Shown piece by piece: positions 1 to 64,000 of a stretch of DNA of 64,000 nt. The notes below the pieces were generated by a model, which saw nothing but the letters and a program-made list of their open reading frames with translations, had not been told where the DNA came from and made no database searches. The stretch is from Chrysomallon squamiferum (lineage: Eukaryota > Animalia > Mollusca): positions 14,260,001 through 14,324,000 of the forward strand of contig CM022673.1 in NCBI GenBank assembly GCA_012295275.1, written 5' to 3'. Positions within the stretch are counted from its first letter, which is position 1; each line of letters opens with the position of its first letter. The translations under genes were made by a program, and so were the position numbers.

Positions 1-729
1 TTGAGTCATCTTCAGTGTGACACAGAATTGACGCCTCCTCTTCTTCATCTTCACATTTTTTTAAAGTTATGTTATTTGCTATCCTGTTCATGGAAGGTGT
101 ACATTGTAATCACTTACTGCTAACTTACTCAAGAACAGTTACATTTGACATCAGTGTACAGCTAATATTAACATATGTGCTTATCATTAGTCATTTCACC
201 AATTTTTTAAACTAATGATGATCTTTTTATCTACTAATTAAATATTTTTGTTATTTGTGAACTTTCAGAAGTTAAATGAGCTTACTGATTTCTAAACTCG
301 TTAAGTAAAATTAATTCTAACACAAAGAAAACAAATTTTTATTTTAAAACCCTGCACGCACTTGTTCATACAATTGATCATTAACATCTAATCCTCCTTC
401 CATGCTGATTAAAATTTCACATTGTGCTAATAGTGCACAGATTAACATACACACAGACACACGGAGAGATGCAGACACTTTCACCAGACATACAAACATA
501 CACACACAGACACAACTATAAACAGATATACATGTAAAGAGACACACAGACACACACACACCCATACACACAACATAGACATACACTCTTACAAGCACAT
601 GAACACAAACATACAGAGAGAGAGAGAAAGAGAGAAATCAAGAAAGAAAGAGAGAGAGAGATGGACAGAGAGATAGACAGACAGACGGACAGAGAGACGG
701 ACAGTTAGAGAGAGAAAGAGAGAGAAAGA

Positions 730-774
<45 letters not shown>

Positions 775-1599
775 CATTAACTTTTCAAAGTCAGATCATT
801 AGCTGATTAACCACCCATTCATCCACTCAGACACACACACCCAGTGACACACCCACACACACACACCCAGCCAGTACATGTATCCCTAATTGGTAGATAC
901 AACTGTTACTTACTGCTGGTAAGAAAACTAGCTGACACTTTTAACTAATTCTCAGACCATCTGAAAAATATATATATTTTTTTTTTTTTTTTGATTTTCC
1001 AGAGTATGTACAACATTAACAGTGACAGCACATTATAAACATTTATTTTATAAATGTATTATTATTATTATTATTATTATTTCAGTTATTAATATTATTG
1101 TTGTTATTATTATTATTATTATTATTATTTCTTGGTTTTGTTTTTTGTATTTAAAAAGTAGAAAATTAAAAATATTATAAGCAGGAGAATGGATATAATA
1201 AATAAAAATTTACAAAAAGTTTTATTTGAGAGTGTAAGATACAACAATATCACTGTCTTGTAAGATAACTATTGTATTTTCTGTGGGTTTTTGGGGGGGT
1301 TTGTTTACTTTCTGTTTTATTTGGGGGGAGATTCAGCAACAGAAATTACTTTTTTTTTTTTGGTTTGTTGAAATTACACACACATAAACAGAGAATTGTG
1401 TAAGAAGCTCATAATTTACTTTTACTTTTATTCTGAGAAATAAACAGACTTTGTGGTGTGTGTTTTCACTGGGTGTTTGGTGTCAAGGTTACACTGTGAT
1501 GATGTGAGTTAGAAGATCAAATGACAGTCCACTATTTCTTGTGAGCCGAAAGTCCAAGTGTGTTTGTTTTCTTTCATTGTGTTTCTTCTTCTTCCACAG

Positions 1600-2884
1600 A
1601 GAAACAAACAGCTCATGGAGGGCGTGTTTACTCCTCTCAACTCTCTCCAGTGCATAGGTATGTTTACTTTTTATCTTTTCTTTAATGATACAATATTTTA
1701 TCATTGTTTTAATAATAGGTGTATGTGTTTTTTTATTAAAAACTGTAATAATACAGTGCATAGGTACGTTTTCTTTTTATCTTTTCTTTAATGATACAGT
1801 ATTTTATCATTGTTTTAATAATAGGTTATGTGTTTTTTTATTTAAAAAAATGTAATAATACAATGCATAGGTACATTTACTTTTTATCTTTTTTTTTAAT
1901 AATACAGTGTTTTATCATTGTTTTAATAATATACTGCATAGATATATGTGTTTTTTATAAAAAAAAATTAATAAAACAGTGCATAGGTATGTTAGTTCTT
2001 TATCATTGTTATAATAATACAGTGCATGTTCATTGTTTTTTCATTCTTTTAAATAAAACAATGCCTAGGTATGTGTTATATAATGTAAATTAATTATTAT
2101 CACATTTGTGATAGTATGTGTTATTTAATTTTTAGTATTATTTTTATAACACAGTGCACAGTTTGTGTTATTTCTTTATTGCTGTTTGATAATACTGTGT
2201 ATAGTACTTGTTATTTTTAATACTGTTTTAATAATAGACGGTATGTGTTCCTTGCCCTTACTGTAACATATAAAACATTTCACTATTGTTACTGTAAAGA
2301 CACATGACATAGCTACATGAATGTATTTATTACCTCTGCAATACTGACATATTTGTGTTTTATTATCATTCTTATAGAAATGTTTTCTTGTTAACATGCT
2401 TAACATCTGTGTCAGTTTTTTTACTTACACTGGTATAAAATTATGTTCAACTCAACAGTCCATTATAAGCATAATTTTCTTTTTCTTTTTCTCTTTCATT
2501 GTTACATTCAGTTCTCAATGTTGTGTAGACACTATTTTAAAAAAAATATCATTCTTTATAAAGAGTTTCTAAACTCACTATTCAGTTCTTTTGATATATA
2601 TTATTATTATTATTTTTTATAAAGAATTGTTATTTTCTTAACAGTTTTTTCATTTCAGTCTGTTGATAAATTTTGTGACATTGGTAGATAGCAGTGTCAT
2701 TTGTGTTGGGTGTCTTTAAGTTTTCATTCATTCAGTTATGAAAGTAATTTTTAAGTTCACTGATGAAAATAATTATCAATTCAAGAAGAGTGTTATACCG
2801 AGTAATCCTGTAATCCAGTAATCCCAGTTTATAAGTAGTATTCAGTGTTTACAGATCATTCTTCAAATACTAACTTTTTGTTGA

Positions 2885-2923
<39 letters not shown>

Positions 2924-5900
2924 TTTTAAATCTAAAACATTTTTGTTTATAATTAATTATATGCAAGAAGTATTTTCAGTAAAAATTTAAAATATATTTT
3001 TTTAATATTTAAATTTTAAACTGTTTCTAAATAATGAACTTTTTAACTGCTGTAAACTGTTTATAACATCAAATAGTACTCTGTTATATTTTTCTAATTA
3101 TAAATATAGAAGAAACAAATTTGACTCCCTCTACAAAAATGAACTCATTCACTGGAATTCAAATTATGTTTCCAACAGACCGAACATTAAGTTACAGAAA
3201 TTCACCTAAAGATTTAAAACATGTGACATCCTCTCACCACAGTGGCCTCATTAATTTTAAAACAGCTAATGAATTGTAGATGATGGTCTTTACAACATGA
3301 CACTCTCGCGATAATTCTTCTAATGCTCAGTGAAAAATGTAAAATGTGGTTTTAAAAAATATAACACATAGTTAAGAAAATGTCCTCCGGGGAAGTTACA
3401 GATGTAAGAGGTATTTAGTGAAGGTGGTTTTATAAAGTTAGTAGTGTTAAAACAAGATATTTAGTAAAGATGGTTTTAAAACATGTATCACATGGTTATA
3501 AAGGTAGTATTGTTAAAACAAGATATGTAGTGAAGATGTTATAAAACATATATCACCTGGTTACCAAGGTAGCAGTGCTGAAACAAGATATTTAGTGTAG
3601 TCACTGGATTTAAACTCTGATATTTATTTACTTTCTAGTATTAGTAAGATTTGTAAGATATGTGAGATATATGAAATACTGTCATATGTGAAATACTGTG
3701 AGATATATAAAATACTGTCATATACAAAATACTGTGAGATATGAAATACTGTGATATGTGAAATACAGTGAGATGTGTAAGATACTATGAGATATGTGAG
3801 ATGTGTAAATACTATGAGATATATTAAATACTGTGATATGTGAAATACTATGAGATATATGAAATACTTTGATGTTTGAAATACTGTGAGATATGTGAAA
3901 TACTATGAGATATGTGAAATACTGTGATATGTGAAATACTGTAAGATATGTGAGATATCTAAAATGTTCTGAAATACAGTGAGATGTGTAAGATATGAGA
4001 AATGTGAAATACTGTGATATGTGAAATACTGTAAAATATATGAAATACTGTGATATGTGATGTGTAAGATACCACGAGCTGATGTGAGATATGTGAGACT
4101 GATTGACAGTGATCATGTTAGCGTTCTCTGACAACCAACTGTCACTTCACCTAATCAACAGAAAAAAAAACAATCTTCATTTCTGATCTCAGCACAGCTT
4201 GCCTGTAAATAAATGTTTGTCTAACTCAGCCGCAGACTTTTACGTCAGAAACTCATCCTTGGCTAATGGATTGTGATAAACTGTTCACTGAGGTGGAGAG
4301 AAAATATTGATATGTTGATTTTTTTTTCACTTAAAGAAATTTCCTAGTCAGCAATGGTAAAGTGGACATTTAAATGCTTAATATAAAAAGTGTCGAAATG
4401 AAAGTTACAAAAGATTTTCTAAAATGTCAGATCTGTTAGCCTGTTACCTATTAAATATTTTTAAAAATCCAGTAATGTTAGTAGTTCTACAGTTACTATT
4501 CTATTACTCCCACTACAGCCACTGCTGATAATACTAATGTTCCTGCTATAACTACCTAAGATAATACTATTAGTATTGTTCCTACTACTACTATTACTCC
4601 TATTATTTCTACTAAATACTACTATTATTATACTGCTGCTACCAGTACTACTACTACTACTATTAAAATTGCTACAACTATTATTATTATTATTATTTTA
4701 AAAATTGCTACCACTGCTTATTATAATGATAATAATAAAAAGGAGAAGAATAAGAACAAGAAGAAAAAAAATGAAGAAGAATAAGAATAATAATTTGTAG
4801 CTAATGAGATTTTAATGAGGACTGCAATATAAAGATTGTCTGCCTGGATGTCTCTGGTGTGTGTGTCTGATTTGAAATCATGATATGTTATTTATGCTTT
4901 GTTACTTCTCATATTAGATTACAGTGTATAAGACAGAACAAAGTTCAGAGAGACTAAGATTTGTGATTTAATGAGTAGATATTACAGAGCAACATAAGCA
5001 AGTAACAGAGATGCAGGATCAAACCATTTTCAGTTTTGCAATCCAAAAGGACATGTACATCAATATATATTTTCAGATGGTTGTACAAGACCTTTGAGCT
5101 TTTTCCATTCCAAAACCACTTCCCCATAATTTGGTACATCGATTGCTTTCAATTTAGTTTCCTATTCACAGGAAGGTCTTTATAAAAGATTTATAACTTT
5201 TAACAGATTAAAATATTGTTTAAAAAATAGCCAGTTACCTCTTTAAACACATCTGTATATAAACAGGCATGTTTAACACACTGATATTGAAATGTTGTGA
5301 CTAAACATGTGTTAACTGTTTCACAGAGAACAAGAGAACAGCAGACATAAAGAGAGAGAGAAGCAAAACAAGCTCTACCTCCAGTGAACAGGATGATCTA
5401 CCAAACCCTGCTGCACCCATCACTGCCGTAAGTCATTCTTTCTGTATTTGTGTAATAACTGTAAGTCTTTCTGTTTGACTGAGTCATTTTTGCATATATT
5501 TTGTGTTGTACTGATAACATAAATATTTTTTAGTGCTACATTTATATTCCTGTCTTTTATTTTGCTGTGAATGTTTCTGTTCTGTTTAAATAGAAAAACA
5601 AAGTGATATAGAATAAGACAGTAATATGTAAACTATATGACACTCATATTGGATTCGGCAGCAACAAAGCCCTAAGATAGAAGGTGTGTAATATCTCCTA
5701 TTCAGTTATCTCACATCAATAATTCACAATTGACGAAATGCACAAGCATCAAAGCTAACTGTCCAATTCCAAAAACCATCAAATATTTACCAGCTTTCAA
5801 TGCCAATAATCTCTACAGTGCTGCGACAAATTGCTTCTGTGTTTCTTACTCTGTCACTCACTGTTCAGTTTAGTTAGGCTCCGATGTGCAGAGACTAGGT

Positions 5901-6054
5901 TTGAGTTTGCTTATAGTACAAATTTGTCTTCTTATTATTATTATTATTATTATTATTACTACTACTACTACTACTACAATTATTATTGTTATTGTTGTTA
6001 TTATTATTATTATTATTATTACTACTACTACTACTACTATAATTATTATTGTTA

Positions 6055-6088
<34 letters not shown>

Positions 6089-6274
6089 AACTACTACTAT
6101 TATTTTTTGTTTTCATTTATTACTGTTTTACTATAGTATTACATGTGTTGTTACTACTACTTTTACTACAACTACTACTGTACTGTGCCTGTTACCCTTC
6201 TTTTTAATACTGTTGTAACTACTGCTGTAATAAATACCATTATTATCATCATCTTCATCATCATCATCAGTAAA

Positions 6275-6319
<45 letters not shown>

Positions 6320-9300
6320 AATTGTTTTTTCTTTGGTCTATTCACATTCTAGTAAGTTATTGTTATTATCTTACATCGAGGAAACAGAAATCGTAAATGG
6401 TGAACATAATGTAAAAACTGAGCCAGACAGTGATATAAAGAAAAAACAATTTTCTGCTTGACTGATTCAGACTCCCTGTCACAAGTAAAAATCTGACATG
6501 TACTTTTGTAACTTGATTAGTCTGGTAAACATGTCTACATTAATTAGTTTCTACCTCCATCAAACCAGTATTAACTAAACATATTCATTTGTATTGTTCC
6601 ATTACTGTCTATACATTATATTAATCTAATAGTGTTCATGTATTTTATTAATCATCATTTTGTTAATGTAGTATATTATTTATATTTTATGCAGTGATCA
6701 TTCTAAATTAAATTATTTTTGCGATATAATCATTCATTGTGTTAATCAACTTTTATTCATAAATTATACAATACTTATTCAGAAATATTATACAGTCATT
6801 TATTAATAATAAATAATCATTGACAGGTTATTTTCAGGGACTATGAATTGAGTGTTATGATAATAAAGTTTTAACAATAAATGACACTTTATTCAGTTAA
6901 AGTCTGAATAAATTCCTTTGTTAATTTATTTAAGAGATAATTAGTAGACTATACTATTCTGTGTTCTACAGTTAATTTGTATAACTGATAATTGTGTTCT
7001 ATGTTCTGCAGGTTCTGTTAATTTGTATAGTTGATAACTGTATTGTTCTGTGTTCTACAGGTTTTGAGTTCATTTGTATAACTAATAACTGTATTGTTCT
7101 ATGTTCCACATATTCTATTGTATTGTTCTTTGTTCCACAGGTTCTGAGTTAATTTGTATAACTGATAATTGTCCTACATGTTTTGTCTGTGTTAGTTTGC
7201 ATAATGGATAATTATATTGTATCCTATGTTCCATGTATTATATTGTATTGTTCTATGTTCTATATGTTTTGTCTGTGTTAGTTTGTATAACTGATAATTT
7301 TATTGTATTCTATATTCCACATATTCTATTATATTGTTCTATGTTCTAAATGTTTTTTCTGTTAGTTTGTATAACTGATAACTATATTGTTCTGTGTTCC
7401 ACAAATTCTATTGTATTGTTCTATGTTCTTCATGTTTTGTCTGAATTAGTTTGTATAACTGATAACTATATTGTTCTGTGTTCCACATATATTCTATTGT
7501 ATTGTTCTATGTTCTACATGTTTTGTCTGAGTTAGTTTGTATAACTGATAACTATATTGTTCTGTGTTCCACGTATATTTTATTGTATTGTTCTGTGTTC
7601 TGCAGGTTCCGAGTGAGAAGTTATTGAAAGTAGGTCACATTCTACGTACTGTTTTACTGAGTCGAGCACCACACATGATACGAGACAGGAAGTATCATCT
7701 GAGGACGTATCGCAGGTGCATGGTTGGGTCAGAGATGGTCGACTGGCTCATGCAGCAGTCCCCCCTCGTACACACCCGAAACCAGGCTGTGGGGATGTGG
7801 CAGGGTCTCCTAGAGGAGGGAGTCGTAGTTCATGGTAAAGTATTATTTTAAATCCTAGATTACATTGATTTTATTGTGAGGAGTAAATCAATAAAGCTTT
7901 GACAAAGAAAGTTTTTCTCAAATTACTAAGTTGTCATTACCTGACAGAGATTTCCTGTAAGTCAGCAAGCTGTCAGATTATCTTCCTCACTTGTCAGTGT
8001 GTGACACAATGTCAGATATTGTAAAACATGGACTGATGTGACTAAACAGTCTGTATATTCTGTATAGTTCCAGGCAGTTACATTTGGCTTTGTTATCATA
8101 ATCTATCTGTTACTGGCTGAACTGTTCTCTCTCTCTCTGGCTTTTTATTTGTTTTTTGTTTACAATCTAGATATCTATTCTGGATTAAATAAAAAGTATA
8201 TACAGGTGGTGCCACAGCTAGACAGAGAAACAGAGACCCTTTTTTTCTTTTTTTTTTCTTACATGACAGATTGAGAAACCTATACTTTAATGTTTGTACA
8301 TTTATCAATATTTCAGTATCAACACAAATCAACTATTTGTATTATTTTCAGTTTGTCATCAACATCAGTTCAAAGACAAATATCTCTTCTATCGTTTCTC
8401 TGCCGATGATGAGGGTGTTGGGATGGCCCCGACAGCGACAGAGAGGAAGGAGTGTGATGAGATGTTGCAGGAAGCAATTACAACTCTAGCCAAGATCGGT
8501 CCAGACGCCATGATGAGAATGATCCTGCGAAAACCGTAAGTGTACTAAACACAGCACTTAAAATAGTAAACACAGCACTTAAAATACTAAACACAGCACT
8601 TAAAATACTAAACACAGCACTTAAAATACTAACACAAAACTTAAAATATAAACACAGCACTTAAAATACTAAACACAGAACTTAAAATACTAACACAAAA
8701 CTTAAAATATAAACACACACTTAAAATACTAAACATAGCACTTAAAATACTAAACACAGCATTTAAAATACTAACACAGAACTTAAAATAGTAAATACAG
8801 CACTTAAAATACAAAACACAGCACTAAAAATACTAAACACAGAACTTAAAATGCTAACACAAAGCTTAAAATATAAACACAGCACTTAAAATACTAAACA
8901 CAGCATTTAAAATACTAAACACAGCATTTAAAATACTAACACAGAACTTAAAATAGTAAACAGCACTTAAAATACAAAACACAGCACATAAAATACTAAA
9001 CACAGAACTTAAAATATTAACACAGCACTTAAAATACTAAACACAGAATTTAAAGTACTAAACACAAAACTTATTTTATAACTTAAAATACTAACACTAA
9101 ACTTAAAATACTAAACACAGAACTCAAAATATTAAACATAAAACTCATTTTATAACTCAGAATACTATACATGTACTAAATTTTTTATTTAAAATACTAA
9201 ACATAGTACTATTTTTATAATTTAAAATACTAAATTGACTTTACATGTCATTCTATGTGTCTCAAAAGAATCATGAAGATAGTTGGAGTATTAAAAATAG

Positions 9301-10328
9301 TACTGATTTCACATTTTACTCAGAAGTAAAACTTTTTTTTAACACGTTACAGTTAAGTTATTTTGTTTACTGTTTCACTGTTTCTGTTTCACTCTCAGGC
9401 CACACGAGAGGACAGCAGAAGACTTGGAGATTATTTATGAGGAACTTCTTCACATCAAAGCTCTGTCTCACCTCTCCACCATGGTGAAGAGAGAACTCGC
9501 TAGTGTCTTAGTGTTTGAATCTCACCCCAAAGCCGGAACTGTCTGTAAGTGAAACTTTTAGTTATAAACACTTTTCTTCTGTGTTGTCAATAGTTATCTC
9601 CCTTCTCTCTAAGTAAAACATTTATTTAAAAAAAATATTTCTTCTAAGTTGTCAATAGTTACCTCCCTTATAATTTGTTTCTTTTATGCAATATTTGTAG
9701 ACAATTGCCAATAGTTATCTCCCCTGTTACTTGTCTGGAAGGTAGTATTAAGTTGTATTTTTTATTATTTGTTTTTTTTTAAAACAACATTTGTACTAGG
9801 TTGTCGTTAATGATCTCCCTTGTTACTTCTCTGAAACTAGCATTAAGTTTTGTTTTTAAACATTTATCTACACTGTCAGTAGTTACCTCCCCCATTGCTT
9901 TCTGAAAATGGTCTTAAATTTTGCTTTTTATAATGTTTGAATGTTAGCTTTTGTACAACATATTTACTAGTTTACTTTTTACAGGAACTTGATGACTAGA
10001 AAGGTTTTAATTTTTTCTTTCTGTGGACACGAACACACATACCACAGACTTTGATAAACCAAGATATAATACACACTGTAATTCGGCAGACTTATTCATT
10101 TACTTCTTTTATTTTTTTTGTTTCCTTATTTATTTGTTTATTTTTTCAGTTATTTTATTTTATTTCATTTTGTCTTTCATGTGTTATTAGTTAATTATGT
10201 TTTCTTGTTTTCTTTCATTTTCCTGTTTCAGTGTTCAACCAGGGTGATGAAGGAAAGTCATGGTACATCATACTCAAAGGTTCTGTCAACGTTGTTATTT
10301 ATGGAAAAGTAAGTCATCACCTTTTTTA

Positions 10329-10373
<45 letters not shown>

Positions 10374-12159
10374 TACAGAATAAATATTGAATGTATTCAA
10401 CGTATCAAAGGACGAAGACACAATGGAAATCCTGAATATATGATATAAAAAAAGAGCATTTTAAGAAAACAGAGATAAAAAATATAAATATTTAACTGAT
10501 TAACAGGTTAGATTATTAAAAAAAAATTTTGCTGATGTCTGTTTTAACAGTGAAATATAGAACAAGTGTTTTTGAAAGAAACTGTAATTCTGCATAAGTT
10601 TTAGTATTTGGTTATAATGATGTTAATATTGATATATCCCAGTCATTGAGGTTTCTGTGGTTTTGTGTTGCTGTGTGTTATTGTTTTTATGATGATGTGT
10701 TTATATATTTGTTTTTCAAACTACAGGGAATTGTTTGTACTCTGAATGAAGGAGATGATTTTGGAAAACTTGCTCTTGTCAATGATGCTCCAAGGTAAAA
10801 ACATAAATACAAACTAAAAAATTAAGTTTATTAAAGTATTAAATATTGAACATGTTACATTAGAATTTTATATTAGAATGAAATCATTGGTTATGAATAA
10901 TACTGAAAACATTAAATGCATTTGTATTTCTGTCTTTCTTTTTACATTAGTTCATATTTTCATATAAATATTTCAAAACAAAAACAAATGATATCTCATA
11001 ATACAGTGGGTTTTAAACAGCAACTGAATTTTATGTTCAGTGAATTCTTAGTAGTCATTTTTTTTAGACATAACATATATAAGATAATATTTATTTCTGT
11101 CTGTGTGTGTATTTATTTTTCATTTAAAATAAAATGATGTTTGAAGTATCAAATCTAGTACAAATTAAAATTAAAATTATATTTAATGAATATTTTTATG
11201 ATGTGTTATTTTTCAGGGCAGCCACAATTATTCTCCAGGAAGACAATTGTCATTTTCTTCGAGTTGACAAAGATGACTTTAACAGAATTCTCAGAGTAAG
11301 ACATTTTAAATTCTAATTTAAAAAAACATTATTTAATAGTTTTGTAGATTGGTGAGCTGTTTTACATTGCAAAGTGTTTTTTTATTGTTTTTTGTTGTTA
11401 CTTTATACCTTTCAATTGAATTCATTAACACTCTAACACACTAACACACTAACATGTTTACGCTCCTTAAAACATAATGACATTACCAACAGGTTTTTTT
11501 TATATAACAATTTTTATAATACTTATGTATTTGTATTATGACGGTGTTTATAATAATGATGATTTTTATATAAAGACAGTTTCAGCATTAGTATGTGTAT
11601 TTTGTATTTGTACTAATGAGAGTCTGTGATGTTTGCAGGATGTGGAAGCAAACACTGTCAGGTTGAAGGAACATGGACAGAATGTTCTTGTGTTAGAGAA
11701 AATACCAACAAACATAAAGAACCAAGATGGAACAATCCATTCTCATTACAAGTTAGTTATAAAACTGATTTAAAATGATATTATAATAAAAGTCAAAAAT
11801 AATCAAAGATAAAAATAATCAAAAATAAATAAAACATTCATTTATTTATTCATTTATTTATGTATTTATTGTTTGATTGATTGATTGATTTATGTATATA
11901 TTTATTTACTTTAGTTATTCATTCATTCACCCATGTATGTATGTATCTATGTATTTATTTATTTATTTATGTATTTATGCATTTATTTGTTTTAGGTATT
12001 CTGTGATGGCAGGCACTGCTGAGAAGATGTTAGAACATTTACTAGAAACTAGGATGGATGGGAAGGGAGAGGAGCTTTCTTCAGGTAAACATCACCGTAT
12101 CTTAATTTTTAAATTTTCTTCTCGCTTTCTTAGAATTAAACCCACACACACTCACACCC

Positions 12160-12204
<45 letters not shown>

Positions 12205-13839
12205 GGCAATATAAATAGTTTTTGTAATAAGTAATATAAATGATCATTGTTTTGTTTCAGATCGGTTTCTAGAAGATTTTCTTCTTACACATGTAATCTA
12301 CATGCCAAGTGAGAGACTGTGTCGTGCCCTTGTCAACCAATATCCTTTAATTTAGATATTTATTTATGTGTGTGTATGTGTGTGTGTGTTACTTTGTCAA
12401 CCAATATCCTTTATTTTAGATATTTATTTATTTGTGTGGCATTGTCAACCAACATCCTTTGATTTAAATATTTTTTACATCAATCTGTGTTCATATTTAT
12501 ACGAGTATTTGTGCGTATGCATCACATAGTTGACCAATATTTTGTACTTGTATATATATATATATATATATATCTGTGTTTACTTTGGATGTGTTTGTGT
12601 GCATTAATTAAAACTTTGAAATAAAGTTCTTTAAAAAAATCAGTGAAAAATATAAAACTGTTGATAAAAACTAAAACAGAAAAAATAAATGTAAACAACA
12701 AGACAAATATTGAGATTTCTTTAACGAGCGAACCTATCACTCGGAGGCCACACTGGGCACTGACCAGGAGATAGCAGACTATATGTTGGCACACAAGAGG
12801 TCAATTGTCCAGTTTGTCTTAGCCTGGAACACCATCATTGGCGAAGTTTTTACCGATGATCCCGTCGTTGTGACGTTTGTGAAGGTAAATAACAAAACCA
12901 ATGTTGCAGGTCTTCATCAGATTTATCACTGAGATGACATTAACAGTCTAAATTGATTTCTTTAATTTCAGATTAAAACTGATTTTGAAAAATATAATTA
13001 GTATTAAAATATAAAAATTTCTAAACTGTTTTTAGTGAAGTCAGATGTATTTAAATATGAATAAAATGTACAAACTGTTTTGTACAGGATCTGTTGAAGA
13101 TATATTAAAATACATTTATAAAATATTAAATTGTTTTTTACAAGATCTAGTGAGGTATTAAAATACATTTATAAAATATTAAATTGTTTTTTACAAGATC
13201 TAGTGAAGTGAGATGTATTAAAATGCAGTTATAAAATAAAATTACATTTATAAAATTAGAAATTGTTTTTTTATAAAATTAAGATCTAGTGAAGAAAGAT
13301 GTATTAAAATACATTTATAAAATATTAAATTTAGTGAAGTGAGATGTAAATAAAATACATTTAAAAATTTAAATTTTTTTACAAGATCTAGTGAAGTGAG
13401 ATGTATTAAAATACATTTAAAAATATTAAATTGTTTCTATTTAAAATTTGTAAAATGTATTAAACTGTTTTGTTCAGGATCTGGTGAAGTCAGTGGAGGA
13501 GGACAGTGGAGTGTATCCAGTACTGAAAGATGATCTTGAATCACTGGAGGCCATTTTACAACTGAAAAACAAGTTAGTTGTCACCTTAGTTTAAAAATAT
13601 TTTATTTATATGTTTATACCCATTAGACACATTCAACCTCATTGTGTCTGTGTCCACATTCTATAAAAATCAAACACACATTATAGTATATTACAAATAC
13701 TAACATTTATTCTATAAAACTGGACTGTAATTAAATGAAGATAATTATTTCTACTTTATCATGTAATTCATTTTATTTGTTATTTATTTAGTTATTTATA
13801 TTTTTTGGTGTTTGTAATTTTAGTTAGCTATTCTTAAAT

Positions 13840-13888
<49 letters not shown>

Positions 13889-15360
13889 TCACAGTTCTCC
13901 AGTGTCTGACAGATCAACTAAGAGGAAAATCAGTGCTTCCCTCATTCTGAGTCGAAAAGCTTCCAAAGCGAATCTCCTAGAAAACGCCTGGAAAAAGAAA
14001 CCAATAAAAGGAACTGATGAAAGTAGGACATTTTTTTAACTTTCATCTATTTTTAACTCTCATTTTTACAAATTTCAATATATCCATAATATTTTTCTTC
14101 TTTGATAAAGGCCTCAGTATTTATTGGCAAATAAATAATTTAAAGTAATTATTAAGTGCTATAAATAAATGTAATCACATCTGTTTTAATTTAATGTGTA
14201 GCAGAGGGAGTCAAGGAGATAATTTTACTTCTTTTTTTTTTCTATATTGTTTTTAGCAATATTCAAGGTGTACTGTGCTGACCACACCTACAGTTCCCTG
14301 CGACTGCCGATGGACACAACTGTTGCTCAGATAATAGAACATGCTGGAGACAAACTCAATCTTGGTGATGACCTTGTTCTCTGTGAGGTCAAATCCATGG
14401 GAGGTAACTCTAATCATTCATTCTATGAAAATAATTGTATTTCATTAAATTTAAGTAGTTAAAGACATAATGGTGAACTCTAATGATTAATTCTCTGAAA
14501 ATAATTAATTATATTTCACTATGTCTTGTACAGTATAAATTTAAGTAAAGATATAATGATAAATTAGGTAATTAACTGAAATATTGTTGAATATTTCACT
14601 GATTTGTTAAACAAAATAATATTAAAAAAGCTTTTTAATATTGTGTAAAAAAAAAAAAAAAAAAAAAATTAAAATTAATTCATTAATAAAGATATTAATT
14701 ACAGTTTCTGTAAATTTTTGCATTATTTACCATAAAATATAACTGGCATGATAACTTAACAAGAAAACTTAACTGTGTATTTATAAATTGATAGTTTTAT
14801 TTTATTTTTATAACATTATTATCATTGTCTAATATCAATTATCAGGAGATCACAGACTCAATAAATTTGAAGTATTTACTAACTATGTACTTTTTTATAT
14901 TTTATTTTACTCATTATTATTATTAGTATTATTATTTTATTTTCAGAACGTGTTATTTTTAAAGAGACTGATCTTTGTGTTGTTACGAGACTCAGTCTGA
15001 ATGGACGTTTGTTCATCACACCTAGAGAACATATAGATGCTCTGGTACTTTGATCTTGTAATACTTTGTAAAACATAGTTACACACAGCTAATTATATGT
15101 AACATTGATACATTCATTTTAAAACTGTTTAACACAAACACATATACTATAAGAAAATATTTAAATGTTGTTATTATACATTGCTTCAAAAAGTTCTTTG
15201 AGTTCTGTCAATTTTAATAATGCCATTCACATGACAGCCAGAATTTTTGTTAAAGTAAATTAAACTGATAATCTAAATTATAACAGTCATATTACTTAGA
15301 CTGATTTATATATTAAATTAATTTCTATATCTCTACCACCTTCTCTTCTTTATATTATTA

Positions 15361-15408
<48 letters not shown>

Positions 15409-15456
15409 ACTATAATTATTATTATATTATTATTATATTGTTATATTATTACTATA

Positions 15457-15500
<44 letters not shown>

Positions 15501-18500
15501 ATTATTATTATATTATTATTATATTGTTATATTATTATTACTATAATTATTATTATTATTATTAATATTATTATTATTATTATTATTATTATGAATGTTA
15601 GTTTTGTGTATTTTATTAAAGACGCCGCTGCCTGAACAGGAAGGTCCAACAACAGGGACATCGGCATTACTAGAACTGATGAGTACAAAGGAACTTGCCT
15701 ACCATCTTATGCAGTACGACTGGGAGCTGTTTGTGTGTGTCCATGAGGTATGTCTGTCTGTCTGTATGTATATAGGTAAATAGGTAGGTAGGTATGTAGA
15801 TATGTATGAATGCATTTTAGGATTTTGAATATTCTCTGTCATATGTATGTATGAATGAATGTATGTGTATATGTGAATGCATATATGTACATGTGTGTTT
15901 GTGTGTGTGAATGTATGTTTTTCTGTGTGAGTAGGTATGTCTGTAAATGTGTTTATGTCTGTGTACACATGTACTTTTTTCTGTAACTGTCTTTCACATA
16001 TATATTTAAATGAACTACCTTTCATTATTTTCAGTTTCTATACAGCTATTTATGTCTCATCTGTTTTGTTGCAGTATGAGTTGATATATCAGGTGTTTGG
16101 TAGACACAAGTTTCAGAAGATCACAGCTAACCTTGACCTCTTTCTGAGACACTTCAATGAGACTCAGTACTGGGTTGTCACGGAGATGGTTTTGTGTACC
16201 AACAGCAGCAAGCGAGTGCAGCTTCTGAGAAAATTCATAAAACTAGCTGCTCAGTGAGTAACCTGTAACAGTTCAGTGAACACTTGTTCAGTGAGTAATG
16301 TGTAACAGTTCAGTGAACACTTGTAACTTTTCAGTGATTAATTTTGTAATAGTTCAGTGAACACTTGTAACAGTTCAGTCATTAATTTTGTAACAGTTCA
16401 GTAACTTTGTAATAGTTCAGTGAATACTTGTAACAGTTCAGTGAGTAACTTGTAGAAGTTCAGTGAGTAACATGAAGTAGCTCAATGAATTACTTTAAAA
16501 AGCTCAATAAATTACTTCAGTAATATATCAAATAGGTCATTCCATAACATGTTTCAGATCAGTGAATAATGTATAACATACACACAAAGAAAGCACACAT
16601 GTTATCTATCTATTTATATAAATCTGTGTTTAATGAAAACTTGTTTTTGTTTCTAGCTGTAAAGAATACCAGAATCTAAATTCTTTCTTAGCCATTGTGA
16701 TGGGTTTGAGTAACATCGCAGTCAGTCGACTGTCGCAAACCTGGGAAGTAAGTAAAATGTGTTTACTTCTTTTTATATTCATTAGAACTGATCAACCTTT
16801 TTACTGCCAAACTTCCTGTACATGATCAGTCAACTGAAGCAAGGGAGAGAAGCAGAGAGAGAAAAATGTATTTAAATAAATACTGAGAAGTATATCACTC
16901 TGATCAGGAGCAGAAAGTGAAAATTTCAACTTTGGTTGACATGGATACAAAACAGATTAAACAGTTTATCTAAATGAAGGGAGATTATCCCAGCTGAGTC
17001 ATCCAAAAATAATCAGTACATTTCAAAAATGTATCGGAGTAATCAGAATGCAATTAGAAACCAATTAATTTGACCAGATGACATTTTCTGAAATAATAAA
17101 TGGGAATATTTTTAACATTTCTCACATATCTAATTACGTGCATAATGTAGAGGTGAAGGATTTTTTTAAAAAAACATTTCTATTTATTAATGTTAATTTT
17201 TTTTTTTTTTTAATTAAATCTGATTTCAGAAACTGCCAAACAAGTTTAAGCGGATGTTTGCCGAGTTTGAGACTGTGATGGATCCGTCAAGAAACCATCG
17301 AGTGTACCGACTGACAGTCGCAAAACAGTCTCCTCCCATCATTCCTTTCATGCCACTCCTCATGAAGGGTTCGTTTCAATTCTCAGTCGTTTCATTTATA
17401 AACATGCACTGTATTTAATCATTGTGATAATTATAAATAATAATAATGATGATGATGGTAATTATAAATAATAGTAATAATAATAGTACAGTTATTGGTA
17501 AGAATATCTCCTTTAGTTATTTATGATGGAGACTGTTATAATTGTAAAGAATATTATAATTAAAGATTAATGGATTAATGTGGATGGATAAAGTTTTAAT
17601 AATGATGACAAGATTAGAAATAATAATAATAGTAGTAGTAGTAGAAGTAGTAGTAATAGTAGTAGTAATAATATCAACTGTAATAATAATTGTAATATCA
17701 TTAGTAATAATAATAATATCAATTATAACAACAGCATAATAATAATATCAATTATAACAACAGCAACAATAATAATTAATAATTACAAAAAGAACAGTAT
17801 TAATGTTAATAATACATTTGTTTATATTCTGAACATTTTTCAGACATGACTTTCACTCATGAGGGAAACAAAACATACTATGAAAGTCTGGTTAATTTTG
17901 AAAAAATGGTAAGATAGAAATTAAAAACCACTGCACTCAAATTTTAACATCCATTATATATTTCTTAATATGCCACTTTGTAGTTTCCATCTCCATTGAC
18001 CAACATTTTTCACATTGATATCAGTTACCAATATTACACTGATGCATGAAACTGAATTCCCTGTTCTGTTTACTTTTTATGATTACAATAAATATTTTAA
18101 AGCTTTTTGGATTACTGACACCCAAACATCATTGTTTACTTTTTGAAAAAAAATAAAGGTGTTTATTTATTTATTATTACTTTTTTTAATTTTAATTTTT
18201 ATTTTGCTAAATTATTATTGATTATCATCAGTCATTTAATTTTACATATTTTGTGTTTGTTTCAGCACATGATAGCTCAGACTCTGAGAACTGTCAGGTT
18301 CTGTAGAAGTCAGCAAATGGGTAAGAGTCAAAAAATACACATCTCTTTACTTACATATTTAATTATCACATGTGTGATATACAGTTCAAGATAATCCATA
18401 GTAGACACTGAGAAGAATGGAACCTCCAATCTGTCACTCCTCAAATATGTACACTACATATCACAATAACAGAATATTGGTTTCAATTCAGTATAGGTTT

Positions 18501-19199
18501 TTAAATTCTTCAAATAATTATATTATTTTAATTTAATTATTCTCATATTTTAAGTCACATTAAAAAAAAAAAAAAAAAAAAATGTTATTATTTACTTATA
18601 GTTTACATTTGCCTTATTTTAAAAGTTTTACACATTCAGATGCCATGTGTAATATTCTGTTTTTTTGTTTCCTCCCTCAGAACTGGAAGCTCCACCACTG
18701 ACAGTGAAGTCATCACCTGACGTTCGTAATTACATCAGGTTAGTTTTGTTTTAGTTGTAATTCATTTCAGTGACAAATATTTTAATTTAATAAACCATTT
18801 TTTAAATATTTACTTTGGTTAAGAATTTAATTAATACTTGTTTAATAACAATGTAATAAACCTTGTAAAAAATGTTCAATTTTTTTATATAAAACAGATT
18901 CATATAGTTATCAGTCATCAGTCTCCTTTCATTAATATTTCCACAGATAAAAGAGCATAATTATAAATGTTTTAAAAAAAAGTAGAGATGTTGGTGTTTT
19001 TTAAGAAGATGACACCTCTAGCAATAACCAGTTGTGTGCTTTAATCTTTGAGTTATATAAACAATTTAGTACAAACAGCATATACCAGAAACCTTTATTA
19101 TTTAATATTTCTAAATTTTATTGCAGGAACCTTTCTGTGATTGACAACCAAAGAACTTTAACTCATCTTTCTCACAAACTGGAACCCAGAAGAACATGA
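1600..19199 (+). CDS. RAPGEF4: Rap guanine nucleotide exchange factor 4 / Epac2-like; 5'-partial, 24 exons in window
   Basis: Phase-consistent exons: 1600-1657, 5327-5427, 7606-7834, 8352-8535, 9399-9544, 10232-10308, 10727-10794, 11217-11295, 11639-11751, 11996-12084, 12261-12339, 12734-12884, 13478-13572, 13895-14022, 14257-14403, 14947-15044, 15622-15747, 16075-16253, 16657-16747, 17230-17368, 17844-17908, 18266-18320, 18681-18738, 19127-19199 (TGA). Motifs: DEP ([25 protein letters not shown]), cNMP domain ([18 protein letters not shown]), REM ([17 protein letters not shown]), RA ([11 protein letters not shown]), CDC25 ([31 protein letters not shown]), C-terminus [10 protein letters not shown]. 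The N-terminal exons lie upstream of the window. Confidence 0.96.
1648..2240 (+). repeat. Degenerate tandem repeat containing copies of the exon 1600-1657 donor junction
   Basis: The real junction CAGTGCATAG/GTATGTT recurs near 1755, 1861, 1933, 1977 (exact) and 2059, alternating with ttttatcattgttttaataata. Confidence 0.85.
3650..4100. repeat. Minisatellite (GATATGTGAAATACTGTGA-like, ~19-bp unit)
   Basis: Many visible degenerate copies; this explains the spurious HIS-repeat ORF 3718-4134. Confidence 0.9.
6950..7615 (+). repeat. Minisatellite running into the acceptor of exon 7606
   Basis: Unit like gttagtttgtataactgataactatattgttctgtgttccacatat..gtattgttctatgttctacatgttttgtct. Includes acceptor-like copies tgttctgcag/gttctg, tgttctacag/gttttgag and tgttccacag/gttctgag. 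Confidence 0.88.
8540..9235. repeat. 21-bp minisatellite (AAATACTAAACACAGCACTTA)n starting at the exon 8535 donor
   Basis: Tandem copies are directly visible; source of the SILSAVF-repeat ORF 8478-8660. Confidence 0.92.
12340..12733 (+). other. U12-type (minor spliceosome) AT-AC intron in RAPGEF4
   Basis: 5' end ATATCCTTT at 12340; branch site TTTCTTTAACG at 12716-12726; terminal AC at 12732-12733. Splicing restores ...[18 protein letters not shown]..., matching the Epac REM region. I found no GT-AG solution that keeps frame. Confidence 0.93.
13020..13490 (+). repeat. Tandem repeat containing copies of the exon 13478 acceptor and exon start
   Basis: The real aaactgttttgttcag/GATCTGGTGAAGT is echoed by aaactgttttgtacag/gatctgttgaaga (13072) and several ttgttttttacaag/atctagtgaagtg. 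Confidence 0.85.
16251..16480 (+). repeat. Tandem repeat containing copies of the exon 16253 donor
   Basis: TCA/GTGAGTAA recurs at about 16288, 16438 and 16460 within gttcagtgaacacttgtaaca units. Confidence 0.85.
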
Positions 19200-19715
19200 T
19201 GAAATGTTTCATTTTTAAAAAGTGTTCAAAAACAGGAAAAAAACGTTTGAATTCATATAAACTCAGAGAATGTCAGAAAACAATTCACAGCAACAGTAAA
19301 AAAATACAACTAAAAAATGTATCAAAGGTCTTCTGCAGTTATTAAATCATGATGTCATGAAAAGAATAGTTATTCCATCAGTTAATTCATCAAATTTTAA
19401 ATATTGGTGAATCATTTGCAGTTAATAATTCATGAAATAATTTAATTTATTGTTTAATCATTCATCAAATCACAAAATAGTAAAATTTATTAGTTGATAA
19501 TTCATCAAGTAACAAGATAATACAATTTATGTTAATAATTCATCAAATCACTGAATTTCTTAATTAACCATTCATCATATATCAGATTGTGAAATTATAG
19601 TCATATTTATAAAAATTTCAGTTAAAACTGTTGATTTTTTTTCTATCCATTTCATCAACCAAAATTTATTTTCAAATTTTAAATTTATGGTCTAAAACAT
19701 TCCATTGTCAATGAC

Positions 19716-19773
<58 letters not shown>

Positions 19774-20652
19774 CAGAATGATCCACAGCAAATGCCCTAA
19801 GTATTATGATAAATAATGACATACAGACTGTTATGTTTTTCTCTTAACAAATGGCAGATTTGGCTCTTAAAATTTCAAAATTATCAAAAATACCATCTAT
19901 GATCTACTCTGCTTTTCATAACTTGCTTAGTCTGTGTGTTAAGTTCAGTTGTATAGATTTTTCATTTTATTTTTCTGTTAACCTTGTTAAATCATTTCTA
20001 AATTTTTAATAATTTAGTATTTCAGACTGTTGTTAGAGAAATATTTTACCTGTTAAACTTGCTAAATACATTTCAGATCTTTTCATTGTTTGGAGTAATG
20101 CAGTGTGAATGGTCTAATCCATTGCTTACACAAAGTTATTATTTGTTAAAATTGTTAAATACTTCTCTGAATTTGCAGTTTTTAAAGTCTATGGACCTGT
20201 CTGTTGGATGCATACATTTATTATCTATCAAACTTGTTAATTAAAACAGTCACTAAACTTGTCAGAGTTTCGTTGGACAGTAGGGTTGAAATAGTCCATT
20301 GTTTACACAAATTTATTATCTGTTAATCTTACAGTTCTGACTAGTGCAGTCTGTATGTACTATTCGACTGGTTACACAAATTTATTTATCTATTAAACTG
20401 AATTTAAGAACCAGTCTAGTTATTACACATATTTTCTTATCTGTGAAACTTGATAAATGTCTTATTCAGAAGAAGAAAGTTTATTTTTTACACGTTGTTA
20501 TTCACTGTTAAAAAATAACTCTACATCTACTTACGGTTAAAACTGCTCCTAGTGTAAAACTGATTCTTCACGTTGATACATAGATTGAGATTGTCTCAGA
20601 TGGTGATACACTTTTTCTTTTTTTTTTTTTTTTTTTTTTCATTTTCTTTATT

Positions 20653-20686
<34 letters not shown>

Positions 20687-22385
20687 ATGTTTCAAGACTT
20701 GTATGCAATATTTTCTTTTTTTAATTAAACATCAAGTGCCATATGTAGTCCAGAAGAAAAAGCCAAAAATGGCTGAACCAAGATCAAATTGCAATAGAAT
20801 TTTTATAACATAATGGTGATATTGAGTACGCATTATAATTACATAATTTATGTCTCGTGTAATTGTCATAATACACAATGTTTGAAGGCATATTTTGGTT
20901 CCTTAGTGTCACTTTCTTATATTATCCGAATGTGTATGAACATTCAGAATGACCAGAAACATCAAAAATTTTGTTGCAGTTTGTTCTAGGTTATTAATAA
21001 TTTTCTACTGGGCTATGTGTATATAATTATGTTTAATTTATTTTTATCTCATGTATTATACACATTTAATTTATGTCGCACGGTACACATTACAAGTTAA
21101 TTGCGTATAAATATAATGTAAATTATGTTCAGTTTATTCTGCACTGTACACATTTGTATTAAACCTATTAAAATTGCACAGATATTTATATTGTTCTTTG
21201 TAGAAAATCTAAAAATGGGCAGGCATTTATTAGGCCAATTACTATTAATGAGAACTAAAATTTATTGTATAATGTAAACAGTAACAATAATTTTTTAACA
21301 TAATAATAATAATAAATTAATAAATAAATAAATTAATAATGATAATAAATACATTTCAGTTAATAACAATTTCCTTTATCATTTTACAAAGACTGAAATC
21401 ATTAAAACTGTTGCTAGTGTTTTTTTTGTTTTTTTTTATTAGACAATTTTATATTTTGCGAAAAAAAAGCAAATTTGGCCTACTATAGATATTAGTTAAA
21501 CGTATTTTAGTTTCTTATTCGTGACATTTTTTTCCCTTAATTTATTTTCGAGTAGCTGTCAGCTAAATATTTGAAGCATGATGTCATAAAACGATTTCAT
21601 AAGTTAAAAATTTAAGAGGTTAAAAAAAAAAGGAGGGCGGTAAATTAAAAACTGAGATTATAGTATTTTGTTTTTTATTCTATCTGCTCATTTACCGAAT
21701 ACATGCTTCAGTGAAGCGAATAATCTGATTCCTTTATCAGATCATAGAGTCTGATCTGAAAATAGTATCGCCTAAAATATAATATGCTTTATGCAAAAAT
21801 ATTTTTGTTTTATTTTAACTATAAAATTAACATATCAGTATATCTCTGTCGAAAGTAGAGCTGAGCAGGTCCTGTCTCTCAATCGAGGTCAAACGCTGAC
21901 TTCATTAATATCAGAGGTCAAATGACGTAGCCGGTCGCCGGTTGCTTTATTAACGTCTGTTTGAAAACTACTTCCGGTTCGAGAGGAGAAGTTGAGAGTC
22001 AAAGTGAATAGTTTCGTAGATCCATTTAACTGGTTTCATGATGTCGTTAGTAAAATTGATTCTTCTCTTTATTGTTTTCTATACAGCAAATAAAAAAATA
22101 ATGTTGCTTCTGTTTTTTTTGAAAGAAATGTGTCAGTGGTTGATATATATACCTATATACTGACACGAATAATTTGGTCTTTCATTTTTTTTAGTCAACA
22201 AAATTGTTTGTTTGATAAAATTTATCAAACAGAAGCACACTGCCTTATAGTTGTTAAGCATAACCTATTGATTAGTTATAGCTAATGTATATCTGATATT
22301 TCTTTCATCATTTAACCTGTTTTATTTATTTTTTTTATTTTATTTTATTTTTTTTTTTTTTTGTCTTTGTTTTACTTTGCTTTTT

Positions 22386-22421
<36 letters not shown>

Positions 22422-22674
22422 TTTTAATTTATTATTATTATTTTTTTTTTTTTTGTTAATGTTATTTACCAAAGAGTAACATGATGGTATATATCAGATA
22501 TAGATGCACACTTAGGCATATACACATACACATTTATACATACACACACACACACATATATACATACATACATAATATATATATATATACGCATACAGAT
22601 ATATAGATAGATACTAGTGGATAGATATATACATGCATATATATATATAATATTATATATACATAATATATGGG

Positions 22675-22788
<114 letters not shown>

Positions 22789-23736
22789 TTCCATTCGTAC
22801 ACAAGGATTTCAAAAATAACTAAAATTTTGTTAGTACATTTAAAAATGTTTATATTTAGTATGTATACGTGACATCAGACACACCTAACGGATTGTATTC
22901 ACCATGAGCTCTCTAATCTGAAGAAAACAACAGCTGTTTTAATTGTAACGTGACAGTATGAAACCGAAGAATGTGACCCGCTAAATGAAAAAGTACCATA
23001 CGGCGCAACTATGCAGGAAAAAGTCATTTATATTCTCAGCCTAATAACTATCTGTGTGTGTGTGTCTTTATTTTTTTTTGTTTTTTTTTATATTCTGGTT
23101 GATGATCCGATGCTGTAGCACTATTTTTGACTGCGATGACGTTGCTGAATTTGTATTTGATTGTCATTAGGGTAAAATAAAATGATAAAAGAATCAGTAT
23201 TAACTTTTATCTTCTGAACTGTTTTGATTTGAAATTTGATAAAACGAGTGTCGATTCATTAACAAATTATTAGTGGCAGACTTATATAAATATTAAATAA
23301 AATAAAATAAAAAATGTAAAAACTTCAAATAAAAAATAAATAGTAAAAATAACAGTAGATGTTTATAATTCATTAGTAAAACTTATTTAAATAATTAAAA
23401 ATAATAATAATAAATAAACAAAATGTTAATTAAAATTTTATTTTGCTCTTAAAAGTTTCAGATTAATATCTAAATATTAAATGTAGAAGAAAAGCTTTTA
23501 ATAAAATGAACACAATTATATTTCTATGTACGTGTGTCTGTATTGCATGTACGTATGTATGTAAATATAGTATTTGATAACGTGTGTGTGTGTGTGTTCT
23601 GTTTAAACTACATTAACTTAGCAGAATTTTAATAAATCATACTGAAAGGTTTAGCGGAGGAATACAGTAAAGAATAAAAGTAAACCGGGTTTAAGATGTC
23701 GGAACACGTCGTTATGTCGTTGAGAAAATATGTGTT

Positions 23737-24526
23737 TTAAGCTGTTGTTGGACAGTAGTAACAGGACGGACACCTGCGACCGCTGGGTGTGGTAAATACT
23801 CCCATTTTCAGGGGTACGTCGCAGGGAATCTGGGAAGGAGCAATACACTTGAAAAGAGGACACTCGGAAAACAGTCCCTCTCGTCTTAGCTGTAACAGAA
23901 ATAAACAGTCACGTGATTTTTAATTGTAACGCCGTGACCTACATGATATAAAGAAAAATACTAGACGAATTTTCGGCAGAATGTCAAATCAATTCTACGT
24001 AATGAGAGTCACAATGGTTACATTCATCTGTATTACATAATTAATTATACAGTGAAATAATGTTAAAATACAGGGGAAATAATACTTCATGGTTACGCAA
24101 AACTCGGACGTCATTTATTTATTTAAATACTGTGTGGTAATACTAGAATTAAAAATTACATAAATAATAATAAAAATAAATAAATAAATTTAGATAAAGA
24201 AACGTGAGTTTAATATGTGCATCATGTATTAAAGTTACATTGTATTTCGTTTTTTATTGTTGTGGCTGCTACTGTGTTGTGTGGTTTTTGTTGTTATTTA
24301 TGCTGTTGTTCCTTATATTTTTAATTAAATTTTAATTTAATTTTTAATGTATTTATTGTTGTTGTTAACGTACCCTACTACTTCTTGTTGATGATGATGG
24401 GCAGTAACTGCATCCGTAGCACACTTTGCCAGAAGGCGTCGTAAACGTGGACGTTTTGTATGGAACATCACATGGTCCAGGGTTTACACATTTAAACATT
24501 GGACAGAGATCTGCAATGTCTAATAT
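23737..24526 (-). CDS. Unannotated tandem six-cysteine peptide precursor; last two exons, 5' end unresolved
   Basis: Exon 24526-24374 (tttcttttaacag / gtacgt; 153 nt) = ILDIADLCPMFKCVNPGPCDVPYKTSTFTTPSGKVCYGCSYCPSSSTRSSR. Exon 23889-23737 (tttctgttacag; 153 nt incl. TAA) = LRREGLFSECPLFKCIAPSQIPCDVPLKMGVFTTPSGRRCPSCYYCPTTA*. Phase-0 join. The two exons encode homologous modules with all six Cys conserved. Confidence 0.85.
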
Positions 24527-24559
24527 CTGTTAAAAGAAATTTCATAAAGCTAGAATATA

Positions 24560-24835
24560 AATAGACACAACACAACTTTGATAACATAAATAGATAAAAC
24601 ACAACGTTGACAACATAAACCCATACAATACAACTTTGACAACACAAACAGACACAACACAACATTGACAACTTAGACAAAATACAGTTTTGACAACATA
24701 GCAGACGCAAAACAACTTTGAGAACATAAACAGACACACAAAAATATTTGGATGAGACAATAAAAACAATACAGTTTTGACAACATAAACAGAAGCCACA
24801 CAACTCTGACAAAGAGACACCAAACAACTAGGACA
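24560..24835. repeat. Degenerate minisatellite (ACAACTTTGACAACATAAACAGAC-like)
   Basis: Visible tandem copies; source of the C/V/L-rich ORFs 24492-24827 and 24542-24838. Confidence 0.8.
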
Positions 24836-25181
24836 CAATAGAAATTGAAGAAAACAAAAGACTAAACTCTTCGACTTACAAAAAGCTTTAATCTGTAAGC
24901 CATCAATTTATAACAGGAGTGTTTTTATAATGTGTAACTGCTATAACCCGAAGCATTAAGGGCGGAACTATAAACCAGTTTTGAATGTCAATTTTACGTT
25001 TGATAAATCCTGCATTAACTTGTTAAATATTCATCTGTAGACCAGTAGGTCGTAATGAAATCCACATATATAAAAGTCTCGTCATAAACGTGGCTTTTCA
25101 AGCTTCATTTCACAGATTATAAGAATAGAAAGAAATCACTGAGTTAACAAACGTGTATAAGGAATGGGAGAAGAAGTTTAC

Positions 25182-25316
25182 TTCGTTTATTTTCCGGGTC
25201 AAACTGTGACAGACGCTGAAGCCTCTGTAAATAAAATACAAGTTATTTTTCTATTTTTAGTAACCCATTATGCTCAACACCCATTTATTCAGCCCTCGTA
25301 TCTCTCTACAAAATGC

Positions 25317-25354
<38 letters not shown>

Positions 25355-26529
25355 TTGGAGTGTACACGTACGTCTTAGTACGTATTATATATTTTACCAC
25401 TTATCTCAGTTTTTCCACCACTAATATATTGCTGTGCATATAAATAAATTTGACAAAATACCCACTTGAATATACGTGTAGGTCTAAGTACAAATTACAT
25501 ATGTACTCAGTTACCTATCTCTGTTACATTAATGATATCTTGTTGTGTATTGAAATTAAATTTGACAAAATACTCACATGGGGGGGTACACTGCGAGCTG
25601 AAAACAAAAGAGAAGTGATTTTAAACAAAATAAAATACGACAAATGTAATTTAATTTCTGTGATGACGATTCTCTCGATTAGCGTAAAAAAAGTTTGTAA
25701 ATTTATAAAGATATCTCGCTGCCAATGTCGGCTTGAAGTGGATGAACGTTACTGATATAAAAGCTATTTAAAAATACGACCTGTCAGAAAGCGTGCCCGT
25801 CGTAGACGTGCTTTACAACAGCGTTTCACGATAAAACAATGTATAATCAAATTTACATGATTATTCAAATAGCTAAATATAGAGACATAAACACATAACT
25901 ACAAATTTTTCAATTGAAATCTGCTCCCTTATCAACTGAATAACAGATGAATTATTGTTCTATTTCTTGCATAAATCTATGATTTTATATATATTCAACA
26001 GAATTGTTATATTCAGTATAATTATTTATTTATTTCTAATTAAAAATAAGTATATAAATACTTTTAGCTTACTTCTTGATAACTATTTCATTGTCAATAA
26101 TGTTGATGTTTTCTCTATTAGTAAGTGTTGACAATACGCAAATAATACAAAAATATAAAATGCTGCCGAAACACACAAACACACACACACACAGACATAT
26201 ATAAATATGTACACACACATAAATATGTACACACACCATACACACACAAATACATATGCTGTTATTATTATTATTTGCCTATTCCCTAGCAGTTATATAT
26301 GTACACGAGAACAAGCAAGAGGAGGTAATTAATGAAACTGACCTGCCAATCAATCATTCAGCTGTGTCTACGGTCATACGTAAGACTTGAGAATGTAGGT
26401 ATAATACGTATATACACTGAGAGGGACACAGATACATTCGTATACATATACGGACAGACAGACAAAGACACATGGAAAATAAATAAATAAATAGTTAATT
26501 AATTAATAAATAAATACCTGAAATAATTC
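25182..26529 (-). other. Candidate upstream micro-exons of the Cys-rich peptide gene
   Basis: Minus-strand AG/GT-bounded segments with pyrimidine tracts: 26529-26518 (12 nt), 26416-26343 (74 nt, donor CAG/gtcagt), 25597-25578 (20 nt, donor gtgagt), 25224-25182 (43 nt, donor gtaaac). The reading frame is ambiguous. Confidence 0.45.
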
Positions 26530-27440
26530 CTGTAAGAAAAAACAGAATGAAATGTAAAACAGACATATTTAAGAACGTGTTCTGGTGTCTACGTGCTCAG
26601 TGAAAAGATTAAGCGAAAAGAGACAAAGAAAACGGGAACACTTGGCATGTAGGTTATCACTTTGTCACTTTACACGGATACAAAAGACATTTGACGCATT
26701 TCGTTTGCAACAATTAAAAAAAATTTGTTTTGAAAATATTATAAAACAAATAAATAAATGAATAACATAAACAATTAAAAATTAAAAAGGAAAAGAAAAA
26801 GAAAAGAAAAATATAGAGCGAAAAAAAAAAAAAAAAATATTTAACTATTTAATTGTTTGTTATTCCAACGTTAAAAGCTAAATGTTAGATTTAAAAAAAA
26901 AAAATCAATGAATAAAAAATTAAAAAATTAAATTAATGAGTTGCACAAACACAGAAAGGGAGTCGTTTCGTGAGCGCTTTAAGACATTATTACACAAGAT
27001 TATATACGTATATCACAACGTGGTAGACCACGTCGTGCATCCGGAAGCAACAACTTTAATAATCGTCACTTTGTCAAACCGCTGAAAGCGATTCGCCGCA
27101 GACATAATTATTTGACATGTCACTGAGGCCAGTTTTGGGATAACAGTTCTTGTACAAATGCCTTTATTAATATTATAAACATAAGTAATGAAATAAATAA
27201 CATTTTCTACCTGCATCTTTTTTGCGAAATTTCATTCATGCAGGTGGAAATCTGTTTTTATATTGGTCGCTACAAGAAAGCAAATAATTCAACATCTGTG
27301 TAAATACAGTGATATATTTGTGAAACACTTTCGAACCCACAGGTACACTTAGTCACGTGACATAGACTGTCGTAAGAAGTTTGCAATCATTCAAACACAT
27401 CACACACTCTCACCGAGGCTTCACGCTACCTTCACTAAAA

Positions 27441-27754
27441 ATGGATTTTACTCTTTTGAGTGTTTTATTTTCTCTAATCGGAATCGCTCTGGCGTACCCC
27501 AGTGGAGCGCCAACTGACGCCTGTTCAAATCTTCTTCCGAACCATGGTGCCGATCCTTCCAAAACTGCATCACCTTTTACCATCAGTGTCAGTCAACAGA
27601 CATACTCTCCTGGTACTCCGATTACAGGTAACATTTTACAATTTATTTCTCTTATTTTTCTATTTCTATTTATAATAATAATAGTAATAATGATGGTAAT
27701 AATAATAATATCATCATCTTAGATTAATAGATCTATTCATATCATTATCGTTAC

Positions 27755-27798
<44 letters not shown>

Positions 27799-28236
27799 CT
27801 GAATGCTTCTCTATCTATCATGTACATACACATATCCACTTGACTATCTATCTACCTACATTTTTTCTCTCTTTGTGTCTGTTTACCTTGCTTTGAACAA
27901 CATTAAATTAATATATTTTGCATGGTTGATTTATTGCGTTTGTAATATGTATGAAGGTATATAGTTCTAAGGAAGGTGTTTATTTAATTTTTGGGTGTGG
28001 TTGTTGTTGCTGTTGTTGGTATTCAGATGCCTCTGCCACACAAATTCGTGTTCGTAAAAAATAATGGCAATAAAACATTTGATAACCCTCGGCTACATCC
28101 GTAATGTTGGATAATTTTAATATTACGTCATGAAATAGACTGTTTCACAGTGTTAATTTTTCAAGGGATGTCGAACTAGTAATGCGTATGAATTTGAAAA
28201 TATTCATTTATTTAATTTTTTTTGTTCTTCAAAAAA

Positions 28237-28267
<31 letters not shown>

Positions 28268-28270
28268 TAA

Positions 28271-28305
<35 letters not shown>

Positions 28306-28414
28306 GATGTAAATGATAATAATATATTTTGGAAATTTAAATAATTATGAAATAATAAACATAACATTTTATTACAAATACTTGAACAAAAAGTAACATA
28401 GATAACAGAGAGAC

Positions 28415-28508
<94 letters not shown>

Positions 28509-29609
28509 ACGATGTTTAATGAACAAAATAAAACAACTGATTTTTAATGCCTAAGTTTTATTTTATTTATTTTTATTTTTTCTAGTTACCATAACAACGT
28601 CTGACGAGCAGAATTCTCCTATTTCGGGTTTCCTGCTTCAGGCGCGATCATCTGGTGGAAACACGCCAGTTGGAACATTCTCGAACCCGCCGCAGTACAC
28701 GAAGCTGCTGACGTGCTCTAACAGCGGCGACTCCATCACACACTCGTCCAGTGAACGCAAAGGAAGTACTGTGCAGTTTACGTGGAACCCACCCACTAAC
28801 AACGTCGGCAATGTCGTCATCAGGTATTATTGATAACATTGAATAACCACAAGAGAAAGAATCTGCACTAGTATTCTCCATACTTCATATACCTACATAC
28901 ATTCATATATAGAAACACGTACAAGCACACGCAGACACACACACGGACATACACATATACAAAGATAGGCATATATATTATACACACACTTACATCCATT
29001 CATAAATACATACATACGTAGTTTTACAAATACAGGACATACATTCATATTGTTTTAATGTGTTTTATTTTAGCGGGACAGTTGTCGCGTCAAAGCTGGT
29101 ATATTTTGGAGTGTTGAATTCTGACTCCATGTCATATTCACAAGGTATGACTTCTACACCAGGTAAAATTTAAATTGATTTTTTTTTTAGCTTTAATTTG
29201 ACTAGAAGTACTGCAATTCTTTAATTTAGTTAATGTGTACTTTATATTTTTGTTAATTACGGTATCGACGAATAAACTGTATTATACTCAGTTTTTAACT
29301 GTTGAAACCTTTAATTTTCCTGCAAACATTTAACAAGTGTTAATAGAGACTGTCTAAGCTGCAGACCTTTTAGCCTTTATCTAAATAAACATATTATTCA
29401 TCATGAACATAACCATCGTCATAATTTTCCAATTACAGGATAGATTAATGTTAAGAATATTTAATGGTTGCGATAAAAAAATGTCAGTGACGTAATCTGA
29501 TTTGTTTATAATTACAGGAAACTATGGTGTGAGACCGTCATCTAATAATATTATGGCAGCTATACTGGTTTTCGTCGCTTGTATCCTCTCCACTTTATTC
29601 TTGAAATAG
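27441..29609 (+). CDS. Reeler-domain protein (defense protein / FRRS1 N-terminal-like) with signal peptide and hydrophobic C-terminal tail; 4 exons
   Basis: Exons 27441-27627, 28586-28823, 29074-29162, 29518-29609 (TAG). Signal peptide MDFTLLSVLFSLIGIALA. Reeler motifs YPSGAPTDAC..LLPNHG, GFLLQAR, PVGTF, C..DSITHSS...K, FTWNPP, GTVV. Tail IMAAILVFVACILSTLFLK*. Confidence 0.9.
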
Positions 29610-30531
29610 TAAAATTTACCACAGCGACTGTGTCTTATGACGTCACTTTATTGTTTTTTCAGACTGAATTAGTTATATAATATTGTTAAACAAAATTTGC
29701 AATGCTGGGATCATTTACTGCAATACTTGTACCAATTTCAGCTACTGCAATAATTAGGTTTTAACAATATTTTAATATTGATCTAATATATTGCAAAAGT
29801 CTTTTATTAATATCACCTAGCAATAATATTCCAGTAAATAGAAATAAAGCCCATTGTGAATATTATTTATTTTGTTTTATTTTTTTTATTTTTTTATATA
29901 TGATTATTTTATACGTATAAAAACACAATCTAATTTGAACAAGTCAGTCAAAAGTTAAACTTTTATAAAACAAAATAAATAAATAATAATAATTATTATT
30001 AATAATAATAATAATTATTATTATTATTATTATTATTTATAATCTTGACATTAAAAATTAAAATTATTATTTTATTATTATTATTATTATTATTTTTTTT
30101 TTTTATTGTTGTCATTTTAAGAAATTTATTTCTGTTTAATCTTCAACGACTCTAGCTGGAAAATTAATGTTAAAAAGAAAAGCAGTCATTTTTATATTTG
30201 CCTTTAAGTTATAAAATCTGCCTAAATATATTTAGGATCCTGTTTGGGGTATGTGCAAATAAACTGTAAAGTTACTGAATTATAATAATGAATTTCATGC
30301 ATAAAATAATGATACTGATTTAGAATTGTGGTGATACTGTATAAATAATTAACAAAATAAAATATAATTACATGTATTTGTCACAATAATGTTTTATATA
30401 AGCGATGTAATAAAAACTGACTTTTGTTTGTGCTGCGGTTGGATTTATTTGTGTTTTTGTGTGTATTGTACGTAGGTTTGTATGTGTATATATACATATA
30501 TATATAAAAACATACATATATACATATATAT

Positions 30532-30564
<33 letters not shown>

Positions 30565-31451
30565 TACATGAAATACATATACATAAATACGTACGCACGT
30601 ATATACATACATAAATACATACAGACATACGTACGTACATATATACATACATACAGATATACATACAGACATACAGACATACACATACATACATTCAGAT
30701 ATACATAGTACAGATATACATACATACAGACACACAGACATACACATACATACAACGAGTTCTTCCATAAATAAAAAGTAAAAATATAAAATGCATTTCG
30801 TTAGCTCATACTTGTATATATATTAGTTATAAACGTGATCTCCATGAACTGAAATTCATAGGTACAGCAGTGGGGATTTCTTCTCCGATCCGCCACATAC
30901 ACCTGGCTAACGACTGAACTGATACTGACTTACTTGTTTATCATCCACTGTGAAATATCAGCCAAATAAAAAAGTGAGGTAATAACACAATTTAAACAAA
31001 TTTAAACGACTTTTTAAAAACATATTTACATATTAAATATTCATCTAATATTCACTTGGATGTATGTGTGTGCTCTGGCAGTCAGCTTCTTCTTCTTGCA
31101 TACGTTTCCTTCATTTTTGTTTATACGCACCAAACAGCCTCTCTACACAATGGCATATAGATTGAATGGATTGTCTTCGAAGATTTGGTCTAACTAGTCT
31201 AATAGTCTAAGAAATAATAAGGATGATGATGATGATGATATTAATAATAAGGAAAAGAGTATTTGACAATTCCAAATTGCAAAGTGATCAGAAAAGACGT
31301 GTCTGAAGGGCTTAGTCCCATCTGGTAGAATTCCCATTTCGTAGAAAGGCTAAATGTGGTTCAGTGGTCTTATTTACATGCTTGGTTTTACCTCAGTCAT
31401 TATAATGAATTGTTCCAGATTATCTGGAAAGCGATTATTATTGTACAAATA

Positions 31452-32113
31452 CAGTAATATCTCGCTTAACGATACCACGCTTTAACAATCTTTCTTCTTT
31501 ACAAATTATATAAATAGAAATTTAATTTAATAGTTAACTGCTCGAAATAAATGATACAAATGTATACAATGCATGTTTTTTAGTCCGTTTTCATTAATTT
31601 TTCGTTCATTCACGAGCTTCTGTCAGCTGTGTTGATCAGATGACAGGTCATACGCGCATCTGATATTCTGATTCTCTTTTCTCTTCTGCTTTGATTTAGA
31701 CTTAAACTCACTTGTAATTTACCCTTCCAATATGTCAAAACGAATAACACGATACCGGCAAATGCTGATGATAAAAAGAAACGGAAGACAATAACTTTAG
31801 AAACAAAATACATTATCTTAAATGAAACCAAACCCACAATGAACGGCATATAATTATTTCTTAATGTATTTGTATAAATTGATTTGTAAATGATTTACTG
31901 TTTACTTAATATCTATAATCTATTAAATCATTTATGTCTAAACTGCCGTTTTATTTCTCCTTATTTTACCTCTTTTTTTTTTATGTCAGATCTCATCAGC
32001 GAGAAAGTAACCACTGCTTTTAACCTTAATACTATGTAAATTAGTCTCCCGCTTACCTCACTTTACTATCGGAAATTTGGAAACAATTACATCTTTAATC
32101 TGAGGTATTATTG
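31452..32113 (+). mobile_element. Non-autonomous Tigger/pogo (Tc1-mariner) DNA transposon remnant
   Basis: Left end TA-CAGTAATATCTCGCTTAACGA. Right end reverse-complements to TA-CAATAATACCTCAGATTAAAGA. TA flanks on both sides. Internal relic near 31770-31825 reads KKKRKTITLETKYIILNE, typical of the CENP-B/Tigger N-terminal HTH start. Confidence 0.7.
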
Positions 32114-32731
32114 TAGTATGGATATCGCTTATCGCATAAAGTATGCAAATATGACAAATATCGAAATAATCTATGTATCGAATATAGTGAATGTAAATAA
32201 TTAAAAAAGAAGGTATTTATCTAAAAGTATTCCCAATGATTTGGTCCTTCGTGTAAACTTTTTCACTCATAGCCAAAGTATTTGCAGGTCATAATATCTT
32301 TTGTGTACATACTATTAATATACTATGTCACATATATTGTATAATATGTGCACAATGTGAATATGTATGTGTGCATAACGTAAATATGATTAGTAACAGA
32401 TATCTTGTACATGTTTAAGCTGAATACGGTTGAATTCGAAAAGTTAATGATAAATGTAACGTTCAAATATTCTATTTACTGAATATAAGTAAATTACTCA
32501 TATGTAAAATATGTTTTGTTAAAAATTATATTGCTGAATTAGTTATTTGTAATATTTTTCTCGTATTCTCTTACAGAAGCAAGCCATTTTTCTTTTCTTT
32601 CATTCTTTTTTCGTTTTGTTTTTTAATAGATAGATGAAATTGATGTAAAATTGTTTATTATTGGTTGCTTGTTTTGTAACGGAAAGGAAATGTTTATGAA
32701 TTAGAAATGACCAGTTTAAAAAATAATAATG

Positions 32732-32779
<48 letters not shown>

Positions 32780-33179
32780 GTAATTATAATAAGAAGAATA
32801 AGAATAATAATAATAACAACAACAATAATAATAGTAATAATATTATAATAATAATAATAATGTTGATGATGATAATGAGAAGGAGGAAGATGATGAAATA
32901 ATGAAAAAGTAACAAATCTACAACAAATGAGTTATGAACGCTTATTCTGCTTTCGGTTGATGTTACATAATCGATTTAGGAACAATGCGCTCCGCCTCTG
33001 AATGTTAGAAAGAAACCAGATGTATGCACAAGCCAGGTTCATTATATACAGAGGTAATCAGGTATTGTGGTAGACGAGCTTTTTCTACGAAATGGGAATT
33101 CTACCAAATGGGAAGAGACCGTCTGAAGCTATGTGGACAAATAACCCAAATAAATAAATAATTTTGTTTAACATACAAA

Positions 33180-33218
<39 letters not shown>

Positions 33219-34495
33219 GAGAGTAACTTAATAAGTAAGTAAATAAATTAAAAAATAATAAGAAAATAAAACACTTTAAAAATAGATTTTGTTTCACAAC
33301 TGGAATTCAGTTAATTTTTCTATAAGGGCTTTTCAAACGAAAACAACTGCAACATTAGCAACAACACTCTCAACGAAGACGTTGACGTAGTCAGGAAAGG
33401 TACGTTTTTGTTCATCAGTCACGTGTCACTAGATATTATTTTCATACGCCTTGTTGTCAATAAATAGAAAAAAATAAAAATATAAGAGAAAAAAAATCTT
33501 AATTCAGGCCACTTACACCAAAATTAATATTAAATATTATTCTGATTCCCCCCTAATGACGTAATATATCGGTAGAAGTAAATTAATAAGCCGTTGACAA
33601 GGCCATTTGCTGTCCTAGTTTTTCTTTCCCGTGGTTATGTATCCAAAATTTTATCAATTTCAAAGCATGATTTATTTTTTTTTTTTTTTGAGTCATTATT
33701 TATTTAGCGAAAAATGTTCATTAACTGACGTACAAAAATATCAATGATGGATGGTCATACAAATAAAGTTGACATTTTTGTCTAGGTGATATATTTAACG
33801 GTTACATGCGTGATCTGGTTTCAAGTGTGTGTGTAGTATATATGCTCAAATATGTTACGATAAACACACAAATACCATACATACAGATAAATACGTCTTT
33901 ATGATAATAATAATAACAACAACAACAACAACAATAATAATAATAATAATAATAAATCCAAGATGTTTATGTATTTGTTTGTTTGTTGGTTTGTTTCTAT
34001 ATTATTTATTTATTTATTTATTTATTGTATATGTATAAATCTTACTCGTGTTTATTAACAGAGCAACAAGTTGGTCTGACAGTTAAAATTCTGAATGTGT
34101 GTAGACTGTAACATTTCTGATATTTTGGAAACTGAGACTTACACTGTTTATTCAAACCTTTCTCTTTGACCCTAACTTTTTGTCGAAATGTGTTTAACCT
34201 TTCTGTTCAAATATTTGTCGAGACATCAGCATACAATGACGATACGATCAAATGTGCGTTTTGTATACTTTCATGTTATTTTTAAACAAAATAAATTATT
34301 CTTTTTCTTCGTGTTATTGTCGTTGATCATATTATAAATATTATTAATATCTTAACTGTTCGATTAAAGCAAACAATTCTTTGCAGGTAGAGAGCTTTTT
34401 TCGGAGAGAACGTTAATTTTTGAGAGGTAATTGTTACGATGTTTATTTATTTATTTATTTACTATTTTTTATCATCATCATCATCATCATCATCA

Positions 34496-34559
<64 letters not shown>

Positions 34560-34680
34560 TTTATTTACTTTTTTTATGCAAAGATTCTGTTCAAACAAAA
34601 TAATAAGTTGGAAATTAACAGATTAATCTACTCTAATTTATTTATTTATTTATTTATCATTATTATTATTATTATTTTTA

Positions 34681-34714
<34 letters not shown>

Positions 34715-35173
34715 TGATGGATGATCATGGACTGAAAAGCTGACTTATTAGCGTGATGTTGTAAATTGAACACCAGGACATCAATTATCATATAACTTGG
34801 TGCTTAGTATTGAAGATAGAATTGAGAGAGAGTGAGATATCGGTCTGTGTGTGTGTGTGTGTGTGCGTGCGTCTGCGTGTGTGTGTCTGTGTGTGTATTT
34901 GATATCTTGATATCTTGGCCCTCTTCCAAAACACTGCATAACTGTCTGCCCCCCTCTCTTCAAAAGGTTGTCCACCCCTTTGTAAAATGCTAACATTTGG
35001 CGGAGTACAGTATACTGTATACAAATAATACAGTATAGAGTTACCTACGCCGTTGTGCGCACGAATTACATTTGGAGAAGAAAAAAGTAGATAATAAATA
35101 AATAAATTTGTTATGACAAGAGAAATATGCCACCATAAATAAAGAATTAAAGTTTCTATTCATATGAAATGAC

Positions 35174-35318
35174 TGTAACTAGAGTAACCTGTCTTTGAGT
35201 AATATTTGGACCCGAACAACAAAATGCTCAAGTTCAAGCGTACAGAGGGGGTAAATGAACGCGAGCCTTTTCTTGTTCGGGTCCAAATATTACTCAAGGA
35301 CAGATTACTCTAATTACA
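35174..35318. repeat. Long inverted repeat (63-bp arms, 19-nt loop); MITE-like or hairpin RNA
   Basis: 35174-35236 versus the reverse complement of 35256-35318: 56/63 identical by manual alignment. Confidence 0.9.
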
Positions 35319-35796
35319 AAAACTTTACCGCTTTCAGTAACAGTTGTGTTATTGCGACAGGTTTTCATTGAAAAGTATTGTATTGGTAAATTATCTTTAT
35401 TTTTTATTTGGTTATTTTTTCGTTCGAAATGTAAATAACAGTTAAATCAGATAATAACCTATTTATGAAATACCAAGAGAAATATTAAAAAAAAAAAAAA
35501 AATTATTATTAAATAAACATAATAAAAAGGAATGTTTTTATTAACTTTCATTATTACACATACGTTAATTTTATTTTGTTTTACTTTAAACTGAAAGGTG
35601 AACATTTATAAACACTGAAGAATATCATAATTATCATTATTTACTCAAATTTATGTTTGAATTTTTGATCATTAAAACTTGTTTCGTTAAAACAAATTAT
35701 AGTTTAACTTGATACAAATTTCTGAAATTGATTTACACATGATTGACCTGGGCATGGTTAGTTAATGTCTAAATGGATTTTAATTGTTAATCGTTA

Positions 35797-35830
<34 letters not shown>

Positions 35831-35832
<2 letters not shown>

Positions 35833-35942
35833 CAATTTCTAATTCTGGAGTTGCAATAATTCCTTCTTATATATATATATATATGATCCTGGTAATATAT
35901 ATATAAGAAGGAATTATTGCAACTCCTGAATTAGAAACTGAA
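35831..35942. repeat. Inverted repeat (~46-bp arms) beside a (TA)n tract; MITE-like
   Basis: ttcaatttctaattctggagttgcaataattccttcttatatatat versus the reverse complement of the right arm, ttcagtttctaattcaggagttgcaataattccttcttatatatat: 2 mismatches. Confidence 0.9.
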
Positions 35943-36145
35943 ATAATTAAATTGCAGTCAGTTTATAGAAATAGGTAAATATTTTTATTTTTGCATTATT
36001 ATGGAATGACAATAATAAAGAGAACAGATAATAAATTTGAAATCTTTAAATATTGTTTCATCAGATCATTTACTGTTTACTTACTGGCAAGTTTAACTCT
36101 TTTTTTTTTTTTTTTTTTGTTGTTGAAGAAACCCAAAAGAACAAG

Positions 36146-39100
36146 ATGGACAATAATGACCACCCTGAACTAAACCCCCAGACTTCATACTATTATAGTT
36201 ACATGCCTCCTATGTTTTCTGGTGTACAGGAAAGTTACACTACATCTTTTCAACCAAATCCATATCAATATTACATGTACCAGCCTCAACCGTATGATTA
36301 CTCTGTTTACCAACAACAGTATGTTCAAAGTGCTGATCCTGGTAATTTTGCTGAATTTAATCAGCAGAACTCGACTCATTCATACCGTCAGAATCGTCCA
36401 CGAGTCAAAACTGGTGAAAATTTCTATACTGACACTTCTTCCAGTTCCAGACCTGCGAGTGGGATTTCAGAAAACAGCCAGCCTAATAATTACCATGGTA
36501 ACAGCAACAATAATGCCAGCAATTCTCCTAGTAATAGTTACAGGAACAGGGATACTCACCATCAAGGAGGCCGACAGAAACAGTCTCGTGGTGGCAGATA
36601 CTCTAATGATAAAAGTCACATTAACAAGCCAGAGCAGCAGTCTGCTACATCTGAAAGCTCATTCAGAGGTAGAAACACAAGATCTAGAGGAGTTTCCTGG
36701 AAATCTTATCAGGATTCAAGATCTTCTAACACTCGTTTAGATAGTGTGGAGGATGCTGGTACTGATGGAACAAAGAAAATGTCAGATGGAATCAAAACAA
36801 AACACAGAGATTCAACACGAGGAGGGTTTTCTAGGAAAAATGATTTTAGAAATAATCGTGGCAGCAGATCATACTCCAACCAAGATGTCCGTTCCAAAAT
36901 GAATGGAAGTTCTAGAGTGAAAGCAGAAGAAGAAGAAAATCAGAGAGGTTTGACAAATAATTGAAATACCAGTCTTTAATCAAATGTACTTTAGTCTTTT
37001 TTATTATTATTTTTATTATTATTATTATTATTATTTTTTTTTTTCCCATACAGTTACTGTGAGATCTTACAGCATAATGCAAAATATTTTTATAATATTA
37101 ACTTAATTCTGTTATAATTACAATTTACCATTTTATTATAAAGACTTTTTTTTTTCTTTTCTTTTTTCTAGTCTTTTATCTTATTTTTAGTTGTTATCAT
37201 ATTTTAAATTTTAAATTTTTAAACTAATCAAAGTATCCATCTAGTACAGAGAAGTAAACAAATTTTACAGTTTATCTTTGCTATGATTTTCATGTTTGCA
37301 GTGCTAACTTTTCTTACAGCGACACTGATAGAGCAGTTGTCACGTGGTTGTTACGAGTGCATGGTTTGCTGTGACAACATCCGCTGTGAAGCTGCAGTGT
37401 GGAGTTGTTCAAACTGTTTCCATGTTTTTCATCTTGGATGTATAAAAAAATGGGCCAGATCTCCAGCTGCAGTGGAAGGTATGTAAAAAGTTTTATCATC
37501 AGCTAATCTTGTCTGTAAATAATGTGCTTATCTGAAGGTCAAGATAACAGGATTTCCTTTTGATAAAGATCAGTCGGTTTTGTTTGTGAATAATGTTAAA
37601 AGATGTATTCCCTGTCTTAAGATAATTTAACTGATAAAGAACATGTTAACATCCATTTGAAACAGTTAAATTTATTACAGTTAATATAATAATAATGGAA
37701 AGTTATGCAATTATTATTCTGTTACTGAAAACAAATGATGTATTGAGAAAAATAATGTATGACTGTCACCAGTATACTGAAACATCTATGACAAGGTTCG
37801 TGTATTAAAAAAAATGTAACAATATAAAAAATTACTGCTTGTGGCTTGAAATGGATGATACAGGTTACAACTGTGACATAATCATTATAAAATATATGTC
37901 ACCTGAAATCTGTCAGTAAAATGTTCTAAATAAAATAATTTTTTTATATATGAGTAACATACACATATGTAATGATTTAAATAGACATTTATTCATATAT
38001 AAATAACATGCATACATAGTATTATTAATAAAAATAATTTAAATAGACATATTTATTTATATATAAATAACATATACACGTGATGTTATTGTCATTGTTA
38101 ATATAATATTTTGAACAAAGATATATATATATATATATATATATTTTTTATTTATATATAAATAACATATACACATGTAATGTTATTATTCTTTATTTTC
38201 AGGTGATGGTTCAGGCTGGAGATGTCCAGCTTGTCAGAATATTTCAGGACGTGTGCCTTTCCAATATCGCTGTTTCTGTGGTGTGTACTTTCACTTTGTA
38301 CTTTACATTTGCATTATTATTGAGCATCACTGAATGATAATGTTATAAAAATGTATTCTTGTTTGACTTTAAACAACAACTGTCTAAGAATAAAATATTT
38401 TAAGAGGTGAATCAGTAAGTCTGGTTGATGATATAAACTGAACTGAACTAAAAAAAATCTGATTAATTGTGAAAAAAAACAAACAAACAAATTCACTAAT
38501 TTTATTTTAAATAAAGATTATTTAAACACTGTAAAGTTTAATGAAATCTAGTTGCAATATGGTTCATGATGTCTATGTGTTGTGGTTGATGATGTTTATG
38601 TGTGTTGTCAGGTAAAGTTCGTGACCCTGTGTACATCAGGAACGACACACCTCACAGCTGTGGAGATGTTTGTAACAAGAAGCGTAAAGGAGATTGCTCT
38701 CACCACTGTACCCTGTGAGTTCACTGCTGTCTTCAGTTTTATTAGTGTACAAACTGTTCATTATTTAAATACTTAACATCAGTGTTATTTGTGTGTAAAC
38801 TGACATTTTAATATTTAAATATTTAACATCGGTGTTACTGGTGTGTAAACTGACATTTTAATATTTGAAAACTAAATCTTAGAAAACTAATTAAAGACAG
38901 GAGCATCTGTTCACATTATTACTGAATTTTTCTGAAGAGAATATTTAATATTTACGTCTAGGTATAATATTTAATTACAGTTAATAATTTAATTATCTAA
39001 ATAGTAATAATTGATAATATTTTGACAGTTCAAAAATATATAAATTAGTTATAGAACTATTTGTATGAGTGTGTTAGAATTATTTTATTGGTTAGTGTTT

Positions 39101-39514
39101 TATGATTCAATATTGTCTGTAGCACAGTGGTAGACAACTTACATCAGGTCATGTGATACATCCCATGTAGGGTACACATTGGTCTAATATCCTGTTCCAT
39201 TTACTGTTCCTGGCTTTTTAATCAATGCCTTACACTTTCCAGTTTTTAGAAAAATTAGCTTATAAAATATTTTTTTGGTTTGTTTGGTGTAGTCTGTGAT
39301 GTGATGGAATCCTCTCTTCTTACACTGAGTCATGTGATGTTAAAATGAAACTGAGATAAATGTTTATTTTGTGTTGCAGACTTTGTCATCCAGGACCATG
39401 TCCACCATGCAGTTCCTTGAAAACTCAAACCTGTGACTGTGGAAGAACCAAGTAAACACAGTTGTTTTGTTATTTTATTATTATTATTATTATTATTATT
39501 ATATTTTTTTATTT

Positions 39515-39553
<39 letters not shown>

Positions 39554-42111
39554 TATTTTTTTTTTTTTTTTTTTTTTTGTTATTTACCTAAAACTGGCAT
39601 AATGGTATATATTAGACATAGACACATACATATTTAGATAGACAGATATACATACACATATAAATATTTGTAGATACATACATACATACATAGAAAATAC
39701 AGAGAGAGAGAATGAATTGGTTGCAGGTTTCTATTGGGACTGTGTCAGTGTTATATTTATTATTTTATTTTATGTGTTTGTGTGTACTGTATACTGTATT
39801 TTATTGTATTTTATATATGTACTTGTTATTGGGGGTTTTGTTCTTTTTTAGTTTTTCTCTTTTTTTTCTTTTTGTGATATGTGGTTTTTATTCTGGGGGG
39901 GTTATGTGCAAGTTTTATAATTTGTGTCTGTCTTATTGTTGTTTCACTTAATTTTTTTTAATTTTTTATCAAAGGTTGTGGAATGTACTGCTCTGTATAA
40001 TTATCTTGTTAATTGAGTGAATTTTGACACATTAAAAGTTAATTAATATATTAATATAAATATTACATTAAGCAAATATTTGTAAATTTATTTACTTTGA
40101 GTGTTTGTTCCAAATCATGTTTGATGCTGATTTGTGTAACATAAAAATTATATGAATTTAAAAAAAAGACATTTTGTGTGATTAGAACAAACAAGCATAT
40201 GCAGGAAAAAATATTTATTTATTAAAGATGTGTTTTATAAATTGATTGTACACAGACACAATTTTGAAAGTTTCTTTGTGAAATTTATTTTTCTTTTATG
40301 TTTCTTATATTGATATGAATCACTGTATACTGTATACATTGTCGTTTTTTTTGAAAAAGTCATTCTATAATTTTATTTATTATTAAGAAATGTTTCTTTT
40401 TTTTAATAATTCCTTTTAAAAAAAATGAGAGAACGAGATGGGGGGGGGAAATCACTACTTGTTAAAAAGATCAAATTGCAAAAGTCGTTATTTTAGCTGA
40501 GCTAATGTTAAATAGTTTAGTGTTTTCATATTTTATATTTTATTTCTTACAGACAGACAAAGAGATGTGGACAGGAAGTGAGTTTTAAGTGTGACATTGT
40601 GTGTACGGAACTGCTCAACTGTAAAAAACACACATGTGACCAGGTGTGTCATTCAGGCAGCTGTCGAAAATGTTCTGTGATAATCAAACAAGGTATCACG
40701 ATACAGGGATTTTTTACAATGTATAGCATAGGTTCTAATAACAAATTGTAACACACACGAAACTAGAAAATGTTATAACGTTACTTTCTGTGTTTTTTTT
40801 TTAAATATGGTGCTGTAATTCTTGGAAAACTGTGATTATTTGAGGGAGATAAATTCTGATAACGTTCAGAATGATGAGAATTATGTTTTAAAATGACTGA
40901 TAGTTTTGTTGGGTTTTTTTCTTTCAGCTTGTTTTGGTGGTCACACTGAAAGGGAGATAATCTGTGGAAGTCCTGAATCCAGTGAAGTTTCATTTTGTTG
41001 TGGAGAAAAATGCAATAAGTAAGTGTTTTTTGGTTAATTATTTGGTTTTATTATTATTATTATCATCATCATCATTATTATTATTATTGTTATTGTTATT
41101 GTTATTATTATTGTTATTTTTTAATTTTGATTGGCATGATTAAAATAAACATATTTATTATATTATTTTAATTCAGTTCTCACTGGAATGAGGCATAGTT
41201 TTATTAAATTTGTTTGTAGGAACATTTTGCCACATTCCATATAGTTGTGATTTCCCAATCCAGCTATAACACAACCTTTATACCTTTAAAACAGTGGTAT
41301 GTACTCTCCTGTCTGTGGGAAGGCAGTAATAAGATATGTTTGATGGGAAGTTGTAAGAGAAATTCAATTAAGGATGCCATTTTTCTTTTTTAATGTTTTT
41401 AGAAAACTAAACAATAGTTAATTAATATTAAAATCCTTAAAATTCTCAATAATTTCCCTTCATTACTTTCACAGGTTTGAATCCCCTATATTATTTTAAT
41501 ATAATGCACATTAACTGATATTTTTCTTAAAATAGAACATTTGTCTTATTTAAAACAACAATGTGTTGTAATTAAAACAAAACATATTTTATTTAAAACA
41601 AAACGTACCTTTTATTTAAAATGATACTTACATGTTAACATGTAAAACAAAACTTAACAGAAAACTGAAGTGTGGAAATCACTACTGTGATCTGATCTGT
41701 CATGAGGGGGAGTGTGGACCTTGTCCTAGAATGCCAGGTCATGTGACCCACTGCCCATGTGGCAAGACTTCACTGTCTGAAGTTGATGTCCCCACCCGGG
41801 AATCATGCCTGGATCCTCTCTACACCTGTAATAACACCTGTGATAAACCTCTCACCTGTGGTCCTAAAGGTAAAATAAAACTGTAAACAAATTACCCGTG
41901 TATGTGTGTCTGGAAGTGTTTGCTTGTAAAATTATAAATGGGGAATAAAAGACATCAGGCAGTACCAGTGTCAGATTTCTGAAGAAAATGTTATGACATA
42001 AAAATAAAAATAAAGTTTTAATAAAATTCAAAATATCTGATCAGTGAGCTGAATTTATCTCTTATGCATACAGCAAGCATGGATGTGCACACACACACGG
42101 ACACAGACACA

Positions 42112-42162
<51 letters not shown>

Positions 42163-42170
42163 ACACACAG

Positions 42171-42201
<31 letters not shown>

Positions 42202-45200
42202 GACACACATACAAATACCAACACAATTGTAATAATAGATTTCAGTTATTATTTATAATTTTGTTAGTAAAATATTCAAACTGATTTTATGTACAGTGTT
42301 TAGTACTGTTTTGCACAGACTCGCCGCACACATGTACAAAACTCTGTCACGAGGGTCCGTGTGGTCCATGTAATGGGCAGACAACTCTGCGCTGTAAATG
42401 TGGAGCTGTTGAAAAGGAGTTCTCTTGTACAGAAGTTACAAAATTTACAGGTTTGTTTTTTATTTAAATTACCTTTTTTAAAATAATTATATATATATAT
42501 ATATATGCACCAGTATCAGTGTCTTTTTCTAGATATATATGTGGATAACTTCAGTATAGTAACTTTTAATTTCTTGTAGATTTGTCTAATAAAGTAATAT
42601 AATTAATTAATAAAATATTTTAATTTTGTAGATGAAAAACCTTTCAAGTGTAACAAACGATGTTACAAGAAGAAATCATGTGGTAGGCACAAGTGTTCAG
42701 AAACATGCTGCACAGTGAGTTTTACTTTCACTTTTACTTTCACTTTCACTTTCACTTTCACTCTTATTAGAAATATTATTTATTCCCTGCTTTGTGTTTT
42801 AGTTTTTTACTGTAAACTTTAATGTAACTTTAATAAAAAAAAATAGCATTCGTTGTCAATTTTTCAATTTAAGATGTGGTTTCAATTTAAAACTCATTTT
42901 AGAAAATATAAAATTAAAAACTTAAGAATTAATTTTATATATATTTTATTGATTTGATGAAATTTATGCTATATTTGTTAATTTTAAAGAAACATTTGTT
43001 CACTTTGAACAGAAAGAAGAACATGTTTGTGAGTTTATTTGTGGTCGCAAGTTGAACTGCGGAATTCACAAATGTCAAGATCCTTGTCACAAAAATAACT
43101 GTCTACCTTGTTATCAAGCCAGTAAGTAACTTGACATCAATTCATTAACTACTTGACATTGTCAGTAAACATAAATGACATTGTCAGTAAACATAAATGA
43201 CATCAAGTCTTGACTATGCTGTCAGTAACTTTACAATAACATTCTTTGAAAGCATTTAATTCATATGCATAATGATTATATAACTATCCAAATAATAAAT
43301 ATAAAACAGCTTGATACCAGTTGTAATATGGATACATAGTAACCTACCTAAATAACACTTATGTTCTAAAAATGTAAAATAATTTCAGGTTTTGAAGAGT
43401 TGACCTGTCACTGTGGGGCAGAGATTATTTATCCCCCAGTCCCATGTGGAACCAAACCTCCTGAGTGTAGGAGGTTATGTTCTAGACCACACCCTTGTTC
43501 TCACCCAGGTAAAGTTTTATCTTTTACCTCATTCTTAGTAAATAGCTAAATAGTTAATTATGTATTGTACAAACTGAGTTATTTGATTGGTTTACTGAAT
43601 TATGTAAACATTACTCTGACTGGTTTATATGACTGTATAAAAGTGTATCTGATTGGTTCACTTAATTATCTAATGGTTTGTCTGATTGGTATAAATAATA
43701 ATGTAAAAGTATGTCTGACAGATTTAGTTAATTGCAGAAAGGTTTTTCTATTTGGTTCAGTTAATTACATAAAAGTACCAAAGATTGGATTTCATTTAAA
43801 CTGCAAAAATATATGTAATTGGCTAACAGTGGGATAGTGTATACTGGCTGAGGTAACTATGTAAAAGTATCTCTGATTGGTTCAGTTAACTGTAAAAGTA
43901 TGTGTGATTGGTTCAGTTAATTGTTAAAGTATTTTTGATTGGTTTAGTTGATTAAGTCAAAGCATCTTTGATTACTTTAATTAACTATGAAAATGTTTTT
44001 GTGTTTGGTTAAGTTAATTATGTTAAAGTATTATTTAACTGGTTCATTTTATTATGTAAAACTTTCTGTGAATGTTTTAGATATGAATTGTAATATCTCT
44101 CGGTGTTCAGACTAATTAACCGATTAATTAATTGACTGTGTTTCAGTTCGACACACGTGTCACAGTGATGAGGTGTGTCCACCGTGTACAGAACTCACAG
44201 AGAAGATGTGTATGGGGGGGCACGAGGTAAAAAAAAAAAAAAAACTCTTTAATTAATTAGTATCACTATATAAAACAATGTCTGACACCACTGACTCAAA
44301 ATCCAAAACACAAGGAGGAGGATTTAATGAACATTTAAATGTTGTTTTAACAGAAAAGGAAGAACATCCCGTGTCACATGACGGACATTTCGTGTGGAAT
44401 GCCGTGTGACAAACTGCTGCCGTGCGGAAACCACAGGTGCAAGAGAAAATGTCACAAAGTGAGTGAGACACTTTCAGTTGTTTTTTTTCAGTTTTATAAA
44501 GTTTCACAAAGATGTTTTTTAATTTTACCAATTTTTTTTTTTCATTTATTTACAAAGTTTGTCTTAAAGTTTTTAAAAGTTTACAAAGTTTTATAAATTT
44601 CCAAAAAAAATTTTTTTTTACAATGTTTTTGAATTTTTAATTTTTTAAAAAGTTTTGCAAAGTTTAGATGTTTTTTTTTTAAGTTACATAAAATTTGTAC
44701 AAAGATTTATAAAGTTTTACAGTCCTATAAAAATCTGATCTTGTTGTTCACCTTACTTACACTGCTTTCTACATTTAGGTAACACACCACTAAAAAAACA
44801 AAAAAATAAATAACTTAAAATGGATCTAAAAGATTTTGTCTTCTTTAGGAGCTAAAGTTATCAAGTGTTTGCTAAAGTGATTTGATTTAAACTAAAATAT
44901 TTCAGATCTTGACTTGTTTATGTACTAGATTTTTATATATACATACAGGGTGACTGTTTGGGTGAAGGTGAATTTTGTCAACAGCCATGCAGTATACCTC
45001 GTCCAGACTGTGGTCATCCATGCAGTGTGCCCTGTCATGTAGGAATGCCCTGTCCACAGGTGCCTTGCAGGACAGAGGTCAGTGTCCATTCTGACCACTA
45101 GTTTCACCCCTTTTTGTTTGTGTGTATATCTGTGTGTCGGTGTGTGTGTGTGTGTGTGTGTGTGTGTTGTTGTTGTTGTTGTTTTTGAAAATATTAATAA

Positions 45201-45288
45201 ATAGACTTTACATGTTGATGACAGCAAGTAGATTTGTTAATATATTCTTTTCTATTCTAAAAATATAAACCCATGGTCTGTGTTTATC

Positions 45289-45329
<41 letters not shown>

Positions 45330-47091
45330 GTTATGGTTGTGATAAGTTTATGGTATATTTGTAATAACTTTTGGTATACTGTTGAGCTTTTTGTGATACA
45401 TTTGTAATATATCTGAGTTAAAATTGTGATAGATCTTTGATAGATTTATGATATATTAGTGATATATTAATGTTATAGTTGTGATATATCTGTGATATAT
45501 TTATGATATATGTGACATACTGGTGATCTATTAATGATATATTTATGATATACTGGTGACATAATGGTGATCTGTTAGTGATATATTTATGATATATGAG
45601 TGATATGTTGAAGATGTATTTGTGATGTATTTCAGATTGAGATTAAATGTCCATGTGGAAGGAAGGTTGCTAAGGCTCAGTGTCAGATTAGTGGAGACTT
45701 GGCTGCTCACATCTCAGAGTTCCAGAAGTTTGTTTACTTACAAATATCTAAATCACTTTTCACTATACATACACCTCATTGTTTATTTATTACAAGTAAT
45801 CAGCCTTAATACATTTGTACAAGTCTGTTTTTCTTACAAGTAATTTAAAAATAATAATTTCAGTACATACAAATGTTTGCTTATTTTCTCTTCTTAAAGT
45901 TTTTGTACAATATGACAAACAATCAAAATACATTTTATATTTGTATAAAGTGGGGGGTTTTTTCTCTTGTTAAATAATGACAAATAAATTCTAAAGTTTT
46001 TCAAAATATATTTAAATTGTTTCATCAAATATGCGCTTTGTTTTGCCAATCTTTTAATTATGTATCTTAGTTTTTCATAGCTATTTATCATTGTCTGTTT
46101 GTACAATTAATGAAATAGGTGACTCATTTTCCAAAAGTTTAGACTACTGTAGTCATTTCAGTGAATACTTTAAGATATTTCAGTGAATCTAAATATTGAA
46201 AAAAACAAAACAATGTACAGTGAGATTGTAATTGCATGTAAATAAAGAACAGAATAATATATTCAGTATCAGATTTATGCATCTCATACTAAGATTTAAA
46301 CAGAAGATTAATAATCTTGTATTAAATGTTAGTATACAATTACTACAATAGTAAAAAGCCAGAATGACAAAGTGTGTGTGGTTTGTGGTGTTTGGTGAGT
46401 GGGAAAATAAGCATGTAAAATATTTGTTGGTACTAAACAGATTTATATTGGAATTATTATAAGTTTAGTATTGTATAAAACAAATTAATATTAATGTGTT
46501 TGGTTTCAGGATGACCGTCCACCACCTGGGCAGTGGTCAGGGACTTGATATGTCACAGCTTAGCAAGAAAGGACAAACAAAACAGTAAGTGTAGATTAAT
46601 CTACATTTTGTTAAAACAAGCCAGTAGAATTCTTTACATTTAGTTAAAATAGGTGAACAGAATTGTGTACACTTTGGTTAAAACAAGCCAATAGAATTGT
46701 GTTACATTTAGTTAAAACAAGCCAATAGAATGGTATACATTTAGTTAAAACAAGCCAATAGAATTGTGTTACATTTGGTTAAAACAAGCCAATAGAATGG
46801 TATATATTTAGTCAAGCCAAGGTACTGGTCACATCAAACTACTGATACGTAGACATAACACTGCACCCTGTCTTACCTAACTAATGTCTAACTTCCTAAC
46901 ACTGTCCGAGCAGACTCTGTGTGTTAATAATAAAACTGTTTACAGGTTGGTCTGTGATGAGGAATGTGCTATCATGGAACGCAACAGAAGAGTGGCCCTC
47001 GCTCTGGAACTGAAAAACCCAGATTTGAGCACCAAACTTGGAAATCCATCATACTCAGACTTTCTTAAAGACTTTGCAAGGTTTTTTCTTT

Positions 47092-47124
<33 letters not shown>

Positions 47125-50100
47125 GACAGACATAGATGTTTAAATATATAAAATAAACATATAACTCTATCCAGTTAATAACAATTGTTTGTAAATATTT
47201 GAAATGTAGCAATTTTTTTATGGTTTTTATTTTTTTTGTGTATTTTTTTTACTGTTTGTATTTTAATTTTTCAGAAAAAATCTTCCGTTTGTGACGTCAG
47301 TTGAGAAAGGTTTTTCTGAACTGGTTCACAGTGCTAAACAGGTAGGTTGGTTAAAAATATAAAATATTTCACAATGTTCACACATGCATATAATATCTGT
47401 AACAATAATGTTGATGATGGTAGGATCTGCAAGGTAAGTTTAATGACTGAATCAACACATTTGTATTTCTTGTATTTCTCTGTTTATTTATTTGAGAAAT
47501 CTGCACTGAGCTAGATGATTCTTCTTTTTTTAATCATTTTTTTTTTCTGTTACTTTTTTTTTTTTTATAATATATATTTTTTTTTGATTAGCAGCAATGG
47601 AACTTTACTATACACCTTTCCTCTTACAGGAAAATACAAACCATGGCTTTTATCAAACTGGTTGTGGGATATTGCTGTCACTTGCGACAGCTCAACAACA
47701 GATGGTTAAGGAATAATGATAAAATGTGTGATAATATTTTTCAATTTTTGTTTTTTCAGTCTAAACAGGTAAGTCGAAGTCACGCATTTCCGCCAGGTAA
47801 CAGAGAACAGCGCAGAGTGATCCACGAACTCGCTGAGTTTTACGGTTGCGACACACAGAGCTACGACTACGAACCAGTGAAAAATGTTGTAGCAACAGCA
47901 AAACGGTAAATTACAGCATCTACAGTTACAACAGTTATATTGTGTAAATGTTGTTATGTTTGTACAATGTTTTATAGTGTAAATATTTATTTTTATACTA
48001 TAAATATGATTACATTTATTCAGTTTTGTGGTACAAATCAGGAGTGCGCAATCTGTGGTCATCACTTTTAATGTCCCCTTCCTATGGTGGGTAGAAAATA
48101 AGGGTTTGTTGCACGTTTTTTAACTGACTGAGAAGTACAATAATAAATAAGTAATTAGTCTTCACTGTATCATCAGCAGGCACTCTGTACAAAAGTGACT
48201 GATTTCACTGACACACTGATCCACGTCAAACAAATAGTCATATGTGTTTGGGACAGTGTTCTTCGACACTGGCAGATTGGTGCTATCTTTGAGGACAGTG
48301 AAGTATCTGCTGAAGATGTTTTGTACCACAGCTCAGTTCAGTGGCTATCTCAGGGAGAAACAGCATGTTGTGTTCAGTATATGTGACGAGACATTTCAAT
48401 CTTCTCTGCTAAGAATAAACATCTTGCATAAACATCTTAAATCAGGGTTTTCCAGATGTACCACAGAGTTCAAGAATTCATGGACAAGTGCCATCTACTG
48501 CTGAACCTCATTATGAAGGGACAGTGTATTCAGCTCTTAAGCAGCAGCTGGTCATTTACCAGAGTGATGTCCCCACAGTTCCATTTATTGTTGTTTTTGA
48601 CTCTAGTTTGAATGAATTTGATGATCGATTTCAGTTATTCCATGAAATGAAAACAAAACTGGTTGCAGCTGAAACTGGTTGCAGCTCCTGTTTACAGTCA
48701 AAAGTGAGAGTGGCCCACTGGAACTTCAAATGGACCTGCTGGAACTGAAAAGTGATGCCATTCTAAAGAACAAATTTAATGAGAGTGTTGATCCACTGGA
48801 TATTTGGAAGTTGGTGGTGGCAATTCCTAATCTTCATGAGATGGCTTTACATACCCTTGTTATCTTCGGGAGTACATGCTTATGTGAGGCAGCATTCTCC
48901 AAAATGAAATACTTGAAAAGCAAATATCGATCACTTGACAGATTGGAATCATGCTTGTGATTGATGCTCTCGACCTTGCCTGTAAGTTTCAAGAATCTGG
49001 CAATGCACACACAAGACTATGCCAGTCATTGATAACTGTACGAGTAGATGACTTTCAAAGTTGCTATTTAATAAAAGCAATAAATAATATTAAAAACTGT
49101 TTTATTTTGACTTTTTGTGAATCACAGAGGGATGAAGTCAATTCTCATGGAAACATGTAAATGCACGCATTATTTATATGCAGCATTTTAAGTCACAAAG
49201 GTCATCGTTAGAAAATTATGCAAAATCATATATGTTCAGATTTGACATAATCACAAAGAAATTTGTGCAACTGAAGTGCTAGTGAAGTTAAAACTCAGCA
49301 GGCTGTAAGATCAGAAAGAGTGTGCACCTCTGCTATAAATGTTACTACCTTTATTCCTTTTTATTGTATAAATATCACTACATACATACACTCAGTTTTA
49401 TAGCATAAATATTACTACCTTCAGTATTATAGTATAAATATTACTACCTTCATTTATAGTATAAATATTGCTACCTTCAGTATTATAGTATAAATATACA
49501 TTCATTTACATTTATTTTATACTAAAAATATTACTACATTTATTCAGTTTTATATTATGAATATACATTTATTTAGTTTATGTTATGAATATCAGTACAT
49601 TTATTCAGTTTATACTAAAAATATTACTACATTTATTCAGTTTCATATTATAAATATTATTACAATTATGTTGATTCAGTTTTATATTATACTGACACTT
49701 ACTCAGTTTTATGGTATAAATATTACTACATTTATAGTTATCCAATTTTATAACACACTTTTTACAGTTGAATCTGTAGGTTATGACTTGTCAAATTTTA
49801 GTGATAAATAATTTTTGTTACAATTGTTATTAGTTATACAACAGAACATATGGTTTAATATTGACAATTACAGTTTAATATTGATAATTACAGTTTAATA
49901 TTGATGTTTACAGTTTAATATTGATGTTTACAGGACAACATGCTGGATGCCGTCAGTAACATTGAGTTCAATAATACAGAGAGAACTTCACCCCAAGGCT
50001 CCCCCACCTATACCCCACATCAGGTTTGTGACATACTGTTTTAAAATACATCATTTAAATACAAAACAGGAGACACTTGAAGTCTGTTGGTTAGACAGCT

Positions 50101-50265
50101 TGCTTGAGAATCACTGGTCATGTGATAAGTGCTAACAGATGATTTTAGGTTATTAGGATGACATTAGAGTGTTAAATTTAAATATCCACTGATTTAACTG
50201 TTTTGTTATCACTGTTAGAAAGTAATAAACATTGTCTTATTCCTTTTATACTGCTGTGTAAACAT

Positions 50266-50340
<75 letters not shown>

Positions 50341-50506
50341 CACTTCACACAAAGTAACACCCAGGCATGCTTGTATGTTAGATGTTTTCTTTAAGAATTT
50401 CTCTGTAACAAACATTTCACTTACTTTCAGACAAACCACAGCAACAGAGACAAAACCGAAGTCAGCTTCTCCTGTCATAGATTATTTTGATTTTCCACCT
50501 ACCTGA
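36146..50506 (+). CDS. NFX1: Transcriptional repressor NF-X1 (RING/PHD, NF-X1 zinc fingers, R3H); 22 coding exons
   Basis: Exons 36146-36947, 37320-37478, 38203-38280, 38612-38714, 39380-39451, 40553-40692, 40928-41018, 41661-41869, 42319-42450, 42632-42714, 43013-43121, 43389-43508, 44147-44226, 44354-44458, 44949-45077, 45636-45727, 46510-46584, 46946-47080, 47275-47341, 47760-47905, 49934-50023, 50431-50506. Motifs: [36 protein letters not shown], repeated CGxHxCxxxCHxGxCxPC, R3H ([26 protein letters not shown]), C-terminal IDYFD. Confidence 0.95.
43550..44075. repeat. ~33-bp degenerate minisatellite (GATTGGTTCAGTTAATTATGTAAAAGTAT-like) in an NFX1 intron
   Basis: Repeated tgattggtt(c/t)agttaa..gtaaaagtat motifs. 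Confidence 0.8.
46605..46820. repeat. ~33-bp minisatellite (GTTAAAACAAGCCAATAGAATTGTGTTACATTT)
   Basis: About six visible copies immediately after the exon 46584 donor. Confidence 0.85.
48039..49332 (+). mobile_element. Degenerate hAT (Buster/SPIN/GTF2IRD2-like) transposon in an NFX1 intron
   Basis: Frameshifted transposase relics: HCII..QQALC-like near 48163-48190 and dimerization motif [23 protein letters not shown] (ORF 48679-48960). Imperfect TIRs CAGGAGTGCGCAA and rc CAGAGGTGCACAC. Flanks gtacaaat / ctataaat (6/8) resemble a decayed 8-bp TSD. Confidence 0.8.
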
Positions 50507-51330
50507 CATCATCTTATGTTCATGTTTGATTAGTTTTGTGTATTTTTTGTTTTATTTTAGTAAAGTAACCGACTTCAACAGGTAAGTAAGTGTATTACTG
50601 TACCTCAGTTTGTCACTGATGAAACTGTAATCAGAAATACCAGAAGATAAAATGTTTTATAAATTAATGTAGAAATTATTTTGTCTGATCTAAGTGTTGA
50701 AGCACAGTTGTTTTGTTAAATATATTTTCACAGTTTGATGACTGCCATGATTGTCTGTTATTAACACAAGTTTCTGGAATACACAGCTGAAAATTAAATT
50801 CAAATTTTAAATTATTCATTGTGTACGAATGATGTCTATTACAAGCGTTGTAAGTTTAACTGACAGTGTTAAACTGTGAATCATTAGAAATGATTCTATC
50901 TTCTTCAAAGTTTAATGTGAAATTTGTCTTTCAAAGTTGAGAATTGTGAATTATATCTAATTAAAAAAAAAATTCAGTTTGAAAATGTTTCTGTTAAATA
51001 CTGTGATGTCAGTTTGTCAGATTTATTCAAGAACTTTTTTATGATAATTAAATAGAAGAATTATGTTTTTTGTTTTCTAATTATCATTTTTATCGTATAT
51101 ATATATATATATATATATATATGTTTTGGCAGTAGATAGGTCAGCTTTATTTTATTTTTTTGATTATGTTTTCGTTCTGTTATGTATAATGATTAAAAGA
51201 CTATGTATATATTGTTCAAAATAATAGCTTTTTTCACTTTTTTGAAATATATTTGTTTATTCAGTGGATTTTAATTATTATTATTATTTCTTTTGAATTA
51301 TTAATATACAGAGGTTCTTTCTCTTTAGCT

Positions 51331-51407
<77 letters not shown>

Positions 51408-52660
51408 CAGATTATATTTTTCATTTACTTTTTTTTGTTTGTTATGTTGCACAGAAAATAGGTAAATTAATAAGGATTGTAAATGAACATGTCAGCACCC
51501 CCATGTTTGTAATTTAATTATTATCTTATAACTGATTGTTGAAAAAAATAAAATTAAATAAAAATCTCTAAAACATCTTTATTATTTATTGTAAATATTA
51601 TGAATTAATGTGAATTGTAAAGTTTTTATGTTTTGATGTTTGTATGTATCTGTATATACAGTGAATGTGTCATATATCTGTATGTATAGTTAGTTGATTA
51701 GTAGATATTATAATAGGTACGTTGCTCATCCTAAAAACCAAAAAATTATTCATAAGATTATTAAACTTAAGAATTATACTATGTGGTGCGGGATTTTTTG
51801 GGGTGGCTGGGGGTGTTGTTGTTGTTTTTTTTGTTTTTTGTCTATGTATGTATATATAAAAACACACACAGACACACACATATGCATGCATAAAATAGTT
51901 GTTTTCGTATCGTTGTTGCTTGTATTACATATCTGTGATATAATTTGTATACGTAACGATGTTATCTAAAAGATACATTGGTTAACAACTAGAAGATACT
52001 CGTCTGACACTGTCAGTGTTTTTGATTTGTGTTACAAAACAAAGTTTATATTTAATTCATCGTATTCTCTTCAAGAAGGGAGATTACTCTAATACATTTT
52101 ATTACAAAAGATTATTGATGCTTGGGACGTTTTTAAAATTAATGATTAATATTGCCTGGTTAGATGTCTTGTACAGTATTCTGAATCAAACAGAAAATAT
52201 TTAAAAATATAACAGTGAAAAAATGTAAAAAACAGGAGATTTTAAAAATCATCAAACGGTAATGTTTATTATTGAGTATCTTTCTTTTAGATAGCATTAT
52301 ATTGCAAATGAAATCATGTACGTACTGTACAAACCTAAATGTCTCCGATACGATAATAAGATCTTTCTTTTTTCTATTTTTAATTTTTAATTTTTTTTTT
52401 TTTTTTTTTCTCTCAGTGTAGGAAACTTATCACATGTGCACGACATGTGATACAAGGAATACGTCATACGTGATGTTGATAAAGTGCAGTGCATGACAAC
52501 ATCGTGGACATTGACATTAAAAAATAATGAGTTATAACATTTGCACTAAGAACGAAGATAACGTGTGACCTCATTTAGTTTTCTTCTGGCTAACAGGTTC
52601 TGTGGTACTTGCACTTAATCCGAGAAGCAAACAACAACAACAATAATAATTACATCTGTT

Positions 52661-52747
<87 letters not shown>

Positions 52748-53218
52748 TACACATGCATGTATACCCCCCTCAAAAAAAAAAAAAAAAAGTCTTATAATCG
52801 TGATTTTAAAAAAAAAAAAAAAAAAGATTCCTTTTATTATGTCTGTGTGCGGGTATGTTGTATTAGTCGGATTTCTGCAGACAAATTTATCTGTTTCAAA
52901 CATTTTATCAAAATCTTCTTATTTCATTTTATTAATTAACGAAAGCGTGTTCTGCTGAATTTTCTGTTGACAGTTTTGTCGTGTGTGTGTGTGTGGAAAT
53001 GTATTTTATCTATTAAATAATGCACGTATCTATGTCATTGTTAGATAATACTGTTTTGTCTTACTGTTGTAACCTCTGACCCAGTCAGCTCCCAGAATTC
53101 CTCACCAGACATTGTCTAAGCACACAATCTGTGAGTTAAGTTCTCATTTTGGAGTTCTTCAGTTTGGTTTTACAGACGACTGTTATTACTGTGGCTATTT
53201 GGCCAACAGTCGTCAGTT

Positions 53219-55322
53219 ATGTTAAGTGGTAACCTCTTATCAGTTCTTTGTGGCGTTTGGTATCTTAGTAACGTTTGTAACAAACACGACCAAGCAACGA
53301 CGACACCAGCTGCTCCAACGACAAGCCATGATGATAGAGGGTTTGATCTGCTGTTTACAACAAACCGTGAAGAGATGTTGGACGTACCAATTCAGTTTGA
53401 AAAGCGAGTACCTCGCTGGTTGAAAGGAACTTTGGTAAATGTATCACTTGTGTCGTTATGTAATGTAATATTTCTCTTTCAAACTAATTTGGAAAATAGG
53501 TATAAAACAAAATAACTGAAGTGAATGAATAAGATTACTTCTAGAGATATTCTAACCAAAATGATGTAGCTAAATTGTTTCAGCCTGTGTTGGTGTTAAG
53601 TAAAGTAAGTTCTAGTACACTGTAACAGGTTTAAAATTATACAAGCGTCAACGTCGTTTTTTACATCTTGTCTGTTGACGACATTAGTTTAATTCAAACA
53701 GCAGTAAAATTTTACTTTTTTAACGCTTTGTTAAGTGTATATATATATAGATATCATACGTACATGCAAACATACACAAAATACATAGGTACGTACATGC
53801 ACACATATATACATATGCATATGTATGCACACTCATATATCTATAACAAATAAATAAATAAATAAAATTCATATGATGACGGTGTACTGTCTACACTCAT
53901 TTAATAAAATATTTATTTAAAATTATTCAGATCCGTAATGGACTCGGAGTGTTTGAAAACGGAAACAGGAAGTTCAAACACGCCTTTGATGCTTTCAGCA
54001 AGTTGACAAGCTGGCGATTTGAGGGCAAGAAAAGAGCCTATTTTTCTACACGCCTGCTGCGGAGTCAGTTTTACAACGAATCCATGAAAACGAAGACGAT
54101 AGCGCCATTTTTGATGTTTGAAACTGTGGAGCCTCCTTTCAACCAGATGCAGAAGATGGAGGCTCTGCTGAGAGGAATCGACAACTTGAACGTCAACGTT
54201 TATTCGTTCAACAAGAAAAAACAGTACGTCGTGTTGAGCGACTTCTGGAAGCTGTACGAGATAAATCCCAGAAATCTCACGACTGGGAACGCGATCTCCA
54301 ATGCGCCGACTCGTGGAATGTTCGAGCCAAGATACTTTTTGAATTTTCTTAACCTAATATCCACAGCGCATCCTCTTCCGTTTCCGGGCACCGACTGGCA
54401 TTTGTCTTTTCTCAGCAGCGTCAGTCTGTTGCCCTGGGTGAAGAGCGCAATGAACCTGATAAAAATAAAATCTGCAGAAGACAGAGAAATCATTGCTAGG
54501 TGGGAGGTTGATAAAGTTCCATACATGCATTCGTTTTCTGTCACGCAACACTACGCCGTTCTGTTTGCCTCCCCTTTTTACGTGAACGTGCTAAAAATGG
54601 CGATGAAAGCCGAACCGTTTCGCTGTTTGGACTGGCACCCGGACGAAGAGACAACAGTATACGTCGTCAATCTGAACACTGGAAAGGTGCACACTCTGAA
54701 AACAGGGAACGTGTTTATCATGCATCATGTAAACGCGTATGAAGTGTCCATGGACCACTTGGTAGTGGACGTGTCAGCATACACAGGACCGGAAGCTATG
54801 TATAACTTTGAAATGAAGATCATCATGGATCCAGTGGCGAGAAACAAATTCGATCCCCAGGCGCGCGTGCAGCGATACGACATATTCCTGGACAAACAGG
54901 AAATCAAAATGAAAACGTTCCCAGGGGGCCCGGATGCACCGTATACCCCCAACCTCGACCTGCCGACAATTAACGAAAAGTACCGATCTCGACCATACTG
55001 CATCACGTACGGGGTGGTGATGAAGAGAGACAACTCGTCCCTGTCAGACGCGGCTCTCGTCAAGAAGAATCTATGCAATCACCTTGACGACAAGGCCTGG
55101 TTTAAACCTTATCACTTCCCAGAAGAGGCGTGGTTCGTACCCGACCCCAAGGGAACACGGGAAGACGACGGCATACTGCTACTGCCTATACTGAACGGAC
55201 TGAAAAACCGATCGTTCCTGGCTATTATGGACGCCCGGACTCTGACGATTGTCAGTCGTGCTTATCTGCCCACTGTTCTCCCTTTCTCATTCCATGGACG
55301 ACTTTTCCCCGAAGTTGTCTAA
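53219..55322 (+). CDS. Carotenoid cleavage oxygenase (BCO/RPE65 superfamily), ~535 aa, 2 exons
   Basis: Exons 53219-53434 (TTG/gtaaat) and 53931-55322. The join gives VPRWLKGTL/IRNGLG. All four Fe-binding His motifs are present (TAHP, YMHSF, MHHVNAYE, FSFHG), plus DLPTIN and PEEAWFVP..REDDGILL. Confidence 0.93.
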
Positions 55323-56851
55323 GTAGTTTTTTTTATAATGTTTCCCATACTGCACGTTGTAGTGAAGAATGGGCACAGCTTGCTTGAACATGGTAAAGGA
55401 CATATCATGTTAAAAAAGGTTATTTCAATGAAATAAAATACTGTCGTTTAAATTTAACAAATGCGAAATTTAAATAATGATTCGAATTAGTACTCAAAGA
55501 ATCAACTGTAATAATAATAATAATAATATAAGGTCGAAGATACTACTACTACTACTATTACTACTCCTACTACCGCTACTACTAGTACTACTATACTAGA
55601 TCTACTGCTACTACAATATATACTACTGTTGCTGCTACTACTACCACTCTACAGCTATTACTATTATTGCTACTACTTCAGCTACTACTAAAACTACAAC
55701 TAGTACCACATCTACTACTTTTACTACTAACAACAACAACAACAGCAATAATAATTGGAAAAAAGTTACAACTAAATTACGTTGTATTTTTCTGTTGTTC
55801 TTACTTGAAAAGTGGATTTATGGACAGACTGACAAAGTTACGTTCTTCTTTTCACGTGTATTAATAGATGATAAATTAATGAACCATATAATTAGTATTT
55901 TGGGTAAATATTTCATTTTATCTTTCTCTTCCTTCCTTTCATTTATTTTTTATTGTATTGTATTTTTCCAATGTTTTATTTATTTTTTTATTTTTTAAAT
56001 TTTTTTTTTGGGGGGTCCCTCCCCCCCCCCAGTTCAGTTATTTCTTCTCTGTTTTTTTTGTTTGAAATATCGGAAACCTGCAAATTTGGCCCATTAATCA
56101 CATACTGCGGTAACCTGCATAATGAGGACTATTGTTATATGATCGGGTTGAAACGGAAAATCGATTACGTGGACAGGGTTGCACGCGCCAGATCGATTGT
56201 GTAACAATAAACAACTGGCACGAATTAATTCGTCAACAAAATGTCTTTGTTCTCCCTCACCTCACCCAACTGCAAACAGCCGAGCACAACGAGCGGCGAG
56301 ATAAATAATTGTTTGATCTATTTCCCAATCCAACCAGCAGCTCGCAGATATTTATTTACATGTAGTATCCTGTCAGTGAGTTAAATATATAAACAGTCAC
56401 ATACACACACATGCACACGCACAGAATATGTATTTCTAATTATACAAGACTAGACATACTCTAAGAGTATGTGTTTAGGCATGTATATGTATTGTTTTTG
56501 TAACAATGAGAGAAAAACTAAAAGAGAAATAAACTAGTTTTTGTGATTACGACCTGGCGACTTTAGTTCTTTCTTTTCAAAGCAGAATAACACTATAAAA
56601 AAGAAAAATTTAAATAAAATAAAACAAGCAAATAAATAGATAAATAAATAAATAGAAAACACATCATTTTCAGAAAGAAATGTTAATTACTGAAAATGAA
56701 CACAATTATAAAATCATATCTTTTTAATATTAATGATGTTCACCTGATACATGGTGTTTGCTTCCCTTAGATATTCATGTAATGTACTATTTGTAAACAA
56801 CCACAGCAATAATAATATGTCAAAAATTACATTACGATTATTTATTATTTC

Positions 56852-56908
<57 letters not shown>

Positions 56909-57526
56909 TTATTTATTTATCTATTTATTTTTATTATTTCAATAACGACAACGACAATAATTATGTTTAACAAAATAGATAAAAAAAATAATTTGACCTC
57001 TGTCACTCTAATAACAGCTTACTAAATCATGAATAAAATTTGTGTTTATTTTATCAGTGTATAGTTAGTTAACCGAGCTGTTTGATATTCGATATACACA
57101 CCAGTGACAACCACACATTTATAAATAAAGCAGTGATCCGAAAAAGGGATTATATCGTGATTAGGTTCCACAAGCTTATTCTTTTAAGCGCCGCCATAGT
57201 TTTTATTATAATAAGTACTTTATTCGGTACTAACGGTGAAGTAGTTTGGGTGCGCACACAATGCTGTCGGGCCTGTTTCCAAATGAAACAAATTATGGTT
57301 TGCTTTAAAGGTAAAGTAATATATATTGATATCACGTACATCGTAGACCTGTACCCTGTGCAGAAGTTAAATAGTTTGTAAATCTGCATATATAAATATG
57401 GTAACCATTAGCTACGTTTATGTAGATTTTTAAACTAAATAGATCTGAAGTGGATGAATATTTTTGTATGTTCATATAGCAAATATGTCTGATTTGTTAA
57501 CTTTGTGATTTGAATGAATATGTATA

Positions 57527-57564
<38 letters not shown>

Positions 57565-59024
57565 TTGTTTGGTTGTATGCTATGTGTGCATAAATATACA
57601 TATGTACAAATGTACGTATGTGTGTTTATGTACAACTTATGTATGCATATGTATTGTATATATATATATGTACATATGAATGTTTGTGTGTTTATGTATG
57701 TATATGTTTTTGTGTATTTATGTATGTAAATATGTACGCTTTTATAGTGCTACTTTTCTTTTTTCTTATTTAAATATGTTTAAATATCTAGACATTTACG
57801 TTGTGAACATAATATAACGTAATCATATTGGAGTGTTTATTAACTCTGTGTGTGATTGTGATTTTTTTTTCCCCGTTCTGCGGTATAAATATATCAACTA
57901 ATGTTACAATATCTCCTCTAACGTCAGTATAATCAACTTTTAGATAACCCTAACAAATCCGCTACAAAGGTGGGTCACACTCGAGTGTATGGGTTCATTG
58001 TCGTTAACACCGATATTAGATAGGTCCTTCTCATGTCAACGTCGATTATAGAGGTAAAATGAGTGGAACACCGAGGTGCACGGCAAATAGAAAATGCAGA
58101 TAACAGGTGTTGTGTTTCTAATGTGTGGCATGATCATCAGTTGTCTAATATTGACTTTCCCACTGCAGTGTTAAAACATTTTAAAAATTAAAATAAATAT
58201 AAATTTAATGAAACAATAATTAAGTTTGACAACAAACAAACAATAAAAAACAAAGCAAGCAAGTAAATAATAAAAAGAAAAGAAAAAGATAAACAAATAA
58301 ATACGCAAGCAAACAAACAAACAAACAATAAATAAATAAATAAAACCCATTTTCAGCTGCTGTTTTTATGTCCATACATAAATATATAGATATATGCTCA
58401 TGCGAATTTAACAATGCAGTCATATGAGACTTCTATGATTGTTTTTAAGCTTGTGAATTATTATATGTGTTTCCTCTCGTAACTTAATAAAATAATAAAT
58501 AGCAAATGTCTGGAAAAAAAAAAAACGAATCAATGAGCTCTAGCGGTGTTGTTTTTAAACAACCGTGGTTTTTTTTATTTTACTGTACACACGCAATCCG
58601 CTAATTGACATAACAAGTTTCTTTGTGGTTCTTGTATTGATTCCAGTCTGGGCGGGTGCAACATGAACGTAATCACAGAAGAAACTCGACTTCAATTCAT
58701 CGCCAACAATCAATTTACGTCTGCAATAGAAGTACAAAAAAAAACAAAAAAAAGAAATGTAAAATAAAAAAAAGTAATTTCCATATTTCAGCTAATATAA
58801 AACGACCGGACACAATCAGAGATTATTCATTTTATTCCACTTCATTAACTTGTAGGTATCTTTATGATTATTTCTTTATTTTTTTCTTTATTTATTATTT
58901 TCATTTTTTTTTTTTTATGATTATAATTATTTTTTATATTTTTTATTGATTCTTTGTTTCTTGATTGATTGGTTAATGTGCCTATCTGAGTATATAATAT
59001 CAGTAATTTTTATTAATAATTTAT

Positions 59025-59055
<31 letters not shown>

Positions 59056-59435
59056 ATTGTGTGTGTGTGTTTTAACGGTTTTTTCTTTTCCGTTTATTCC
59101 TCTGTTTTCTAGAAAAGAGATTAATCTGTATTTAATATATCACCGTCATAAAACAAAATCTAAAATAAAATAAAATCAGAATTTTTTATTATTTTTTAGG
59201 AAACACAGAACAGAAGGACGCTGACTGTTTATTCTGTTGTGCAGGAAAAACGTGAAATCCAACAACTCCTAAACGTACTGATTTGTGAAGTCAAAATAAT
59301 TTCTGACTCTAAGATAATACTCGGGTCAAAACCCGTTTCTGAAACAAAAATATACCTAATTCTCGAAACATCCCATCAGATTAAATACATTTTGTTTCCA
59401 GAAGTAGTTTAATCTCTGAATACTGAAAGTCAGCC

Positions 59436-60943
59436 ATGCCAAAAGCTACCGGACTTCAGTTCTTCAGAAAGCGACAGAATCTAGACTGTCTGGCGCTGGA
59501 GAGACCTCAGAATCTCACAGCTGTTTACGATATCGTCAATGACAGCATCCAGGGGATCGAGATGAGGCTGCAGATGCTGATAACGTCGTTCTACGGATCG
59601 GGTAAGACGATAGACGACGAGGTGAAGAAGTATCTGCCGTCTATCGAGGCTGTCATCAAACCTGCGCGATATTCCAGCCTCGTGTCTCGATCCCAGATCG
59701 AGGACATCTCGGCGAGACACAACGACTCGACAGACAAACTACGTGTCGATGTTCAGTGTTTCGCCGTCTTGCAGGACTGCGTCAACAAAACCATGACGAC
59801 ACTGCGACTCGGCTTTGCTGACATGATCAACGTGGTCGACAAATTGTTGATCTACATGCACAAATACCTGCTGAGCTTCAGCAACGTTGAAGGCGATGAG
59901 TACCTGGAGACAGCCACCAACTACGAGAAGCAGCGACGTGAACTGGAAGCGGCGATCAAAGCGAGCACCAAACACATCACGCACATGGCTGACAGCTTTG
60001 ACGGAGATGGTTTGACTATCGACATGATGGATTTTGACGCCAAACAGATAGCTGAGCGGTGTGATTGCCTCCATGTTTCTCTGCTAGTAGCCTTCCCGGC
60101 AGCCATTAACAGCATGCGCACTGCATGCAAAGGATTGTCAGCGTGGCTAGAAGCGGACGAGACGTACACGACGTACTTGCAGTATGATATTGATAATCTA
60201 GAGAAGAAACGCGAAATCCAGGCGAAGAAAACGCGAGATCTTCAGCTCAAAGCCTGTAACGTGGAGTACAGACTGAAGTCTGTGAAAAAGGATTACGAAG
60301 AGTACAACGAGGCGTTGTCGCGCCTGGAACAGAAGGAACATACTCTGGTTAACGACGAAAGTCTTCTGCAGGTGGTGCACCACGACGTCGCGTTTGATTT
60401 GGAAATTAAAGAGTTTAGAATGGCCGAAATGAGACGTCAGGCTCACAAAAATAACTCGAGAGAATTCAAAGAGTCGTACGAACGTCTAGTCAGTGAGATC
60501 AACGTTCTCAAAGAGAAGAAACCCGCCATTGACCGCAAACTGGAGGACATCAGGAAGAAGACGAGTTGGATCAAGGAGAAAAGAGAGAAAGGAGAGGAGA
60601 AACTCAGACAGATGGAGTCTCTGAAAACTGAACTGAAAAACTACAAGAAAGCAGCCTGGAAGGCCGAGGTGGAGTTAAACAGACAGGACACGTGTCTGTC
60701 CAGACTGAAAGATATCCACAGAATGAAGTCGTGTCCTGAAATTCTCAAAAAAATCTTCCACAATCTTCCGTTTACACCTCGTCCTTCTCACACACGAAAG
60801 AAAACAGGTAAACATTTTAATCTTTCTCATCCTTCGTCTTTCCTTCCTTGTTTTTACAATTACATAAACATGTCATCATCACCACCTTCATTACGAACAC
60901 AACTCTAAAAGAAACAACACTGAAATTATTGAATATATGTGTC

Positions 60944-61013
<70 letters not shown>

Positions 61014-61612
61014 TTATAGATTCCGTAGTTGTTAGTTTTAAGATAGTATCCAAAGTTTGTCATCTTCTATTACTTAAACAAATAGTGGTACTTAGTGTGT
61101 GTTAGTGTCCTACTGAAAGTGAATAATTATAAAAAGATTCATCACAACTAATCAGATATAACAGACGAGTTTCTTGTCTGTTTATGAAAGATTGTACGAA
61201 CAAGAAAAGTTAATGCACAATAAGAGTTGATTTTAAACAGAGATTAACTTGCTGTTTTATTACAGATTTACTACAGCGAGCTCTTCGACTCATTGCCAAT
61301 CATATAGACGGTGACTGGATAAAACTGTACCGAGAACTTCCCTTCTATCCACCACGGGGACAGGAAACCGTCAACATGGACATCGACGACATCGCCAGCA
61401 CATACATGCGACACACATCGGAGGAGCAGGCAAAACAGTGTTTGGCGCGGTGGAGACGCATGCACACACGTGCAACACTGGACGACATTCGCACAGCGCT
61501 GTTGTCCATCCACAGGAAGGATCTAGTAGAACGTCTGGAGGAACACCTCCCCGTAACAGAAAGTTTCAGATGGAACCGAAGCAGTTCAGAACGGTTCACT
61601 TTCCAAAACTGA
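59436..61612 (+). CDS. Uncharacterised coiled-coil protein with a C-terminal death domain, ~572 aa, 2 coding exons
   Basis: Exon 59436-60807 (ACAG/gtaaac) joins 61266-61612 in phase 1. Long E/K/L-rich heptad region. The last exon reads DLLQRALRLIANHIDGDWIKLYRELPF..IDDI..EQAKQCLARWRR..ATLDDIRTALLSIHRKDLVERL, a death-domain pattern (W-x-x-L, L-x-x-W, AT-x-x-x-I-x-x-AL, R-x-DLV). Confidence 0.88.
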
Positions 61613-61827
61613 CTGCTTAATAACTAGTGCTAAATGTCGGAACTAAGTTAAAAGTGATTTAGTGAGTTCACTTTAGTTTTCTCTCTTGATAAATATCAAA
61701 ATTCTTTTCTGTCTTTGAAATACGTATTCAGATCATTCACTGTTAGAATATTAAACTTAAATTTTAAAATTTTGCCGTGTAGCTTTTAATAAAATGTAAT
61801 ATAAAAACAGAGATTCCTTTCCAATTT

Positions 61828-62412
61828 ATTACGTCGTAAGTGACGTCAAAATATCACTGTACTCATGACGTCATATTATAATTACGTCTATGACAGGATG
61901 TATTTTCATTGTTTGTGCTAGTGACGTCATTTGATCAGTTTACCCATGATGTCATACGTACTGTCGCTACTTCAATGACTTATATTTGTATATGTGACTT
62001 CGTATTATCACAACTGTTATGTGTGACTGCATTTATCAGTGCTTGTATAGTTTTGTGTCATCTTTTTATACGTGAGTACATATTATCGTTATAATTGTGC
62101 GTGACGTCATATTATCATTAAGCGTGTTTTTATTATCATTATATTTATGCATGAATTCATTGCGCTTACGCGTGATTTCATATTATCATTACGTTCATAC
62201 GTGATTTCATATTATCGTTATGTCATGCGTGAGCTCATATCATTTTAATTAAACTTATTTTCTCTATGTGCGACTATATGTATATCACTGTCATTTATAC
62301 TGGTGTTTGTATAAACCATTATTTATATGCATGTGTTCATGACATCATGTATTCATTATATATATATGCATGTTTTTATGTTATTGTTTATTTGACGTCA
62401 TATTATCATTAA
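61828..62412. repeat. Degenerate tandem repeat rich in TGACGTCA palindromes
   Basis: Perfect TGACGTCA at 61841, 61866, 61922, 62102 and 62393, plus variants (tgatgtca, tgatttca, tgagctca, tgacatca), often followed by tattatc. Confidence 0.7.
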
Positions 62413-63014
62413 ATATGTTTCGTCGAAATATTGATACTTACTAGTTTTTAATCAAATGTTTGTTTTAATCAATAATACTCGCTAACGTTTAATAATTCAG
62501 AGATCGGTTATATCGGTATATCAGGTCTCTGCTTTTAGTTTTGTTCAGTTTTAAACAATTTAATTTATAAAAATGACTGATAGAAGCTATATTTACTGTA
62601 TTTTATTTATTATTATTACTATTATTATTATTATTATTATTATTATTATGTCTAATCTTTGCTTATTCTCCACGTTAACCGCACTCGTGCACGTCAAATC
62701 TTTTAATTATTACTTCCAACGTATTTTGAATTGTTCGTCAGTATCATGCCATTGTTGTATTTGTTATTTTCCCAAACTTAGCGACTAATGACGAGTTAAT
62801 CTCGGTGTCAGACGACGATCATTTCTCACAATGAAAGATTTCATCTTGTCACTGTTCTGACCTTCACGTCCAGACTGAAGTAAGTAAGTGTGGTTAACAA
62901 CAGGCATTGTTCCTTTACTGGAGTGTTCAAACACAGCTGTCGTCGTCATAACTGCAGCTATGCAGACAGTCTTGTATATATATATAGAGGAATTATTACT
63001 GTACGATATTTATC

Positions 63015-63285
63015 GATAGATAGGAGTCATTTTAGTACGATATTTATTAGTGTATTTATCTCAGTGTTAAAACTCAATTACGTCTATCTGGTTATAACTA
63101 CAACTATGCAGACAAATTTGTAGTAGATAGGAGACTATGTAGTACGACATATATCAATGTTTAACTCAGTATTAAAACTGAACTACGTCTGCCGTGGTAA
63201 TAACTACAACAACGATGACATCTTTGTAGCTGATAAGAGTCATTATAGCACGATATCTATTAAAGTATTAACTCAGTATAAGAAA
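63015..63285. repeat. ~107-bp tandem repeat, about 2.5 copies
   Basis: Recurring gatagga(g)tcat..gtacgatat..ctcagt(g/a)ttaaaact..tacgtct..ataactacaac..tttgtag. Confidence 0.7.
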
Positions 63286-64000
63286 TTTGTTGTTTTGACG
63301 GAATAACAACAAAATCATCTCCATATTCTACCCAACACCGCCTCTTTAAACGTTAACTATTAACAGGTGTCAATCAGCATACAAAATCCGTTACCACCCG
63401 CAGCGCCGCACATACCATTGTGTTTGGTAAACTTATAAATAATTCCAGCTAAGACGGATAGATCCTTTGACTTAAGGTTTTGATTATTAAATTACCGACA
63501 CGTTGTAACAGGTCGTAACACGCAGGGTAATAAACTTTAATGTAGGAGATAAAAAAAAAGCTTTACACCGGTTTATTATGATTACCATATTAAACACACG
63601 GCTGTGTAACAAGGGTTGATTTGTAATAAAGCAGACACGACAAAACACGTGACATGTATAATCTATATTTAATGTCAGCTGGATTTAGTGAAAACATTAA
63701 ATGAAGATCTTACTGTATAAATAAGAACAAATTTAATGTATTGTTTAAGTCTGAAGACGAGACTGGTTTTTGCAAGGATTTTTTTTTTTAATGGCTGTCT
63801 GTTCTTAAATATTTCAGTATTTACAGGTTTGTTTGTACCTCACAGCGAAGTGGTGATATGAAACCCTGCCCTGTCTCAGTTTTCTATATGACAACAACAC
63901 TAATTCTATTCCATGAAGTTATATAATATTCTAAAGTCAACACGCGACAGTGTCTACACATAATTATTAATTCCAGACACGTTTTACTATACAGTACGCT

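Follow-up and report, generated by a model that had tools for sequence, protein, structure and literature searches.

Two 153-nt exons on the minus strand of the window (the whole 64-kb stretch of Chrysomallon squamiferum DNA analysed here) almost certainly belong to a real gene, in which each exon encodes one copy of a six-cysteine module. As judged from profile matches in both directions, the gene is a member of an undescribed family of mollusc proteins built from tandem copies of this module. The product is probably a secreted precursor, from which a convertase is predicted to release two peptides of about 45–47 residues, each with three disulfides.

Exon A, which encodes module 1 (module A), covers 24526..24374 of the minus strand (153 nt, phase 0, from the sequence and its translation). 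It consists of seven residues, the six-Cys core and the tail PSSSTRSSR, and is flanked by ttttaacag before and gtacgt after. An intron of 484 nt (23890..24373, minus strand, GT..AG, 26% GC) separates it from exon B. The coding part of exon B (23889..23737, minus strand, 153 nt including the stop, phase 0) is preceded by ttctgttacag and comprises LRR, a short spacer, module 2 (module B) and the tail PTTA, and closes with a TAA stop (23739-23737). It is followed by a 3' UTR (23736..23628, minus strand), at the end of which ATTAAA (23633-23628, minus strand) is a putative poly(A) signal, read by eye.

The initial annotation had described these two minus-strand exons, and their length, phase and translations were matched exactly when the sequence was read again. 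The cysteine spacing was also reproduced (C-x4-C-x5-C-x16-C-x2-C-x2-C in module A and C-x4-C-x7-C-x16-C-x2-C-x2-C in module B), as was the identity of 23/38 columns between the two modules (alignment A1, with 23 invariant columns). The hairpin turn FTTPSG is common to both window modules and absent from the homologues described below. The peptide encoded across the splice junction reads C-P-S-S-S-T-R-S-S-R / L-R-R-E-G-L-F-S-E-C. The basic site that had been proposed to be built by the junction is present: R-S-S-R is encoded by the last four codons of exon A (24374..24385, minus strand) and L-R-R by the first codons of exon B (23881..23889, minus strand). The joined site also contains R-L-R-R, which fits R-x-[KR]-R; R-x-(K/R)-R is the motif of furin and the proprotein convertases.

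The predicted joint between 24374 and 23889 was sought in public contigs and found, with exactly these ends, in the run X10 (312,159 records, 34.8 million letters, library kind not on record). One contig of 285 nt, at a depth of 2.7, joins 24476-24374 straight to 23889-23708. It skips 484 bases, the ends of which are CT..AC on the plus strand, that is GT..AG on the minus strand. The status of the exons as a "transcript" rests on this single low-depth contig, with its precise GT..AG excision. The same contig sets the 3' end of exon A, the adjacency of the two halves of the basic site and the first part of the 3' UTR (23736-23708). It begins at 24476, inside exon A; the boundary at 24526 is beyond its reach, and this 5' end is a predicted one.

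Public contigs were compared over 23612-24556. The DNA run X1 provides three contigs which are colinear with the window and retain the intron; the genomic DNA of this sample thus does not carry the two exons joined. They differ from the window at 15 positions (10 substitutions and 5 indels), all located in the intron or the 3' UTR, with 0/15 in the 306 exonic bases. The probability of this distribution is 0.003 under a uniform, independent model, but the differences are clustered, hence it is a hint only. The RNA-labelled runs X8 and X9 gave 0 contigs placed on the compared interval, a zero which can be false. They contain 0.33 and 0.32 of the sampled words from 23600-24700, where we estimate that exons and UTR alone would give about 0.34; this share was not counted as evidence.

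The window is AT-rich (30% GC) and the GC content of the exons is 43% and 51%, versus 26% in the intron. A stop-free six-frame scan of the 64 kb finds the six-Cys pattern twice, both times in these exons, while 100 dinucleotide shuffles give a mean of 0.02 occurrences and a maximum of 1. In a tblastn search within the window the modules match each other (E 2e-11 and 7e-11; the next match has E 0.8), and no third module was found anywhere in the window.

The comparison of the two paralogues supports the exon duplication that had been claimed. Synonymous sites are saturated and the protein is conserved (pN 0.32, pS saturated); where the two modules have the same residue, 16/23 codons differ. Saturation of pS beside a pN of this size indicates an ancient duplication, with both paralogues held by purifying selection at the protein level. 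When the DNA flanking the two exons was aligned, no remaining homology of the introns was seen.

The idea that the two frames are left over from a pseudogene, or arose by chance and yield no protein, would be compatible with a start codon and a signal exon that are only candidates (see below) and with a single spliced contig of low depth. It would have to be reconciled with the exact removal of a GT..AG intron seen in a public contig, with two intact frames, with residues conserved over saturated synonymous sites, with exons free of population differences, with the rarity of the pattern in shuffled sequence and with the strong match of both exons to an HMM made from homologues alone. This explanation is very unlikely.

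The 5' end of the gene is less well defined. The module frame is closed upstream by a TAA just 5' of 24529, so exon A must start at one of three AGs, which give possible starts at 24526, 24519 and 24510. The start at 24526 is in phase 0 and corresponds to the first AG following a T-rich tract; the other two each require one base from an upstream exon. Relative to Cys1 of module A, position -6 is a leucine, position -2 is acidic and position -1 is hydrophobic. This arrangement is loosely like the lead-in of homologue modules, L-[IV]-H-[LI]-[NE]-[MI]-C-P, and the resemblance suggests that at least part of ILDIADL is probably coding.

From exon A to the neighbouring reeler-domain gene, and outside simple repeats, a single signal-like ATG frame is followed by a donor of at least 4 bits. 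It is a low-confidence candidate for the first coding exon (26518..26566, minus strand) and contains the ATG plus 16 codons, MSVLHFILFFLTGIIS, plus one base. Its donor is CAG/gtattt and it ends in phase 1, so that the modules would follow in frame from an exon A start at 24519 or 24510, but not from one at 24526. This assignment, made from genomic sequence rather than from RNA, is possible but falls somewhat short of probable. Two other ATGs, at 27203 and 26357, were considered as first exons for a phase-0 acceptor and were rejected for their poor donors (TTT/GTACAA and CTC/GTGTAC, respectively). Frames at 28.9-29.0 kb were also discarded; they lie within TG-rich simple sequence just 3' of a reeler exon. 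Among the homologues, the full-length P0006, P0008 and P0009 have N-termini that look, by eye, like hydrophobic signals, and P0003 has a shorter one.

Homologues that keep the cysteine pattern were sought by profile search. A HMMER profile of alignment A1 was run against 1.84 billion representative proteins. The tandem six-Cys module is present in 9 of the 12 proteins that it matched at E<=1e-3 (E of the homologues from 5e-17 to 7e-4). The three others, P0001 (judged from residues 561-760), P0007 and P0012, were rejected as relatives, since they have repeats of TPSG(R)-like motifs and no Cys framework.

The homologues have 1–7 modules each. Six of the nine are from named hosts, all of them molluscs, a range which would by itself suggest a mollusc origin for the window; these six have 2–7 modules, 43–60% identical to those of the window. 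JGI/IMG, Logan and ENA are the sources of the remaining three. The named proteins include Haliotis rubra LOC124264897 (XP_046555633), a relative from H. rufescens auto-named "kielin/chordin-like" (XP_048246623), a further Haliotis protein (LOC124131056 / XP_071102545), two proteins from Littorina saxatilis (KAK7088699 and KAK7088702) and one from the chiton Liolophura sinensis (LOC135478070); H. cracherodii is among the named hosts. One of the Littorina proteins is labelled "Antistasin-like protein" in UniRef. All six named homologues are either uncharacterised or auto-named. Apart from P0006 itself, a protein search with P0006 returned nothing but P0019, its orthologue in Haliotis rubra.

In a 13-row alignment of modules (A2), eight columns are invariant (C10, P11, C15, C23, P26, C40, C43 and C46), and P18 and G19 are conserved in at least 90% of the rows. 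Both window modules have all eight invariant residues. The framework of the family can be written C-P-x3-C-x(2-10)-C-x-x-P...C-x2-C-x2-C. The relationship also holds in the reverse direction: an HMM made of 38 distinct modules from 11 homologues, with no window sequence included, was run on 2709 ORF pieces of the window and matched just the two exons, with E 1e-14 for A and 1e-10 for B (the next E is 0.99). The end of the Haliotis gene, ...CPYCPTTTTA, is like that of the window gene, ...YYCPTTA. Most of the named homologues begin with one or more variant modules of the type CPxLPCP, whereas the window gene has none, and no such variant module was detected by HMM in the 64 kb.

The module has no counterpart in the family databases that were searched. 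Pfam gave 0 families for both modules at E<=10 and NCBIfam gave 0 families. No PDB chain was matched by sequence, or with the profiles A1 and A2 at E<=10. The ESM Atlas returned no usable match with module B or with P0009, and a word-indexed protein search with module B and A1 gave no candidate sharing three 5-residue words. A Pfam search with 11 homologues at E<=1 found no Antistasin, Pacifastin_I or VWC domain and nothing above a curated cut-off, which suggests that the database names of these proteins are automatic labels. The variant modules have a sub-threshold likeness to DUF7567 (20–23 bits versus a cut-off of 27). Rfam found 0 families over the whole 64-kb window. The single locus returned from metagenome contigs (L001) was rejected as a chance match of an 8-residue scan pattern; its frame meets a stop 14 codons on, and the contig is GC-rich and has an ORF of 539 aa on the opposite strand. 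A full-text literature search, judged from abstracts, found no paper on the six-Cys module. The claim that the family is undescribed thus stands as regards Pfam, PDB sequences and the papers found, whereas the gene is not a lone novelty, since predicted homologues are already in NCBI and UniRef as uncharacterised proteins.

The case for processing comes from the linkers. In alignment A2, the RSSR column of the window gene is aligned with KVRR in H. rubra, PVKR in H. rufescens and TKR in Littorina, and also with KPQR in the chiton, SKR in the JGI protein and KKK in Haliotis. A census of linkers was made on 9 homologue proteins; P0010 (a genomic read-through) was left out, as were P0013–P0018, which share 90%-identity clusters with counted proteins (isoforms or close orthologues). 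Between two canonical modules, 12/17 linkers have at least two consecutive K/R, but these counts include the orthologue pairs P0002/P0005 and P0006/P0019, so that independence is overstated and about six separate genes or lineages are represented. Four of the five exceptions are in P0011, a divergent protein with seven modules, and the fifth is the chiton linker KPQR/EV. Per residue, linkers have about 6 times as many dibasic pairs as modules (20 in 577 residues versus 7 in 1294). In the AF2 models, both ends of the window linker have a pLDDT below 50, at residues 48–51 of module A (in the C-terminal tail that includes RSSR) and at residues 1–6 of module B (the N-terminus, with LRR). The positional conservation of the basic site in the homologue linkers makes processing plausible. 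The processed precursor that had been proposed from the window sequence therefore gains the support of a conserved site, while cleavage itself stays a motif-level reading.

The gene could instead encode a secreted two-domain protein that stays uncut, such as a matrix, mucus or binding protein, with the basic linker as a flexible spacer. Some homologues point in this direction. In P0011, 4/6 linkers have no basic pairs, which suggests that the modules can also function unprocessed. A basic site is found in 3/11 of the linkers that involve the variant CPxLPCP module; in the Haliotis proteins P0002 and P0005, only 1/7 of these linkers has a basic pair and several have N-x-T sequons. A simple spacer would not account for a basic site occupying one aligned column in the window gene, Haliotis, Littorina, the chiton and the JGI protein, for the excess of dibasic pairs in linkers or for the double motif of the window site, RSSR plus RLRR. 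The uncut protein is the strongest of the alternatives, but it is rather unlikely, and clearly less likely than the processed precursor.

In the processed precursor that we favour, the last two exons of the gene each supply one six-Cys module, and an upstream exon would encode a signal peptide directing the chain into the secretory pathway, in keeping with the signal-like N-termini of the homologues. The six cysteines of each module would oxidise to three disulfides around a β-hairpin core. A convertase of the furin/PC type may then cut after RSSR, after RLRR or after both, and a carboxypeptidase would trim the basic residues. The two peptides would act extracellularly, perhaps as ligands, the role that seems the least improbable to us.

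The residue that follows the basic site is a glutamine in 6/16 sites of the homologues, which might become pyroglutamate, and the GKKR of one Littorina linker could signal amidation. Prohormones of the regulated pathway typically show both features. Together with the near-neutral charge of the window peptides (net charge 0 and +1), these features hint, weakly, at the precursor of a ligand resembling a prohormone or a pheromone, and not at a cationic antimicrobial peptide. A broader proposal is that these genes encode pan-molluscan prohormone-like polyproteins, which originated in early molluscs, are present from chitons to gastropods and release disulfide-locked ligands of about 45 residues, which would form a new class of signalling peptides (hormones, neuropeptides or pheromones) whose fold has no solved relative. 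We consider this extension speculative and rather doubtful.

The structure predictions give a similar picture for the two modules. The AF2 model of module A has a pLDDT of 74 (2-row alignment) and that of module B a pLDDT of 77 (13 rows, with all five models in the range 72–77). Both show a β-hairpin with Cys4–Cys6 on the second strand; the strands of B are E28-33 and E39-45. Foldseek found no PDB match at E<=1e-3 for either model, but at about 50 residues a negative of this kind is not firm. A comparison with 48,161 chains by VIA-align gave no Z>=2 for the 50-residue model A and, for model B, of the same size, a single Z of 2.1 with an unrelated membrane transporter. No antistasin, pacifastin or defensin chain is present in the fold listings, which at 50 residues shows neither the absence of such a fold nor a new one.

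The gene lies between an Epac-like gene and a reeler-domain gene, and is head to head with the latter. The Epac-like gene is on the plus strand, with a DEP domain at 7552-7851 and a RasGEF domain at 15931-16257 (from ORFs and Pfam). The reeler-domain gene is also on the plus strand; its first coding exon lies in the frame 27366-27722 with an ATG near 27440 (ORFs and Pfam), and its second exon is at 28555-28833. The locus is an animal one and is gene-dense: past the reeler-domain gene come an R3H exon, a hAT remnant, a carotenoid oxygenase of the RPE65 type (53880-55322) and an ORF with a death domain (61214-61612).

Reeler proteins include some that are related to immunity, and the divergent orientation of the two genes could suggest that the peptides are antimicrobial effectors of host defence, co-regulated with the reeler-domain gene. 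Such peptides would indeed be small, secreted and rich in disulfides. However, they are not cationic, neither Foldseek nor VIA-align shows a likeness to a defensin-type fold (a result that is not decisive for so small a domain) and adjacency is a weak argument. This explanation is improbable. More generally, the classes put forward by the initial annotation (inhibitor, antimicrobial or toxin-like) found no support: the near-neutral peptides are unlike typical cationic antimicrobial peptides, and no inhibitor reactive-site loop is recognisable in the modules.

The two exons form a compact unit, short enough to escape an ordinary ORF listing, which is almost certainly a genuine, expressed gene. 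It ties together mollusc proteins which were labelled "uncharacterised", "kielin/chordin-like" or "antistasin-like" with no domain support. The module, which Polyplacophora and Gastropoda share in conserved form, has neither a Pfam model nor a solved structure and may therefore represent a new domain family. If the linkers are truly processed, the family would provide mollusc biology with new disulfide-rich secreted peptides. These might serve in signalling, in defence or in the control of proteases, and would lend themselves to synthesis and testing. If they are not cut, the gene would add one more lineage-restricted Cys-rich secreted protein, which is ordinary in invertebrate genomes, where lineage-restricted Cys-rich secreted peptides are common.

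Three known types of tandem Cys-rich domains resemble the window product. The first is the antistasin-like domain (PF02822), exemplified by leech antistasin and hirustasin. It occurs in tandem and has six cysteines, with a C-x4-C start in which Cys1 is followed by a proline, and with three closely spaced cysteines at the end. The antistasin-type spacing, quoted at the outset as C-x4-C-x3-C-x~10-C-x2-C-x-C, has x3 and about x10 and ends in C-x2-C-x-C, whereas the window modules have x5-7 and x16 and end in C-x2-C-x2-C. The link to antistasin that had been suggested was not borne out, as PF02822 has no HMM match in either module or in the 11 homologues.

The second type is pacifastin (PF05375). 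The pacifastin precursors of arthropods are secreted, multi-domain proteins in which six-Cys domains of about 35 aa are separated by dibasic sites, the disulfides are Cys1-4, 2-6 and 3-5, and cryptic homologues are reported in Mollusca (PMC13388995). The precursor layout is like that of the window product on paper, but the Cys spacing is different, there is no Pacifastin_I match and no P1 loop can be identified in the window modules.

The modules might nonetheless be very divergent serine-protease inhibitor domains of the antistasin or pacifastin type, carried by a processed precursor. The six cysteines, the CP-x3-C start and the CxxCxxC end are loosely antistasin-like, one Littorina homologue bears the antistasin name in UniRef, and pacifastin offers a precedent for dibasic sites and for cryptic mollusc homologues (PMC13388995). 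The Cys spacing is unlike that of both families, no reactive-site loop can be identified, and the Pfam and PDB searches with the modules (E<=10), the homologues (E<=1) and the A1 and A2 profiles (E<=10) recovered neither family. We regard this possibility as unlikely, although less so than the antimicrobial one.

The third type is the VWC repeat (PF00093) of kielin/chordin proteins. Like the window modules, VWC repeats are tandem, Cys-rich, extracellular and contain CxxC. A VWC repeat has ten cysteines and the window module six, and PF00093 is not matched even in the Haliotis proteins named "kielin/chordin-like", a name which looks like an annotation artefact. A relationship to antistasin, pacifastin or VWC is thus not supported. 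From the sequence comparisons, the disulfide-rich polyprotein precursor is of a known kind, while the module that it carries appears undescribed and is conserved from chitons to gastropods.

The six-Cys gene on the minus strand lies head to head with a plus-strand gene that encodes reeler domains. Two exons of this neighbor (27366-27722 and 28555-28833) match Pfam Reeler with E-values of 3e-5 and 1.5e-17, respectively, and the protein has a signal-like start, MDFTLLSVLFSLIGIALA. The gap between the two genes is about 0.9 kb when it is measured from the low-confidence candidate first exon of the six-Cys gene (26566-26518), and it is therefore possible that a common bidirectional promoter drives both.

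Immediately upstream of exon A, a minisatellite occupies 24557-24738 (6.4 copies of a 29-nt unit, 74% matches). It produces long open frames rich in Cys and Val on the minus strand, which are not coding evidence. Within exon B, the spliced contig from the public run X10 has a T at position 23818, vs a G in the window (plus strand). The change turns GAC into GAA, so that the conserved CDVP motif in module B carries Glu in place of Asp. Given the contig depth of 2.7, the difference may stem from an allelic variant, a different strain or simply an error.

Another Cys-rich frame of 98 amino acids, which includes CPSCDTGC, is present on the minus strand at 44253-44549. Its tblastn match to module A reaches an E-value of 4 only, and it was not found by the family HMM run over the ORF pieces of the window. 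This frame is probably due to chance.

The other genes and frames described here for the window are on the plus strand. Exons of an Epac/RAPGEF-like gene were located at 7552-7851, 11889-12218 and 15931-16257 (DEP and RasGEF by Pfam; its cyclic-nucleotide-binding-like exon was called by eye only). An RPE65-type carotenoid oxygenase spans 53135-55322, with one exon of 480 amino acids (Pfam RPE65, E 3e-70) and a likely N-terminal exon at 53135-53515. In the region 59427-61612, a 493-aa coiled-coil-like ORF without a Pfam match precedes an exon that encodes a death domain (Pfam Death, E 1e-7). An R3H-domain exon adjoins the remnant of a hAT transposase (47592-47909 and 48419-48960), which retains the hAT C-terminal dimerisation region (E 4e-5). 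Lastly, the residues S, N, R and Q are abundant in an open frame of 304 amino acids (36050-36964). This frame includes an internal ATG, has no Pfam match and may encode a low-complexity protein of nuclear or RNA-binding type.

The Haliotis homologues P0002, P0005 and P0016 contain a variant module, CPHLPCP...W..FWYHGK.CKGCQ.C. NCBI names these proteins "kielin/chordin-like", a name that lacks VWC support. Compared with Pfam DUF7567, the variant module scores 20-23 bits, below the cut-off of 27.
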